A stretch of DNA of 64,000 bases from an uncultured bacterium (GCA_964482205.1 CAYZWI010000009.1:79586-143585); one strand, 5' to 3'. Numbered from the stretch's first letter, positions 1-64,000 are shown. Translations and numbers: made by a program. Notes: generated by a model not told the origin, from the sequence alone.

Positions 1-331
1 GGGAGGTGCGGCGACCGGCGCGCTCACCGTCACCGCGACCGGGATCGCCGGCGGGATGCAGACGGGTCCCGTGACGGTCGCGATCACGGTGCCGAACATC
101 AATTCCAACGGGAGTCCCCCGGTGGTGACGAATCTGTAGCCGCGCTCGCGCGATGGGGCCGCGTCCCCGATCCGGGCGGCGCGGGCCATGGCGCGAACCG
201 GCGGATTCGATCGGGGAGGAGCCCGGCGGTGTTGCTTCCCCGGCGGCTGCGCGCCGCCGGGGAAGGCCTGCCCAAGCCGGTGCGGCACAGGGGCGGGGGA
301 CGCCAGCCGGGAACGAGCAAGGAGGCCCATC

Positions 332-1300
332 TTGATCGGCCAGGGTGGAGCGCGCACGGGAATCGATCTCGGGGCGGCCAGCGTGAAGCTCGTCCGCGGA
401 ACGGGCGATGCCCGCCTGCAGCGGATCACGCATTACGGCCTCGAGCGCTTGGAACGCGAACCGGCCGGCGAAGAGACTCAGGTCGCCGCCGTCAAGCGCC
501 TGATGGATCGCCTCGGGCTCAAGCGCGCGGACCTCGGACGCCTCGCCATCGCGATGAGCGCGGAGCAAGCGAGCGTTCGCGAAGTCACCCTTCCCGAACT
601 GACCGAGGCGCAGCTCGCGGGCGCGTTGCGCTTCGAGGCGCGCAAGCATCTCAACCTCGAGCAAATCGCCGACGAGGAGCAAGGCGACCCGGTCGTCGCC
701 TTCCAGATGCTCGGTGCCGTGGCCGAAGCTGCGGCGGGCGCGCGGGAGATGCGCGTCCTCTTCGCGGGCGTCTCTCGCAGCCGGCGGCAGGTCCTGCTCG
801 AGGCGCTTCTCGCGGGAAACCTCGAGCCCGATGTGATCGACCTCGAAGCGCTCGCCGGGTTGAACGCGCTCTTCGCCTGCCGCGTCCAAGGCGACGCGGT
901 GCTCGCGCTTCTCGACCTCGGCGCGCATCGCGCCTCCGTGCACGTCAGCGGCCGCCGGGGCGGATTCTTCAGCCGCTCGCTGACCCTGGCGGCGCCATCC
1001 GCGGACGAGGGCCGCGAACCCTACGCGGAGCGCTTGCGCGACCTTCTGCGCGAAACGCTCACCTTCTATCGCGGCCGTTTCCGGCGTCCCATCGCGGGGC
1101 TGTACTTGAGCGGAGGAGGCGCGGCCCTGGCGGGATTGCCGGAAGCGCTGCGCGGCCAGATCGACGGCCCCGTCGAGATCCTCGATCCCCTGGGCGAGTT
1201 TGCCGCGGGCGCGCGCACGGCCGCGGATGCGGCTGCGCACCCCGCCTGCTTCGCGGTCGCATGCGGCCTCTGCCGCTGGTGGGACGAAGCCCATGTATAA
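332..1300 (+). CDS. pilM: Type IV pilus assembly ATPase-like protein PilM
   Basis: ORF 188..1300 contains ILIGQGGARTGIDLGAASVKLVRG, an actin-like PilM N-terminus. The start is trimmed to TTG at 332, preceded by AAGGAGG at 319-325. First gene of the pilMNOPQ order. Confidence 0.75.
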   Translation: MIGQGGARTGIDLGAASVKLVRGTGDARLQRITHYGLERLEREPAGEETQVAAVKRLMDRLGLKRADLGRLAIAMSAEQASVREVTLPELTEAQLAGALRFEARKHLNLEQIADEEQGDPVVAFQMLGAVAEAAAGAREMRVLFAGVSRSRRQVLLEALLAGNLEPDVIDLEALAGLNALFACRVQGDAVLALLDLGAHRASVHVSGRRGGFFSRSLTLAAPSADEGREPYAERLRDLLRETLTFYRGRFRRPIAGLYLSGGGAALAGLPEALRGQIDGPVEILDPLGEFAAGARTAADAAAHPACFAVACGLCRWWDEAHV

Positions 1301-1841
1301 GATCAATCTCTATCCCGAACGCGCAGAGCGGATGCGCGCGGCCCGGCGCCGGGTGGCGACGACGGCAGGGCTGACGGGCCTTCTCGCCATCGAGACCATC
1401 TTCGCGGGAGCCTTGCTCGCGAGCGGCTTGCTGCTCGGAGAACGGGTCGGCGCGCTGCGGGCGAGCGCGCGCGAGTCGGCGCAGGCCGTGCAGAACGCGG
1501 GCGGCTCTCCGGGCATGGAACGCGCGTCGCAGCTTCTGCGCATCCGCAGCGCCCGGACCCTCTGGTCGCCGAAGCTGTCGGCCCTTTCCGAATGCACCGG
1601 CCCCGATCTCCACCTGGAAGAGATCCACGCGCAGAAGGGCGCGGGAGAGCAGCCCGATCGCTTCGAAGTCAGCGGGACCTTGTCCAGCAGCAGCTCCGAG
1701 GTGGAGTCGGTTTCCCGCTTCCTCGACCGTCTGCGCGATGAACCGAGAATCGGCGGCTCCTTTTCCCGCATCACGCTCGCGACCATCGAGGCGGACGATC
1801 GCTTCCATGTGATCTGCTCCACGGAAGGAGGCGGGCAATGA
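1293..1841 (+). CDS. pilN: Type IV pilus assembly protein PilN
   Basis: MYKINLYPERAE... followed by a single TM helix (TAGLTGLLAIETIFAGALL). Overlaps the pilM stop by 8 nt. Position and size are typical of PilN. Confidence 0.7.
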   Translation: MYKINLYPERAERMRAARRRVATTAGLTGLLAIETIFAGALLASGLLLGERVGALRASARESAQAVQNAGGSPGMERASQLLRIRSARTLWSPKLSALSECTGPDLHLEEIHAQKGAGEQPDRFEVSGTLSSSSSEVESVSRFLDRLRDEPRIGGSFSRITLATIEADDRFHVICSTEGGGQ

Positions 1842-2377
1842 TGCGCGCCGGATTCGGCCGCCGGATGACCGCATTCGTGGGCGCGGGAACGGCGCTGCTT
1901 CTGATCGGCCTCGTCTTCGACCTGGCCCTCACGCGCCCGCGCATCCACGAGCTTCGCCGGCTCGAGGCCGAGCGGGGCGAGAACCTTAAGCGCCAGACCG
2001 AGCACATGGCGGTCGAGAGGCAGGAGCGCGAATTGATCGGCCTCGCGCGGGAGCAGGGGCTGGAGGAGGCGCTCTTCCGTCCCGCCGCGCAGGATCCGCT
2101 GACCTATGTCGGCGGCTTGATCGAGCGCTCGGGCATTCGACGCCTCGCGTTGAACGACGGAGGGAGCCAGGCGATCGAGCAGGTCGTGCGCACGAAGCTC
2201 ACCTTGCGGGTCGCGGGCGCATTCGGCCCCACACTCTCCTTCGTCCGGGCCCTCGAGCAGTCTCCGCGCCTGATCGTGATCCAGGATTTCGACATCGAGC
2301 CTTCGATCGAAGGCCCGGGTCTCGAATCGCGCCTGACCATCTTCGTGCACGACCCGAAACCGGAGGCGGCCACATGA
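1838..2377 (+). CDS. pilO: Type IV pilus assembly protein PilO
   Basis: 179 aa with an N-terminal TM helix and a coiled-coil segment. ATGA overlap with pilN. Conserved position between pilN and pilP/Q. Confidence 0.65.
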   Translation: MMRAGFGRRMTAFVGAGTALLLIGLVFDLALTRPRIHELRRLEAERGENLKRQTEHMAVERQERELIGLAREQGLEEALFRPAAQDPLTYVGGLIERSGIRRLALNDGGSQAIEQVVRTKLTLRVAGAFGPTLSFVRALEQSPRLIVIQDFDIEPSIEGPGLESRLTIFVHDPKPEAAT

Positions 2378-2880
2378 TGCCCGCACGCGAACACCGCTCC
2401 CTCTGGCCGGGACTGATCGCGCTGCTCGTCGTCGCTCTCTTCCTCGGCGCGCGCGCCCAGCAGGCGGCCCGGGTGGTTCTCGAAAAGCCGCGGCCCGCAG
2501 ACATTCCGGAGCCGGCGCCCTCGTCGTCGTTGGCCCGGCTGGCCGCCAGTCTTCGCAGCCAGGACAGCCTGCTCGCCTGGTCTTCGCCGCTGGTTTCGAA
2601 TCCCTTTCCGCTGGAGCGCAAGCGCGCGGACGCCGCGCCGCTGCTCGCGGAGGAAGCGCCCGAGGAGGCGCCTGCTTTGCCGCCCGCGCCGGCGGCGCGG
2701 CCGGTGATTGCGGCGCTGCTGTACGGAGACGATCCGAGCGTCAAGCTGCGCACACCCTCGTCGACCTCGGGCTGGCTGCATGTCGGAGACCGCTTCGCGG
2801 GTTGGACCGTGCTGGACATTGCGGGCGATTCGGTGCGCATCGCGGACGGCGCGCGAGGCTGCGTGCTCACGCGGTACTGA
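2374..2880 (+). CDS. PilP-like pilus assembly/pilot protein
   Basis: 168 aa, signal peptide, Pro-rich linker and a C-terminal beta domain. ATGATG overlap with pilO and located immediately upstream of the secretin. There is no lipobox cysteine, so it is called PilP-like only. Confidence 0.5.
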   Translation: MMPAREHRSLWPGLIALLVVALFLGARAQQAARVVLEKPRPADIPEPAPSSSLARLAASLRSQDSLLAWSSPLVSNPFPLERKRADAAPLLAEEAPEEAPALPPAPAARPVIAALLYGDDPSVKLRTPSSTSGWLHVGDRFAGWTVLDIAGDSVRIADGARGCVLTRY

Positions 2881-2891
2881 GAAGGGGAGGA

Positions 2892-4295
2892 ATGGCAATG
2901 ACGGGGACATGGTGGGGCAGGTGGGGACGGTTCTTCGCCGCGGTGCTTCTGGCGGCGATCGGCGCGGCGGGGGCGGCGCACCCGGCCAGCGCGCAACGCG
3001 GGGACATGGCGCGCGGGGCCTCCGGCGGGGAGGCGCTCGTCTCGCTCGACGCCGATTCGACTTCGGTGAACGATGTCCTTCAGATCCTCGCGGCGCGCAG
3101 CGACTGGAACATCGTGACGAGCCCGGAGGTCATGGGCCGGGCGATCTCGATCCGGCTTCGCAACACCCCGTTCGACGAAGCGCTCGATCTCATCGTGCGC
3201 GCGGCCGGCCTCGGCTACGAACGCGTCGGCCAGTCGATTCTCGTCGGCGACATCGAACGCCTGGGAGCCCCTTCGGGTCTCGTGACGCGGGTCTTCGATC
3301 TCCAATACGCGAACGCCCAGGATGTGAAGGCCGTGCTCGAAGTGCTGAACCAGAAGGTGACCGCCAACGCGCAGGGCAGCCAGATCGTCATTCGCGCCAC
3401 CCAGCCCGCGGTCGAAAGCGCGGCCGCGATCATCGCGAGCCTCGATCGTAAGCCCGGCCAGGTGTTGCTCGAGGCGCGGCTCATCGAGGTCAATACGAGC
3501 GCGCTCCAGGAACTCGGCATCGACTGGGAGAAAATCACTCGCTGGAGCACCGTCATCGGAGAGGGGCCCTTCGACGAATCGGGCAAGGGGCAGATCCCGG
3601 ACGAAATCGACATCCTTCCCTTCGACGACCAGGACGACATCTACCGCCAGAAGGAAATCTTCGAGATCGCCCTGGACGCCCTGCTCACCGACGGCTCGGC
3701 GCGGCTGCTCTCGAGCAGCGAGATCGTCACCCTGGCCGGGGAGCGGGCGGAGATCTTCGCGGGCGAGACCGTGCCGGTCGTGATTACTTCGCTGCAATCT
3801 CCCGGAGGCGCGGGCGGCGTCTTCCAAACGGTGCAGCTCGAGAAGATCGACGTGGGCGTGCGCTTGAACATCGTGCCGCGCGTGGCGGAAGACGGATTCA
3901 TCACCGCCCTGGTGGAGCCCGAGGTGTCGCGCATTCTTCGCTTCGTCGGCCCCGACGACGATCTTCCGCAGACTTCCACCCGCCGCGTGCGCACCCTGGT
4001 TCGCGTGCGCGACGGCGAGCGCATCTACTTGGGGGGGTTGCTCTCCGAGGAAGAGCGCCGCACCGTGAAGAAAGTGCCCATCCTGGGCCAGATTCCCCTG
4101 CTCGGGTATCTCTTCCAGCATCGCATCGTCGAGAAGGTGCGGCTCGATCTCGTGATCGAGATCACTCCGCGCATCGTCGGGGACAGCGGCCCCGGATTGC
4201 CGCGCATCAGTCCCGAGGAGCTGAAGCGCATCGCTCCCGAACGCTTCGAGAGCTTATCCTCCGGCGACGGGCCGCGCACCCAAGTGGGAGAGTGA
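2892..4295 (+). CDS. pilQ: Type IV pilus secretin PilQ (secretin family, GspD-like)
   Basis: GGAGG RBS at 2886-2890. Signal peptide MAMTGTWWGRWGRFFAAVLLAAIGAAGAAHPASA. Secretin N-domain VNDVLQILAARSDWNIVTSPEVMGRAISIRLRNTPFDEALDLIV and secretin C-domain VPILGQIPLLGYLFQ. Confidence 0.8.
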   Translation: MAMTGTWWGRWGRFFAAVLLAAIGAAGAAHPASAQRGDMARGASGGEALVSLDADSTSVNDVLQILAARSDWNIVTSPEVMGRAISIRLRNTPFDEALDLIVRAAGLGYERVGQSILVGDIERLGAPSGLVTRVFDLQYANAQDVKAVLEVLNQKVTANAQGSQIVIRATQPAVESAAAIIASLDRKPGQVLLEARLIEVNTSALQELGIDWEKITRWSTVIGEGPFDESGKGQIPDEIDILPFDDQDDIYRQKEIFEIALDALLTDGSARLLSSSEIVTLAGERAEIFAGETVPVVITSLQSPGGAGGVFQTVQLEKIDVGVRLNIVPRVAEDGFITALVEPEVSRILRFVGPDDDLPQTSTRRVRTLVRVRDGERIYLGGLLSEEERRTVKKVPILGQIPLLGYLFQHRIVEKVRLDLVIEITPRIVGDSGPGLPRISPEELKRIAPERFESLSSGDGPRTQVGE

Positions 4296-4296
4296 G

Positions 4297-5364
4297 ATGA
4301 GAACCAGCGAGCTCCTTCAGGAAGCCGCCCGGCGGGGCGCGTCCGATGTCGTGATCTCGGCGGGCGCCCCCATCACCTACCATGTCGACGGGCTCCTGGA
4401 ATTCCACGCAGAGATGCCGGCGCTCTCGCCCACCGAGAGCGAGGACCTGGTCTATCAACTCTTGAACGAAGAGCAACGCAAGCGCTTCGAGCAGGACATG
4501 GAGCTCGACCTTTCGTTTCATTACCGGGATGTGGCGCGCTTTCGCGTGAGCGTGTACCGGCAGAAGGGAACGGTGGCCGCGGTGCTGCGGCTGGTGCCCC
4601 TCTGCGTGCCGCGTTACTCCGAGCTCGGCATCAGCGAACGGCTGCTCACCCAGTTGGTCGGGATCCAGAGCGGCCTCGTGCTCGTGACCGGGCCCACCGG
4701 CTCGGGCAAGTCCACCACGGTGGCGAGCATTCTCGAGTACTTGAACACCGAGAGCGACCGGCGCCGCCACATCATCACGATCGAAGATCCGGTCGAGTTT
4801 CTCTTTCCCTCGAATGTCTGCGTCGTCGATCAGCGCGAAGTGGGGCGCGACACGCGCAGCTATGTGGTCGGGCTGAAGAGCGCGCTGCGCCAGATGCCGC
4901 ACGTCATCTTCGTGGGCGAGATGCGCGACCGCCCCACGATGGAAATCGCGCTGACTGCGGCGGAGACGGGCAATCTGGTCATCAGCACGCTCTCCACCCA
5001 ATCGGCGGCGAAGACCATCAATCGCGTGATCGATGTCTTTCCGCTGGAAGACCAGGCCGAGATCCGCGCGCGCCTGGCGCTCAGCCTGCGGGCGGTCGTC
5101 TCGCAGGTGCTGCTGCGGCGAAGCGACCGCCCGGGCCGCGTCGCCGCGCGCGAGGTCATGTTCGTCACGAGCCCGGTGGCCAATCTGATTCGCGAAGGCA
5201 AGGTGCATCAGTTGAACAACGCGATCGCGAGCAGCCACGCCGAAGGCATGTCGCTGCTCGACGAATCGCTGCTCGATCTTCAGCGCCGGGGAATCGTGAG
5301 CGCCGCCGAGGTGGCGCCCCGCCTGCAGGATGCGGACAAGTTGCGGGAGGTTTGCGTGCGTTAG
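4297..5364 (+). CDS. pilT: Twitching motility ATPase PilT
   Basis: Walker A VTGPTGSGKSTT and the PilT/PilU family signature throughout. Sits immediately after pilQ. Confidence 0.85.
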   Translation: MRTSELLQEAARRGASDVVISAGAPITYHVDGLLEFHAEMPALSPTESEDLVYQLLNEEQRKRFEQDMELDLSFHYRDVARFRVSVYRQKGTVAAVLRLVPLCVPRYSELGISERLLTQLVGIQSGLVLVTGPTGSGKSTTVASILEYLNTESDRRRHIITIEDPVEFLFPSNVCVVDQREVGRDTRSYVVGLKSALRQMPHVIFVGEMRDRPTMEIALTAAETGNLVISTLSTQSAAKTINRVIDVFPLEDQAEIRARLALSLRAVVSQVLLRRSDRPGRVAAREVMFVTSPVANLIREGKVHQLNNAIASSHAEGMSLLDESLLDLQRRGIVSAAEVAPRLQDADKLREVCVR

Positions 5365-5451
5365 GACAGCCTTCGGCCGGAGGCCGGGGGGGGATCGGAC
5401 GCTCGGAGGAATGCGGCCGCGGGCGCGAGTGAACCGGCTGCCGCGCGCCTG

Positions 5452-5601
5452 ATGGCGCTGGCCGTCGAGGCAGGCGTGCTCGTGATCGCGCTCGCCTTCT
5501 TGACGCGTCTGCCCGGTTTGGGAAGCGGGCCGGCTTGGACGGTGGTGCTGCTCGCGGCGCTGGTGCTGGGTGTCGGCTACTGGATCTTCGTGCGAGGTTG
5601 A
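5452..5601 (+). CDS. Hypothetical small membrane protein (49 aa, two predicted TM helices)
   Basis: ATG at 5452 gives MALAVEAGVLVIALAFLTRLPGLGSGPAWTVVLLAALVLGVGYWIFVRG*. It is below the ORF-track length cutoff and fills the gap between pilT and pilD. Confidence 0.3.
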   Translation: MALAVEAGVLVIALAFLTRLPGLGSGPAWTVVLLAALVLGVGYWIFVRG

Positions 5602-5622
5602 CGCGGGCAGGAGGGTCAAGCG

Positions 5623-6402
5623 GTGGCAGCCAATTGGATGAAAGAGATTCCCGGGCTGATGCTCGCGCTTCCGTTGATCGGGCTCGCCCTGGGAAGCTTC
5701 CTGAATGTCGTGATCCATCGCCTGCCGCGCGGCATGTCGGTGGTCAAGCCCTGCTCGCGCTGCCCCCGGTGCGCCGCTCCGATCCGTCCCTGGGACAACA
5801 TTCCGCTCGTGAGCTTCGCGCTTCTGCGCGGCCGCTGCCGCCACTGCAAAGCGCCGATCTCGTGGCGCTATCCGCTGGTCGAGTTCCTCGGCATGACGAG
5901 CGTGCTCGCGGCGGGACTGCTCTCGCCGACGCCCGCCGCCGCCGCGGTGCGCGCCGCCTTTCTCCTCGCGATGATCGCCGTCTTCTTCATCGATCTCGAC
6001 CATCGCATCATTCCCGATGAAATCAGCATCGGCGGCATCGTCGCCGGACTGCTCCTCGCTCCCACGCTGGGCGTCGGGCGCATGCCCGCGTTGATCGGGG
6101 CCCTCGCCGGCGCGGGCGGCCTCCTCCTGATCGCCTTCGCCTACCACAAGCTGCGCGGCATCAGCGGAATGGGCGGGGGAGACATCAAGCTCGCCGGCGC
6201 GATCGGCGCCTTCCTCGGCTGGCCCGGACTGCTGCTCACGCTCGTGATCGGTTCCTTCCTCGGCTCGGCGGTCGGAATCGGCCTCCTGCTGCGCGGCCGC
6301 GCGACCGCGAAGAGCGCCCTTCCTTTCGGCTGCTTCCTGGCGCCCGCCGCGGCGTTGGTGCTGCTCGCCGGCCGGGCCATCTGGACCTGGTACATCCACT
6401 GA
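5623..6402 (+). CDS. pilD: Prepilin peptidase (A24 family) PilD
   Basis: N-terminal Cys-box region CSRCPRCAAPIRPWDNIPLVSFALLRGRCRHCKAPISWRYPLVE and a polytopic membrane body containing DxxxIPD. Confidence 0.85.
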   Translation: MAANWMKEIPGLMLALPLIGLALGSFLNVVIHRLPRGMSVVKPCSRCPRCAAPIRPWDNIPLVSFALLRGRCRHCKAPISWRYPLVEFLGMTSVLAAGLLSPTPAAAAVRAAFLLAMIAVFFIDLDHRIIPDEISIGGIVAGLLLAPTLGVGRMPALIGALAGAGGLLLIAFAYHKLRGISGMGGGDIKLAGAIGAFLGWPGLLLTLVIGSFLGSAVGIGLLLRGRATAKSALPFGCFLAPAAALVLLAGRAIWTWYIH

Positions 6403-6501
6403 AAAGCCGCGCGACCGCCTGAGGTTTTCGGCACCCCGTCGGCGCGCCTCCCGCGGGTTCCCCGGCATCCTGCCGGCGCACGGCGCGCGTCCGGCCGCCC
6501 G

Positions 6502-6522
6502 CGACATGCTCTGAGCATGTCG
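6502..6522. promoter_or_regulatory. Perfect 21-bp palindrome CGACATGCTC-T-GAGCATGTCG in the pilD/hldE intergenic region
   Basis: Read directly from the sequence: a 10-bp perfect inverted repeat with a 1-nt centre. That is too tight for a terminator hairpin loop, so it looks like a dimeric-regulator operator. It lies about 200 bp upstream of the heptose-kinase gene. Confidence 0.4.
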
Positions 6523-6723
6523 CTCCCTATCGTTGATCGGGGCGGCTTCCGCCTGCTTGCGAAAGAGCCTCTCGTGTGGTCCACTCGTCGTCGTCTCGCG
6601 GCTGCGCTCTTCACGCCGCTTCTATGAGAGGCCTGCGCTGGGCGCTGGATGTTCCGTGAGGGGATCGCCGCGAACCCACGATCGAGCAGGAAGGGTCGCG
6701 CGCAGGGCGCCGGGAGAAGACGA

Positions 6724-7791
6724 ATGAGCCATTCCACGCGACGCATCGGCCGAGTGCTCGAGCGCTTCACCGGCCGGCGGGTGCTCATTCTCGGCGACGC
6801 CATGCTCGATCACTACATCTGGGGCGAGAGCAGCCGCATTTCTCCCGAAGCTCCCATCCCGATCGTCACGGTGAGCGAGGAGAGCTCGCGGCTCGGAGGG
6901 GCGGCGAATGTCGCCCACAACATCCGCGTTCTCGGAGGAGAGGCGCTTCTCGTCTCGGTGATCGGCTCGGACGAAGCGGGCCGCCAGCTCACCGACACGC
7001 TTTCCCGCCAGGGCATCGCCACCGACAGCCTGGTCGTCGATCCCGACCGGCCCACCGTCAAGAAGAGCCGCGTGATCGCTCGCAGCCAGCAGGTCGTGCG
7101 GCTGGACCGCGAGCGCACCGACGAACTGAGCGGTCCCGTGCTCGAGCAGCTCTCCGAGCGCATCCGGGCCGCGCTCGCCGGCGCCCATGCCATCGTGATC
7201 TCCGATTACGGCAAGGGAGTGATCTGCAAGCCGCTGCTCGACACCTGGCTTCCGCGCTTCAACGGCTCCGGGCTTCCCGTGTGCGTCGATCCGAAGGAGA
7301 CCCACTTCCACAGCTATCGCGGCGTGACGGTGCTCACCCCCAATCTCGGCGAAGCCTCTTTCGCGGCGGGCACGCGCATTCGCGACGAGGCATCGCTGGA
7401 ATCCGCGGGCCGTGCGCTGCTGCGTCAGCTCGGAGCGCATCATCTGCTCATCACGCGGGGTGAAGAGGGCATGTCGCTCTTCACCGAAGGAAGTCCGCGC
7501 ATGGACATCGCCGCGGTTGGGCGCGAGGTCTACGATGTGACCGGGGCAGGCGACACGGTCGTCGGCGCGCTTGCGCTGGCGCTCGCCGCCGGAGCGAGCA
7601 TGGAGGAGGCGACGCGTCTCGCCAACCACGCCGCCGGAAGAGTGATCCGCGAATTGGGGACTTCCACGGTCACTCGCGAGGAGATCCTCGAGAGCTGGAC
7701 AAACGGCGAAAGCTCCGAGTCACGAGAAGCGCCAGCGCATGCGGAAGAATCGCCGCCGATGCCTCCGAAACCGGACGCGCGCCCCGATTAG
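6724..7791 (+). CDS. hldA: D-glycero-beta-D-manno-heptose-7-phosphate kinase (HldE domain I / HldA-like, PfkB family)
   Basis: VLILGDAMLDHYIWGESSRISPEAPIPIV and GAGDTVVGALALALAAG are ribokinase-family motifs. A separate adenylyltransferase gene follows. There is a Pro-rich C-terminal extension. Confidence 0.8.
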   Translation: MSHSTRRIGRVLERFTGRRVLILGDAMLDHYIWGESSRISPEAPIPIVTVSEESSRLGGAANVAHNIRVLGGEALLVSVIGSDEAGRQLTDTLSRQGIATDSLVVDPDRPTVKKSRVIARSQQVVRLDRERTDELSGPVLEQLSERIRAALAGAHAIVISDYGKGVICKPLLDTWLPRFNGSGLPVCVDPKETHFHSYRGVTVLTPNLGEASFAAGTRIRDEASLESAGRALLRQLGAHHLLITRGEEGMSLFTEGSPRMDIAAVGREVYDVTGAGDTVVGALALALAAGASMEEATRLANHAAGRVIRELGTSTVTREEILESWTNGESSESREAPAHAEESPPMPPKPDARPD

Positions 7792-7859
7792 GCTGCCATG
7801 CGGGCAGTGGGCGCGCCGCGCTCCGCCACGAACACGAGGGAAGCAGAACGACCGCGCCT

Positions 7860-8393
7860 TTGCGCGCGCCACAAAGCGGAGACGATGTGCAACGGGCCAA
7901 GGAGCGCGTGCTCGAACTCGCCGATCTCCTCGAACGCCTGAAAGAAGAGCGGGCGCAGGGCAGGAAGATCGTCTTCACGAACGGCTGCTTCGACATCCTG
8001 CACGCCGGCCATCTGCGGCTGCTCGAAGAAGCGGCTTCCTTCGGCGACCGCCTGATCGTCGGCTTGAATTCGGATGCGTCCGTCCGGCGATTGAAAGGGG
8101 AAGGCCGTCCGCTCGTCGGCCAGGAAGATCGCGCCCTTCTTCTCGCGGGCCTGCGCGCGGTCGATTGGGTGGTGCTCTTCGAGGAAGACACACCCTTGCG
8201 CGTGATCGAGAAGATCCTCCCGGATGTCCTCGTGAAGGGGGCCGATTACCCGGTCGACGGCGTCGTGGGACGGGGCGTCGTCGAATCGCGGGGCGGCAAG
8301 GTCGTGCGCCTGCCGCTTCTTCCCGGGCGGTCCACGAGCGCGCTTCTGGACTTGCTCAAGAATGCGCGCGGGCAGGGGCGCAGCGGGGAGTAG
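7860..8393 (+). CDS. hldC: D-glycero-beta-D-manno-heptose-1-phosphate adenylyltransferase (HldE domain II / HldC-like)
   Basis: KIVFTNGCFDILHAGHLRLLEEA is a cytidylyltransferase HxGH motif. A TTG start at 7860 or a GTG at about 7887 are both possible. Confidence 0.8.
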   Translation: MRAPQSGDDVQRAKERVLELADLLERLKEERAQGRKIVFTNGCFDILHAGHLRLLEEAASFGDRLIVGLNSDASVRRLKGEGRPLVGQEDRALLLAGLRAVDWVVLFEEDTPLRVIEKILPDVLVKGADYPVDGVVGRGVVESRGGKVVRLPLLPGRSTSALLDLLKNARGQGRSGE

Positions 8394-8608
8394 CCGCATC
8401 CCTGAAACCGCGTCCGCTCCGGGCCGGAAATGGGCTGCCTTCCCGGCCCACAACCGCCACGGCATCCCGAACCGATCTGGAACGCCTGCCTCCTATCTCT
8501 TTGTCTTCTCGAAGGCTCCGGAGCCCGAAGCCGAGCACGAGCATGGATGGCAGCGGTGGACGGCTCTGGCGGCGGCCGGCCGCTTTCACGCGCTTCGCGC
8601 GGTCGACT

Positions 8609-8637
8609 TTGACTTCCCGCCGGCGTTCTGATACTCT
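8609..8637 (+). promoter_or_regulatory. Putative sigma70-type promoter with extended -10 (TTGACT-17-TGaTACTCT)
   Basis: TTGACT at 8609-8614, a 17-nt spacer, then TG at 8629-8630 and TACTCT at 8632-8637. It lies about 85 nt upstream of the 8721 start. A 7-bp-stem hairpin GGGCGTG...CACGCCC at 8674-8700 sits in the predicted 5' UTR. Confidence 0.4.
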
Positions 8638-8720
8638 CCGGCGTTTGTCATTTGGATCGTCACGCGGCGCTAGGGGCGTGTCGCCAGGAATTCCACGCCC
8701 CGCGGGAATAGGGAGGATGT

Positions 8721-10049
8721 ATGCAGGCGGGTCGAAGACGCATCGTGATTCTCGGGGCGGGCGGCAGGGACTTCCACAATTTCAACATGGTCTACCGGCG
8801 CGACCCCTCGGTGGAGATCGTCGCCTTCACGGCCGCCCAGATTCCCGGAATCGACAAACGCTACTATCCGCCTGTTCTTGCGGGCGAGCTCTATCCCAAG
8901 GGCATCCCGATCGTGCCCGAGGAGACGCTTCCCGATCTCGTCGCCCGCGAGAAGATCGATGAAGTCGTGCTCGCCTACTCGGATCTTTCGAGTGAGACCG
9001 TGATGGCGAAGGCCGCCTGGGTGCAATGCCTCGGCCCGCACTTCACCCTGCTCGGGACCGCCGCCACGCAGGCGCGCAGCACGAAGCCGGTGATCGCGAT
9101 CCAGGCGGTGCGCACCGGCAGCGGCAAGAGCCAGACTTCCCGGCGAGTCTCCTCGATTCTCCACAAGCTCGGCAAGAAGGCGGTCGCCGTCCGCCATCCG
9201 ATGCCGTATGGCGATCTCGCCCGGCAGGGCGTGCAGCGCTTCGCGACCATCGAGGATCTCGCCCGGCATGAATGCACGATCGAGGAGATGGAAGAGTACG
9301 AACCGCACATCATGAACGGAACGATCTGCTACGCCGGCGTGGACTACGAAGCGATCCTGCGCGAAGCGGAGAAGGAAGCCGATGTCGTCATCTGGGACGG
9401 CGGCAACAACGACTTCTCCTTCTACAAGCCCGATCTGACGATCACGATCCTCGACGCGCACCGTCCGGGCCACGAGCTTTCGTACTATCCGGGCCGCACC
9501 TGTTTCCTGAATGCCGATGTGCTGCTCATCAACAAGATCGATACGGCGGAACCGGCGGCGGTGGAAGTCGTGCGCGCGAACATCCGCCGGTACAATCCGC
9601 GCGCGACGGTGATCGACGCGGCCTCTCCGCTCTTCGTCGATGACCCCACGCTCGTCACCGGCAAGCGCGTGCTGGTGGTCGAGGACGGCCCCACGCTGAC
9701 GCACGGAGGCATGGCCTATGGCGCGGGAGTGCTCGCGGCGCGCAAGCTCGGGGCGGCCGAGCTGATCGATCCGCGGCCATGGCTGGTGGGCAGTCTGGCG
9801 GATACCTTCAAGATCTATCCCGGCATCGGCACCCTGCTGCCCGCCATGGGATATGGGGAGGAGCAAGTGCGCGACCTGGAGCGCACGATTGCGCAAGTGC
9901 CGTGCGATGCCGTGGTCATCGGCACTCCCATCGATCTGCGCAGGATCGTGCGGATCAAACAGCCCTCCTGCCGGGTGAACTATGAGCTGCAGGAAATCGG
10001 CCAGCCGACGCTCGAGGATGTGATCTCCGCGTTCCTTTCCCGCCGGTAG
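8721..10049 (+). CDS. COG2403-family P-loop protein, cyclic 2,3-diphosphoglycerate synthetase-like
   Basis: 442 aa with P-loop IQAVRTGSGKSQTS. Size and overall pattern match the cpgS-like family. GGGAGG RBS upstream. The opposite-strand ORF 8670..10298 is rejected as a high-GC artefact. Confidence 0.5.
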   Translation: MQAGRRRIVILGAGGRDFHNFNMVYRRDPSVEIVAFTAAQIPGIDKRYYPPVLAGELYPKGIPIVPEETLPDLVAREKIDEVVLAYSDLSSETVMAKAAWVQCLGPHFTLLGTAATQARSTKPVIAIQAVRTGSGKSQTSRRVSSILHKLGKKAVAVRHPMPYGDLARQGVQRFATIEDLARHECTIEEMEEYEPHIMNGTICYAGVDYEAILREAEKEADVVIWDGGNNDFSFYKPDLTITILDAHRPGHELSYYPGRTCFLNADVLLINKIDTAEPAAVEVVRANIRRYNPRATVIDAASPLFVDDPTLVTGKRVLVVEDGPTLTHGGMAYGAGVLAARKLGAAELIDPRPWLVGSLADTFKIYPGIGTLLPAMGYGEEQVRDLERTIAQVPCDAVVIGTPIDLRRIVRIKQPSCRVNYELQEIGQPTLEDVISAFLSRR

Positions 10050-10064
10050 CCTGGGTAGGGCCGG

Positions 10065-10131
10065 CCCTCGGCAAGGGCACGGCCACGGGGAGGGCTGGCA
10101 GCCTCGGCAAGGGCGCAGCCACGGCGAGGGC
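10065..10131. repeat. Two tandem 31-nt direct repeats (CCTCGGCAAGGGC[A/G]C[G/A]GCCACGG[G/C]GAGGGC) separated by 5 nt
   Basis: Read directly from the intergenic region between the cpgS-like gene and ndk. Confidence 0.6.
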
Positions 10132-10203
10132 AGGGATGCCGGCGAATGGGCAGACAACAGGCCGGGACGGCGACAGTCTCTACGAGTCGCGGGGGAGGCT
10201 CGC

Positions 10204-10626
10204 TTGCAGCAGACGCTCTTGATGATCAAGCCCGACGCGGTTTCGCGCGGGATGGCGGGGAGGATCCTCGCCCGCCTGGAGGCGGAAGGCTTCGCCATCC
10301 GCAGGCTGAAGCTCGTCCACTTGCAGCGGGAAGAGGCGCGCCGCTTCTATGCCGTGCACGAGGGCAAGCCCTTCCTCGAGGGACTGGTCGATTACATCTC
10401 ATCGGGCCCCTTGTGCGCGGTGGTGCTCGAGCGCGAAGATGCGATCGTGCGTCTGCGGGCTCTGGTGGGGGCGACCGATCCCGCCGCCGCGGCGGAGGGG
10501 ACGATTCGCAAGGAATTCGGCATCGACCGCACCCACAATGCGGTGCACGCATCCGACGCGCCGGAAACGGCCGCGGTGGAGATCGCGTTCTTTGGATTGA
10601 CCCTCTCCCGCGAGGGAGGCCGCTAG
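10204..10626 (+). CDS. ndk: Nucleoside diphosphate kinase
   Basis: QQTLLMIKPDAVSRG...NAVHASDAPETAAVEIAFF is an unmistakable NDK signature. TTG start with GGGGGAGG RBS. Confidence 0.9.
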   Translation: MQQTLLMIKPDAVSRGMAGRILARLEAEGFAIRRLKLVHLQREEARRFYAVHEGKPFLEGLVDYISSGPLCAVVLEREDAIVRLRALVGATDPAAAAEGTIRKEFGIDRTHNAVHASDAPETAAVEIAFFGLTLSREGGR

Positions 10627-10628
10627 GA

Positions 10629-11177
10629 ATGGACGGCGTCCTGCGCTTCGTGCTGCGCGACATCTCGCAGGGCGAGAGCGCGCGCACGGCCGAGCTGGCC
10701 GCGGCGGATCTCGACCTGCTGGTCGCCGACGCCGAGTTCGCCGGCCCCGTGCGGGTCGAGCTCTCGCTCGTCCGCGTGGATGAGCAGGTGCAGTTTCGCG
10801 GCCGGGCGCTCTTGCGCGTGCGCCAGCAATGCGTGCGCTGCCTCGATCCGGTCGAGTGCGAGCTGCAGGTGCCGATCGAGGCGGTCGCCCGGCGAAGGGG
10901 CGTGCGGGAGACCGATCGGCTTGCGGCCGATGGGCTGATCCTGCACGACGGCGAGGAAATCGATCTCGCCGGCGAAGTGCGCGAGCTCATTCTGCTCGGC
11001 ATTCCGCAGACGCCCGTCTGCCGCGAGGATTGTCCCGGCCTCTGCCCGCAGTGCGGGGCGCAGCGCAGCGCGGGGGCATGCGGATGCGAGAAAGTGGAAC
11101 CGGTCGACCCGCGCTGGCGCGGTCTGCAATCGCTTCAAGACGCGCCGAAGCCTCGATCGAAAGAGAGAACGAAGTAA
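10629..11177 (+). CDS. yceD: YceD/DUF177 family protein (23S rRNA accumulation protein)
   Basis: CxxC...CxxC metal-binding pairs (CVRCLDPV ... CPGLCPQCGAQ). Conserved position immediately upstream of rpmF. Confidence 0.75.
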   Translation: MDGVLRFVLRDISQGESARTAELAAADLDLLVADAEFAGPVRVELSLVRVDEQVQFRGRALLRVRQQCVRCLDPVECELQVPIEAVARRRGVRETDRLAADGLILHDGEEIDLAGEVRELILLGIPQTPVCREDCPGLCPQCGAQRSAGACGCEKVEPVDPRWRGLQSLQDAPKPRSKERTK

Positions 11178-11255
11178 GCCCGGCTGGCCCGCATTGCGCG
11201 GGCCGCATGAAGCCGCCCGGATGGGCGCGCTTCCTGGAAACGAAAGGAGTGCTCC

Positions 11256-11441
11256 ATGGCTGTCCCGAAGCGTCGTCATTCGCGCCAGCGCCAGGCCAAG
11301 CGCCGCGCGAACTGGAAGGCCTCGGCGCCGGTCGCCGCCGTCGCCTGCCCTCATTGCGGCCAGGCGAAGCGGCCGCACCGGATCTGCCCTCATTGCGGCC
11401 ATTATCGCGGCGAAGAGGTCCTTCTCGTGAAGGAAGAGTAG
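11256..11441 (+). CDS. rpmF: 50S ribosomal protein L32
   Basis: MAVPKRRHSRQRQAKRRANW... with CPHCGQ...CPHCG zinc ribbon. Confidence 0.9.
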   Translation: MAVPKRRHSRQRQAKRRANWKASAPVAAVACPHCGQAKRPHRICPHCGHYRGEEVLLVKEE

Positions 11442-11542
11442 CTCGCGCCGCTCCGTCGTCGCCTTCCAACGGCGCGTCCGTCGCCCGGCCTTCCGCCGGG
11501 CTCGTTCCACGCCGTCCGGCTCAACTCGAGGAATGACGATCG

Positions 11543-12592
11543 ATGTTCGACTCCACTCGCCGCGTGCGAATCGCGCTCGACGCCATGGGCGGCGACCACG
11601 GCCCCGAGATCGTCATTCGCGGCGCCATCGAGGCGTTGCGGACGATCGAGGGGAATTTCGAGATCCTGCTCGTAGGCAATGAGCCGGTCATCTGGGAGAT
11701 CTTGTCCCGGCTGGACCCCGGTCCCTTGCCTCTCTTCAGCGTCCACGCCGAGGAGCAGGTGGAAATGGCGGAGAAGGCGCCGCGCGCTTTCCGCACGAAG
11801 CCCCGTTCCTCGATTGCCGTCTGCACCAGCCTGGTCGGCCGCCAGAGGGCTCAGGCGCTGGTCAGTGCGGGCAACACCGGGGCCGTGGTCGCCGCCTCGC
11901 TCCTCAACCTCGGCCGCATGCCGGGCATCCACCGGCCGGCGATCGCCGTGACCTTCCCGACCGCCCGGGGCCACTGCGTCGTCCTCGATGTCGGCGCGAA
12001 CGCCGACTGCAAGCCGGTGCACCTCTTTCAGTTCGCGCTGATGGGACGGATCTTCGCCAACGTCGTGCTCGGGATCTCTCAGCCCCGGGTGGGGCTGATG
12101 AACATCGGCGAGGAGCCCACCAAGGGAAGCGCGCTTGCCCAGGCGGCCCATCATCTGCTGGCCGCGGAGCGCGAGCGGCTGAACTTCGTCGGTAATGTCG
12201 AGGGCCGGGACATTTTCGATGGCGGAGCGGATGTCGTTGTATGTGACGGCTTTACAGGCAATGTCATCCTCAAGCTGGCGGGCAGTATCGCCTCTTTCGG
12301 GGGGCGGATGGCGGCGAACGCCCTGAAGCGCAGCCTCATCTATCAGATGGGCGCGCTTCTGCTGAAGCCGGCGATCATGGATCTGAAGCGCCGGTTCGAC
12401 TACGAAGAATACGGCGGGGCTTTGCTGCTCGGCACTCGCGGCATCTCCGTCATCTGCCACGGCAAGTCTTCTCCGCGGGCGATCAAGAACGCCCTCCGGG
12501 TGGCCTTGCGGGCAACCGAGCGTGATATGGAAGGTATTATCGCGCAAGAGCTTGCAGGGCAGGAGCCGACCGTCCTCCCGGTCGCCCGGTAG
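11543..12592 (+). CDS. plsX: Phosphate acyltransferase PlsX
   Basis: RIALDAMGGDHGP... is the PlsX N-terminus. Conserved rpmF-plsX synteny. Confidence 0.9.
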   Translation: MFDSTRRVRIALDAMGGDHGPEIVIRGAIEALRTIEGNFEILLVGNEPVIWEILSRLDPGPLPLFSVHAEEQVEMAEKAPRAFRTKPRSSIAVCTSLVGRQRAQALVSAGNTGAVVAASLLNLGRMPGIHRPAIAVTFPTARGHCVVLDVGANADCKPVHLFQFALMGRIFANVVLGISQPRVGLMNIGEEPTKGSALAQAAHHLLAAERERLNFVGNVEGRDIFDGGADVVVCDGFTGNVILKLAGSIASFGGRMAANALKRSLIYQMGALLLKPAIMDLKRRFDYEEYGGALLLGTRGISVICHGKSSPRAIKNALRVALRATERDMEGIIAQELAGQEPTVLPVAR

Positions 12593-12601
12593 GGCCTGTC
12601 A

Positions 12602-12625
12602 GCGTCCCAAGAACGCTTGGGACGC
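12602..12625 (+). terminator. Perfect 10-bp-stem hairpin (GCGTCCCAAG-aacg-CTTGGGACGC) immediately after the plsX stop
   Basis: Read directly from the sequence. There is no T-tract, which is common in high-GC genomes, so it is a possible intrinsic terminator or attenuator between plsX and fabD. Confidence 0.4.
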
Positions 12626-12827
12626 GGCCGACGCGGTCATCGGCCGGCCCGTTTTCATCCAGGGCGCCGGATCCGGCGGGCTCTTCCAGGGGCGAAAGTG
12701 CTTGCAAGGCTTGCCGGATGAGTCTAAAAGGGTCCAACTCGGGTGAATATACTGCGGCCGAGCGTGCAGCCACCACGCCGGCCGTCAAAGGAAGGGGCGC
12801 CCAAACTCCGGCTGGCGCCGAAAAACC

Positions 12828-13781
12828 ATGAAAGTACTTCTCTTTCCTGGACAGGGCTCGCAGTTCGTGGGGATGGCCCGCGATCTATGTGAGTCATTCC
12901 CTTCGGCCAAGGCGATCTGCGACCGGGCCGACGAGGTCCTCGGCTTTTCCCTGAGCAAGATCATGTTCGAGGGGCCCGAGGAGACTCTCCGGCAGACGCA
13001 TAACGCCCAGCCCGCGATTCTCGTTCACTCCATGGCCGCCTGGTCGGTCCTGGAGCCGGCCTGGAAGACGGAGCAGTTTCTGGCGGCGGGCCACAGCCTC
13101 GGCGAGTACAGCGCGCATGTGGCGGCCGGCGTTCTCGCATTCGACGACGCGGTCAAGCTGGTTCGGCGGCGCGGCGAGCTGATGCTCGAAGCCGGGCGGC
13201 AGAACCCAGGCACGATGGCGGCGGTCTTGAACGCGAGCTTCGACCAGGTGCGCGCCGCCTGCCTCGAAGTCGACGGGCTGGTCGTTCCCGCGAACTGGAA
13301 CTCCCCGGCCCAAGTGGTCATCTCCGGCGAGCACTCCGCTGTCCGGGCGGCCACCGAGACGCTGAAGAAGGCGGGCGTGCGCAAGGTCATCGAGCTCAAG
13401 GTGAGCGGGGCGTTCCATTCCCCTCTCATGGAGCCCGCCGCTACCGGGCTCGAAGAGGCCTTGGCGGGTGTTGCCCTGAACGACGCGCGCTTCCCGGTGA
13501 TCGCCAACGCCACGGGGGAGCCGGTGACGGAGGGCGCCGAAGCCCGCCGGCTGCTGGTCAGGCAGCTCCTGAGCCCGGTTCTTTGGGAGCCGACGCTCCG
13601 CCGGCTGGTGGAGTCGCATCCGGACGAGTTTTGCGAAATCGGTCCTGGGCAGGTGCTGAAGGGCCTGCTCAAGGCCACTTCTCCCGAACAGACCTGCCGC
13701 TCCCTTGGGACGGCCGGCGAGCTGCGCGAAGCTCTCGGCCTGCCCGCGGAGCGGGAGGCCGTGTCCGAGGAGAGCCGCTGA
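12828..13781 (+). CDS. fabD: Malonyl-CoA:ACP transacylase
   Basis: [13 protein letters not shown]...GHSLGEYSA are the FabD active-site motifs. Confidence 0.9.
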
Positions 13782-13876
13782 TCGGTAGCCTGTCCCGCCC
13801 TCGAAGAGGCGGGGCGGGGCTGCATGGACGGAAATCCGACAGGCAGAGACGCTGTGTTCGAGCAAGGAGGAGCACA

Positions 13877-14125
13877 ATGGACTACGCCCAGAAGGTGCGC
13901 GAGATCATCGTGGAGCAGCTTGGCGTCACCCCCGAGCAGGTGGTTCCCGAGGCTTCGTTCATCGACGATTTAGGAGCCGATTCGCTGGATACGGTCGAGC
14001 TCGTCATGGCCTTCGAGGACGCGTTCAGCGTCGAAATCCCCGATGAGGATGCCGAGAAGCTGACCCGCGTCGGAGACGCGATCGAATATCTGAAGACCCG
14101 GCTTGCGGAGAAGGCCAACGGCTAA
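13877..14125 (+). CDS. acpP: Acyl carrier protein
   Basis: [16 protein letters not shown] with the phosphopantetheine-attachment serine. AGGAGGAGCACA RBS. The start was computed from ORF 13583 frame plus residue offset. Confidence 0.9.
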
Positions 14126-14174
14126 GCGGCGCGACTCGAACACCAATCCGGTCGCTTCACCGAAAGGAATCGCG

Positions 14175-15413
14175 ATGAAGAGGCGTGTTGCGATCACGGG
14201 CCTGGGAATGGTCGTGCCCGTCGGCAACGATGTGCCCACCAGCTGGAAGAATCTCATCGCCGGCCGGGGCGGCATCGGTCCGCTGACCCGTTTCGACTGC
14301 TCGCAGTACACCAGCCGGATCGCGGGCGAAATCAAGGGTTTCGATCCCGAGAAGGTGATCGAGCGAAAGACGCTTCGTCACACCGACATCTTCGTTCAGT
14401 ACGCGTGGATCGCGTCGCACGAAGCGTTCGCCTCCTCCGGCCTGAACGGCAATCGTCCGGATCCCGATCGCTTCGCCGTCATCATCGGCTCGGGGATCGG
14501 CGGGATCACGACGCTCGAGGCGCAGCACAAGGTGCTGCTCGATCGCGGACCCGGCCGGGTCAGCCCCTTCTTCGTGCCCATGATGATCTCCGACATGGCG
14601 AGCGGCCAGCTCTCGATCGCCTTCGATGCCAAGGGGCCGAACTTCTGCACCGTTTCGGCCTGCGCCTCGGGCGCGCACGCGATCGGCGAGGCGTATCGTC
14701 TCATCGTCGACAATCGCGCGGATGTGGCCATGGCGGGCGGAAGCGAATCGCCGCTCACCCCGCTGGCGCTGTCCGGCTTCTGCTCGATGAACGCGCTCAG
14801 CACCCGCAACGACGATCCCACCCGCGCCAGCCGTCCCTTCGACAAGGAACGCGACGGGTTCGTGATGTCGGAAGGGGCAGGCACGCTGATTCTCGAGGAA
14901 TGGGAATTCGCCCGGCACCGCGGCGCGCCGATCCTCGCCGAGCTCATCGGCTATGGCTCCAGCGCGGACGCATATCATGTGACCGCGCCTTCTCCCACGG
15001 GAGCGGGAGCGGCCCGCGCGATGGCGCTCGCCCTGGCCGATGCGGAGATGTCGCCCGAACAGATCGACTATGTGAACGCTCATGGCACGTCCACTCCGCT
15101 GAACGACAGGGGCGAGACGCAGGCGATTCGTGCCGTTTTCGGAGCCCATGCGGATCGGCTGGCGGTGAGCTCGACGAAGTCGATGACTGGGCACCTGCTG
15201 GGAGCCGCCGGCGCGGTCGAGCTGATCGCCTGCACTCTCGCGATTCGCGACGGCATCGTGCCGCCGACGATCAATTACGAAGTGCCGGATCCCGAATGCA
15301 ATCTCGACTATGTGCCGAATGAGGCGCGCCGCATGAAGGTGCGCACGGCGCTCTCCAATTCGCTCGGCTTCGGCGGCCACAATGTCTCTTTGATCGTCAA
15401 AGCGCCCTCCTAG
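14175..15413 (+). CDS. fabF: 3-oxoacyl-ACP synthase II
   Basis: RVAITGLGMVVPVGN... with the CASG active-site region (TVSACASGAHAIGEA) and the HGTST/GHLLGAAG motifs. Confidence 0.9.
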   Translation: MKRRVAITGLGMVVPVGNDVPTSWKNLIAGRGGIGPLTRFDCSQYTSRIAGEIKGFDPEKVIERKTLRHTDIFVQYAWIASHEAFASSGLNGNRPDPDRFAVIIGSGIGGITTLEAQHKVLLDRGPGRVSPFFVPMMISDMASGQLSIAFDAKGPNFCTVSACASGAHAIGEAYRLIVDNRADVAMAGGSESPLTPLALSGFCSMNALSTRNDDPTRASRPFDKERDGFVMSEGAGTLILEEWEFARHRGAPILAELIGYGSSADAYHVTAPSPTGAGAARAMALALADAEMSPEQIDYVNAHGTSTPLNDRGETQAIRAVFGAHADRLAVSSTKSMTGHLLGAAGAVELIACTLAIRDGIVPPTINYEVPDPECNLDYVPNEARRMKVRTALSNSLGFGGHNVSLIVKAPS

Positions 15414-15427
15414 GGCCGGAAGTCCGG

Positions 15428-16243
15428 ATGAACGGCTTGTCCTCCTGGGTGGCGGCTCTGCGCCGGCTCTCGCGTCGTCCGTTGCGCGATCGGCAGACGA
15501 CCGAGCGGGACGAGAGCCTCCACTCGATTCTGCGCGCCTTCCAGACTCGCGCAGGCGTGCGCTTCCACGATCTCACCCTGCTTCGCCGCGCGCTCACCCA
15601 TCGCTCCTATCTCGGCGGCGAAGAGGCGCATGGGCCCGAATCGAACGAGCGCCTCGAATTCCTGGGCGATGCGGTGCTCGAGCTGATCGTCATCGAGTAC
15701 CTCTTTCAGCGCTTTCCCCTCGATCGCGAAGGCGAGCTCACCCAAAAGAAATCGGTGCTGGTGAGCAGGTCGGTGCTGGCCGACCGGGCCGAGCGTCTGG
15801 GACTGGGGCGGTTCATTCTCTTGAGCGACGCGGAACGGGGATCGGGCGGGAGCGAGCGCAGATCGATCCTGGCCGACGGATTCGAAGCGATTCTCGGCGG
15901 GATCTATCTCGACAGCGGGCTCGAAGAGAGCCGGGCCTTCGTGGATCGCTGGCTGCTTCAGCAAGCCGACAGGATTCTGCGGGACACCGAGAAGCAGAAT
16001 TTCAAGAGCATCCTGCAGGAGTTGATTCAGGCGCGGCTGCGCGTGCATCCGCGCTATCGCGTGCAAAGCGAAGTGGGGCCCGACCACGAGAAGCTCTTCA
16101 CCGTCGAAGTCATCGTGCGAGGCCGAGTGCTCGGGCGCGGGACGGGACGGAACAAGAAGGAATCCGAGCAGATGGCCGCCCGCGAGGCGCTCGACTCGGG
16201 AGAAGTGAGCCGCTGGCTTCGCGAGCAGCCGGACGAGAATTGA
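15428..16243 (+). CDS. rnc: Ribonuclease III
   Basis: ERLEFLGDAVLELIV is the RNase III signature, with a C-terminal dsRBD (KKESEQMAAREAL). Confidence 0.9.
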   Translation: MNGLSSWVAALRRLSRRPLRDRQTTERDESLHSILRAFQTRAGVRFHDLTLLRRALTHRSYLGGEEAHGPESNERLEFLGDAVLELIVIEYLFQRFPLDREGELTQKKSVLVSRSVLADRAERLGLGRFILLSDAERGSGGSERRSILADGFEAILGGIYLDSGLEESRAFVDRWLLQQADRILRDTEKQNFKSILQELIQARLRVHPRYRVQSEVGPDHEKLFTVEVIVRGRVLGRGTGRNKKESEQMAAREALDSGEVSRWLREQPDEN

Positions 16244-16345
16244 GGCCGGCAACGAACCCTGCCCGCGACGGCAAGCCGGCAACGCGGAACCTGCCTGCCC
16301 GAGGACGGCCCCATCGTGCGCTCGCCCCGTAACGCTGCCCGCCCG

Positions 16346-17707
16346 CTATTCCAGGCGAAATCCCGCCGTCACCAACAGGCGCCGTTCCGATTCCTTCTCG
16401 CGCAGATCGCTCCCGATCCGCGTGAAATGCCCAGAGGAGTAGGCCGCATCCACGGTCAACGATTGCGCGATCAACACCCCGATGCCTGCCGTCCACAGAA
16501 AGCGGTCGGGATCGAAGTCCGCCGCCCGGTACACCGGCACGGCCGTGTAGACAGGCTCTTCCTCTTGTTGCGGGGCCACTTCCTGCAGGAACGCGTCTTC
16601 CAACATGACGCGATACGGCACCGGCTCCCACGCGACCCCCGCGCGCACGCGCACGCCCGCCAAACCGAACTGATCGAGCAGGTATTCGCCTCCCGCGTGC
16701 ACATCCCAGGTCCGTTCGTACGCGAGCAGCCGCCGGCTGTCGGGATTGCCCGGATCTTCCTGGTAGCGGAGCGGGCCCTCGTAATCGATCTGAGTCCAGT
16801 CGGTGAAGCGCGCGTCGCCGGTCAGGAGCAGGCTGGGCAGGGTCGCACTCAGCCCCAGCCCCACACGGAAAGGAAGCGTGATGTCTTCGTCGACGGGGTA
16901 TTCGTCTCCGTAGATGTCGACGATCGATCCTTCGATGTTCAAATAGCGCGGCAGATCGATCGCCAGCCCGAGCCGCCCCCAGTCGCTCACGCGGGCGAGC
17001 GCGCCCACCGATCCGGTGTATCCGTCGATGTCGGCCTCCAAAATGTCGTGCGTGTCGAAGCCGCCGGCGAGATCGCGATAGACCCAGTCCTGCGTCCGCT
17101 CGCCGTGGATCCAAGTCACGCGCGCGCCCAGCGAGAGGGTGGGGGAGACATCGATCGCACCGCCCGCGCTGTATTCCCCGACCTGGCCTTCCTCGAAGAG
17201 ATCCTCCTGAATGGACCGGCCGCCGAAGTCCGCGCCCCTGCCGTACTGCAGGTCGAGCGGCCAGGGCGCCATGTACCCGAGCGCGATGACGGCGCTGCCG
17301 CGATAGGTGGGGAAGGGGTAGGCGAAGCCGAGCGCAGAAATGCGCGTGCGCGTCAGCTCGTTCTCCATCGATTGCCCGTGGAAGCTCGTTTCCGAAGTGC
17401 GGCGAAGATCGCTCAGCGTCCCCAGGAACTCGATGCGTTGAATGCGCGCCAGACCCGCCGGGTTGTAGCGCAGCGCGGTCGCGTCGTCGGAGACGGCGAT
17501 GTAGGCCCCTCCCATGCCGAGCGCGCGCGCGCTCACGGGCGCGTCGCGGGTGAGCGGGATGTCGGGCACCCAGAGATCCTCCTGCGCGCCCGCCGGCGTC
17601 AGCCAACCGCAGAAGGCCAGCAGAAGCCCTGCCGCGCACGCGAGCGGGCGGACGAACCCGCGGCGAGGATGACCGCAAGCGAGAGGCGAGACGCTCCAAC
17701 GCTTCAT
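16346..17707 (-). CDS. Outer-membrane beta-barrel protein, FadL/TodX/PorV-like
   Basis: Signal peptide, N-terminal GMGGAYIAVSDDATALRYNPAGLA (the FadL-family NPAG motif) and an amphipathic beta-strand pattern to the C-terminus. Convergent with rnc. Confidence 0.55.
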   Translation of the reverse strand: MKRWSVSPLACGHPRRGFVRPLACAAGLLLAFCGWLTPAGAQEDLWVPDIPLTRDAPVSARALGMGGAYIAVSDDATALRYNPAGLARIQRIEFLGTLSDLRRTSETSFHGQSMENELTRTRISALGFAYPFPTYRGSAVIALGYMAPWPLDLQYGRGADFGGRSIQEDLFEEGQVGEYSAGGAIDVSPTLSLGARVTWIHGERTQDWVYRDLAGGFDTHDILEADIDGYTGSVGALARVSDWGRLGLAIDLPRYLNIEGSIVDIYGDEYPVDEDITLPFRVGLGLSATLPSLLLTGDARFTDWTQIDYEGPLRYQEDPGNPDSRRLLAYERTWDVHAGGEYLLDQFGLAGVRVRAGVAWEPVPYRVMLEDAFLQEVAPQQEEEPVYTAVPVYRAADFDPDRFLWTAGIGVLIAQSLTVDAAYSSGHFTRIGSDLREKESERRLLVTAGFRLE

Positions 17708-17926
17708 TCTCTCTTCTCCTTCCCTAGCGCATTTCTGGCGCAGGGTTGCTGTTCTCTGTCGCCGCTCATGCGGGCGGCCGCCGCCATGGCCTTGCCAAAT
17801 GCGAGCGCGGAATGAGCGGGATGATAGGGCGCGGGCGCGGGATCTTCAACGACGCGCAACGGCCGGGGCGGCTCGTAGCGGCGCTGACAGGGCGCGCAGA
17901 CGCATGGCGGGGAATGCACACGCCCG

Positions 17927-18541
17927 TCAGCGGCGGATGCTGCGCTTCCTCGGCTCTTCCTTCTTTCCCTTGGTCTCGCCCTTCGTCCCGCTGGTGTCGG
18001 TAGAGCTTCCCTGCTGTCCCTGCGAAGAGCCGACCGCCGGTCCCGGACTGGGAGGCGCGGAGATCAGAGGCGCGGGCACGACCAGGGGATTGCGAAAGCG
18101 GGTGGAGTCGATGCTCGAGAATCCGTTGCTTCTCGGCCGGCGGACCCAGGCTTGCCGGCCGGAAGGTTCGCCGGAATCCTTCCCCGAACCGCTGCCGGCG
18201 TCGCCGCCCGCCCTGCCGATGTCCTCCGATCCGAGCACCCAGGCATCGTCCTGCCACCACGGAGAGCCGTAGTAGTTGATCCACGGCCACGAGGAATGCG
18301 TGTAGTAGTCCACCCAGGGGGCGTACTCGACGATCGCCTCGTCGCTCTCCGCGTGGCATTGCGCGCAACTCTGGTCCCCGGCGGAAACGCTCGAATATCC
18401 CTGGGAGCTAGGATGCCGCAGGAGGGTGTAGCACCCTGTGAGGAGAAGCGCGAAAGCCAGGGCGAGAACCCCTGTCGCGACCAGTCCGCGCTTTCCCTGG
18501 AACGCCGAAGGGCTGGAATCCATGACGATCGCCTCCTTCAT
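17927..18541 (-). CDS. Hypothetical Trp-rich lipoprotein
   Basis: Lipobox LLLTGC. Trp/Tyr-rich segment SSWPWINYYGSPWWQDDAW and a Ser/Gly/Lys-rich tail. The start could be either of two Met codons at 18541 or 18523. Confidence 0.45.
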   Translation of the reverse strand: MKEAIVMDSSPSAFQGKRGLVATGVLALAFALLLTGCYTLLRHPSSQGYSSVSAGDQSCAQCHAESDEAIVEYAPWVDYYTHSSWPWINYYGSPWWQDDAWVLGSEDIGRAGGDAGSGSGKDSGEPSGRQAWVRRPRSNGFSSIDSTRFRNPLVVPAPLISAPPSPGPAVGSSQGQQGSSTDTSGTKGETKGKKEEPRKRSIRR

Positions 18542-18749
18542 GGACGCAACTGCTCACACATATGCCCAGTATACGGACGGGTTCCATGGGAAGTCAAAGA
18601 CGACCGCTCGTGGTCCCCGAGCCCGGGGTCTGCTAGGATCCTTTGGATGCGCCCTGCGCCCGGCCCGGCCGGTTCGGCGCGCGGGCCCGGCCCTGCGCCG
18701 CATCCGATGAGATATTCGGCCGGCCGGAGGCGATTCTTGTGAGGGCCAG

Positions 18750-20426
18750 ATGAGAGCATGTCCGAGTGTCGTCGGCCTCGTCCTGCTTGCCGCCTCCATG
18801 ACGGCCTCCGCCGCCGTCGTTCCCGTCTTGCCGGACAGCTTGGGTCTGAGCACGCGGGCGTGGACGGTCTTTTCCATGGGGCTGCAGGCCGAGTTCGACG
18901 GCCATCCCGCCGAGGCCCTTCAGCGCTACCTGGAAGCCGAGGCTCTCGGAGCCGCGGACGGGGAGCTGCTCACCCGCAAGGCCATTTGCCTGATGCAGCT
19001 CCAGCGGTTCGAGGAGGCGCGTGCCACGGCCGTGCAGGCGGTCGCGGCCGACTCTTCCCAAGCGGATGCCTATGCGGTTCTAGGCAGCGCTGAGACGAGC
19101 CTGCGGCGCTTTCCGGAAGCGGTCGAGCCCCTTCGCAAGGCGGTGCGACTCCGTCCCGACGCGCGCACGCTGCACCTGCTCTCCACCGTTCTCGAAGGCC
19201 TCGGCCGCAAAGAGGAGGCGCTCGAGCCGATCACGCGTCTGATCGAAATTTCGGGCAACTACATGCTGCTCATGCGGCGCGGGCGGATCCTGGAGGAGCT
19301 TGGGCGCCTGCAGGAAGCAGTGGACGATTACTGGGATGTCGTACGCGAAGACCCCGAGCATCTGCACGCGGCCGAATCGCTCGAGCGCGTGCTCACCCGT
19401 CTCGAGCGCAAAGAGGAGCTCATCTCGCTGCGCCGGTACCTGGTCGAACGCTTTCCCCAGCGCGCGGAGACGCGCTGGGCGCTCATTCGCGAGCTCGTGG
19501 AGCAGGAACGCTGGGACGAAGCGGAAGAGGAGATCACCGAGTACCGTCTGCTCTATCCGGACGATCCGATGTCGTTCGTGCAGCTGGGACTGGTCGCCTA
19601 TCGCCGGGGCGAGACGGAGCGAGGATTGCTGCTCCTCGACGAAGCGGTGAAGCTCGGCCCGGCGGTTCCGCGCGTGTTGCGCTGGCGGATGCGGATCATG
19701 TTCTCCGAAGGCATGATCGATTCGGCCATGGCGAACGCGACGCGGTTGCTGGCGCTGCAGCCCGACGACGCCGAGGCCTGGCGCGTCCTCGCCTTCGGTC
19801 GCGTGCAGATGAACGAGCTCGATGAGGCGGTCGCCGCGCTGCGGCAGTGGGCCGCCGCCGATTCCTTCGACGCGCACCCCTGGCTGCTGCTCGCGAGCAT
19901 CCATCGCCTGCGCGAAGAGCCGGTCGAAGGGCGCGACGCGATTCGCAAGGCGCTGCGTCTCGATCCCGAAAACGCCGATGCGCTGCTCGAGTGGGCCGCG
20001 TATCTGGAGGAGGAAGATCGCATCGAGGAAGCGGAGAGCACCCTCAGGCCGCTGATCGAAGCCGATTCCTCCGACGCCCGCGCGCTCAACTTCGTCGGTT
20101 ACATGCTGGCCGAGCGCGGCCGCCGGCTGGAGGAGGCCGAGAAGTACATCCAGGAAGCGTTCGACCTGGACCCGGACAACCCGGCAATCCTCGACAGCAT
20201 GGGTTGGCTCTGGTACAAGAAGGAGGATCTCGCTCGCGCCGAGCGATGGCTCAGGCGGGCCATTGAAAAGGGCGGGCGGCACCCGGAGATTTTCGCGCAT
20301 CTCGCGACGGTTCAAATGGAGCGAAAGAACCGGGAAGACGCGATCTCCACGCTGGAGAAGGGCCTCGAGCTGAACCCGGAAGCGAAGGAGTTGCGCAGAC
20401 TCCTCGACAGCCTGGGAGCGGATTAG
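18750..20426 (+). CDS. Secreted tetratricopeptide-repeat (TPR) protein
   Basis: Signal peptide followed by TPR-like 34-aa repeats (AxxxxxAxxxxP pattern) across about 500 aa. Confidence 0.7.
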   Translation: MRACPSVVGLVLLAASMTASAAVVPVLPDSLGLSTRAWTVFSMGLQAEFDGHPAEALQRYLEAEALGAADGELLTRKAICLMQLQRFEEARATAVQAVAADSSQADAYAVLGSAETSLRRFPEAVEPLRKAVRLRPDARTLHLLSTVLEGLGRKEEALEPITRLIEISGNYMLLMRRGRILEELGRLQEAVDDYWDVVREDPEHLHAAESLERVLTRLERKEELISLRRYLVERFPQRAETRWALIRELVEQERWDEAEEEITEYRLLYPDDPMSFVQLGLVAYRRGETERGLLLLDEAVKLGPAVPRVLRWRMRIMFSEGMIDSAMANATRLLALQPDDAEAWRVLAFGRVQMNELDEAVAALRQWAAADSFDAHPWLLLASIHRLREEPVEGRDAIRKALRLDPENADALLEWAAYLEEEDRIEEAESTLRPLIEADSSDARALNFVGYMLAERGRRLEEAEKYIQEAFDLDPDNPAILDSMGWLWYKKEDLARAERWLRRAIEKGGRHPEIFAHLATVQMERKNREDAISTLEKGLELNPEAKELRRLLDSLGAD

Positions 20427-20511
20427 TTTACTGCTTACGAGTACTGCTGTTGGCCGCCACGCGGAATCGGAACTCCCCGTGGCGGCTTGGGTAGCACGCA
20501 GAGGACTTGGC

Positions 20512-21135
20512 ATGCAGCCGGTCGACGAGCAATCCGGGCAGGGCCTGCAGTCCCTCGCGGATGAAGACTTGATGGAGAAGATCGTCGAAGGCAACGAACT
20601 CGCCTTCGAGCTTCTCGTCAAGCGGTACCAGGCGAAGATCACGAACCTGGTCCATCGATTCATCTACGATCGCGACCGGGCCGTGGAAATCGCGCAGGAG
20701 GTGTTCCTGCGCGTCTTCCTCCACCGGAAGCGGTACCGTCGCAGCGGCCGCTTCAGCACCTGGATCTACACCATCGCCGTCAACCTGGCGAAGAATGAAC
20801 TGAGGCGCAAGTCGCGCCTGCGGGGGGTCACGAGCCTCGACAACCTGCTGGAGATCGCGGGCGACTCGGGTGCGTACCTGGCCGACAAGAGGCCGGGGCC
20901 CGATCAGCACACGCACCAGCACAAAGTGGAAGAAACGGTCATGGCGGCGATTCAGCAACTGCCGCCGAAATATCGGGAGGTCATTCTCCTCAGGGACATT
21001 CAACAATTGACCTATGAGGAGATCGAGCAGGTGCTGAACATCCCGGGCGGAACGGTGCGAAGCCGGATCAACCGGGCGCGCAGCGCTCTCAAGCAGATCC
21101 TGGATCCGATTCTCGGGCGGAGGGAGACATCATGA
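20512..21135 (+). CDS. ECF-type RNA polymerase sigma factor (sigma-70 regions 2 and 4)
   Basis: Region 2 (FELLVKRYQAKITNLVHRFIYDRDRAVEIAQEVFLRVF) and region 4 HTH (LTYEEIEQVLNIPGGTVRSRINRAR). Confidence 0.85.
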   Translation: MQPVDEQSGQGLQSLADEDLMEKIVEGNELAFELLVKRYQAKITNLVHRFIYDRDRAVEIAQEVFLRVFLHRKRYRRSGRFSTWIYTIAVNLAKNELRRKSRLRGVTSLDNLLEIAGDSGAYLADKRPGPDQHTHQHKVEETVMAAIQQLPPKYREVILLRDIQQLTYEEIEQVLNIPGGTVRSRINRARSALKQILDPILGRRETS

Positions 21136-21788
21136 AGTGCAAGGCAGCTCGCCGGCGGTTCTCGGCCTGCGTGGACCGCGACCTGACGTTCGAGGAGGAG
21201 TCGCAGGTGCGCGAGCACCTGCGGGAATGCGCGGATTGCGCTGATCAACTGGAACGCGTCGAGCGCATGGTCGCGCTGCTCGACAGCCTGCCGGAAACCG
21301 ATCCCGGCCCCGGATTCTATGCGGCCGTTCAACGGCGGATCCGCGAGGCCTCGCCGGAAATGGCGGGCGAGGGCGAACCGGGGACCGGATTCTTCCATCA
21401 GCTCTGGGAGCGTCTGACCGTGCCCGCGCGCAAGCCGGCGTTCGGCGCGGCGTTCCTCGGCCTCGCGGTCGGGATTTTCGCGGGCGTCAGCGGCGGCCCG
21501 CAGGTGGCGCAGTGGATCCGTGGTTCGCAAACGCCCGCTCGCCTCGCCTCCAACGCCGGCACATCCGCATCCCGACTCACGCTCCCCGAAACCGCTTCCC
21601 GCAGCCCGCTTGCCGATCTGGATCTGAGCCATCTCGAGGCTCTTGGCGATACGGTTCGTCTCGAGAGCGATCCCGAATTCGTGCTCGAGCGCTACACGGC
21701 CGACCCGCAGCGGGGCCTGATTCCCGCCGAAGCGAATTACGGACGGCAGGTATCGGACGAACAGAGTGAAGTGTTCATCACCTTCTGA
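21132..21788 (+). CDS. Zinc-finger (ZAS-type) anti-sigma factor
   Basis: ATGA-coupled to the sigma gene. HLRECADCA matches the HxxxCxxC zinc-binding anti-sigma motif. There is a central TM helix. Confidence 0.7.
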   Translation: MKCKAARRRFSACVDRDLTFEEESQVREHLRECADCADQLERVERMVALLDSLPETDPGPGFYAAVQRRIREASPEMAGEGEPGTGFFHQLWERLTVPARKPAFGAAFLGLAVGIFAGVSGGPQVAQWIRGSQTPARLASNAGTSASRLTLPETASRSPLADLDLSHLEALGDTVRLESDPEFVLERYTADPQRGLIPAEANYGRQVSDEQSEVFITF

Positions 21789-23079
21789 TATCCGGCGCAT
21801 TTCGCTGGGCATCGTCGGGGGGCTCCTGCTCGCGGGGTTCCCATTCGCAGGCTTCCCGCTTCCCACCGCCACCGCACAGGCGATCACCCCTTGTCTGGAA
21901 ACCGGGCTCAGCAGCTTGTACGCCCAGACGAGTCCCGCCGTGGTGAGCGTCGTCAGCCATCGCGGCGAATACGCGCGCGATGCGAACGCTCCGGGGCAAC
22001 GCCGGCTCGTCTCGCTGCACCGGCTGGTCGCCACCGGCGTGATCGTCGATGAGGCGGGCTGCCTCGTCACCACCGACCGCGTCGCCCAGGCGGGCGACAG
22101 CGTCGTCGTCTATTTCCCCGACGGCCGCCGCATGAACGCCAAGTACATCGGCGGGAACGCGTCGATTCATGTGACCCTGCTTCAGCTCGAGGGCCCGCGG
22201 CCCTTCCCCTGCCTGCACGCCGGCCCGAAGCTGTCGATGTCGTCGCTTCCCGAATGGCTGGCCGCCGTCGCGTACGGTCCCTGGCAGGGGAAATCTCCGG
22301 GACGCCCTTCGCTGACGCTCTCCCGCAAGGATGGGGTCGAAGCGGCGCGCATTCCCTGCGGCGACTCCCTGGAGACGATCTGGCGCATTCGCGCGCCGTT
22401 TCATCCCGGCAACAGCGGCGGCGTCGTGGTCACGTTGGAAGGAGACTGGATCGGGCTCGTCACCGGAGTCCTCGCCTCGCCGGGCCGGGCGCAAGTCGTG
22501 CCCGTCGGCGAAGTGAGCAACGCCGTCTTCGATGCCGGGCTCGTCGTTCCGGCCGATCTCGTATCGCGCGCGGTGCGGCAGATCCGTTCCTGCGGAGTCC
22601 CGGCGCCCGCTCCACTCGGTTTTCTCGGAGTGAGCACCTATCGACCGGGAACCGCTCAAGGCGGCGCGGCGGACGCCGAGCCGGGGGTCGTCGTTTCGGA
22701 AGTCCTGCGCGGAAGCCCGGCCGAGAGCGCGGGCATCCTTCCGGGCGATGTGATTCTGCGATTCGGGCAAATGCCCGTGGCGGGCGTGATGGAGCTCACC
22801 CGCGCGGTCGCGGAGACGGCTCCCGGGACGCTTCTCGCGATCGACATTCTTCGAAATGGAACGCCTCGGCGGGTGCAGGTGCGCATCGGCGACCGCGGGG
22901 CTGAAGAAGCGGCGATTGCGCGCCAGACGCGCGCCAATGCCGAGCGGGTGGCGCTGCTACGCGAAATCGAACGCGCCGCGACCCGCCTCGACGAATTGCG
23001 CAAGGAGTTGCACAAGAGGGAGGCGGACGAGAGCAGCTCCGCGGGACAGCCCCCTTCTTCCGGACGCAATCCCGGCTGA
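21766..23079 (+). CDS. HtrA/DegP-family periplasmic serine protease with PDZ domain
   Basis: A trypsin-like HPGNSGG catalytic serine motif and a PDZ-like GFLGV...VVSEVLRGSPAESAGILPGDVIL. The sigmaE/anti-sigma/DegP arrangement is classical. GTG start at 21766. Confidence 0.7.
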   Translation: MKCSSPSDIRRISLGIVGGLLLAGFPFAGFPLPTATAQAITPCLETGLSSLYAQTSPAVVSVVSHRGEYARDANAPGQRRLVSLHRLVATGVIVDEAGCLVTTDRVAQAGDSVVVYFPDGRRMNAKYIGGNASIHVTLLQLEGPRPFPCLHAGPKLSMSSLPEWLAAVAYGPWQGKSPGRPSLTLSRKDGVEAARIPCGDSLETIWRIRAPFHPGNSGGVVVTLEGDWIGLVTGVLASPGRAQVVPVGEVSNAVFDAGLVVPADLVSRAVRQIRSCGVPAPAPLGFLGVSTYRPGTAQGGAADAEPGVVVSEVLRGSPAESAGILPGDVILRFGQMPVAGVMELTRAVAETAPGTLLAIDILRNGTPRRVQVRIGDRGAEEAAIARQTRANAERVALLREIERAATRLDELRKELHKREADESSSAGQPPSSGRNPG

Positions 23080-23296
23080 TCGTTTCCCCGCGCCTTGCCA
23101 AGCCGCGCCTCCCGCGCGAGTGCGATTCTCCCTTCCTGCCTTGTCCGACCACCGTGCCGCCTGATGACAGCCGGGCGGCCTTCTGGTATCGTGCGTGCCT
23201 GCCGAAAAGGGGAAATGCCCGCCAACAGCGGGCCGGTCGCGGCTCGCATGCGGGTCGCGCGGACGACGAAGAACCCAGAGGGGAGCAGGGGCAGGT

Positions 23297-23860
23297 ATGG
23301 CGACTACGGCCGATTTCCGCACCGGAATGATCATCGAGATCGATGGCAATGCGTACCGGATTGTCGAATTCCAGCATGTCAAGCCCGGCAAGGGCGGGGC
23401 GTTCGTGCGCACGAAGCTGAAGAATGTCGAGACGGGGGCCGTGCTCGAGCGAACCTATCGCTCGGGAGAGAAGATCGAGGAGATCCGGCTGGAGAGGTCG
23501 GACGCTCAGTTCCTCTACTCGGACGGCGATCTCTTTCACTTCATGGACATGGGCAACTACGACCAGTTCGCGCTTCCGCTGGAGCGGGTGGGCGACGCCC
23601 GTCTCTTCATGAAGGAAAATGCCGTCATCGGCGTGCTCACCCGGGACGGCGAGCCGTTCCTGCTCGAGCTGCCCACCCATGTCGTCCTCCAGGTGGCCAA
23701 GACCGAGCCGGGGCTGCGCGGCGACACGGCCCAGGGAGCCACCAAACCGGCGCAGCTGGAGACGGGCCTCACGGTCAATGTCCCGCTGTTCATCGAGATC
23801 GGCGACCTCCTGAAAATCGATACCCGCACGGGAGAGTACCTGGAACGCGTCGGTCGCTAG
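23297..23860 (+). CDS. efp: Elongation factor P
   Basis: FRTGMIIEIDGNAYRIVEFQHVKPGKGGAFVRTKLKNV is the EF-P signature, including the modified Lys loop. Confidence 0.9.
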   Translation: MATTADFRTGMIIEIDGNAYRIVEFQHVKPGKGGAFVRTKLKNVETGAVLERTYRSGEKIEEIRLERSDAQFLYSDGDLFHFMDMGNYDQFALPLERVGDARLFMKENAVIGVLTRDGEPFLLELPTHVVLQVAKTEPGLRGDTAQGATKPAQLETGLTVNVPLFIEIGDLLKIDTRTGEYLERVGR

Positions 23861-23896
23861 CGGGATTTCGGTCGACGCAGGCTGGAGAGAACGGCC

Positions 23897-24370
23897 ATGC
23901 GAGTCGATAAGGTGAAGGAACTGATCGAGCTCGTCGAGGCGAGCGCCATCGACGAGCTGGAGATCCGGGAATGGGGCAGATCGATCCGGATCTGCCGCCA
24001 GTCTCGCGCCGGCGCGGCAACCCAGGCTGACGCCGGCCCGGGCAAGCTCCACGCGCCCGCGGCGCACGCTCTGATTGGAGAGCCCGAGGAGCCGGCCGAC
24101 GCCGACGCGGGATTGGTCGCCATTCGCTCTCCGATGGTCGGGACCTTCTACCGTTCTCCTTCGCCCACGGCGCGCTCGTATGTGGAGGCGGGCAGCCGGG
24201 TGGCGGTGGGGCAAGTGGTGGGAATCATCGAGGCGATGAAGCACATGAACGAGATCGAGTCGGAAGTCGCCGGCGAGATCGTGCGGGTGCTTCTGGAAAA
24301 CGGCCGCAGCGTTGATTTCAACCAACCTTTGTTTCTGGTCAAACCCGACCATCCCGGGTCCCAAAGCTGA
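23897..24370 (+). CDS. accB: Biotin carboxyl carrier protein of acetyl-CoA carboxylase
   Basis: IEAMKHMNEIESEVAG is the biotinyl-lysine EAMK motif. Confidence 0.9.
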   Translation: MRVDKVKELIELVEASAIDELEIREWGRSIRICRQSRAGAATQADAGPGKLHAPAAHALIGEPEEPADADAGLVAIRSPMVGTFYRSPSPTARSYVEAGSRVAVGQVVGIIEAMKHMNEIESEVAGEIVRVLLENGRSVDFNQPLFLVKPDHPGSQS

Positions 24371-24467
24371 TCGTCCCTCAGGCGCAATCGTCCGCGCCCC
24401 CGCCCTCGCGGCGGGCGGCGGGGCGGTTCGTCGAGCCGAGTGTTCCTTGGGGCGAAAGGATGGAATC

Positions 24468-25712
24468 ATGCCGAGCGTCGACTTGCACCGCATTCTCGAG
24501 AAGATGATCGCCCGCAGCGCCTCCGACTTGCACCTGCGGGCCGGCGCGCCGCCCGTGTTGAGGATCGACGGAACGCTGGTCCCCCTCGACCACGTCCCCC
24601 TCGGCATGGAGGACATGGAAGCGATCACGCGCCAAATCGTGCCGCCCGATCTGCAGGAATCGTTCGCCCGCAGCCATGAAGTCGACTTCTCCTTCGGCAT
24701 CTCGGGACTGGCGCGCTTTCGCGCGAACTTCTACTACCAGCGCGGGACGATCGCCGGCGCGATCCGCTGCATTCCGCTCACCATCCCGGAGATCGATGCG
24801 CTGCATCTGCCCGCGATCGTGAGCCAGCTCGCGATGAAGCCGCGCGGCCTGATTCTGGTGACGGGCACGGTGGGCAGCGGCAAGTCGACGACGCTGGCGG
24901 CGATGATCGATCTCATCAACCGCACCACCGAGAAGAACATCATCACGGTGGAGGACCCGATCGAATTCCTGCATCGCAATCAGAAGTCGATCATCAGCCA
25001 GCGCGAGGTCGGCCAGGACACGCTCGATTATCTCGCGGCGCTGAAATACATCCTGCGCCAGGACCCCGATGTGATCCTGATCGGTGAGATCCGCGATCAG
25101 GCCTCCATGTCGGTCGCGTTGATGGCCGCGGATACCGGGCATCTGGTCTTGAGCACTCTGCACACGACCGACGCGGCGCAAACGGTGAACCGGATCATCT
25201 CCTTCTATCCGCCCCATCAGCACGCCGAGATCCGCTTCCTGCTCGCCTCTTCCCTGCAGGCGGTGATCTCGATGCGGCTGCTGCCCATGGCGGGCACGCC
25301 CGGACGCGTGCCCGCGGTGGAAGTGATGATCAACACCGAGACGGTGCGCGAATGCCTGCGCGATCCCGACCGCACCGGCCAGATCCGGGACATCATCGCC
25401 GACGGATTCCATCAATACGGGATGCAGACCTTCGACCAGTCGCTGATGAAGCTCTACCGGGAAGGGCTCGTCTCGCTGGAGGAGGCGCTGCGCCAGTCGA
25501 CGACGCCGACCGAGTTCGAGTTGCGCCTGCGCGGCATTCATGCGACCAGCGACACCACCTGGGAGGCCTTCGAAAATTCGCGCGCGCCCGCCGCGGCGGC
25601 CGGGAAGCCGGGCGGCGAGCCGGCGAGACCGCCGGAACGACCGTGCAGGCAGGCCGACGAGGGTCCATCCGGGCGGAGAATGAGCGGCGCATCGAAGCCG
25701 GGAATACGCTAG
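24468..25712 (+). CDS. PilT/PilU-family retraction ATPase (second paralogue) with about 70-aa low-complexity C-terminal tail
   Basis: Walker A VTGTVGSGKSTT and PilT signatures throughout. Inserted between accB and accC. Confidence 0.8.
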   Translation: MPSVDLHRILEKMIARSASDLHLRAGAPPVLRIDGTLVPLDHVPLGMEDMEAITRQIVPPDLQESFARSHEVDFSFGISGLARFRANFYYQRGTIAGAIRCIPLTIPEIDALHLPAIVSQLAMKPRGLILVTGTVGSGKSTTLAAMIDLINRTTEKNIITVEDPIEFLHRNQKSIISQREVGQDTLDYLAALKYILRQDPDVILIGEIRDQASMSVALMAADTGHLVLSTLHTTDAAQTVNRIISFYPPHQHAEIRFLLASSLQAVISMRLLPMAGTPGRVPAVEVMINTETVRECLRDPDRTGQIRDIIADGFHQYGMQTFDQSLMKLYREGLVSLEEALRQSTTPTEFELRLRGIHATSDTTWEAFENSRAPAAAAGKPGGEPARPPERPCRQADEGPSGRRMSGASKPGIR

Positions 25713-25833
25713 GCTCCGCCCATCCGGCCGGGGAGCGCCCCTTCCCGTGCCGAGGGCGGGGGCCCGGGCCACCATCCAGCCGCAGCGGCCTTCGCTTCCA
25801 CGCAGCCAATCGCCTGGTGGTGAGGGCCCGCGC

Positions 25834-27324
25834 ATGTTCCGAAAGATCCTGATCGCCAATCGCGGGGAGATCGCCGTGCGCGTGATCCGCGCGGCCCGCG
25901 AGCTCGGGATCCGATCGGTCGCCGTCTACAGCGAAGCCGACCGCGAGTCGTTGCCCGTGAAGCTCGCCGACGAGGCGGTCTGCATCGGGCCGCCTCCCAC
26001 GCAGGAGAGCTATCTTCACATTCCCCGCATCATCAGCGCCTGCCAGATCGCGAATGTCGACGCCGTGCATCCCGGCTACGGATTTCTCTCCGAGAATTTT
26101 CGCTTCGCCGAAGCGTGCGAAGCGACCGGATTTCGCTTCATCGGCCCTCCCCCCGAAGTCATCCGCCGCATGGGGGACAAGTCTTCCGCCAAGGCCGCCA
26201 TGCGCGCCGCGGGCGTGCCCGTCATTCCGGGCAGCGAAGGACCGGTTGCGTCTCCGGAAGAGGCCCTGCGTCTCGCCGGCGAAGTGGGCTATCCGATTCT
26301 CCTCAAAGCCCGCGAGGGCGGCGGGGGCAAGGGCATGCGCATCGCGCGCGCACCCGCCAGCATCGCCGCGGCCTACGAGACGGCCGCGGCCGAGGCGCGC
26401 GCGGCGTTCGGAAACGGCGAGCTGTATCTCGAGAAGCTGATCGAGAGGCCGCGTCACATCGAAGTGCAGCTCGCGGGCGATGCGCGCGGCCGGGTGGTGC
26501 ACTTCTGGGAGCGCGACTGCTCCATTCAGCGGCGGCACCAGAAGCTGATCGAAGAGGCGCCCAGCCCCGCTCTCGATTCGGCGGCGAGGCGCGAACTCGG
26601 GAGAGTGGCCGCGAAGGGAGCCGCGCAAATCGGCTACCGGAGCCTGGGCACGATGGAATTCCTGCTCGACGAGCAGGGACGCGTCTACTTCATGGAGATG
26701 AACACCCGCCTGCAGGTGGAGCACGGCGTGACCGAGGAAGTGACCGGCGTCGATCTCGTCAAGCTCCAGATCCTGCTCGCCATGGACGAGCCTCTGCCGA
26801 TGAAGCAGAGCGAGATCCGCCTGCGGGGGCACGCGATCGAGTGCCGCATCAACGCCGAGGACCCGGCCGCGAATTTCCGCGGCCGTCCCGGCACCGTGAG
26901 CGAGTTCTATCCTCCCGGCGGTCCGGGCGTGCGCATGGACACGCACCTCTACGCCGGCTACATCATTCCGCCGCACTACGACTCGCTGATCGGAAAGATC
27001 GTCGCGCGCGCGGGCACCCGCGCAGAGGCGATCGAGCGCATGAAGCGCGCGTTGAGCGAGCTCGTGATCGAAGGCGTGACGACCACCGCGCCGTTCCACG
27101 CGGGCGTGATGGAGGATGCCTCCTTCCGCGCGGGCGACTGCGACACGAGCTTCGTCGAATCCTATCTCGCGCGCGCGCAAGCCGCGCCTGCCCAGGAGAC
27201 GGTCACGCCGCCGGTGCGTGGAGAGCCGGCGATCGCGCCAGAGCCGGCGATCGCGCCAGAGGCTGTGATCACGCCTGCGTCGGGGAGTGCGAACGAAGGG
27301 CCATCCAGCGCGCCGCCATCTTGA
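25834..27324 (+). CDS. accC: Biotin carboxylase subunit of acetyl-CoA carboxylase
   Basis: MFRKILIANRGEIAVRVIRA... is the ATP-grasp biotin carboxylase. C-terminal extension with EPAIAP repeats. Confidence 0.9.
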   Translation: MFRKILIANRGEIAVRVIRAARELGIRSVAVYSEADRESLPVKLADEAVCIGPPPTQESYLHIPRIISACQIANVDAVHPGYGFLSENFRFAEACEATGFRFIGPPPEVIRRMGDKSSAKAAMRAAGVPVIPGSEGPVASPEEALRLAGEVGYPILLKAREGGGGKGMRIARAPASIAAAYETAAAEARAAFGNGELYLEKLIERPRHIEVQLAGDARGRVVHFWERDCSIQRRHQKLIEEAPSPALDSAARRELGRVAAKGAAQIGYRSLGTMEFLLDEQGRVYFMEMNTRLQVEHGVTEEVTGVDLVKLQILLAMDEPLPMKQSEIRLRGHAIECRINAEDPAANFRGRPGTVSEFYPPGGPGVRMDTHLYAGYIIPPHYDSLIGKIVARAGTRAEAIERMKRALSELVIEGVTTTAPFHAGVMEDASFRAGDCDTSFVESYLARAQAAPAQETVTPPVRGEPAIAPEPAIAPEAVITPASGSANEGPSSAPPS

Positions 27325-27404
27325 GATCCTGCCGGGCCTGAAGCGAATGGAAGCGCGAGAGGCAGGGCCCCGGCCTCCCGCGCCTTCGCCGCCGGCGGAG
27401 CGCG

Positions 27405-28490
27405 TCAGCGGTTGCTGCGCCAGAAGAGAATCGCCCCGAGAATTCCGAAGACGATATTCCCCAGCCAGGCCGCGGCCATCGGATGCAGATGCTCGGTGTA
27501 TCCGAGCGCCTGGCCCACGCGCAGGAAGCCGTAGTACGCGAAGCCCAGCGAAATCGAGATGCCGAATCCCAAGGCCAGCGTTCCGCGAATGATCCTCAGC
27601 GAAAGACAGGTGCCGAGAAGCACCATGATGAAATTCGCGACGGGGAACGCGGCGCGCAGGTGATAGTCGACCCGGTACTTGCTCACCCGCGCCCCTCCTT
27701 CGCCGATGCGCGCGATGTAGTCGTTCAATTGCCCCCGGGTCATGCGGAACGGGTCGTTCTCGATGCGCCGGAATTCGTCCGGCTGCTCCACGAAGCGGCT
27801 GTCCCCGTAGCGCGCGAAGGACGCCATCGTCTCGCGTCCGTCCTGGAAGAGGCGGACGCTGCCGTGCTCGAGCTCGAGAAATCCTTCTTCGTTCCACAGC
27901 GCCTGCGCCGCGTCCGCGCGTTTCCACAGCGTGGGCCCCGCCTGCAACTGCTGCACCGAGACGCCGGTCAGCTGCGGGCGCCGGGGGTCGAATTGCTCGG
28001 CGACATAGACGCGCCCGCCGCGCCCGATGTAGTAGACGTCGCTGCGTCCGATGGAATCGGCCGGGCGCTTCTTCTTGATCGTGACCTCGAGCGTTTCCTC
28101 CTTCTGACGATAGGCGCCGGGGACGAAGAATTCCCCGATCAGGTAGCTGCCTCCGCTCACCAGCAGGCCGAGGGCGAGCACCGGCGCGGTGATCCGCACG
28201 GGAGAGAGCCCGCAGCTTTGCATGGCGGTGATTTCGTTGAATCTCCGCATCTGTCCGAAGGCGAGCACCGCGGCGAGGAGCATTCCGATCGGAAGCACCT
28301 GCACGAAGATGACGGGCAGGCTGTTCAGGTAGTAGGTGAGGATCGCGCCCGTCGAAGCGTGATAGTCGACGAAGGTGTCGATCTTCTCGAAGAGATCGAC
28401 GATGAGATAGATGCCGATGAAGACGCTCAGCCCGAGCAGGAGATGCAGGGCGAATTCGCGCAAGACATGCCGGTCGAGGATGCGCAGCAT
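27405..28490 (-). CDS. lptG: LPS export ABC permease LptG (YjgP/YjgQ family)
   Basis: Six-TM permease with a periplasmic beta-jellyroll insert. ATGA-coupled downstream of lptF. Confidence 0.75.
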   Translation of the reverse strand: MLRILDRHVLREFALHLLLGLSVFIGIYLIVDLFEKIDTFVDYHASTGAILTYYLNSLPVIFVQVLPIGMLLAAVLAFGQMRRFNEITAMQSCGLSPVRITAPVLALGLLVSGGSYLIGEFFVPGAYRQKEETLEVTIKKKRPADSIGRSDVYYIGRGGRVYVAEQFDPRRPQLTGVSVQQLQAGPTLWKRADAAQALWNEEGFLELEHGSVRLFQDGRETMASFARYGDSRFVEQPDEFRRIENDPFRMTRGQLNDYIARIGEGGARVSKYRVDYHLRAAFPVANFIMVLLGTCLSLRIIRGTLALGFGISISLGFAYYGFLRVGQALGYTEHLHPMAAAWLGNIVFGILGAILFWRSNR

Positions 28491-29926
28491 CACTCGCCCT
28501 CCGTTCGCCCGGCGCACGCGGCGGGCGCGTTCGACGCGGGCCCGGCCGCTGCGCGCCCGCGCGCCCCTTCACTTCCCGCCGGCCACAGATGCACGCCGCA
28601 CATCCGCAGCGAGAGCAACACTCCCAGGAATCCCAGGACCACATTGGGCAGCCACATCGCCACGGTGGGGCCGAGCAGGCCCCGGTCGGCGAGCTGCTCG
28701 CCGCCGACCAGACAGAGGTAGTAGAAGATGAAGAACCCGGCGCTCAGGAATCCCGCGGCCAACCCTCCGCGTCTCGCCCGCACGCCCAGCGGAGCGCCGA
28801 CGAGCACGAAGACCACGCACGCGACCGGGATGGAGATCTTCTTCTGAATCTCCACGCGAAACTGGTCCATGCGCTTCAGGATGGCGCGCGCTTGCAGGCC
28901 GGCGACGCGCGCTTCGTCGGCCGCCCGCCGGTTCTGCGGCGTCCAGACGCTGTCGGGCAGGGGAGGCAGTTTCTCGGACGGTCGAGCGCCGCCGGCAAGG
29001 AAGCCGTACCACGGCCGTCCCGGCTGCTCGCCGGGAAGCTGGGCGAGAGACTGCGCCCCGATTTTCTCGAGCAGCTTCCGCGCGGTCTCCTCGTGGGTGC
29101 GGCGTTCCGCGTCGAGCTCGGCGATATAGGCCTTCATGTCCCGGATGGACATCTCCCGCTGGCCGCGCGCGCGCCCTTCCGCGGGAGCGAGCGCCTCCCG
29201 GGACCCCTGGATGTTCAGCGTCTGGCTCTCGAATTCCATCTTGCGGTACACGGGCTTGCCTTCCAATTGCTCGGCCTCGTGGATTTCTCCGGACGAGAGC
29301 TTGAGGCGCAGCATTCCCGAATCCGCGTCGTACTCGAGCGTGCCGTTCTTCGCCAGGATCGTCCGCGGCGGCTGGTCCTTGCGGCTGAAGTCGTGGATCT
29401 GGATGTCGCTCATCTTGCCGGTGCGATCTTCCAACTGTCCGATGAACATCTTGTAGCCGCTGAAGGCGTCGATCCAGACGCCTTCCTGGATCTCCGCGGT
29501 CGGACGCTTGCGATTCACCGCGAGCATCAGGTTCGCCCAGGCGTGGTTCATGTCGGGCAGCACGCGGTCGTTGAAGACCGCCAGCCCCGCCGCGAGCAGC
29601 GCGCTGGCGACGAGGGTGGGGGCGACGATGCGCATCGGGTGGATCCCGCTCGATCGCGCCGCCGAGATCTCGTTGTCCTGCGCCATGCGCCCGTAGGTCA
29701 TGAGCACACCCACCAGCACTCCGCACGGCACCGAGAGGGCCAGCATCCAGCCGAGCCCGAGAAAGAAGAGTTTGAGAACGATCCCGAGGCCGATGCCTTT
29801 ACCCAGGAAGAGGTCGAGGTAATCGAAAAGAAAATCCATCGTCAGAAGAAATGTGACCACGAACGCTCCGAGCAGGAAGGGGCGCACGAGCTGTCGCAGC
29901 ACATAGCGTTCGAGGAGTCGGCTCAT
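28490..29926 (-). CDS. lptF: LPS export ABC permease LptF (YjgP/YjgQ family)
   Basis: MSRLLERYVLRQLVRPFLLG... is the YjgP/YjgQ N-terminus. Large periplasmic insert. Paired with lptG. Confidence 0.75.
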   Translation of the reverse strand: MSRLLERYVLRQLVRPFLLGAFVVTFLLTMDFLFDYLDLFLGKGIGLGIVLKLFFLGLGWMLALSVPCGVLVGVLMTYGRMAQDNEISAARSSGIHPMRIVAPTLVASALLAAGLAVFNDRVLPDMNHAWANLMLAVNRKRPTAEIQEGVWIDAFSGYKMFIGQLEDRTGKMSDIQIHDFSRKDQPPRTILAKNGTLEYDADSGMLRLKLSSGEIHEAEQLEGKPVYRKMEFESQTLNIQGSREALAPAEGRARGQREMSIRDMKAYIAELDAERRTHEETARKLLEKIGAQSLAQLPGEQPGRPWYGFLAGGARPSEKLPPLPDSVWTPQNRRAADEARVAGLQARAILKRMDQFRVEIQKKISIPVACVVFVLVGAPLGVRARRGGLAAGFLSAGFFIFYYLCLVGGEQLADRGLLGPTVAMWLPNVVLGFLGVLLSLRMCGVHLWPAGSEGARGRAAAGPASNAPAACAGRTEGE

Positions 29927-29941
29927 AAATACCTAAGTCTG

Positions 29942-29970
29942 TTGACCGCAAGAAATTGTCTTGCTAGCTT
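29942..29970 (+). promoter_or_regulatory. Putative sigma70-like promoter TTGACC-17-TAGCTT with an embedded 6-bp inverted repeat (GCAAGA-aattg-TCTTGC) in the spacer
   Basis: Read from the divergent lptF/giant-gene intergenic region, which is locally AT-richer. It would give the giant gene a 5' UTR of about 165 nt. Confidence 0.35.
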
Positions 29971-30137
29971 GGCCCGGTTCCAGCGCTTGGTGGTTTTCAA
30001 ACAGAAAAGGACCCCCAGGCCTCCGGATCCGCCTGTTCCGGAGAACCGATGGGAGAAGCGGGAGTATAAACAGGCACATCGGTGGGGTCGACTCACATGT
30101 CCCCTTGCTCCAGCGACCACCCAGGGACGTTGCGCGG

Positions 30138-33100
30138 ATGAGGGTCCGGGAAGCGGCAGGGATAGTCCTTTTGGCGGTGCTGGCCTGTGTGATGGGCCAC
30201 CCGTTCTGGGGAGGTCGCAATGCGCGGCCGCCCGTATTGGCTGCACCCCTTCCCAACGCGACCGCCCATGCGTCGGATCTCATCGCCCTTCCCGATTCCG
30301 GTTCCCTGCGACCCGTTCTCGATTCCTTGAGCGCCTTCCTGCCCGCGCTTTCGGACACTCCGGTTTCCGCCGATTCCCTGATCTCGTCCGGCTCCGCCGC
30401 ATCCGCCGGCTCGGACACGACCATCGTTTCCGCATCCTTCGCCCGCGGCGACTCGCTCGCGGCGGACACGACCAGCGCCTCCGCATCCTTCGCCCGCGGC
30501 GACTCGCTCGCGGCGGACACGACCATCGTTTCCGCATCCTTCGCCCGCGGCGACTCGCTCGCCGCGGACTCGACCAGCGCCATGCCCAGTACCACTCTAC
30601 CCGCCACCCCGGGTTCCGCAACCACGCCCATCGACGGGTTGTCCGGCGGCCACCGGCCGTTCGAGTCCGATCCCTTCCGGATTCTCGCCTCCTGGAATGC
30701 GGGCCCTGGCGATACGGCGAGCGTGCGCCCCTTGCTCTGGTCGGCGAGCGCGGACCCGATGCAGGACGCGCTTCTCTACCGCTTGTACCGGCGCTTGTCC
30801 AGCCGCCGTTTGGTGCGCGACGAGCTTCAGCTTCGTCCGGAGGACTTCGCCCGCGCCGACTCGGTCGCCCTCGCCATCGATGCGCGCCAGGACTCGCTCG
30901 TCGCCGCAGGCGCGGCCGCCGGGGCCTACTACTGGTCGGGCCGCTCGGGCGGGCTGCGCATTCTGCCTCCGCCGGTGCGCAGCCTCGCGGGCGGGCCGCT
31001 CGTCACCTGGCAGCACACCGTCGATCTCGACGAGGCCCGCATCCACCGCAGCCGGCTTCGCCAGGGGCTGGAGATCGACGCGCTGCCGCCCTCGTCGTAC
31101 GGGGACCATCTCGCGCGCATCAGCCGTCTGCACGCCCGCTCGGTGTGGAAGGAGCAGCTCAAGGAATCGATGAAGCGCGCCACCGTGAAGGGCGGACGCG
31201 CGGGTCTCGTCAGAATCTCGCTCCCCTTCGAATTGCCCAAGATGGTCCGCTCGGTTTTCGGGGAAGGCAAGCCCAACCTCTCGGTGAACGGCAGCGAGCG
31301 GATTACCTTCGGCGGACGCAGCCAGTGGTTTCCTCACCGGCCGACCTACGAATTCCAGCGCAAGCCTTCGAAGTTCCCGCAGCTCGAGATGAAGCAGGAC
31401 CTGACCATCCGGTTGAAGGGCAGCATCGGTGACAAGCTCGACGTGGATGTCGATCAGGCGAGCGAGGCGCAGACCTCGCTCGCGAACCGCATCGGGATCC
31501 ACTACCACGGGTACGAGGATGAGATCATCCAGAAGGTCGATCTCGGCAACACCAGCCTGCGCCTTCCCGGAACCGAGTACGTGAGCTACGGTGGCTCTCA
31601 CACCGGCCTCTTCGGCATCAATGCGGAAGCGAAGGTCGGCGATCTGGTCTTCACCACGATCATCAGCAAGGAAGAAGGCGAGACGGCGGAGAAGTCGACC
31701 AGCGTGCGCAGCCAGGAACAGACCAAGACGATCAACGACTACGAGTATGTGAAAGACCGCTTCTTCTTCCTGAACGATCCGGGGGGCGACGCATATCCGG
31801 GAACGGGAGGCCCCTACGACATCGTGCGCATCCGGCAAGGGACGGTGATCCTGTACCTGGACGACGGCGATGGAGACACGCAGGAGACCTTCGCGACCTC
31901 TCCCGGACGCGCCGTGCTGAATCTCGACGGTCCCGTTCCGGCGCTGGGCGACACGACCGCCGGTCCGTACTACTTCCAGCAGCTGGACGAAGGGGTGGAC
32001 TACGAAGTGCTCATCGACGAGCGCAACCAGACCCACCCGATCGTGATCCTGAACCGCTACCTGGAGCAGAACTCGACCCTGGGCGTCATCTACTACGACG
32101 AGGGCCGGCAGAGAAATGTCGGCGGAGTGGCGAACGATTCGCTCTTCGTGAAGATGATCCGCCCGCGCTATGACCTCGTGCAATCCGACATGAACGGCGG
32201 TTCGTGGGGCCCGACCAACCGGCTGATGCTCAAGAATGTCTATCCGCTGCAGCAGTCGCTCGAGAACTGGACCGGCGCGGGCCTGCCCGACAACACGATC
32301 CTGCAGGATGGGTTCGAGCTGCGCATTCACTACAAGGGCACGATCGCGGGCGTCGAGGACCCCGACGAAATCGCGGGCACGCGCCTGATCCGCCACCTCG
32401 GGCTCGACTACTATCAGAAGAGCGACGCGGGGCTGGTCCTCGGCCAGGACAGCCGCGTCGACGATGTCTGGATCGACTTCACCAACGGCTACCTCTTCTT
32501 TCCCGATCTGCGGCCCTTCGCGCCCACCGACGGCAAGGGGGGCGTCGACCTGCGCGGCCGTCCTGGACCGCCTTCCTCGTGGGATGTGCTGCCGCGCGAG
32601 AACTGGAACGGCAACATCTACGACCGCCGCTCGTGCGCGCGCGACCGGGACCTGCCCGGTTCGGACACCACCTGGACGTCGCGGTATTACATCGAGGTGA
32701 AGTACCGCACGCCCGTTTCCGAGCTGCGCATCGACGCCTGGGACATCATCGAAGGCTCCGAGGTGGTCACGGTCGGCAGCCGCAGGCTGGCGCGCGACAC
32801 CGACTACCGCATCGACTATCAGACGGGCGTCATCCGTCTCTACGATCAGGCGGGAATCCGCGAGGACGACGAAATCCGCGTCACCTGCAAGCACGCCGGC
32901 GGTCTCGGCACGGTGAGCAAGACCCTGCTCGGCGCGGCGATGATCTACCAGCCCGAAGACTCCGATTTCTCGATGTCGACTTCGTGGCTGTACGAGCGGC
33001 GCGGCAGTCCCGACCGGCGGCCCCGTCTGGGATCCGAGCCCACGCGCATCGCGGTGGGCGAAGTCGCCGCCCGCTACGCGCGCGAGTCGGGCGGCCTCAC

Positions 33101-36100
33101 CTGGCTGGTCGATCAGCTTCCCTTCCTGAACGCGCGCAAGACTTCGCAGATCTCGCTCGAAGGCGGCATGGGGCTTTCCTTCCCCAATCCGAATACGAGG
33201 AACGATCTCTACATCGACGATTTCGAAGGCGTGGCCGACGACATCTATGTCCGCTTGAACCGCCTGGCATGGCAGCCGGCGGGACTTCCGCAAGTCGGCG
33301 TCCCCGGCCTCGACGAACGCGAGCAGACGGCCCGGCGGGGCGAGATCTGGTGGTACACGCCCTACCGGACCGTGCAGGAAGGCGACCTGAATCCCACTCT
33401 CGAGTACCAGGAAGCGAACGACTACCGCTCGGTGCTCGAACTGCAGATCTGGCCGTACGAAGGCGCGCTCGAGGAGGGCGGAGCGGGAGGCGTGTGCCTG
33501 CCCGAGGAATCGTGGTCCGGCATCGTGCAGGGGCTCTCGACCACGAACCAGGATCTCACCCGCGCGCGATTCCTCGACATCTGGGTGAACGACTTCGTTC
33601 CCTGGGAGCACTTCAAGGAGGACACGACCCTGCGCTCGGGCATCCTGCACGTGGACATCGGGCAGGTGAACGAGGATGTGCCCTGGATGAAGCGGCGCGT
33701 CGACTGCGCCACGAGGCAAGTGCTCGGCGGCCCGGTGCCTCCCGTCAACCGCAGCCTGGACAGCGAAGACCTGAACCGCGACGGGCAGCTCGACCTGAGC
33801 GAGCTGGCCGACGAAGACTCGGGCCTCGACGGCGTCGTCGACGAGGCGGGCAACAGCGCCTTCGACGACTACGAATGGACCGCCGACCCGGAGGGCGAGT
33901 ACGAGACCTTCGAGGATCTGTGTGAAGTCTATCGGGCCGTCAATGGAACCGAGAAGAACGGACGGCTCGATACCGAAGACCTCGACGGCGACAAGAGCCT
34001 CGACCAGATGGACTCGTACTTCGAGTTCACGGTGAACCTCGCCGACACGAGCTTTCTCGAGACCGATGTGCGGCGCGATTACGCGGGCCGGGAGACGAAC
34101 TGGACGCTGCAATCGAACAACGGCTGGCGCCGCATCCGCATTCCGCTCAGCGAAGCCTACATCAGCGAGCGGGTGGGAATGCCTTCCTGGGATGAAGTCA
34201 AGCACCTGCGGATCTGGTTCTCCGGAGTGCCCGAATGGAAACGCATCCAGATCGGCGCGGTCGAGATCCGCTCCAATCGCTGGATCACCGAGCCGGTCCG
34301 CGATCTGGCGGGCAACCAGATTCCTCCCTCCGAGCTCGCCGCCAACGAGGAGGACTTCTTCCCCGGGGTCTACAACAACAAGGAGAACTCGGATGTCTAC
34401 TATCCGCCGTTCGAGCCGCATCGCGACGAGCAGCGCGAATCAGGGGATGTGAAAGAACGCGAGCAGTCGCTGACGATGGAGATGCGCAACTTCCAGCCGG
34501 GCCATGTGGGCCGCGTCAACCAGCCCTTCTTGCGCGATCAGGACTACACCGGCTACGAGTCGCTCGAGCTCTGGCTGAACAGCACCCTTCCGCCCGGCGC
34601 CGAGGCGGAGTTCTTCCTGCGCTTGTGCAAGGACGCGAACGCCGACACGACCGACTTCTACGAATACCGCGTGAAGGTGCCGGTCGCCAGCGGCTCGCGC
34701 CCGAGCGGCCATTGGCAAGAGGTGTGCATTTGGCTCACCGACTTGAGCGACCTGAAGGATCTCGCCGAAGACGCGGACGCCGACATCTCGCGGCAACTGG
34801 AGGACGGGGGCACGGTCCGCATGAAGGGCCATCCCTATTTGACGCGCATCCGGCGGATCACGATGGGGGTCGCCTACCTCGGGCCCGACCCGCTGTCGCA
34901 AGGCAATGTGTGGATCGACGAGCTGCGCCTGGCGAATGTGCACAAGGATGTCGACTACGCCATGCGCATGCAGGTGCGCACCGAGCTCTCGGACTTCGCC
35001 CGGCTCGATTTCAGCTTCCGCCAGACGGGCGCCGATTTCGTGAGCATCAGCGGGGGCGGCTTCAACAAGCGCAAGGAGCGCGAGACGAGCTACGGGCTCT
35101 CGACCGGCACGGTCCCGCTCGAGCGCCTCATGCCCTCCTGGCTCGATCTCTCGCTGCCCTTCAGCTTCCAGCAGGATTGGAGCCGGCGGGTGCCGAAGTA
35201 CCGCACCAACGACGACCTGCTGGTCGAAGACGATCCGAGCGACCGCGACCTGACCGAGCAAATGAATCGCAATTACAGCCTGAGCATCGGCCGTCGCGCT
35301 TCGGCGGCGGGAGGGTTCGCGCGCTACACGATCGACGCGCTGCGCTTCAGCGGGTCGCTGCGCCAGGCGTTCAACGCCAATCCGCAATCGCGCGACTCCA
35401 CGACCACGCGAACCTTGACGGCCAACTACTCTGTGCCCTTCGGCCCCTGGGGCGACATCGGTCTGTACAAGACCTGGAAGGTGCGGCTGCTGCCCACCAG
35501 TCTGGCGCTGGCGTTGACCAAGAGCGAGCGCGACGAGGCGCGCTATCGCCGGGAGAACGGCGATCTGGCGAAGCCCTTCCTCGTCGACGACCGCCGGACC
35601 GTGCGTTCGGGAGGGCTGAGCCTATCGACCTCTTTCAAGCCGATCACCGCGGTGACCTACGATTTCAAGCAGAGCCGCGATCTCATGCTGCGCCAGGAAG
35701 CGTCCTGGCTCGGCGGGCTGAACGTCGGCCGCGAAACTTCCCGCCAGGAGAACCTCTCGGCGAACTATCAATTGCGAATGGTCAAGGGCTGGATCGAGCC
35801 GCGCTTCATTTGGGGCTCCGATTTCCGGGGGAGTTTCAATCGCCAGGGAGGCGCGGGCGGCGGAGGGCTCGAACGCTACAACGAGCTCACGAACAGCCGC
35901 ACCCGCTCCGCCAACTGGGACCTGCCCGTGCAACGGCTGCTCCAACTGCTCGAATCCTCCGGCGCTTCCCAGGAGGTGACGCCGCACCACGCTGAGCTAT
36001 TCGCTCGCCGATCGGAGCACCTTCAACCGGGTGAGCGGCGAGCCGGATGTCGCCTACCAGCTCGGTTTCACGATGGATCCGAAGGTCGAGCGGCTGGAGA

Positions 36101-36864
36101 ACTACCGCGAGGCGCTGGTGCAGGGCACCCAGCTCAAGCTCGACGCGGAGATCCAGGTCGCGGGCACGATCGGAGTGACCGCGCGCTACAGCGATGACGA
36201 TTCCGAGACGCGATCGGCGGGCGTGCTCACCGGGATCCGGGACCGGATTCTCCCGGAAGTGAACATCCGTTGGGGAGAGATTCCCCAGAAGCTGGGCATG
36301 CGCGCCTACTTCCGCAGCTTCAAGGCGAACACGCGCTTCTTGAGAAAAGACAAGCGCACCACCCGCGAGGGAGAGCTGAATCGCCTCGAGCAGGAATCGC
36401 AATGGGCGCCGTTCCTGGATCTCGAGCTGGGCTTCAAGTCCGGCGTGACCGCCACCATGCGCCTCGACCGCTCGACGCGTCACACCGAGGACTTGACCGC
36501 GCTCAAACGGATTTCGGACCGCACCGACTCGAAGATCATGCTCTCCGCGAAAAAGAGCATGACGATCACGCGCGAAGTGACCGTGCCGCTCAAGAAGACG
36601 AAGGAGCGGATCACGACGAAGCTGGACTTGACCTTAAGCTTCAATTACAGCGCCTACCAGGATGTGACCCGGCAGATGGGGTACAATCCGCAGGTGACCG
36701 CGGACGTCAAGCAGTACGAAGCGGGATTGGGCGGCAGCTATCAGTTCACGAGAAGCGTCACCGGCAACATGATCCTGAATTACGGTGAGAACGCGGACAA
36801 CAAGAACCGCACGCGCACGACGCGCTACGCGACGGTGAGCCTCTCCGCCTCGTTCTCGTTCTAG
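30138..36864 (+). CDS. Giant (about 2,240-aa) secreted outer-membrane beta-barrel protein, SprA/Sov-like (type IX secretion translocon candidate); reading frame broken by a +1 shift near 35,976-35,982
   Basis: ATG at 30138 with signal/TM MRVREAAGIVLLAVLACVMG. The frame-0 ORF runs to 36197, but its last 70 or so residues are Arg/Gly-rich junk. Frame +1 is open from 35980 and continues with protein-like beta-strand sequence (TTLSYSLADRSTFNRVSGEPDVAYQLGF...), ending in the OMP C-terminus ...RYATVSLSASFSF* at 36864. Alternating hydrophobic patterns are present throughout. Size and architecture match SprA/Sov. Assignment to that family is inference and needs an HMM search. Confidence 0.55.
30431..30583 (+). 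repeat. Three tandem ~51-nt repeats inside the giant gene, each encoding ...SASFARGDSLAAD(T/S)T...
   Basis: Near-identical DNA units begin at 30431, 30482 and 30533. Each encodes an RGD tripeptide. Confidence 0.8.
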
Positions 36865-36925
36865 GCGGGATGCTGAGACCGCGCGGCCGCGCCGGTCTTT
36901 CAGCGCCCTTTGCGTCGGGAGTTCC

Positions 36926-37909
36926 ATGGAGCGTGGGCTGCGACAGGGGCGGGCTCGCCAGCTCGACCGTTCGCTTCGAACAGTCGCGATCTCGCTTTTG
37001 CTCGCCGCCTGCCTGTTCGCTTGCCCGGCGGCCGCCCGTCCGTCCGGCGACTCCGATTCGCTCTTCACGGCGGCTGAAGCGCTCGGCTCCCGGGCCTTCG
37101 CCCACCTTCAGGCGCAATGCGCCTTCGGGCCGCGGAATCCCGGGTCGAGCGGCCACGCGAAATGCCTGGAGTACATTCAGACGACCCTCGCCCGCGCGGG
37201 CGGGCGGATCACGACCCAGGCCTTCTCGCACCAGGCGCCGGGCCTGTCCGCCCCCGTCGCCCTGACGAATGTGGTCGCCCGCTTCGGTCCCGAGCGGTCC
37301 GGCGGAATCCTGCTCTGCGCTCACTGGGACACCCGGCCTTGGGCGGATCGCGACCCGGACCCTGCCCGGCGGGGCGACCCGATCCTGGGCGCGAACGACG
37401 GCGGATCGGGCACGGGGTTGCTGCTCGCCCTGGCCGAACGCCTGGCCGAGGAACCGCCCGATTTTCCGGTGACCCTGGTCTTCTTCGACGGGGAAGACCT
37501 CGGACGGGAAGGGCATGGCGAGGAGTATCTCGCGGGGTCGGTCCACTTCGCCGAGCGTCTTCCGGAACTCCTTCCGCACCTTTGTCTTCTGCTCGACATG
37601 GTGGCCAGCGAGACGATGGTGCTGACCCTCGAAGCCACCTCCCGGTCGCTGCAGCCCGATTGGGCGGGAGTCATCGACGGCATCGCGGAGCGATGGGCCA
37701 TCTCCACCTACGATCCCATCTGGGCGCCCCCCGTCATCGACGACCACATCCCGCTGCTCCAAGCCGGTTTGCCGGCCCTCTGCCTGATCGACTTCCGGGA
37801 CCCCCACTGGCACACCCACGCCGATTCGCCGGCGCACTGCTCGGCCGCGTCCCTGAGAGACACGGCGCTCGTCGTCCTCGGCCTTCTCGAGGGGCCCCAC
37901 CTGCGTTAG
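36926..37909 (+). CDS. M28-family zinc peptidase / glutaminyl-peptide cyclotransferase-like lipoprotein
   Basis: Lipobox LLLAACLFAC. M28/QC metal-ligand context HWDTR, DGGSGTG and FFDGEDLG. About 327 aa, immediately downstream of the giant beta-barrel gene. Confidence 0.6.
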   Translation: MERGLRQGRARQLDRSLRTVAISLLLAACLFACPAAARPSGDSDSLFTAAEALGSRAFAHLQAQCAFGPRNPGSSGHAKCLEYIQTTLARAGGRITTQAFSHQAPGLSAPVALTNVVARFGPERSGGILLCAHWDTRPWADRDPDPARRGDPILGANDGGSGTGLLLALAERLAEEPPDFPVTLVFFDGEDLGREGHGEEYLAGSVHFAERLPELLPHLCLLLDMVASETMVLTLEATSRSLQPDWAGVIDGIAERWAISTYDPIWAPPVIDDHIPLLQAGLPALCLIDFRDPHWHTHADSPAHCSAASLRDTALVVLGLLEGPHLR

Positions 37910-38008
37910 CAGAATCCTGAAAACCGGCAACATGGCCGGCTGGCGCTCGGAACGCGGCGCCGTCGGCTTTTCAGGACCCTGCAAGGGGCGGGAAATTCGT
38001 TCCCGAAG

Positions 38009-38025
38009 CGGATGGAATCCATCCG
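38009..38025. promoter_or_regulatory. Perfect 17-bp palindrome CGGATGGA-A-TCCATCCG in the ~300-bp leader upstream of rimP-nusA-infB
   Basis: Read directly from the sequence. Candidate operator or structured leader element. Confidence 0.35.
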
Positions 38026-38210
38026 ATCGCCTCTGTATACCCTTGGATTACGCTTGCTCAGGTGTTCCGATCCGGGTACTCTGGAAGCGTTCGGGCGGGC
38101 GGTTTCGTCCGCTCGGTTTTGTGTTTGAAGCGAGGCCTGCTTTCCCGGCCTTGAGGCTGGGAAGGTGTGCCCCTTTTGGGCGTTCCGGGCCGGCAGGCCC
38201 CGAGATCGGC

Positions 38211-38681
38211 ATGATCAGCAGGGACGAAGTCGCATCCATCATCGCTCCGATCCTGGAGGAAGCGGGGGCGGAGCTGGTGGAGGTTCAGGTGGTTCCCGGC
38301 GGGAGACGGGCGCGCTTGCGCATTTTCGTCGATCGCGAAGGCGGAATCACCGTCGGCGAATGCGGGCAGTTGAGCCGGCGCATCGGGCGGGATCTCGATG
38401 CCGTCCCGGCGCTCGCCTCCGGCTACTGGCTGGAGGTTTCGTCGCCCGGCATGCGCCGTCCGATCTGGAAGCTGGAGCATTTTCGACGCTTCGTCGGCGA
38501 ACGGCTGGTCTTCGAACTGGCCGAACCGCGCGAGGGGCGGACGCGCTTCGACGGAACGATCGAGGCGGTCGAGAACGAGCGCATCCGCTTGCGCACCGGC
38601 GAGGGTGCGTTGATCGAGACGGATGTCGCGGGAATCGCGAACGCCCATCTCGACCTCGATCCGTGGAAGCGGCGCGAATAG
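38211..38681 (+). CDS. rimP: Ribosome maturation factor RimP
   Basis: DUF150-type sequence (GYWLEVSSPGMRRPI). Conserved position immediately upstream of nusA. Confidence 0.8.
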   Translation: MISRDEVASIIAPILEEAGAELVEVQVVPGGRRARLRIFVDREGGITVGECGQLSRRIGRDLDAVPALASGYWLEVSSPGMRRPIWKLEHFRRFVGERLVFELAEPREGRTRFDGTIEAVENERIRLRTGEGALIETDVAGIANAHLDLDPWKRRE

Positions 38682-38810
38682 GAGTCGCGCGGGGCATCGA
38701 TCGCCGCCTGCGGGCGGACAAGGATGGCGCGGGGCATCGATTGCCGCCCTCGCGCGAGCAAGGAAAGCGGGGGGCGGAAAGCGCTCCGCGCGGGCAAAGC
38801 GGGGAAGCCA

Positions 38811-40304
38811 ATGACTTCAGAGATCTTGGATGCCTTGACGGTCATCGCCAAGGAAAAGGGAGTCGAGCCGGAGTACCTGCTCGAGACTCTGGAGAGCAGC
38901 CTGCTGGCCGCCGCACAGAAGAAGTATCGCCGGGCCGCGCACGTCGAGGTCAAGGTGGACCAGGGCAGCGGAGAAATCGAGATCATCGTGCACATGCGCG
39001 TCTCGAAGCTCGCCTGGGACCCGACCAGCGAAATCGACATCCACGAAGCGCGCCGCATCGATCCGGATGTGCGCGAGGGCGATGTGGTTCCCGTTTCGGT
39101 GCCGGTGGCGGAGTTCGGGCGCAACGCGATTTCCGCGGTCAAGCAGTCGCTCGTGCAGCATGTGCGCGAGGCCGAGCGCAAGAATGTCTACGAGGAGTAT
39201 GTGCGTCGCGTGGGCCAGGTGATGACCGCCACCGTTCAGCAGGTGGACTTCGGCAGCATCATCCTGCGCCTGGGCGGTGCGGAAGGGGTCATCCCTCCCG
39301 AAGAGAACATTCGTCGCGACCGGCCGAAGATCGGCGATCACATCCGCGCCCTGCTCATCAATGTCGATCCCAGCGCGCGCGGGCCGCAGGTGATCTTCTC
39401 GCGCACGCGTCCGGAATTCGTACTGAAGCTCTTCGAGCAGGAAGTGCCCGAGGTCTACGAAGGCCTGGTGGAGATCAAGGGCATCGCCCGCGAGGCGGGG
39501 GCGCGCACGAAGATCGCGGTCATTTCCCACGACGAGCGCGTGGACCCCGTCGGCGCGTGCGTGGGCGTCAAGGGCTCGCGCGTGCAGAACATCGTCAAGG
39601 CGCTCGGCGGCGAGCGGATCGACATCATCGCGATGAGCTCCGACCCGCTGATCTTCGTCAGCCGGGCCCTGAATCCCGCGCGGGTGCTGAGCGTGAGCTT
39701 CATGGGGGATCCCAAGACCGTGCGCGCGGTCGTGCCCGACGATCAGCTTTCGCTCGCCATCGGAAAGAACGCCCAGAATGTCCGCCTGGCGAGCCAGTTG
39801 ACCGGGCTGGAGATCCAGCTCGTCAGCCAGTCGCAGCACGCCTCGCTGGAAGGGCGGCGGGAAGGGGAAGTGGTCGAGCTCGAGTCGCTCACGAAGGAGC
39901 TCGGGCCGCGCCTGGTCGAACGCTTGATGAAGGAAGGCAAGGAAACGCTTCAGGATGTCCTCGACACGCCGGTGGAAGAGTTGATGAAGATCCAGGGCAT
40001 CGGGGAGAAGACGGCGAGCAAGCTCGTCACGGTGGGCGCCGCCATCCTCGAGCGCTGGTCGGCGGAACGCGAGCGCCAGCGGGCCGCGAAGGCGGCGGCA
40101 AGCGCGGAGTCCACGGAAGAGACGCAAGCCGCGGGGACCACGGAAGAGACGCAAGGCGCGGAGGGCGCGGAAGGGGCGCAAGCCGCGGAGTCCACGGAAG
40201 AGGCGACTGACGAAGAGAGCGCCGAAGCGGCGGCGGGCCAGACCATCAGCGAGGAAGGCGGAGCCTCCGAGGCGAAGGAACAGCCGGGTTCTGCCGAACG
40301 GTAA
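38811..40304 (+). CDS. nusA: Transcription termination/antitermination factor NusA
   Basis: S1 and KH domains (RTKIAVISHDERVDPVGACVGVKGSRVQNIVKALGGERIDI). C-terminal acidic repeat region. Confidence 0.9.
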   Translation: MTSEILDALTVIAKEKGVEPEYLLETLESSLLAAAQKKYRRAAHVEVKVDQGSGEIEIIVHMRVSKLAWDPTSEIDIHEARRIDPDVREGDVVPVSVPVAEFGRNAISAVKQSLVQHVREAERKNVYEEYVRRVGQVMTATVQQVDFGSIILRLGGAEGVIPPEENIRRDRPKIGDHIRALLINVDPSARGPQVIFSRTRPEFVLKLFEQEVPEVYEGLVEIKGIAREAGARTKIAVISHDERVDPVGACVGVKGSRVQNIVKALGGERIDIIAMSSDPLIFVSRALNPARVLSVSFMGDPKTVRAVVPDDQLSLAIGKNAQNVRLASQLTGLEIQLVSQSQHASLEGRREGEVVELESLTKELGPRLVERLMKEGKETLQDVLDTPVEELMKIQGIGEKTASKLVTVGAAILERWSAERERQRAAKAAASAESTEETQAAGTTEETQGAEGAEGAQAAESTEEATDEESAEAAAGQTISEEGGASEAKEQPGSAER

Positions 40305-40359
40305 CCGGGGCCGATGATCGGCCGGAAACGAGGCCCGCGGATTTCGGAAAGGGACGGCA

Positions 40360-42924
40360 TTGAGAAAGGTTCGCGTCTATCAGCTCGCTCGGGAGCTACG
40401 CCTCACGAACGAGGCGCTGCTCGACATCCTGCGCGAGATCGATTCCTCGATCACCACGCACACGGCTTCCGTGAGCGGCGAGGTAGCCGAGGAAATCCGC
40501 CAGCGTCTGAGCGGCAATGCGCCTCGGAGTGCGGCTGCGCCCGCCGGTGACCCGGTCGCGCAAGCGACCGTGACCGCCGAGGAAGGAACGGCCCAAGCCG
40601 CTCCCGCGAGAGCGGTGCGCCGTCCCGCAGCGCGCGTGACCCCCGTGCAGCCCACCGTGCCGGTATGGAAGCTTCCCCGCCTGCCGCAGGCTCCCGATCT
40701 CAGCGAGACGCTCATCAAGGCGAAGGCGGGCCCGGCGACCACGCCGCCTCCCGCTCGCCGCGTCGGACCGGTCCTGCCCAGGAGCGGCCGCCCTGGAGCG
40801 CTTCCGGCGGAGATGCCGCAGCCCGAGGCGGCGGCTCCCGGCCGGACCTACTATCCGTCCCAAACCTCGCGGCCGGGTGGACGCGGGCGAGGCATGACGA
40901 TCGAACGCGGGCTGGGCGAGCGCGACCGTGCGGGCCTCGACCGTGGGCGAGGCGCCGTCGCGCCGGGAGGAGGCGCCACCGACACTCGTCCGGGGCGCAA
41001 GGTTCGCAAGAAGAAGCGCACCCGCCGGGAAGTGGACGAACGGGAAGTGCTCGACAGCGTGCGGCGGACGATGGCGACCATCGACGGCACGCCGCGCAGG
41101 CGCCGCCGCCGCCGCCACGAAGAGGGCGAAGAGGTCCTCGGCGAGGATACCCGCACGATCAAGGCGAGCGAGTTTCTCACCGTCGCGGAATTTGCCGCGT
41201 TGCTCGGCGTGCGGCCGGCCGAAGTGATCGCCGCCTGCCTGCGGCTCGGGATCGTCGCCAATGTGAACCGGCGGCTCGACAAGGATGCGATCGAAGCGGT
41301 CGCGGACGAATTCGATTACCGGGTCGAGTTCGTCAAGGAATTCGGCGAGGAAATTCTCGAGGAGCAGGAAGAGGAGACCGAAGCGGGGGACGAAGCGCCG
41401 CGCCCCGTCGTGGTCACGGTCATGGGACATGTGGACCACGGAAAGACGAAGCTTCTCGATTACATTCGCAAGACCGATGTGATCTCGCGCGAGTCGGGCG
41501 GAATCACCCAGCACATCGGCGCCTATCAGGTGCATCTGCCCAGCGGCGGCGTGGTCACCTTCCTCGACACGCCGGGCCACGAGGCCTTCACCGCCATGCG
41601 CGCGCGCGGAGCGGATGTCACCGACCTCGTGATCCTGGTCGTGGCGGCCGACGACGGCGTGAACAAGCAGACGGTCGAGGCGATCAACCATGCCCGCGCC
41701 GCGCGCAAGCCGATCGTGGTCGCGATCAACAAGTGCGACCTTCCCAACGCCAACCCCGAGCGAATCAAGAAGGAGCTTTCCGAGCACGGCTTGCTGGTGG
41801 AGGAATGGGGGGGCGAAACGGTCGCCGTCGAAATCTCCGCCAAGCAAGGCACGAATGTCGAGCGCCTGCTGGAAATGCTGATGCTCGTCGCCGAGATGCG
41901 CGAGCTGCGCGCCCAGCCCGGCCGGCCCGCCAAGGGCACGGTGATCGAGGTGCGCAAGGACCCCGGGCGGGGCATCGTCGGCACGGTGCTCGTTCAGAAC
42001 GGCACCTTGCGCATCGGCGACTCGTTCGTTTGCGGCATCCGTCACGGCAAGGTGCGGGCGATGACCGACGACCTGGGAGAACGCGTCGAAGCCGCCGGGC
42101 CCTCGACGCCGGTCGAATTGCTCGGCTGGTCGGACGTCCCTCAGGTGGGCGACACCATCGCGGTCGTGAAGTCGGAGTCGCTGGCGCGCGTGATCGCAGG
42201 CGAACGCTCGCAGATCGCCCGCGAGCATCGCATGAAGCTGGCCTCCGACCGCTTCCGTCTCGACGACCTGCATGTCCGCATCAAGGAAGGCCAGAAGGCC
42301 GACTTGCGCCTGATCATCAAGGCCGATGTGCAGGGTTCGGCCGAAGTGCTGCGCGACTCGCTGGAGAAATTGACGAGCGATCAAGTGAGCGTGGTCGTCG
42401 TCCACGCCGGGGTCGGCAAGATCAACGAGTCGGATGTGCTGCTGGCGACCGCTTCGAACGCGATCATCATCGGCTTCCAAGTGCGCCCCGACCCGCGCGC
42501 CACGCTGCTGGCGCAGAGCGAGGGCGTGGAGATCCGTCTCTACAAGGTGATCTACGAGGCGATCGATCAGGTCAAGGACGCCATGGCCGGACTGCTCGCC
42601 CCCGAGATGAAGGAGCGGGTGCTGGGATCGGCCGAGGTGCGCGAGATCTTCCGCGTCAGCAAGGTGGGAACGGTGGCGGGTTGTCATGTGATCACCGGAA
42701 TGATTTCCCGCCAGGCGCTCGCGCGGGTGATTCGCGGCGAAGATGTCGTCTGGTCGGGAAAGATCTCGACCCTCAAGCGTTTCAAGGACGACGCCCGCGA
42801 AGTCCAGGCGGGCTTCGATTGCGGCATTTCGCTCGAGGAGAACGACGACATCCAGGTGGGCGATCTCATCGAGGCGTACGTGGTCGAGGAAGTGGCCCGC
42901 AGTGCGGCGGCCGAGACCCGCTAG
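40360..42924 (+). CDS. infB: Translation initiation factor IF-2
   Basis: G-domain [16 protein letters not shown] ... DTPGHEAF ... NKCD, with a long low-complexity N-terminal region. TTG start. Confidence 0.9.
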
Positions 42925-42976
42925 GCCGGATCATTCATCAACCCTCACATAGGGCATCCGCCCGGGCAGTCTGCTC

Positions 42977-43516
42977 ATGTTCGTCGCCGTCTCGCGGTTC
43001 GAGATCCACATTCCCGGCGAGCGCTCGCTGAAGGGCAAGCGCTCGGTCGTGACGGGAATGAAGGAACGCCTGCGCGCGCGCTTCCGCGCGGCGGTGTCCG
43101 AAGTGGGCAATCAGGAGTTGTGGCAGCGGGCGGTTCTCGGGGCGGCCCTGGTGGGAACGAGTCCTGAAGCGCTGCACGCTGGACTGGCCGCGATGCGGCG
43201 CATGATCGAGGAGAATCCGCGCTGCCAGCTTCTCTCCTGGGAGGGACGGGTGAGCGCCTTCGAGGACGGCCACCTGTCGGCGCGAAGGAACTCCGCCCAC
43301 CCGGGCGAGAATCGCATCGGGGCGGATGACGCGGGACGGGCGTTGCCGACGCCGGCCGGGGAGCATGCGCCGGCCGAGCCCGAGTGGTACGAGACCGAGC
43401 CGGACGACGAAACCTTCGGAGGCGATTGGAACCGGTTTCGCGAGCAGGCGAAGACGGATTCCGAGGACGATGGGGACGCGCGTGCGGAGGATGAGGATCC
43501 GAGTCCGAAGAGTTGA
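42977..43516 (+). CDS. DUF503 (YlxP-like) protein with acidic C-terminal extension
   Basis: MFVAVSRFEIHIPGERSLKGKRSVVTGMKERLRARF is the DUF503 core. Conserved location between infB and rbfA. Confidence 0.65.
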   Translation: MFVAVSRFEIHIPGERSLKGKRSVVTGMKERLRARFRAAVSEVGNQELWQRAVLGAALVGTSPEALHAGLAAMRRMIEENPRCQLLSWEGRVSAFEDGHLSARRNSAHPGENRIGADDAGRALPTPAGEHAPAEPEWYETEPDDETFGGDWNRFREQAKTDSEDDGDARAEDEDPSPKS

Positions 43517-43639
43517 CGGATCCGAATCCCGGCAACCGGCGAGAAGCGCTGGGAGCACCCGCATCCGGCGCGCCGGTCGTCCGGGCATGAGATCGTGCGA
43601 TCGCATCGTGGCAGCCTTCAGTTCCTGTGAGGAGGAAGA

Positions 43640-44113
43640 GTGGCGGCGCCTTTGCGCAGAGAGCGGGTCGCTTCGCAGATCCGCGACGAATTGAGCGACA
43701 TCGTCCAGCACGAGCTTTGCGATCCGCGCGTCGGCTGGACCACGGTCACCCGGGTGGAGATGAGTCCCGATCTCTGCCACGCCAAGGTCTTCATCTCGGT
43801 GTATGGCGACGAAGAGGCGCGCAAGCAGACATTTGAAGCGCTGGCGCGCGCGGCGGGCTTCATTCGCAGGGAATTGGGACGCCGCGTGCGCATGCGCGTG
43901 ACGCCGGAAATCCATTGGAAGGCCGACGAATCGTTCGAGCTCAGCCACCGAGTGGGCGAGATCCTGAAGACGATCCACATTCCTCCCGAAGAAGGCGCCG
44001 CGGGCCAGGAACCTTCGACACGCGCAAAAGAGAATGATGGCCTCGACGATCACGACGACGACGGCGATGATGACGACGACGACGACGAAGGCGAAGGAGG
44101 AAGCGGGCGGTGA
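43640..44113 (+). CDS. rbfA: Ribosome-binding factor A with poly-Asp tail
   Basis: RVASQIRDELSDIV...VTRVEMSPDLCHAKVFISVYGDEE is the RbfA KH-like core. The tail is DDHDDDGDDDDDDDEGEGG. Confidence 0.85.
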   Translation: MAAPLRRERVASQIRDELSDIVQHELCDPRVGWTTVTRVEMSPDLCHAKVFISVYGDEEARKQTFEALARAAGFIRRELGRRVRMRVTPEIHWKADESFELSHRVGEILKTIHIPPEEGAAGQEPSTRAKENDGLDDHDDDGDDDDDDDEGEGGSGR

Positions 44114-45051
44114 GTTTCAGCGCATCGCAGGCCTCGGGCTATGTGATCGGCGTCGCCAAGCCGGCGTCGTGGACGAGCCACGACGCGGTGGTGTGCGTCC
44201 GCCGCGCGCTCGGCGAGCGGCGCGTCGGCCACACTGGAACGCTCGATCCCTTCGCGACCGGCCTGCTCCTGTGCTGCGTGGGGCGCGCGACCAAGCTGTC
44301 CGGGTACCTCATGGACCTCACCAAGGAATACGAAGGCGCGATGCTCTTCGGCGTGCGCACTTCGTCGGGCGACATCGACGGAGAAGTGTTGGAAGACCGG
44401 GAGGTCCCGCTTCCTTCCGTCGATCGATTGACCGAGACGGCCCGGAGCTTTCAGGGCGAAATCGAGCAAGTGCCGCCGATGGTCTCCGCCTTGAAACACG
44501 AAGGCCAGCGCCTCTATCAGCTCGCCCGGCGAGGCATCGTGGTGGATCGGCCCGCGCGCAAGGTCTTCGTCGAATCGTTCGACATTCTCGAAGCGGGCGG
44601 GCGATGCATCCGCTTTCGCGTGCGCTGCGCGCGCGGCACCTATGTCCGCACGCTGGTCGAGGACTTCGGCGCGCGGCTGGGCGCCACCGCCTGCGTCGAG
44701 CAGCTGTGCCGCACGCGAGTGGGCTCGTTTCGCGTGGAAGACGCGGTGGACCTCGAGCGTGAACCGGTGGCCGAGCAGTTGCGCAGCCGCGCGGTCAGCA
44801 TGGCGCAAGCGCTGGACAATCTGCCTTCCTGGCGGATTCCCTCCTTCTGGGCGCGCAAGCTGCGCGAAGGACATGCGCCCCCCTGGTCGGCAATCGAAGT
44901 CGATCGCGAGCCGAGCGACGGCGAGATCGGCCGCCTGCTCGGCGCTTCCGGAGACCTGGTCGCATTGGGGAAGGCCGTCGCGACGCCCGGGGCCGAGGAC
45001 CGGCCCTGGATCGACGCGCTTTCGATGGAACTGCTGCGGGTGTTCGTGTGA
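44110..45051 (+). CDS. truB: tRNA pseudouridine(55) synthase TruB
   Basis: VGHTGTLDPFATGLL carries the catalytic Asp motif. Confidence 0.85.
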   Translation: MSFSASQASGYVIGVAKPASWTSHDAVVCVRRALGERRVGHTGTLDPFATGLLLCCVGRATKLSGYLMDLTKEYEGAMLFGVRTSSGDIDGEVLEDREVPLPSVDRLTETARSFQGEIEQVPPMVSALKHEGQRLYQLARRGIVVDRPARKVFVESFDILEAGGRCIRFRVRCARGTYVRTLVEDFGARLGATACVEQLCRTRVGSFRVEDAVDLEREPVAEQLRSRAVSMAQALDNLPSWRIPSFWARKLREGHAPPWSAIEVDREPSDGEIGRLLGASGDLVALGKAVATPGAEDRPWIDALSMELLRVFV

Positions 45052-46082
45052 TGGACGGGGAAGCGAACAACGCAACCCACAACGGCAACTCCTACCAGCG
45101 CGGCGCGCGGCTTCGCGCCGTCGTGACCATCGGGGTCTTCGACGGCCTCCATCGGGGCCATTGCGAGCTGCTCGCGCGGGTGCGAGAGAAAGCAGCCGAG
45201 GAAAACGCCACGCCCGCCGCGGTGACGTTCGATCCTCCTCCGCAAGCCCTGCTCGCGCCCGTCCGGCGTCCGTTCGAGATCACTCCCTGGCCGGAGAAGC
45301 GGCGCCTGCTCACGGAAGCGGGCATGGAGCGCATCCTGCTCATCCGGTTCACGCAGGCAACCGCGGCCCTCGATCCGGCGGTCTTCATCGAAGATGTGGT
45401 CATGGGAGAGTTCGATCCCGTCGGCCTGGTGGTCGGCTACGACTTTCGCTTCGGCAAGGGCGGCCGCGGCGACATCGATCTCCTCAGGCGATTGGGAGTG
45501 GAGCACGGTTTCTGGGTGGAGCGCGTGGATGCCGTTTGCCTCGAAGAGCGCGTGATTTCGAGCACCCGCGTGCGCGAGGCGATCGTCGCGGGGGACATGG
45601 TCGAGGCGGCCAAGCTTCTCGGAAGGCCGTTCTCGATCGCGGGGGAAGTGATCCGAGGAGCGGGCTTGGGACACCGGGAGCTGGTCGCGACGGCGAACGT
45701 CGCCGCCGGCGAGGAACAGCTCATGCCCCTCTCGGGTGTCTACGTCGTCACGGTTCTCGTCGATGCGCGACCGTATGCGGGGGTCGCCATGCTGGGGGGA
45801 TCGCCCAGCCTGGGGACGCTCTCGGATCGCCTGATGGAGGTGCATCTTCTTGATTTCCAAGGAGATCTGGTAGGCCGCCCGCTCGAGATCCGATTCCTCG
45901 AGCGCTTGCGGGACGGCCGCCGGTACGAGCGGATCGAGGATCTGCGGGCGGCCATCGAAGGGGACATCCACCTGGCAAGGCAGAAGCTGGGGGCGGGGGC
46001 TGCGGGCCCCTGGGCAAAGGCTGCGAAATCGGCTTGTCACCCAACCAGGCGAGTGTTACCTTGGGAAGGTTCTAATCGATAG
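45048..46082 (+). CDS. ribF: Bifunctional riboflavin kinase / FMN adenylyltransferase
   Basis: VVTIGVFDGLHRGHCELL in the FAD synthetase HxGH region and a C-terminal riboflavin kinase domain. Confidence 0.85.
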   Translation: MMDGEANNATHNGNSYQRGARLRAVVTIGVFDGLHRGHCELLARVREKAAEENATPAAVTFDPPPQALLAPVRRPFEITPWPEKRRLLTEAGMERILLIRFTQATAALDPAVFIEDVVMGEFDPVGLVVGYDFRFGKGGRGDIDLLRRLGVEHGFWVERVDAVCLEERVISSTRVREAIVAGDMVEAAKLLGRPFSIAGEVIRGAGLGHRELVATANVAAGEEQLMPLSGVYVVTVLVDARPYAGVAMLGGSPSLGTLSDRLMEVHLLDFQGDLVGRPLEIRFLERLRDGRRYERIEDLRAAIEGDIHLARQKLGAGAAGPWAKAAKSACHPTRRVLPWEGSNR

Positions 46083-46130
46083 GCAGGAGAGGCGCTGGAA
46101 GGTCCAGCGCGAGGGCAGCGGAGGGACGCA

Positions 46131-46400
46131 ATGGCCCTGTCGAAGGATCAAAAGCAGGCGGTGATTTCCAGGTACAAGCTCCATGGCATGGACTCGGGTT
46201 CTCCTGAGGTGCAGATTGCGCTCCTCACGGAGAAGATCCGTTACCTCACGGGGCACTTCAAGACGCACACCAGCGATCACCACTCCCGGCGCGGCCTGCT
46301 GCGCATGGTAGGGCGCCGGCGTCGCTTGCTGGAGTACTTGAAGAACGCCCGGGTGGAACGCTACCGCAAGATCGTCAAGGAACTGGATCTGCGCCGTTGA
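46131..46400 (+). CDS. rpsO: 30S ribosomal protein S15
   Basis: [36 protein letters not shown]... is the S15 signature. Confidence 0.9.
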
Positions 46401-46410
46401 TCGACGGCGC
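46391..46410 (+). terminator. Hairpin GCGCCGT-tgatcg-ACGGCGC overlapping the rpsO stop (candidate rpsO terminator / pnp leader element)
   Basis: 7-bp perfect stem read from the sequence. In E. coli, rpsO-pnp are separated by a terminator/RNase III-processed hairpin. Analogy only. Confidence 0.35.
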
Positions 46411-46498
46411 GCCGCGTTCCGTTGCCACGACGCCCCGGCGTTTGGGCCCTCCCTCATCGTGCTCCCCCGCCATCGCAGGTGAGTAGAAAGGGGTTTCC

Positions 46499-48580
46499 GT
46501 GATGCATCAAGTCGAACTGGATTTCGGCGGGCGCACGCTGCGCTTGCAGACCGGCAGGCTCGCGAAGCAGGCCAGCGCCAGTTGCCTCGTTCAGTATGCC
46601 GACACCATCGTGCACTGCGCGATCGTCTTCTCTCAGGAAACGCGCCCGATGGATTTCCTGCCATTGTATGTGGACTATCGCGAAAAGACCTACGCCGCCG
46701 GGCGTATTCCCGGCGGGTTCTTCAAGCGCGAAGGCCGTCCCAACGAGAAGGAGACGACCAGCGCCCGCCTCGTGGACCGGGCCCTGCGCCCGTTCTTCAA
46801 CGAAGGCATCCGCAACGAGATCACGATCTCGAACGAAGTGCTCTCGTCGGATCAAGAGAACGATTCGGATGTGCTCGCGATGATCGCCTCCTCGGTGGCC
46901 GTGTGCCTGTCCGATGTTCCCTTCCCCGGGCCGATCGGCGCGGTGCGCGTCGGCAAGGTGAACGGCGAGCTGATTCTGAATCCCACCTTCCCGCAGCTTC
47001 AGGAGAGCACGATCGATCTGGTCTTCGCCGGCACGCGCGACTCGATCATCATGACCGAGGGCGAGGCGCGCGAGATCCATGAAGACGAGTTCCTCGAAGC
47101 GGCGCGCTTCGCGCAGCCCGAGATCGTGCGGCTGGTCGAGCTGCAGGAGCAGCTCGTCGCGCTGGCGGGCAAGCCCAAGCGCACCATTTCCACGGTCGAA
47201 TTGCCCGCGGGTCTCGCCGGCGAAGTGGAGAGCCGCTTCGGCGCGCGCGTGCGCGAGGTCATGGAGATGGCCGGCAAGCAGCACCGGACGCAGACGCGGC
47301 GCGATCTGCTGGTCGAAGCCCAGCAGGCGATGGCCGAGGCCTATCCCGAGTCCGCCGCCGCGGTCGCCACGATCTTCGAGCGCATCGAGAGCGCGCACGT
47401 GCGCCATCTCGTTCTGCACGAGGGCCGCCGCACCGACGGGCGGGCCTTCGACGAAGTGCGCCCGATCGAGTGCGAGGTCGCGATGTTGCCGCGCACGCAC
47501 GGCTCGGCGCTCTTCCAGCGCGGCGAGACGCAGGCGATGGTCGTGACCACGCTCGGCACATCAATGGACGAGCAGCGCATCGAGGAGCTGGAAGGGCAGA
47601 GCTGGAAGACCTTCATGCTCCACTACAATTTCCCTTCGTACAGCGTCGGCGAAGCGCGTCCCTATCGCGGGCCTTCGCGGCGCGAGATCGGCCACGGTTC
47701 GCTCGCCGAGCGGGCGCTCACCGCGGTCGTGCCCTCGAACGAGAGCTTCCCGTACACGATCCGGATCGTGTCGGACATCCTCGAATCGAACGGCTCCTCT
47801 TCGATGGCTACGGTCTGCGGCGGAAGCCTGTCGCTGATGGACGCGGGCGTGCCGATCAAGGCCCCGGTGGCGGGCGTCGCGATGGGCATGATCGGAGGCG
47901 AGGGGCGCTACGAAATCCTGACCGACATCCAGGGCGTGGAAGACCACCTGGGAGACATGGATCTCAAGGTTGCCGGGACCCGGGAGGGAATCACCGCGGT
48001 ACAAATGGACCTGAAGATCCAAGGGCTCGGAATCGAGGTGCTCGCAGGAGCTTTGCAGAGGGCTCGCACCGCGCGCCTGCACATCCTGGAGAAGATGGAA
48101 GCAGTTCTGCCCGAGCCGCGGCAGGCGTTGTCGCGCTATGCGCCACGGATCACGGTGCTTCAGGTTCCGCCGGAGAAGATCCGGGAGATCATCGGCCCGG
48201 GGGGCAAGATGATCAAGAAGATCACGGACGAAACGGGCGCAGTGATCGACATCCAGGACACCGGGGAGGTGAAAATCGCTTGCGTGGATGCAGCGCAAGC
48301 CAACCGGGCGATCGAGATGATCCGGGCGATTACCGAAGATCCGGAGGTGGGAGCGATCTACAACGGCCGCGTCGTGAGGATCACGAACTTTGGGGCCTTC
48401 GTAGAGATCCTTCCCGGAAAAGACGGGCTGATCCACATCTCCGAATTGGATCACAAGCGTGTCCAGCGGGTGGAAGACGTCGTCCGGGAGGGCGAGATCG
48501 TCCGGGTGAAGGTGATCGGCGTCGACGAGGAGGGCAAGGTCCGGCTGAGTCGCAAGCAGGCGATCGAGCCGCCTCGCTGA
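46499..48580 (+). CDS. pnp: Polyribonucleotide nucleotidyltransferase (PNPase)
   Basis: Two RNase PH domains plus KH and S1 domains. Canonical PNPase sequence throughout. GTG start followed immediately by ATG. Confidence 0.9.
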   Translation: MMHQVELDFGGRTLRLQTGRLAKQASASCLVQYADTIVHCAIVFSQETRPMDFLPLYVDYREKTYAAGRIPGGFFKREGRPNEKETTSARLVDRALRPFFNEGIRNEITISNEVLSSDQENDSDVLAMIASSVAVCLSDVPFPGPIGAVRVGKVNGELILNPTFPQLQESTIDLVFAGTRDSIIMTEGEAREIHEDEFLEAARFAQPEIVRLVELQEQLVALAGKPKRTISTVELPAGLAGEVESRFGARVREVMEMAGKQHRTQTRRDLLVEAQQAMAEAYPESAAAVATIFERIESAHVRHLVLHEGRRTDGRAFDEVRPIECEVAMLPRTHGSALFQRGETQAMVVTTLGTSMDEQRIEELEGQSWKTFMLHYNFPSYSVGEARPYRGPSRREIGHGSLAERALTAVVPSNESFPYTIRIVSDILESNGSSSMATVCGGSLSLMDAGVPIKAPVAGVAMGMIGGEGRYEILTDIQGVEDHLGDMDLKVAGTREGITAVQMDLKIQGLGIEVLAGALQRARTARLHILEKMEAVLPEPRQALSRYAPRITVLQVPPEKIREIIGPGGKMIKKITDETGAVIDIQDTGEVKIACVDAAQANRAIEMIRAITEDPEVGAIYNGRVVRITNFGAFVEILPGKDGLIHISELDHKRVQRVEDVVREGEIVRVKVIGVDEEGKVRLSRKQAIEPPR

Positions 48581-48627
48581 CGGGCGCGCCCCGCCGGGGG
48601 AATGCGCCGTCGGCTGGAAGGAAGCGC

Positions 48628-49605
48628 ATGCGCACAGCGGGGTTGGCATTGGCCGGCATGTTGCTCGCCGCGGGAATCGCGGCGGCGCCTGGCTGGTCGC
48701 CGCCGGCCCCGCAAGCGGCGGCGCTGCAAGCCGAGGCGCTGCCAGGCGTGGCGTTACAGGGCTCGGCGCCGCAAGGCGCGGAGCAGCAGGGCGCGGCTTC
48801 CGAGGAGCAGGCCGGCGCGTTCTCCGACCCTGAATTCTCCACGGACGCAGCCGGTGACCGCTCCGCGCGCATCATCCTGCCCGAAGAGCGCGCCGCGCGC
48901 CTCTTTCAGCGCACCTATCCCCACGTCCAGGAGGCGTTGGAAATCGGCGAGAAGCTGGTCTTCTCCGTCCGCTACGGCGTCGTGCGGGCCGGCACGGCGA
49001 CCATTGAGCTCGCTGGAGTCGAGGAAGTCGCGGGCGATTCCTGCTATCACTTCGTGACCACCGCGGAGAGCAACGACTTCTTCTCCACCTTCTTCTATGT
49101 TCGCGACCGCGTGGAATCCTTCATCGCGATGAAGGACCTCCGCCCGCGGCGCTTCGAGAAGTACCTGCTCGAAGGCAACTATCAGGCCGAACAGATCATC
49201 CAATTCGATCACGCGACGAACATGGCGACCTACCAGGACGGGCGCATCTTCGAGATGATGCCCGGCTCTCACGATGTGCTGAGCGCCTTCGTCGATGTCC
49301 GCTGCCGCGATCTGCGCGTGGGCGACGAGATCCAGCTCGAATGCCACGCGGATCGCAAGAACTACCCGTTGAAGACGACCGTGCTGCGGCGCGAGCGCAT
49401 CGAAGTGCCGGCCGGGGAATTCGATTGCCTCGTCGTGGAGCCGATGCTGCGCACCCCGGGGCTTTTCAAGCACGAGGGCAGCCTCGCCATCTGGCTGACC
49501 GACGACACCTACAAGATCCCCGTGAAGATGATGAGCAGCCTCCCGATCGGATCGATCTCGGTCGTGCTGACCGAGCTCACGCGCCGCAACGGAGGAACCA
49601 GCTGA
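48628..49605 (+). CDS. DUF3108 domain-containing secreted protein
   Basis: Signal peptide MRTAGLALAGMLLAAGIAAAPG, Ala/Gln-rich linker, then a DUF3108-like beta domain (LVFSVRYGVVRAGTATIEL...). The start was computed from the stop minus 326 codons. Confidence 0.6.
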   Translation: MRTAGLALAGMLLAAGIAAAPGWSPPAPQAAALQAEALPGVALQGSAPQGAEQQGAASEEQAGAFSDPEFSTDAAGDRSARIILPEERAARLFQRTYPHVQEALEIGEKLVFSVRYGVVRAGTATIELAGVEEVAGDSCYHFVTTAESNDFFSTFFYVRDRVESFIAMKDLRPRRFEKYLLEGNYQAEQIIQFDHATNMATYQDGRIFEMMPGSHDVLSAFVDVRCRDLRVGDEIQLECHADRKNYPLKTTVLRRERIEVPAGEFDCLVVEPMLRTPGLFKHEGSLAIWLTDDTYKIPVKMMSSLPIGSISVVLTELTRRNGGTS

Positions 49606-50558
49606 TGGGCAGGCATCCTGAGGCCGACCTCCGGCGCTTGCAGAGAACGAGCATCGAGGAGCGCGCATCGCGAATCGCCGTCGAGCGCCTGGGCCGGCCG
49701 CCGCGCGATCCGGCATCGTTCGCGGAGCTTTGGGACGGTTTGCCCGACATCCTCGCCGGACGCGATCTGCGCAAGCTGGCCGCCGCGATCGTGCGCGCAC
49801 GCGCCGCTCGCCGCCCGGTCGTCTGGATGTTCGGGGCCCATGCGATCAAAGTGGGCCTCGGCCCGCTCATCGTGCGCCTCGTGGAGGAAGACCTCGCCAC
49901 CCTGATCGCCGTCAATGGCGCCTTCGCGATCCACGATTCGGAGCTCGCCCTGCACGGGTCGACCTCGGAAGATGTGGGCGCGGAGCTGCCGCGGGGGCGC
50001 TTCGGCATGGCGCGCGAGACGGCTGAGCTCTTTGCCCAAGCGGCCGAGGAGGCGCATGCGAAGGCCGAGGGCCTGGGCGAGGCGCTGGGACGGCTGCTTG
50101 CCCAGCGGCGCGCGCAGTGGCGCGCCGACAGCGTCCTGGGCATCTGCTATCAGCGCAATCTCCCCTTGACCGCGCACATCGCCATCGGTACGGATATCGT
50201 GCATCAGCACCCGGAATTCTCAGGAGCGAACACGGGAGAAGCGACGGCTAGGGATTTCCGGATCCTGGCGGCCCACTTGAAGGAACTCACGGGCGCGGTG
50301 GTCGTGAATGTGGGAAGCGCCGTCATTCTCCCGGAAGTGTTCCTCAAGGCGAGCTCCGTGGCCTTCAACCTCGGGGCATCGAACGAGGGGCTGGTCACGG
50401 CGAATCTGGATTTCGCCGTTCACTACCGGCCGCTCCAGAATGTGGTGCGGAGACCCCCCGGGCCAGGGGGCGCCGGGTATGTGCTGATGGGGCATCACGA
50501 GATCCTGCTCCCGCTCCTTTTCCAGGGGTTGCTCTTGGAACGGCAGCGGACGCGCTGA
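49605..50558 (+). CDS. Conserved hypothetical protein (about 317 aa), translationally coupled to the DUF3108 gene
   Basis: ATG overlaps the DUF3108 stop (TGATG). Protein-like composition (VVWMFGAHAIKVGLGPLIVRLVEEDLATLIAVNGAFAIHD). Family not recognised. Confidence 0.5.
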   Translation: MGRHPEADLRRLQRTSIEERASRIAVERLGRPPRDPASFAELWDGLPDILAGRDLRKLAAAIVRARAARRPVVWMFGAHAIKVGLGPLIVRLVEEDLATLIAVNGAFAIHDSELALHGSTSEDVGAELPRGRFGMARETAELFAQAAEEAHAKAEGLGEALGRLLAQRRAQWRADSVLGICYQRNLPLTAHIAIGTDIVHQHPEFSGANTGEATARDFRILAAHLKELTGAVVVNVGSAVILPEVFLKASSVAFNLGASNEGLVTANLDFAVHYRPLQNVVRRPPGPGGAGYVLMGHHEILLPLLFQGLLLERQRTR

Positions 50559-50955
50559 ACGGGGCAGGGGAGCCGGCAAGCGCACGGACCTGCGGGCGAT
50601 TTCGCCGGGGGAGAGGGCGCAGCCGGTAAGTGAAAGCTGCACAGGAGGAAAGAAGGCTGAGCGGGAGTTGGGAATTGGCGCCGGGAAAGCCGGGGCCTGG
50701 AGCAGGACCGGGCATGGGCCAGGGCCGGCCGGCGGGCCGAGCCGAGGCCCGCGGCATCTGGAACATCAAGAAGCGCAACCCTCCCGCCGACTTTTGCTTA
50801 GGATGCGCGATGCTCATTTCGGCCGAATCGGCCCGCATCGGATGGACGGCGATGGCGGCGGCCACTTCGGCGGTGCCCTTTTGAAGCGCTCCCGGTCTGT
50901 TCTTGGTGGAATACGGAATGAACAACACAAGGATGTGCGCGTGAAAGAGCGGCGG

Positions 50956-51738
50956 ATGCTGCGATCGTGCGGTCACGGAGTGGCCTGCGGAGCGAGGGCG
51001 GCGGCCTTCGGGGTGTCCGTCATGCTCGGCCTGCTCTGCCTGGGATGCGGAGGCGGGGCCAGGCCCGCTCCCGCGTTGTTCCCCCCGTCGGTGCCCGAGT
51101 CCCAGGCCCTTCCGGCCCAGACCGATTACCGCGTGCATGTGGGCGACGAGCTCAGGGTGCTCGTCGTCGACCAGCCCGAGTTCTCCGCCGTCGTCAAGGT
51201 GAAGCCCGACGGAAAGGTGAGCGTTCCCGGAGCGGGCGAGGTCCAGGCGGTCGGCCGCACGCTGCAGGAGATCACGGAAGATGCCCGCACCGAGCTTCTG
51301 CGCTTGATCCGCTATCCGGATGTGAGCGTGATGCTGAGCTCGTACGCGCCCGAAATCGTCTATGTGCTGGGGGAAGTGCGCGTGCCCGGCGAACATCCAT
51401 TCATGCCCGACATGACCGTGCTCCACGCGGTCGGCGCGGCCTCCGGCCCTCAGCGCAGCGCCAAGCTGAAGAGCGTCCTCGTGCTGCGGCGCTCGGGCCC
51501 TTCGTCGCTCGATGTGTATCAAGTGGATCTCGAAGCTTCGGTGGATGGCAACGCGTTGGGGCGCGACCTGTATCTGCAGCCGTACGACGTCGTCTTCGTT
51601 CCGAAGACGGTGATCGCGGGCGTGAACGATTTCGTCGATCAGTTCGTGCGCCAGAACATTTCGCCCTTCACGGCCTACATCGAAGGCTGGCGCGCGCTCA
51701 ATATGGGCGACATCTACTGGAGGCGCCCGAACGAATAG
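50956..51738 (+). CDS. Polysaccharide export outer-membrane lipoprotein, Wza/EpsA family (Poly_export + SLBB)
   Basis: Lipobox LLCLGCGG. A Poly_export-like YRVHVGDELRVLV...PDGKVSVPGAGEVQAVGRTLQEI and a second SLBB-like repeat. Confidence 0.75.
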   Translation: MLRSCGHGVACGARAAAFGVSVMLGLLCLGCGGGARPAPALFPPSVPESQALPAQTDYRVHVGDELRVLVVDQPEFSAVVKVKPDGKVSVPGAGEVQAVGRTLQEITEDARTELLRLIRYPDVSVMLSSYAPEIVYVLGEVRVPGEHPFMPDMTVLHAVGAASGPQRSAKLKSVLVLRRSGPSSLDVYQVDLEASVDGNALGRDLYLQPYDVVFVPKTVIAGVNDFVDQFVRQNISPFTAYIEGWRALNMGDIYWRRPNE

Positions 51739-51804
51739 GTGGCGGGGCGGGAGGCGGGTTCCCGCGCGAGAGGAAAGGGCCGCAGGACCGGCCGGAGGAG
51801 CCAG

Positions 51805-53166
51805 GTGACGGAGCATGACAATGGTCGGGCGCAAGGGGTGACGCTGCGGGATTTCCTGAGCGTGCTCTTCCGCCGCAAGTGGATCCTGATCGCGGTCGTC
51901 GGCGCGACGCTTGCGATCGTGGTCCATTCGTTGTTGCGCGCGGCTCCCGTGTACGAGTCCTATTCGAAGCTGCTCGTCAGCCGCGGCCAGGCGACCACCG
52001 CCTTCAGCTCGAGCATCAAGCTGCTCTCGTGGGAAGAGGAACTGAGCTCCGAGATCGAGGTCATCCGCAGCGCCAAGATCTTTCAGCGCGCCCAGGAGAT
52101 CCTCGACGAGGAAGGCGCGCGCGACGATCTGGGAACGCTCGTCAAGATCGACCCCACCAAGGTGACCGCGAACACCCCGGGCAAGTCGCATGTCATCCAC
52201 ATCGTGTACCAGTCGGGAGCGAAGGGCGCGGTGCAGCCCGCGGTGCGGGCGATGACGCAGGCCTATCAGGAATTCCGCACCGACACGCGTCTTCAGGATC
52301 CGACCGTCTTCCTCGACGACGAGATCGAGCGCTTGCGCGGAGAGATCGAGTACTGGGAAGAGCAGCGGGCCGAATATCTCACGAACGCCGGCTCGGTGGA
52401 GCTGCCCCAGGAGCGGATCAACGCGCTGAACACGAAGCGCAGCCTGGAAGTCGAGCTGGCCACCGCCCGCACGGTCGTCGCCGAGCGCCAGGCGAGGCTC
52501 GATTGGATCAACCACAACGGGGGCCTCGACGCCGAGAGCGAGATCTATTCCTTCCCCGATGACAACGGGCGCGGCGAGACGATCGTGAGCACGCTGCATC
52601 GCCGCATCCTCGATTTGAAGGCCGAGTACTTCTCGGCGCGCGCCCAGTACACGGACAACCACCCCAAGGTGCTTACCCTGCGCCAGGAGCTCGACGAGCT
52701 CGAGCAGACGATGAAGGAGGAGAGCGGCCTCTATCTCGACTACCTGACCGCGCAACTTGCGATCGCCCGCTCGCGCGTGAGTTCGTTGGAGAACAGCCTC
52801 GACTATCTCGACGGCGAGCTGCGCAGCTATCCCGACCGCGAGGCGAAGCTGGCCAGCCTCGACCGCTCCATTGAAAGCCTGCGAACCACCCACGACGCGC
52901 TCGTGCAGCGCCGGGCCGACGCGCTGACCTTGCGGCTGGGGACTTCGATGTGGGATGTCGTCGTGCTGCAGGACGCCGTCTTGCCGTTCCGCGTCGGCCA
53001 GATGGACTACGTGCGCTTGGCGGTCCTGCCGATCTTCTCGCTGCTCGTGGCGATCGGGCTCGCGTTCCTCGTCGATGGCCTCGACCAGAGCTTCCGCGAT
53101 GTGCGCGAGGTCGAGTCGGCCTTGAAGGTCCCGAGCCTGGCGACCATCCGGCGTTTCCGCCGCTAA
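51805..53166 (+). CDS. Polysaccharide chain-length determinant (PCP/Wzz-GumC family, no kinase domain)
   Basis: N-terminal TM helix after LRDFLSVLFRRKWILIAVV, a long coiled-coil periplasmic region and a C-terminal TM helix (LAVLPIFSLLVAIGLAFLVDG). GTG start with GGAGG upstream; an alternative start is at 51739. Confidence 0.7.
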   Translation: MTEHDNGRAQGVTLRDFLSVLFRRKWILIAVVGATLAIVVHSLLRAAPVYESYSKLLVSRGQATTAFSSSIKLLSWEEELSSEIEVIRSAKIFQRAQEILDEEGARDDLGTLVKIDPTKVTANTPGKSHVIHIVYQSGAKGAVQPAVRAMTQAYQEFRTDTRLQDPTVFLDDEIERLRGEIEYWEEQRAEYLTNAGSVELPQERINALNTKRSLEVELATARTVVAERQARLDWINHNGGLDAESEIYSFPDDNGRGETIVSTLHRRILDLKAEYFSARAQYTDNHPKVLTLRQELDELEQTMKEESGLYLDYLTAQLAIARSRVSSLENSLDYLDGELRSYPDREAKLASLDRSIESLRTTHDALVQRRADALTLRLGTSMWDVVVLQDAVLPFRVGQMDYVRLAVLPIFSLLVAIGLAFLVDGLDQSFRDVREVESALKVPSLATIRRFRR

Positions 53167-53224
53167 GGCGGCTCTCGCCGGATGGCCGGCGATACGCGGC
53201 TCTTGCGCGCCGCGGAGGACGAAG

Positions 53225-54085
53225 ATGTACGAAGCCTATTTCGGGTTCCGTGAGGCGCCGTTCAACTTGTCGCCCGATCCACGGTTCCTGTTCATGACGC
53301 CCGACCAGCGTGAAGCGCTCGCGTATCTCACCTACGGCATCCAGGAGCGCAAGGGCATCCTGGTGGTCAGCGGCGAAGTCGGTGTGGGCAAGACTCTGCT
53401 CGTGCGCGGCCTCTTGAATCAGCTCGACTCATCGGTCGAGACCTCGCTAGTGATGAACGCGATGCTGACCTTCAATCAACTGCTGCGCATGGCGCTGGTC
53501 GACTTCGGCTTGCGTCCGAGCGGCCGCGACAAGGTGGAGATGCTCCTCACCCTGCAGCGCTTCCTGGTCGAGCTCGCCGAAGAAGGCGGCAACGCCGTGC
53601 TGATCATCGACGAGGCGCAAAATCTGAGCCCCGCCAGCCTCGAGGAGTTCCGCCTGCTCTCGAATCTGGAGACGAGCACGCACAAGCTGATTCAGATCGT
53701 GCTCGTCGGCCAGCCGGAATTGAAGGAGACGCTGAACTCGCATAAGCTGCGCCAGCTTCGCCAGCGGATCCCCGGCATCGCGGAGCTCGCCGCGCTCGCC
53801 CCCGAGGGGGTCAGCGAATATGTCCAGCATCGCGTGCGGGTCGCGAGCGAAGGCGCCGCGAATCAGATCTTCTCCGCGGAGGCGCTCGCTTCGGTGGCGG
53901 CGTATTCGAAGGGCGTGCCGCGCGTCGTCAACGCGCTGTGCGACCGCGCGCTGCTCATCAGCTATGTGCTCGACCAGCGGCAAGTGAGCGGAGAAAGCGT
54001 TCGAAAGGCGATCGAGGAATTGGAGCACGGATTTCAAGGAGGGCGGCCGCGCAGCCAGCCGGCCGTCGCAGGAGCGGGCGCGTGA
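53225..54085 (+). CDS. ExeA/GspA-like AAA ATPase (PEP-CTERM/EPS-locus-type putative secretion ATPase)
   Basis: MYEAYFGFREAPFNLSPDPRFLFMTPDQREALAYL is the characteristic ExeA-like N-terminus. Walker A SGEVGVGKT and Walker B VLIIDEAQNL. Confidence 0.8.
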   Translation: MYEAYFGFREAPFNLSPDPRFLFMTPDQREALAYLTYGIQERKGILVVSGEVGVGKTLLVRGLLNQLDSSVETSLVMNAMLTFNQLLRMALVDFGLRPSGRDKVEMLLTLQRFLVELAEEGGNAVLIIDEAQNLSPASLEEFRLLSNLETSTHKLIQIVLVGQPELKETLNSHKLRQLRQRIPGIAELAALAPEGVSEYVQHRVRVASEGAANQIFSAEALASVAAYSKGVPRVVNALCDRALLISYVLDQRQVSGESVRKAIEELEHGFQGGRPRSQPAVAGAGA

Positions 54086-55128
54086 GCCACATCTACGACG
54101 CACTGAGGCGGGCGAAAGCAGCCAGGCAAGCCGCCGGCACTCCCCCCGCCGGTGAGCCTCCGGCGAGCGAGCCCCAAGCGGGTGAGCCTCCGGCCGGCGA
54201 TTCGCAAGGCAGCCAGGCTGCGGGCCAGCCTCCGGTGGGCGAGCCGCAGGGCGGACAGAGCGAAGAAGCGCGCGGGGCCGGCTCGGCGTTGCCGGCTGCG
54301 CCGCCGGTCGCATCCACGATCGAGCGGGCAGCGGCGCGTGAGCCGGAGGCGGCGCGAACGCGAGCCGATTCCGCGGCGCCGAGAGTCGCATCCTCCGCCC
54401 GGCCCGGAACGGAGACTTCGACGAGGGGACGAATTCGCACGCGCACGGCGATGGTCTCGCCGCATGCGACCGTTTCGGGAAAGTTGATCGGAGACTTGAA
54501 GCCGGAGTTCCTTCGCGAGCTGGACAGCCTGCGCGCGAGCCTCGGGCTGCACATGGGCAACCAGAAGCGCCGGGTGCTCGGGTTCGTGGGCGCGCTTTCC
54601 GGCGAGGGAGCGACCACGATCGCGCTCCACTGCGCCTACCTGCTCGCGCGCGCGGAAGGCAGCCGCGTGCTGCTCGTGGACGCGGACCTCGGCCACGCGC
54701 ACAACGCGCTTTCGGAGCCGCTGGGCGAGAGGCCCGGCTTGGGAGAGCTGCTCGCCGGGAGAGCCGCTCCCGAAGACGCGATTCTCTCCACCGAGATTCC
54801 CGAGTTCCATTTCCTGCCCGCGGGCGACGGCGTCGCGGCCGGGGAAGCGGCCGCGCATCCCGAAGATCTGCGACCCGTGATCGACCGCCTTGGCCACTTG
54901 TACGATTGGGTCATCGCCGATCTGCCGCCGGTTCTCGAAAACGCGAAGACGCCGCTGCTCGCGGCCGCCTGCGATGGCGTCGTGTTCGTCATTCGCGCGC
55001 ATCGGACTCCGCGGACGCTTTCGCAGCGGGCGATCGATCTGCTGCATGTCCACGGTTGCCGCATTCTGGGAACGGTGCTGAACGCCCGCAAAGAAAGCCT
55101 GCCCGGATTTCTGCGGGAGCGGGTGTAG
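54082..55128 (+). CDS. BY-kinase/MinD-ParA-like P-loop protein with degenerate Walker A (Lys replaced by Ala), EPS locus
   Basis: GTG start overlaps the ExeA-like stop. N-terminal MSHIYDALRRAK followed by a Pro/Gly-rich low-complexity segment. The ATPase domain reads VLGFVGALSGEGATTIAL where the GxxGxGK[ST] consensus would carry a lysine. Walker A' VLLVDADL and Walker B DWVIADLPP are kept. No C-terminal Tyr cluster. Confidence 0.65.
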   Translation: MSHIYDALRRAKAARQAAGTPPAGEPPASEPQAGEPPAGDSQGSQAAGQPPVGEPQGGQSEEARGAGSALPAAPPVASTIERAAAREPEAARTRADSAAPRVASSARPGTETSTRGRIRTRTAMVSPHATVSGKLIGDLKPEFLRELDSLRASLGLHMGNQKRRVLGFVGALSGEGATTIALHCAYLLARAEGSRVLLVDADLGHAHNALSEPLGERPGLGELLAGRAAPEDAILSTEIPEFHFLPAGDGVAAGEAAAHPEDLRPVIDRLGHLYDWVIADLPPVLENAKTPLLAAACDGVVFVIRAHRTPRTLSQRAIDLLHVHGCRILGTVLNARKESLPGFLRERV

Positions 55129-55260
55129 CCGGGCGGACGGGCGCATCCAGGGATGCCCGCGGACACAAGCCGCGCCCGCGGGAGCACGAGGCGCACGCGG
55201 CATGCGGCCGAAGCCCCGCGGTGTTAACGGGCCTGCCATCAGACAGCTCGGAGGGCGCGC

Positions 55261-56589
55261 ATGGATCCGGTTTCCCTTCCGGCGCTCTCCGGCAGCGCAT
55301 CGCACGCGGCTGCGCGGTCGCTGGACTCGCTTCCCTCCCTCTCGCTCGATGCCCGCATGGACGAAGCCCTGCGCGCGCTGCTCTCGGCTGCCGTGCCGCG
55401 CATCGTCGCGCACGCGCGGCATCTCGAGCCGCGTCTCATCCTGCTCGCGGGAAGCGCGGCGTGCGGAGAGGCGTGCGGGGTGCCTGATGGCGGCCGCTTG
55501 CTCGCATTGTCCGATCTCGATCTGCTCGTGTTCACCGATCGCTCCGGAGTTCCCGGCGAGAAGGCGCTACTCGCGCGCGCTCTCGATCGCGACCTCCGGG
55601 AGCATCTCGAACGCTTGCGGTTCGCTTCGAATCCCATCGACGCCGGCATTTTCCCGCGCTCCTTCTTCGCGCAAACGGCCTTCACCCTCGAACTGGCCGA
55701 AGCGGTCTCCGGCGGGATCGTGCTGTGGGGAGAGGCGAACATCCTCTCGCCCGCGCGCGCCCGCCGGCCCGGCGCGTTCGAAGGCTGTCGCCTGATGATG
55801 AATCGCGTCGTCGAGACGGCCCTTCCATCCGGATCGTCGACTCCCGCGCGAGGATCGTCGATTCCTCTCGGCGATCGACCAGGCGCTCCTTCGGTGCGCG
55901 AACCTGGGGCCGGGCAATGGAAGGAAGCGTACCGCTGGTCGAAGCTCGTGCTCGATGCGGGCAAGGCCTGGCTGGCGGCGCGCGGTGTGCACGAAGCGTC
56001 GTTTCGCAAGCGGTTGGCGCTCGCGGAACGGGAAGCGGCGAGCCTTTCGGATGAGAAGGGGACGCGAACGATCGCTTCGCCTTCCGAAGAGCGCGCGCTC
56101 GCGGAATGGTTGAACGAAGCGCGCATTTGGAGCGCGTGGCGCGCCTCTCCCGCGTGGCCGCCGCCCGAGGCGCGGCCGCAGGCGATTGCCGCGCTGGCGA
56201 GGGGCATCGTCCGCCTCGTTGCGGGCCAGGGCCCGATGGGTGAAGATGGCGCGCTCGACGGCGCGGCGCTGCGACGCATTCTCGAGCAGGAAGAAGGCTC
56301 CCCGCGCGAGCGCCTGCGCGCGTGGCGGCGCGCGGCCGGGCATCGTCCCGCCGGCGTTTCGCTGCCGGCGGCGCTGCGGCTCGCCCTGCGGTGGAGAGGC
56401 GCGTGGCCGCGCTCGCTCTTCCAGACGGCCTTTGCGCTCGCCTGGATGGATGCGGGGGATGCGTCCCTGCGCGCAGCGCTGGCCGGCGACTTGCCCCGCT
56501 GCCGCGGGTTGGAGGTCGCGCGATGGAACGACGAGTGGATGCGCGCGCTCGGGGAGACGGTCGGGTGGGGCCGCGCCGCGGGCCTGTAG
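55261..56589 (+). CDS. Hypothetical protein with nucleotidyltransferase-fold motif
   Basis: ATG start. GSAACGEACGVPDGGRLLALSDLDLLVF resembles the Pol-beta-superfamily NTase G[SG]...DhDh motif. Ala/Arg-rich. The opposite-strand ORFs here look like compositional artefacts. Confidence 0.45.
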   Translation: MDPVSLPALSGSASHAAARSLDSLPSLSLDARMDEALRALLSAAVPRIVAHARHLEPRLILLAGSAACGEACGVPDGGRLLALSDLDLLVFTDRSGVPGEKALLARALDRDLREHLERLRFASNPIDAGIFPRSFFAQTAFTLELAEAVSGGIVLWGEANILSPARARRPGAFEGCRLMMNRVVETALPSGSSTPARGSSIPLGDRPGAPSVREPGAGQWKEAYRWSKLVLDAGKAWLAARGVHEASFRKRLALAEREAASLSDEKGTRTIASPSEERALAEWLNEARIWSAWRASPAWPPPEARPQAIAALARGIVRLVAGQGPMGEDGALDGAALRRILEQEEGSPRERLRAWRRAAGHRPAGVSLPAALRLALRWRGAWPRSLFQTAFALAWMDAGDASLRAALAGDLPRCRGLEVARWNDEWMRALGETVGWGRAAGL

Positions 56590-56646
56590 CCAAGGGAAGG
56601 AAGCGATGACGCCGGCGCTCGCGATCGCATTCGGGAGGCGAGAAGC

Positions 56647-57915
56647 ATGAAGGACGATACGCGCCTGCTCGTCTTTCTGATCGACGCGCTGGGCCACCGG
56701 CTCGCGCGCGAGACGGGCGCGTTCGATTTTCTCCCGCACGACGACGGCCCGGTGAAGAGCGTGTGCGGATACTCCAGCGCGTGCCTGCCTTCGCTGCTCA
56801 CCGGCCGCCTGCCCGTCGAACATGGCCACTGGGGCATGTACCTGCGCGATCCCCGGCGCTCGCTGTTTCGAAAGACGCGTCCGGTCACGCGGATCGTGAG
56901 CGGCCTCCTCGGCCACGATTATCTCGCCCGGCGGATCGTCTCGCGCGCGCTGCGGGCCTCCGGGGTGGATGGATACTTCAGCCTCTACGACATCCCCCTC
57001 GGCCTGCTCTCACAGTTCGATCTCTGCCAAAAGAGAGACATCTACGCGCCCGGCGGGCTCGCTCCGCACGAGACGCCGTTCGATGTCGCCGAGCAACTCG
57101 CGCTTCCCTGGCGCGGCTGGGCCTGGCAGATCTCGGAAAGCGAGCGCCGGAAGCTCTTCGCCGAAGCGCTGGACGCGGGGGAGGCTCGCTTTCTCTTCTT
57201 CTACTCGCCGCTGCTGGACAGCGTCTGCCACGAGCACGGCACGCGCAGCCGGGAAGCGCGCGCCTGCTTGGCGGACCTGGCCGGTTTCGTGGACGAGATG
57301 CGCGCGAGGGCGAAGAGAAACGCGGAGGCGCGCGTGCTCGTGTGCGGAGACCACGGCATGGCCGATGTGCGCACGAGCGTCGATCTCATGACCCCGCTAT
57401 TCGAACTGCCGCTGCGCATGCCGCGCGATTTCCTCGCCTTCCTCGACGCCACCATGATCCGCGTCTGGTATTTCCGCGACGGCGCGCGCGAGCGCGTCGA
57501 AGGCCTGCTCGCGCGTTCGAGCGCCGGGCGCATCCTCTCCGACGAGGAGTGTGCGCGCGAGGGGATCCTCTTCGACGACCGCCGCTACGGCGAGACGATC
57601 TATCTCGCGCATCCGGGAACGATGTTCGTCCCGAGCTTCATGGGACGCGCGGCTCTGCGGGCGATGCACGGATACCACCCGGACGATGTCGATTCGGACA
57701 CGATCGTGCGCGCGGACTTCGCCCACCCCCAGGCGGCGAGCATTCTCGACATCGGGCCCATGATCTCGAACGAGTTGCGCGCGCTGGCGGGCGCGACGGC
57801 CGGGGCGACCGCGGGCGCGATGACGGGGGCGGCGGCGGTGGAGACGGCCGGGGCGACGACGGGCACGAAGGCCGGGGCGATCCACGCCAGAGACGCGGAG
57901 CGCGCGCCATCATGA
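56647..57915 (+). CDS. Alkaline-phosphatase-superfamily protein (type I phosphodiesterase / nucleotide pyrophosphatase-like)
   Basis: LVFLIDALGHRL... with Ser/Cys nucleophile context CGYSSACLPSLLTG, plus the metal-ligand motif VCGDHGM and a HGYHP region. Gly/Ala/Thr-rich repeat tail. Confidence 0.65.
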   Translation: MKDDTRLLVFLIDALGHRLARETGAFDFLPHDDGPVKSVCGYSSACLPSLLTGRLPVEHGHWGMYLRDPRRSLFRKTRPVTRIVSGLLGHDYLARRIVSRALRASGVDGYFSLYDIPLGLLSQFDLCQKRDIYAPGGLAPHETPFDVAEQLALPWRGWAWQISESERRKLFAEALDAGEARFLFFYSPLLDSVCHEHGTRSREARACLADLAGFVDEMRARAKRNAEARVLVCGDHGMADVRTSVDLMTPLFELPLRMPRDFLAFLDATMIRVWYFRDGARERVEGLLARSSAGRILSDEECAREGILFDDRRYGETIYLAHPGTMFVPSFMGRAALRAMHGYHPDDVDSDTIVRADFAHPQAASILDIGPMISNELRALAGATAGATAGAMTGAAAVETAGATTGTKAGAIHARDAERAPS

Positions 57916-59072
57916 AACGCCATTCCCTCTTGATCGGCATTGCGATCAGCGCGCTGTTTCTCTATCTCGCGTTCCGTCGGACGAACCTCTCCGAGGTGTG
58001 GTCGCATCTGGCCTCGGCGCGCTACATCTATCTGCTGCCCGCCTCGCTGCTCACCTTGCTCGCGTTCTGGATTCGCGCCATCCGTTGGGGAAGGCTCCTC
58101 TCTCCCTTGCGACGCATCTCTCCCGGGCCGCTCTTCAGCGCCACGATGATCGGCTTCATGTGCAACAATATCCTGCCGATGCGCCTCGGGGAATTCGTGC
58201 GCGCCTTCGTCATCGGACGCTCGAGCGGCGTGCGGCCGGCGGCGGCCTTCGCGACGATCGTGATCGAGCGGCTCTTCGATCTCTTCTCGATGATCGCGAT
58301 CTTCGGCGCGATTCTCGTCTTCTATCCCTTCCACAATCGCGTGTTCAAGGCGGGCGTGCTGATCGCCTTCGTATTCGGGCTCGCGGTGCTGGCATTCCTG
58401 GTGGTCCTGCGCTTGAAGGGCGACGCGCTGCTCGGCCGGGCGCGTGGAATTTCTCTTCGGCCGGGTGATCGCGCCGCGCGCTGGATTCCTGCGGTCCTGC
58501 GCGAGCGCCTGCTGGGCGCGCTTGCGAAGCTGCGCGACCGGCTGTTGCGCGCGCTCACCAGCTTTCGCGCCGGGCTCGAGATCTTCTCGGATGTCCGGCT
58601 GCTGCTGGTCGTCGGAGCGCTGACCCTGTCGATGTGGCTCTGCTTCGTCTTCGTGATCAAGTTCTGCTTCCAGGCCGCCAGGCTCGAAGAGGTGGCCAGC
58701 CTGCCTCCCATGGCGAGCCTCGTCGTCATGGTGGTGATGGCGATCGGCATCATGGTGCCTTCGGGCCCGGGCTTCGTGGGGACGCTGCAAGCGGCCGCGG
58801 TCCTGGGGCTGAGCATGGTCGGATATGGGGACCAGGGAAGAGCGCTCGGTTTTTCGATCCTCTACCACGCGACGCAGTGGTTTCCCATCGTCCTGGTGGG
58901 GCTCATCTGTCTCATGAAGGAACAGCTCTCCCTCTCGCAAGTGGGCCGGATCTCGGGCGAGAAGGTGCTTGGGGAAGAGCGGGCGGGCCCGGAAGCAGCG
59001 GCCGTCGCGCGCGACGCCGCCGCCGGAGGCCAGGGCGCAGGCGAGGGCGCGAACGACAGCGGGGGACCCTGA
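57912..59072 (+). CDS. Lysylphosphatidylglycerol-synthase-TM-like (UPF0104, flippase-like) integral membrane protein
   Basis: ATGA-coupled to the preceding gene. About 8 TM helices. N-terminal HSLLIGIAISALFLYLAFRRTNLSEVW is typical of the family. Confidence 0.6.
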   Translation: MKRHSLLIGIAISALFLYLAFRRTNLSEVWSHLASARYIYLLPASLLTLLAFWIRAIRWGRLLSPLRRISPGPLFSATMIGFMCNNILPMRLGEFVRAFVIGRSSGVRPAAAFATIVIERLFDLFSMIAIFGAILVFYPFHNRVFKAGVLIAFVFGLAVLAFLVVLRLKGDALLGRARGISLRPGDRAARWIPAVLRERLLGALAKLRDRLLRALTSFRAGLEIFSDVRLLLVVGALTLSMWLCFVFVIKFCFQAARLEEVASLPPMASLVVMVVMAIGIMVPSGPGFVGTLQAAAVLGLSMVGYGDQGRALGFSILYHATQWFPIVLVGLICLMKEQLSLSQVGRISGEKVLGEERAGPEAAAVARDAAAGGQGAGEGANDSGGP

Positions 59073-59458
59073 TTCGTGAGCGCGCGCCGTACCCTCGAGT
59101 CCCGAACCGGTTGACCATAAGGTATGGAGAATGGTAGCCTATATTCCTGTCGAAAGATGGGTTGCCCTTGTACCGAAAACTGGGAAGAAAGGAAGGTGAT
59201 GCTTAGCGAGTTGTTGTGATGCATGGACTTGACCGTTTCCACAGAGCCGCATGAGCCCCTTTCCGCGCCGATGCGCGACGCAGGGGTGGCGGCGCCGGAG
59301 CCGAGAGGCCCGGCGGGCGTGACCAGAGGCCTGCCCTTTTGGGAAGACTGCCCGACTATGGGTGGGCCAGAGAGGTGCGCTTTTTCTTTGCCCCGCCGGC
59401 ATCGGTCTGCTCGTTCCCTGGGCGAGGCCGTCCAGGCGAGACCCAGAAAGCTCGACCG

Positions 59459-60217
59459 ATGACGAACAAGCATGCGACAGGCGGGGAGGTCACATCTGCT
59501 GAAGTTCGCGGCGGCGCGCGCATGTCAGCGCTGGCGGCGGGCGGCGTCGCACGCGGCGGCGTCGAGCCCGGCCTCATCGACGCGGACCCTGCCCTCAGTT
59601 TCGTGCCCCGCACGTTCTATCAGAAGCGCGGCAAGCGGATGATGGATTTCGCCATCTCGTCGCTTGCGCTCCTCGCGCTGAGTCCGCTCTTTCTTCTGCT
59701 CTGCATCGCGATCCGCCTCGAGAGCCGCGGGTCGCCCTTCTATCTGTCCACGCGCCTCGGCCGGCAGGCGCGCCCCTTCGCCTTCATCAAGTTCCGCTCG
59801 ATGGTCGCGGGAGCGGACCGCATGAAGGCCGAGCTCGAGCACTTGAACGAGATGGACGGGCCGGTCTTCAAGATCCGGCACGATCCGCGCATGACGCGCA
59901 TGGGGCGCTTCCTGCGCAAGACCTCGCTCGATGAGCTTCCGCAGCTCATCAATGTGCTGCGCGGCGAGATGAGTCTCGTCGGGCCGCGCCCGCCGATTCC
60001 CGAGGAGGTGGAGCGCTACGAGCCGTGGCAACGGCGGCGGCTGTCGGTCACGCCCGGCATCACCTGCCTGTGGCAAGTGAGCGGCCGCAACAAGATCAGC
60101 TTCGCCGAATGGATGAAGATGGACATGGAGTACATCGATCGCCTCGGGTTGGGGATCGATCTGAAGGTGCTCGCGCTGACGCTACCCGCCGTGTTGCGCG
60201 GGGTGGGGGCGAGCTAG
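59459..60217 (+). CDS. Undecaprenyl-phosphate sugar-1-phosphate transferase (bacterial sugar transferase, WbaP/ExoY C-terminal type), initiating enzyme
   Basis: RLESRGSPFYLSTRLGRQARPFAFIKFRSM...DELPQLINVLRGEMSLVGPRP is the bacterial sugar transferase signature. The start is uncertain; ATG at 59459 was chosen. Confidence 0.8.
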   Translation: MTNKHATGGEVTSAEVRGGARMSALAAGGVARGGVEPGLIDADPALSFVPRTFYQKRGKRMMDFAISSLALLALSPLFLLLCIAIRLESRGSPFYLSTRLGRQARPFAFIKFRSMVAGADRMKAELEHLNEMDGPVFKIRHDPRMTRMGRFLRKTSLDELPQLINVLRGEMSLVGPRPPIPEEVERYEPWQRRRLSVTPGITCLWQVSGRNKISFAEWMKMDMEYIDRLGLGIDLKVLALTLPAVLRGVGAS

Positions 60218-60298
60218 AGGAAGAGACGCGGACGCTCTCGCCGCGTGGCGCGAGGAAACGGGAGCGTGAGGAGGATTCGGCCCAAGGCCGGCCAGACG

Positions 60299-61540
60299 AT
60301 GGCTCGTGACGGCGCACATCACCTCGTCTTCTTCAGCGACTGCGCGTACTACGCGGGCGCGGAGGCGTATGTCGGCATGCTCGCGGAAGCGGCGCCGGCG
60401 AACTGGCGCTTGTCCGCGATGACGCCCGAGGGAGAAGCGGGGGAAGGGCTCGCGCGGCGATTGGAGAAGGCGGGAGTGAAGGTGGCGCGCTTCCGTTCAC
60501 CCTCGTGGTCGCATCCCGGCGGCTGGAGCGAGATCGATCACCGGTTGCGAAGCTTCGGAGGCGACCGGCTGCACCTGAATCTGCCCTCGGTCTACGACTC
60601 GGCCTATTCGATTCCGGCGTTTCTCGCGAAGCGAGCGGGCTATCGCAGGGTGGTGACGACCGAGCATCTGCCCATGGTGCTGCGCGCCCGCCGCCGCATG
60701 CTCGTCAAGATGCTGACGACGACCGCCGTCGATGCGGTGATCGTGCACACGGCCTGGAATCGGGAACGGCTGGCCCACTATCATCATGTCCCGCTGAAGA
60801 AGATCGTCATCATTCCCAATGGCAGCGCCGAAGCGCCCGCGATGGCGCGTGAGGAGCGCGATCGCCTGCGCGCGCAATGGGGCGCGGGCGCGCACACGCG
60901 CGTGGCGGCGGTGGTCGCGCGGCTGACCGAACGCAAGGGCCATCGCGTTCTGTTCGAGGCGCTCGCGACGCACACGCTGCCCGAGTGGCGCTTGTGGGTG
61001 GTCGGCGAAGGAGAAGAGGAAAGCGCGCTGCGCGAGCAGGCCCGCAGGCTGGGACTCGCGGATCGCGTCACCTTTCTCGGATTCCAGGAGAAGGCGCGCG
61101 AGGTGATCCATGCCTGCGATCTCCTCGTGCTGCCTTCGATGATGGAGACGCAGCCGCTCGTGATCACCGAAGCGATGGCCTCGGCCCGCCCCGTGATCGC
61201 GACCGCCATCTACGGGATCCCTGAGATCGTCGCGGATGGAGTGACGGGTTGTCTCGTGCCGCCCAACGAGGCGGCTCCGCTCGCGCAGGCGATCGGGCGC
61301 CTGCTCGCCGATCGCGACCTGGCCGAACGCATGGGGCGCGCAGGGCGCGAACGCTACGAGCGGCACTTCACGCTCGCGCGCATGGCGGAGCGGACCTATC
61401 GGGTGATCGCGGGCGGCGATCCCGGCTGGGAATCCTCGGCGACCGGGGCGGCAGGGCCGACGGTCGAGCAGGCGGCCAAGGAGGCTGGGCGGACCACGGA
61501 AGCGGCGGCGGGCGGCGTGGAAACGGGGCGCGCGCGATGA
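60299..61540 (+). CDS. Glycosyltransferase family 4 (GT-B, RfaB-like)
   Basis: C-terminal GT4 region with the EX7E-type motif (ETQPLVITEAMASARPVIAT). Confidence 0.75.
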   Translation: MARDGAHHLVFFSDCAYYAGAEAYVGMLAEAAPANWRLSAMTPEGEAGEGLARRLEKAGVKVARFRSPSWSHPGGWSEIDHRLRSFGGDRLHLNLPSVYDSAYSIPAFLAKRAGYRRVVTTEHLPMVLRARRRMLVKMLTTTAVDAVIVHTAWNRERLAHYHHVPLKKIVIIPNGSAEAPAMAREERDRLRAQWGAGAHTRVAAVVARLTERKGHRVLFEALATHTLPEWRLWVVGEGEEESALREQARRLGLADRVTFLGFQEKAREVIHACDLLVLPSMMETQPLVITEAMASARPVIATAIYGIPEIVADGVTGCLVPPNEAAPLAQAIGRLLADRDLAERMGRAGRERYERHFTLARMAERTYRVIAGGDPGWESSATGAAGPTVEQAAKEAGRTTEAAAGGVETGRAR

Positions 61541-62712
61541 AGATCGCCATGGTGGGACAGAAGGGGATCCCCGCGACCTATGGCGGCATCGAGCGCCATG
61601 TCGAGGAGATCGCCACGCGTCTCGTCGAGCGCGGCCACGATGTGACCGTTTACAGCCGGCTCTACTACAGCCGCCATCGCGGCCCCTATCGGGGCATCGA
61701 GAACAAGCGTTTGCCGAGCCTGCGCACCAAGCACTTCGACGCGATCACGCATTCGGCGCTGGCCACCCTGCACGCCTCGCTGTGCCGCTACGACATCGTG
61801 CACTTTCACGCGCTCGGGCCCTCGGTCTTCTCCTTCCTGCCGCGTCTCGTGGGCAAGCGCACCGTGGTCACCGTGCACGGTCTCGACTGGCAACGCGGGA
61901 AGTGGGGCCGCTTCGCCTCGGCCTTTCTCAAGTTCTGCGAGGTTCCCAGCGTGCGCTTCCCCAGCGGAACGATCGTCGTCTCGCGCACGCTCGCGAAGTA
62001 TTTCCACGAGAAGCACAAGGCCCAGACCTTCGTCATTCCGAATGGGACCAACGCCGGAACCTACCGGCCGCCGAGCCGCATCAAGCGCTGGGGTCTCGAC
62101 AAGCATCCCTACATCCTGTGGGTCGGCCGCCTCGTGCCGGAGAAAGGCTGTCATCATCTGATCGAGGCCTTTCGCAAGACGCGCACGGACATGCGGCTCG
62201 TGATGGCGGGCGGCTCGAGCTTCTCCGACGACTACATCCAGTCGCTCGAGCGCCTCCGCGACGGGGACGAGCGCATCCAGATGATCGGCTATGTCTACGG
62301 GGAAGTGCTCGACGAGCTGTGGAGCAACGCGTACCTTGTGGTGCAGCCCTCGATTCTCGAAGGGCTCTCGATCGCGTTGATCGAGGCCTTGAGCTACGGG
62401 CGCTGCGTGCTGGTGAGCGACATTCCCGAGAACATCGAAGTCGTCGAGGATCGCGCGATCAGTTTTCGCTGCAGCGATGTCGAGGACTTGCGCGCGAAGT
62501 TGCAGATGTGCGTCGACCATCCCGACATGGTCGCGGCGACGGCCGAGCGCTGCAAGGCGCTGGCCGAGGAACGCTTCAGCTGGCCGCGTCTGGTGGAAGC
62601 GACCGAGGAGTTCTACGAGCGCGTGCTGCGCGGGGAGCGGCCGGGCGAGGTCTGGGGGTGCGAGCCGATGCCCGGCGAAGAACTCGGCCCGGGCGGCGAG
62701 CCCCACGCTTGA
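61537..62712 (+). CDS. Glycosyltransferase family 4 (GT-B)
   Basis: ATGA-coupled to the previous GT. MKIAMVGQKGIPATYGGIERHVEEI N-terminus and an E..E motif (EGLSIALIEALSYGRCVLVSD). Confidence 0.75.
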   Translation: MKIAMVGQKGIPATYGGIERHVEEIATRLVERGHDVTVYSRLYYSRHRGPYRGIENKRLPSLRTKHFDAITHSALATLHASLCRYDIVHFHALGPSVFSFLPRLVGKRTVVTVHGLDWQRGKWGRFASAFLKFCEVPSVRFPSGTIVVSRTLAKYFHEKHKAQTFVIPNGTNAGTYRPPSRIKRWGLDKHPYILWVGRLVPEKGCHHLIEAFRKTRTDMRLVMAGGSSFSDDYIQSLERLRDGDERIQMIGYVYGEVLDELWSNAYLVVQPSILEGLSIALIEALSYGRCVLVSDIPENIEVVEDRAISFRCSDVEDLRAKLQMCVDHPDMVAATAERCKALAEERFSWPRLVEATEEFYERVLRGERPGEVWGCEPMPGEELGPGGEPHA

Positions 62713-62781
62713 AGGGGCCAGGCCGGATGCGGGCGGCTGTCCGCATGCGCAAAGCCGCGCGGGATCCGGACGGAGATCGAG

Positions 62782-63846
62782 ATGCTTGAGGCGGTCATTC
62801 TGGCAGGAGGCCGGGGAGAGCGGTTCTGGCCGCTCAGCCGTCGCTCGCGTCCCAAGCAGCTCCTGCGTCTATTGGGCGAGCGCACCTTGCTGCGGGACAC
62901 CTGGGAGCGCCTGACTCTCGAGTTGGATGCCTCGCGCATTTGCGTGATCGGCGCGGCGGATCTCGAAGAACAAGTGCGCCGCGACCTGCCCGGTCTCCAC
63001 CCTGAGCGATTCATCGGCGAGCCTCTCGGGCGGAACACGGCCCCCGCGATCGCCGTCGCTGCCGCGCTCGGCGCGCGGGATGGACGCGATCCGGTGCAGC
63101 TCATCGTGCCGGCCGATCACTGGATCTCGAGCGGGGAAGAGTTCTGGAAGAGCATTCGCACGGCGGCCGGGCTGGCCGAGGCGGCGGATGCTCCGCTGGT
63201 CACGCTCGGCATTCCCATCGCGCGGCCCGAGCCGGGCTATGGCTACATCGAGCGCGGAGCGCCGCGCCAAGAAGCGGCCGGCGCATACGACGTCGTGCGC
63301 TTTCATGAGAAGCCCGATCGCGAGACGGCCGCCGCGTACATGCGGGAGCAGCGCTTCTACTGGAACGGCGGCATCTTCGTGTGGCGCGCGCGCGCGCTGC
63401 TCGCGGAAATCGCGGCGCACATGCCGGCGCTGCATCGATTGGTCGCGCCGCTCGTGGACGCGAGCGATCCCTGGCCGCTTCTGCCCGGCGTGTTCGCGAA
63501 AGCGGAAGCGCAATCGATCGACTTCGGGCTGTTGGAGCGCTCGAGCAAAGTCGTCGTCGTGGAAGCGCAATTCGACTGGAGCGATCTGGGCAACTGGATG
63601 AGCTGGAGCGAGCACAACGCGTCCGACGAGAGCGGCAACGCCTCGCGCGGGGATGTGCTCGCGCTCGATTCCTCCGGCAATCTGCTCTATTCCGACCAGG
63701 GCTTGATCGCGGCCCTCGGCGTTCGCAATCTCGCCATCATCCGAACCGGAGAAGTGACCCTGGTCGTCGACAAGGAGCGCTGTCAGGAAGTGCGGCGCAT
63801 CCTGGAAGCGCTGCGCAAGAAGCGCGAATTCGAGAAGTACCTTTGA
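62782..63846 (+). CDS. manC: Mannose-1-phosphate guanylyltransferase (GDP-mannose pyrophosphorylase, NTP-transferase domain)
   Basis: MLEAVILAGGRGERFWPLSRRSRPKQLL is the ManC/CpsB G-x-G-x-R-L signature. About 354 aa, no PMI domain. Confidence 0.8.
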   Translation: MLEAVILAGGRGERFWPLSRRSRPKQLLRLLGERTLLRDTWERLTLELDASRICVIGAADLEEQVRRDLPGLHPERFIGEPLGRNTAPAIAVAAALGARDGRDPVQLIVPADHWISSGEEFWKSIRTAAGLAEAADAPLVTLGIPIARPEPGYGYIERGAPRQEAAGAYDVVRFHEKPDRETAAAYMREQRFYWNGGIFVWRARALLAEIAAHMPALHRLVAPLVDASDPWPLLPGVFAKAEAQSIDFGLLERSSKVVVVEAQFDWSDLGNWMSWSEHNASDESGNASRGDVLALDSSGNLLYSDQGLIAALGVRNLAIIRTGEVTLVVDKERCQEVRRILEALRKKREFEKYL

Positions 63847-64000
63847 GGGAACGGGACGCAGCTGTTCCGAGCGCGGCAGCGGGGATCCTGGAATCTGTGC
63901 GTAGGTGGTCGGGATGGTTGCGTTCTGAGGCGAGCAAGGAGGAGAGACGAGCGCCATGCGCCTGCAGATGATGCCATGTCGTTGGGCAAGGAGCTGCATG

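Follow-up and report, generated by a model that had tools for sequence, protein, structure and literature searches.

The 64,000-nt stretch of DNA analysed here (the window) carries the sprA-QC pair of a Candidatus Eisenbacteria bacterium, in which a gene for a putative type IX secretion (T9SS) translocon, SprA/Sov, is followed directly by a gene for a predicted glutaminyl cyclase (QC). The two genes are most likely co-transcribed, and the QC is probably tied in function to the translocon or its clients. The first-pass annotation had presented the locus as a candidate for an under-described T9SS configuration, but its novelty does not lie in the identity of SprA, given that NCBI already names the Eisenbacteria homologues 'cell surface protein SprA'; SprA is, moreover, already treated as FCB-wide in the literature. 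What the analysis adds is the conserved sprA-QC two-gene unit, and we found no paper reporting it.

The source of the window was identified by comparison with contig JAEAMF010000060.1 of a Candidatus Eisenbacteria MAG (GCA_016294905.1), to which blastn aligned 15,848 and 10,882 nt with 0 mismatches, that is, with 100% identity over 26.7 kb except for a single 140-nt deletion. The named SprA relatives of the encoded protein are also from Candidatus Eisenbacteria. Thus, the host is outside Bacteroidota, as the first-pass annotation had supposed, and we take it to be FCB-affiliated. The boundaries initially proposed for the locus, 30138-37909, proved exact: sprA starts with an ATG at position 30138 of the plus strand and ends at 36864, and the M28 ORF occupies 36926-37909. 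The pair is flanked on one side by lptG and lptF (27405..29926, minus strand; Pfam LptF_LptG, 276 bits each, and gene calls of the matching contig), which are divergent from sprA, and on the other by a rimP-nusA-infB operon (38211..42924, plus strand; Pfam matches and gene calls of the same contig).

SprA/Sov, an outer-membrane beta-barrel of very large size, is the route by which the T9SS exports proteins with a C-terminal sorting domain (CTD), and the known SprA forms a 36-strand barrel with a lateral opening that is closed alternately by PorV or the Plug protein. Judged by its sequence, the large gene of the window is an SprA/Sov orthologue. The NCBIfam equivalog model TIGR04189 (SprA; cut-off 200) scored 497.5 bits against the broken ORF of the window and 511.3 bits against the joined ORF, in which the 3' part adds a third matched stretch to the alignment, and Pfam SprA_N (PF14349) scored 66.7 bits against a gathering score of 27. 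Furthermore, phmmer matched the protein to 6H3I (6h3i_A) with E=2.6e-44, and a profile built from 18 family sequences matched Flavobacterium johnsoniae SprA (6H3I/6H3J) with E=1.3e-142, in 2 stretches that together span chain residues 400-2045 of 2403. The SprA/Sov assignment made in the first-pass annotation, and the TIGR04189 search that it proposed, were thus borne out. We collected 107 homologues, mostly of 1,900-2,400 aa, several of which are named SprA of Candidatus Eisenbacteria. The intact allele of the protein (P0001) starts with a basic and a hydrophobic segment and, with 2,288 aa, falls within the range of ~2,000-2,700 aa used as a size criterion; its terminal Phe (F2288, ...SASFSF) is invariant in 18 homologues, in agreement with the outer-membrane protein C-terminus recognized at the outset.

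The open reading frame of sprA is not intact in the window but is divided into two ORF pieces. The 5' part (30138..35981, plus strand) covers codons 1-1948 of the 2,288-aa protein, equal to residues 1-1948 of P0001, and comprises a signal-peptide-like N-terminus (MRVREAAGIVLLAVLACVMG..., recognized as a signal peptide by eye and not with a predictor), a variable low-complexity N-terminal region of ~330 aa and the conserved SprA core. Within the N-terminal region, a 51-nt tandem repeat of 3.3 copies (30412..30581, plus strand; TRF score 284, 90% matches, also seen as blastn self-hits) encodes 17-aa units of the SASFARGDSLAADTT type. Translation in frame 0 leaves the sprA frame after ~35981 and reaches a stop at 36197, so that this ORF ends with 71 out-of-frame codons, whereas the last 293 aa, and with them the terminal Phe, are encoded by the 3' part in the +1 frame (35983..36864, plus strand; equal to the C-terminus of P0001 and ending ...TVSLSASFSF before the stop codon). 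The lesion, located by blastn at 35982..35985 (plus strand), consists of 140 nt of JAEAMF010000060.1 that are missing from the window and shift the frame by +1, and the two 100% identical blastn blocks overlap there by a 3-nt microhomology, 'cgc'. Correspondingly, P0001 has 46 extra residues at the junction (PERPPMDEGEEG...GGGGSLAKWFSVG), which sit in a loop whose length and composition are hypervariable across the homologues. The 'single 6.7-kb gene' of the first-pass annotation therefore has both of its ends in place but is split by the frameshift, and the conceptual repair to ~2,240 aa, which assumed a small slip, has to give way to a 140-nt deletion.

The disruption bears on the function of the window copy and not on its membership of the SprA family; a copy with the deletion, if the deletion is real, could not form a closed barrel. 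Since the frameshift is carried by the window sequence itself, and sprA is also split into two ORFs in another assembly (L091), the locus might be a dead one, in which a deletion real in the population has left the organism, or a variant of it, with a decaying T9SS gene and no functional SprA. We regard this as quite improbable, because the 2,288-aa protein is intact in three public contigs (the one retrieved has 100% identical flanks over 26.7 kb) and neither half of sprA carries further mutations, stops or signs of decay. Moreover, the missing segment belongs to a G+C-rich, low-complexity loop whose length differs from one homologue to the next, and it is at such sites that assembly or consensus errors, or minor population variants, typically occur.

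Searches at family thresholds found no other T9SS core gene within the 64-kb window, as the first-pass annotation had noted, and no CTD cargo there, and a PorV/PorQ profile search returned no Eisenbacteria protein among its best 120 matches; a complete T9SS in the genome of the window is therefore assumed. The same negative results, together with the divergent lptGF-sprA arrangement that is kept in Eisenbacteria as well as in L082, L087 and a Fermentibacteraceae contig, would also fit an SprA homologue that acts outside the T9SS, perhaps alongside lptF/lptG in the biogenesis of the outer membrane or LPS. However, the SprA score is at equivalog level, 2.5 times the cut-off, and PorV/PorQ genes and CTD cargo adjoin the sprA-QC pair in other lineages, which makes such a role very improbable. 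SprA is not known to have a role outside the T9SS.

The second gene of the pair (36926..37909, plus strand; 327 aa, M28 fold) is, on the combined evidence of Pfam, PDB matches, motifs and an AF2 model, a predicted PgQC-type (type II) glutaminyl cyclase. Its product matched the PDB sequences 6qro (TfQC, 4.3e-37), 6qql (PgQC, 1.1e-35), 7cje (1.3e-35) and BtQC 4fuu/7d1d (5e-32), whereas the best true aminopeptidase, 6hc6, reached only 1e-4. In Foldseek searches with the AF2 model (pLDDT 93.3, pTM 0.87), target-normalised TM scores were 0.86-0.89 to BtQC, PgQC and TfQC versus 0.70-0.73 to the Streptomyces griseus aminopeptidase, and ranks 1-10 were all bacterial QCs or re-assigned deposits (TM on target 0.82-0.89, rmsd 1.8-2.5 Å). 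Asp-Gly, Glu-Asp and Trp-His features separate bacteroidal QCs from two-zinc aminopeptidases (PMC7948796). The window protein has them as D158-G159, E190-D191 and W295-H296, all invariant in 30 homologues and aligned with D149-G150, E182-D183 and W298-H299 of PgQC; the predicted single-zinc ligand triad D158/D191/H296 corresponds in the alignment to D149, D183 and H299 of PgQC.

A conventional two-zinc aminopeptidase, rather than a cyclase, would be consistent with the Pfam assignment, which is to Peptidase_M28 only (93.6 bits), with weak NCBIfam matches to dapE and to an aminopeptidase model, with the name 'M28 family peptidase' given to the homologues by NCBI, and with the original deposition of several near PDB relatives as 'leucine aminopeptidase'. 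However, these deposits were later re-assigned as QCs (PMC7948796; 7D1D, 7D1E), and JGI names many of the homologues glutaminyl-peptide cyclotransferase. Furthermore, the zinc-binding Asp is followed by Gly and not by Asn/Asp, the E-D pair supplies the bacteroidal-QC-specific Asp as second ligand, and the His ligand is preceded by Trp and not by Tyr, each of them without exception among the 30 homologues, and the features of a second zinc site (Asn/Asp after the bridging Asp, a Glu-Glu pair, Tyr before His) are absent from the window protein in the sequence alignment. Given also the far lower scores of true aminopeptidases by both sequence and fold, we consider an aminopeptidase extremely improbable. 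The initial glutaminyl-cyclase-like reading thus holds, and comparison with PG2157-type QCs on the one hand and true aminopeptidases on the other groups the protein with the QCs. Cyclase activity on N-terminal Gln is predicted from sequence and model. The protein is probably exported and lipid-anchored, as it has an N-terminal hydrophobic segment or helix and a lipobox-like LLAAC motif (Cys29); the orthologues vary between lipobox-type and AxA-type signals, and many of those from Eisenbacteria are apparently of the signal-peptidase-I type.

The sprA-QC spacer (36865..36925, plus strand; 61 nt) carries GGGAG 4 nt before the ATG of the QC gene. A terminator scan found no terminator-like site on the plus strand of the spacer, and its hairpin is no more stable than those of shuffled sequences (z = -0.09). 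Between the QC gene and rimP lies an intrinsic-terminator-like hairpin with a U-rich tail (38091..38126, plus strand), which consists of an 11-bp stem (8 GC) followed by TTTTGTGTTT and has a fold z-score of -2.13. With the terminator and co-transcription calls read as pattern matches only, the shared orientation of the two genes, their distance of 61 nt, the lack of a terminator between them and the terminator-like hairpin after them make co-transcription most likely.

The pairing extends well beyond the window. QC lies directly downstream of sprA, on the same strand, in 39/39 Eisenbacteria-type loci in which the 3' end of sprA is complete and is followed by 900 nt or more of sequence, and the pair is present in 47 Eisenbacteria-type loci in all, with 0 counter-examples and with SprA identity down to 27% across the set. 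Among QC contexts from other lineages, 9 of the 12 have sprA directly upstream; these nine loci come from LCP-89, Zixibacteria, Neomarinimicrobiota (Marinimicrobia) and six MAG/metagenome contigs. Thus, sprA-QC is a conserved two-gene unit across several candidate phyla. In the non-Eisenbacteria loci that have the pair, PorV/PorQ-family genes (130.9, 96.8 and 92.4 bits; cut-off 90) and genes for Por_Secre_tail (CTD) cargo are often close by.

Within Eisenbacteria, the pair is part of a syntenic block, accC-lptGF-sprA-QC-rimP-nusA: lptGF is kept upstream in the loci with an upstream flank present (and also in L082, L087 and L080), and rimP-nusA is kept downstream of QC in Eisenbacteria loci only. 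Because the whole block is conserved, and not the pair alone, adjacency inside the phylum could reflect inheritance of gene order without any functional link, with QC being a general periplasmic housekeeping enzyme unrelated to the translocon. Consistent with this, there is no QC within 6 kb of the sprA loci of Rhodothermales, Longimonas, Salinivenus and Ignavibacteria, and L085 and L090 have no T9SS-family gene at the curated cut-off beside QC; in L090, the gene upstream of QC encodes a 1,215-aa TPR protein with 63 bits to PorW/SprE versus a cut-off of 250. Furthermore, the QC gene of Porphyromonas gingivalis shares an operon with PG_2158 and hemG, and its product acts on 77% of signal-peptidase-I substrates (PMC10653852). 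However, the pair persists where all other flanks differ, with gaps of 7-30 nt: LCP-89 and L088 have prkA/cargo upstream and ppx-hrcA-grpE-dnaJ downstream, L089 has murB upstream, and L086 and L091 have matE upstream. The 9 of 12 contexts with sprA directly upstream also argue against mere inheritance, as does a tenth, from Calditrichota, in which a PorV/PorQ-like ORF precedes QC, although its 49.9 bits do not reach the cut-off of 90. We therefore consider adjacency without function possible but rather unlikely and, from the retention of the pair across Eisenbacteria and lineages with different flanks, infer a functional tie between QC and the translocon or its clients.

Under such a tie, SprA would act as the outer-membrane translocon exporting CTD-bearing proteins by type IX secretion, and the zinc-dependent type II QC, most likely transcribed together with it, would form pyroglutamate from the N-terminal Gln that cleavage by signal peptidase I exposes. 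The activity of QC would then be linked functionally to the translocon or its clients, perhaps by shielding T9SS components or cargo from periplasmic aminopeptidases. The rationale of the first-pass annotation, in which QC modifies T9SS cargo specifically, is unsupported or overstated: in P. gingivalis, the majority of signal-peptidase-I substrates are modified by QC, and experimental results speak against its involvement in T9SS targeting (PMC5837995, PMC10653852). In Bacteroidetes, QC is part of the Sec/signal peptidase I/QC system known as the Q-rule (Bochtler et al. 2018, PMC5837995; PMC10653852), for which our criterion was that about half or more of the signal-peptidase-I substrates of an organism should have Gln at +1. 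In the window, Gln is at +1 in 2-3 of ~6 exported proteins (home-made predictor; small sample), with Gln after the predicted cleavage site in PilQ (ASA↓QRGD) and in a FadL-like outer-membrane protein (AGA↓QEDL). The Eisenbacteria SprA and QC orthologues mostly have no Gln after their predicted cleavage sites, and ~8 of 18-19 signal peptides from the non-Eisenbacteria sprA-QC loci (hand-read, with cleavage sites placed by eye) have Gln at +1. In this small and crudely predicted sample, a Bacteroidetes-style Q-rule in the host is not evident.

Bochtler et al. (2018) noted a 'striking phylogenetic coincidence' of T9SS and high Q-values and left it unaccounted for (PMC5837995). We speculate, tentatively, that in many FCB-affiliated phyla outside Bacteroidota, QC serves the T9SS translocon as a dedicated accessory and is encoded with it in an sprA-QC operon, that pyroglutamylation began as a T9SS-linked process, and that the Q-rule is a later expansion that followed separation of the two genes. 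If true, a T9SS-linked origin of pyroglutamylation, as a protection or maturation step, would precede the genome-wide Q-rule of Bacteroidetes, and the coincidence would be explained.

Compared with SprA of F. johnsoniae (Fjoh_1653, 6H3I/6H3J) and Sov of P. gingivalis, the window protein is alike in its family HMM score (~2.5 times the cut-off), in its signal peptide (by eye) and C-terminal aromatic outer-membrane signal, and in homology over at least 1,650 residues of the F. johnsoniae chain, with 2,288 versus 2,403 aa. However, it is only 22-25% identical to Bacteroidota SprA, its first ~330 aa are lineage-specific, low-complexity, repeat-bearing and without a match, and its gene carries the 140-nt deletion, has QC directly 3' and divergent lptFG 5', and belongs to a candidate phylum outside Bacteroidota. 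The window QC shares with PgQC (PG2157/PGN_0202; 6QQL), TfQC (6QRO) and BtQC (7D1D/7D1E) the M28 alpha/beta fold (TM 0.86-0.89), the Asp/Asp/His single-zinc ligand set with the bacteroidal-specific Asp, the Asp-Gly turn and Trp-His, at 28-31% identity in Foldseek alignments. Like PgQC, a lipoprotein, it is predicted to be exported with a lipobox-like motif, whereas many Eisenbacteria orthologues seem to be of the signal-peptidase-I type; its gene adjoins sprA, whereas that of PgQC is in the PG_2157-PG_2158-hemG operon. With the co-catalytic M28 aminopeptidases of S. griseus (SgAP; 1XJO/1CP7) and Aeromonas/Vibrio (1AMP), the window QC has the Pfam family and overall fold in common but not the second-zinc-site features, and its sequence and fold scores to them are much weaker. 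Finally, relative to the Bacteroidetes Q-rule system, the same type of enzyme is predicted to be placed so as to cyclise N-terminal Gln of exported proteins, although residue +1 is not Gln in most of the SprA and QC orthologues from Eisenbacteria; and whereas that system has been described as exclusive to Bacteroidetes and its QC as unlinked to T9SS targeting, the window QC comes from outside Bacteroidetes and is genetically linked to the translocon.

Two co-oriented genes occupy positions 30138-37909 of the forward strand, in a region with a G+C content of 66%. The larger gene, sprA, starts with an ATG at 30138 (N-terminus MRVREAAGIVLLAVLACVMG), and its initial frame is open to 36197; from approximately position 35982, this frame translates into nonsense, and the sensible continuation is the +1 frame, which runs from 35983 to a stop at 36864 and encodes the C-terminal part of the protein (...RTTLSYSLADRSTFNRVSGEPDVAYQLGF...TVSLSASFSF, then the stop). 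The first-pass annotation had located the genes correctly, but its conceptual repair to ~2,240 aa does not hold, and neither does a single-base join of 30138-35981 to 35983-36864 (2,241 aa). The intact SprA in the database (P0001; 2,288 aa) is identical to the window SprA on both sides of the junction and has 46 more residues at the junction itself. Furthermore, contig JAEAMF010000060.1 of assembly GCA_016294905.1 (L001) is a 100% match to window positions 20138-46864 (15,848 and 10,882 bases aligned, 0 mismatches), the sole difference being 140 nt that are absent from the window. The junction lies at window positions 35982-35985, opposite L001 positions 15849-15988, with a 3-nt 'cgc' microhomology. 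Thus, the lesion is a frameshifting deletion of 140 nt, and the intact protein comprises 2,288 residues. The missing segment is G+C-rich, of low complexity, and encodes a Glu/Gly/Pro/Arg-rich loop which, among 18 homologues, ranges in length from a few to more than 100 residues without sequence conservation. The deletion could have arisen in assembly or consensus calling, or could represent a minor allele or a genuine pseudogene; if it is real, this copy of sprA would be non-functional.

A split gene was also observed in L091, a homologous locus with no taxon label, where sprA is represented by two overlapping ORFs (2702-8993), each of which exceeds the cut-off of TIGR04189 (506 and 224 bits). 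Frameshifts or assembly breaks thus appear to be a liability of giant sprA genes, and these two cases are a practical reminder that assemblies often break giant genes with low-complexity loops.

The proposed SprA/Sov assignment was borne out by profile searches. The NCBIfam equivalog TIGR04189 ('T9SS outer membrane translocon Sov/SprA'; cut-off 200 bits) matched the broken ORF with 497.5 bits and the joined product with 511.3 bits, and Pfam SprA_N (cut-off 27) matched with 66.7 bits. The only matches among PDB sequences were to SprA of F. johnsoniae (6H3I/6H3J; E=2.6e-44), and a profile of 18 homologues aligned with this protein over chain residues 400-2045 of 2403 (E=1.3e-142). SprA homologues sharing only 26-71% identity all end in Phe and also have many Gly, Pro and aromatic positions in common without variation. 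Judging from these matches, the large gene is an orthologue of SprA and a member of a known family. Residues 1 to approximately 330 are of low complexity and lineage-specific; in the window, the corresponding part of the gene contains a 51-nt tandem repeat (30412-30581; 3.3 copies, 90% matches) encoding 17-aa units of the SASFARGDSLAADTT type, in which RGD is present. In Eisenbacteria SprA proteins, this N-terminal stretch of ~330 aa is not conserved and is generally rich in short 'DSL/PDS' motifs.

The second gene (36926-37909, plus strand) encodes a Pfam Peptidase_M28 protein of 327 aa, for which the annotation had weighed a glutaminyl cyclase (QC) against an aminopeptidase. Its best relatives among PDB sequences are the QCs of Tannerella (6QRO; 4e-37) and Porphyromonas (6QQL; 1e-35), and the closest relatives also include the type II QCs of Bacteroides/Parabacteroides (4FUU/7D1D and 3TC8); animal QCs rank next (1e-13 to 1e-8), and the best-ranked true aminopeptidase reaches no more than 1e-4. 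According to Taudte et al. (PMC7948796), bacteroidal QCs bind zinc through Asp149, Asp183 and His299, with Asp183 being specific to this group, and differ from two-zinc aminopeptidases in the residue that follows Asp149, which is Gly instead of Asn/Asp, and in the one preceding His299, which is Trp instead of Tyr. The corresponding motifs of the window protein, D158-G159, E190-D191 and W295-H296, are invariant in 30 homologues. An AlphaFold2 model (pLDDT 93.3) superposed best on BtQC, PgQC and TfQC (target-normalised TM 0.86-0.89, rmsd 1.8-2.1 Å) and clearly worse on the S. griseus aminopeptidase (TM 0.70-0.73). The PDB ranking, motifs and predicted structure all argue in favour of a PgQC-type cyclase and not an aminopeptidase. 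The N-terminus contains a hydrophobic stretch and a lipobox-like LLAAC motif, which fits with PgQC being a lipoprotein; among QC orthologues, the signals differ, being either of the lipobox or of the AxA type.

Wherever the source provides a name, the closest homologues of both SprA and QC belong to Candidatus Eisenbacteria, in agreement with the earlier suggestion of a non-Bacteroidota genome. NCBI taxonomy lists Eiseniibacteriota under candidate phyla, and we take the group to belong to the FCB superphylum or its vicinity. The pair lies in a core-chromosome neighbourhood, with efp, accB, a PilT-family ATPase gene, accC and then the minus-strand lptG/lptF upstream of sprA, and rimP-nusA-infB, DUF503, rbfA, truB, ribF, rpsO and pnp downstream of QC. 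The PilT-family ATPase gene (24249-25712), which scores 448 bits to TIGR01420, interrupts the accB-accC order. Elsewhere in the window are type IV pilus genes (140-6402; pilM-like, a secretin with an ASA-QRGD cleavage site, a T2SSE ATPase and a prepilin peptidase) and an exopolysaccharide-type cluster (50488-63846) comprising genes for a Wza-like Poly_export/SLBB lipoprotein, a Wzz-like protein, an AAA ATPase, a sugar transferase, GT4 glycosyltransferases and a mannose-1-phosphate guanylyltransferase-like protein. The divergent arrangement of lptG/lptF and sprA (window 27405-30138) is conserved in Eisenbacteria and recurs in the unlabelled contigs L082 and L087 as well as in a Fermentibacteraceae contig (L080). 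Besides QC, sprA therefore has another conserved neighbour in these LPS transport genes.

A scan of the 61-nt spacer between sprA and QC (36865-36925) revealed no terminator-like site; a hairpin in the spacer was rejected as a terminator, being no more stable than shuffled sequence (z = -0.09) and lacking a U tract. A terminator-like GC-rich hairpin with a U-rich tail is located 3' of QC (38091-38126; z = -2.1). This layout suggests that sprA and QC form a two-gene transcription unit.

To assess the conservation of the pair, we scanned one genome per GTDB species with a SprA alignment, which yielded 79 loci. QC is located directly 3' of sprA on the same strand in all 39 Eisenbacteria-type loci evaluated under strict criteria, and the pair is present in 47 Eisenbacteria-type loci overall, with no counter-examples among the loci extending far enough. 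Identity across these loci drops to ~27% for SprA and ~47% for NusA. The adjacency within Eisenbacteria alone could nevertheless reflect inheritance, because the block from accC to nusA is wholly syntenic there. The sprA loci of Rhodothermales, Longimonas, Salinivenus and Ignavibacteria contained no QC gene within 6 kb. Four metagenome-assembled genomes labelled Limnocylindrales (L018), Hyphomicrobiales (L029), Acidobacteriota (L044) and Bacteroidota (L070) displayed Eisenbacteria-type sprA-QC synteny; the full lptGF-sprA-QC-rimP-nusA block is present in the latter three, and the short L018 matches only in sprA-QC and lptF. The taxonomic labels or the binning of these four are probably wrong.

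We then surveyed the contigs carrying QC homologues outside Eisenbacteria (12 contexts) and found sprA immediately upstream of QC in 9 of these, with gaps of 7-150 nt and differing other neighbours. In LCP-89 (L056) and a metagenome contig with no taxon label (L088), the order is a minus-strand gene for cargo with a T9SS C-terminal sorting domain (CTD), sprA, QC, ppx and hrcA-grpE-dnaJ. The pair is preceded by prkA and a CTD cargo gene in a Zixibacteria-labelled contig (L081), by lptFG in L082 and the unlabelled MAG L087, by murB in an unlabelled metagenome contig (L089), and by matE in an unlabelled MAG (L086) and in L091, the latter two also carrying ppx after QC. Two PorV/PorQ-family genes lie 5-6 kb downstream in L086 (130.9 and 96.8 bits; cut-off 90). 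In the Neomarinimicrobiota contig (L084), QC follows the C-terminus of SprA (72 bits, TIGR04189 positions 2085-2305), and the next 7 kb encode an FlgD_ig protein, two PorV/PorQ-like proteins (92.4 and 65.4 bits) and a CTD cargo. Thus, the sprA-QC pair is situated among recognisable T9SS genes in several lineages and, given that it is kept amid differing neighbours in 9 of the 12 contexts, the linkage extends beyond the frozen synteny of a single phylum.

In the remaining three contexts, QC does not follow sprA. In a Calditrichota contig (L083, 8026-9954), it is preceded by a PorV/PorQ-like ORF scoring below the cut-off (49.9 bits); an 'FCB group' contig (L085) has QC-ppx only; and in L090 (5351-9942), a gene for a 1,215-aa TPR protein precedes QC. 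The TPR protein was rejected as PorW/SprE, its score of 63 bits falling far short of the cut-off (250). The upstream genes of L083 and L090 possibly represent alternative T9SS-linked contexts for QC. Outside Eisenbacteria, a Ppx/GppA phosphatase gene is repeatedly found 3' of QC, in L056 (12045-13925), L085, L086, L087, L088 and L091; this order persists without sprA in L085, and in L087 one DUF4390 gene lies in between.

Consistent with the first-pass reading, Pfam and NCBIfam scans of the ~55 window ORFs detected no other T9SS component at threshold. Similarly, tblastn searches of the window and the 79 loci with four PorV/PorQ seeds, taken from the other lineages, found nothing, and a PorV/PorQ alignment search recovered Marinimicrobia, KSB1 and FCB-group proteins, with no Eisenbacteria protein among the best 120 matches. 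Only housekeeping genes, e.g., metK, ahcY and accC, were found in the flanks of the Eisenbacteria loci. A FadL-superfamily outer-membrane protein with a signal peptide (...AGA-QEDL) is encoded at 16346-17707 on the minus strand, preceded by a small lipoprotein-like ORF (17927-18523, minus strand). Its scores lie below every cut-off (BamG, 43.8 bits vs 250; PorV_fam, 31.6 vs 90); hhalign gave a probability of 81% to the PorV/PorQ profile, and there was no match among PDB sequences. The protein could be either a BamG-type BAM subunit, as reported for FCB phyla, or a relative of PorV/PorQ.

Cyclase substrates would carry Gln at position +1 after signal-peptidase-I cleavage. Our home-made signal-peptide finder produced many false positives, e.g., an internal segment of IF-2, and was used only qualitatively. 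With crude, partly by-eye cleavage assignment, Gln at +1 was found in the window in PilQ (ASA-QRGD) and the FadL-like protein, and most of the SprA and QC orthologues of Eisenbacteria do not have it. In other lineages with the pair, Gln follows approximately 8 of 18-19 hand-read signal peptides, including those of some CTD cargo. A Q-rule at the level of Bacteroidetes was not seen in this small sample of crudely assigned signal peptides.

In the mechanism we propose, sprA and QC would be co-transcribed, SprA would serve as the outer-membrane channel for CTD-bearing cargo, and a GldLM-type motor encoded elsewhere would drive export through it. The cyclase, presumably tethered at the periplasmic face, would convert the N-terminal Gln of Sec-exported, signal-peptidase-I-processed proteins into pyroglutamate and may thereby shield them from aminopeptidases, a role demonstrated for PgQC (PMC10653852). 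The conserved pairing suggests that clients or components of the translocon are important QC substrates. The notion of a cyclase dedicated to T9SS cargo, on which the first-pass annotation relied, finds no support in the P. gingivalis literature.

The identity of the two genes alone adds little, since an orthologue of SprA and a cyclase of the PgQC type are found here in a candidate phylum for which public annotation already includes SprA. Since NCBI labels the Eisenbacteria homologues as SprA, a T9SS translocon outside Bacteroidota is not new in kind, and the novelty initially ascribed to it was overstated. PgQC-type enzymes are widespread in environmental FCB-like lineages; they are being pursued as narrow-spectrum drug targets in periodontitis. 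In searches of the open-access literature, where absence is not proof, no paper turned up that deals with both Eisenbacteria and T9SS (type IX secretion), and the titles and abstracts of the top-ranked papers on 'glutaminyl cyclase' with SprA or T9SS apparently do not report the adjacency of sprA and QC. The sprA-QC unit, conserved in several candidate phyla affiliated with FCB, is apparently an unreported association.

It is the linkage that may matter. Pyroglutamylation of exported proteins has been described as exclusive to Bacteroidetes, with the cyclase presented as a feature of general protein export in that group (PMC10653852). Bochtler et al. (PMC5837995) called the joint occurrence of T9SS and high Q-values a 'striking phylogenetic coincidence', and noted the co-occurrence of the cyclase and T9SS but dismissed it as mechanistically unconnected. 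The sprA-QC linkage turns this old Q-rule puzzle into a testable genomic association, and suggests that the original role of pyroglutamylation might be sought in the stability of translocon clients or components. The arrangement differs from that in P. gingivalis, where the QC gene shares its operon with PG_2158 and hemG (PMC10653852), whereas in the window it adjoins sprA.
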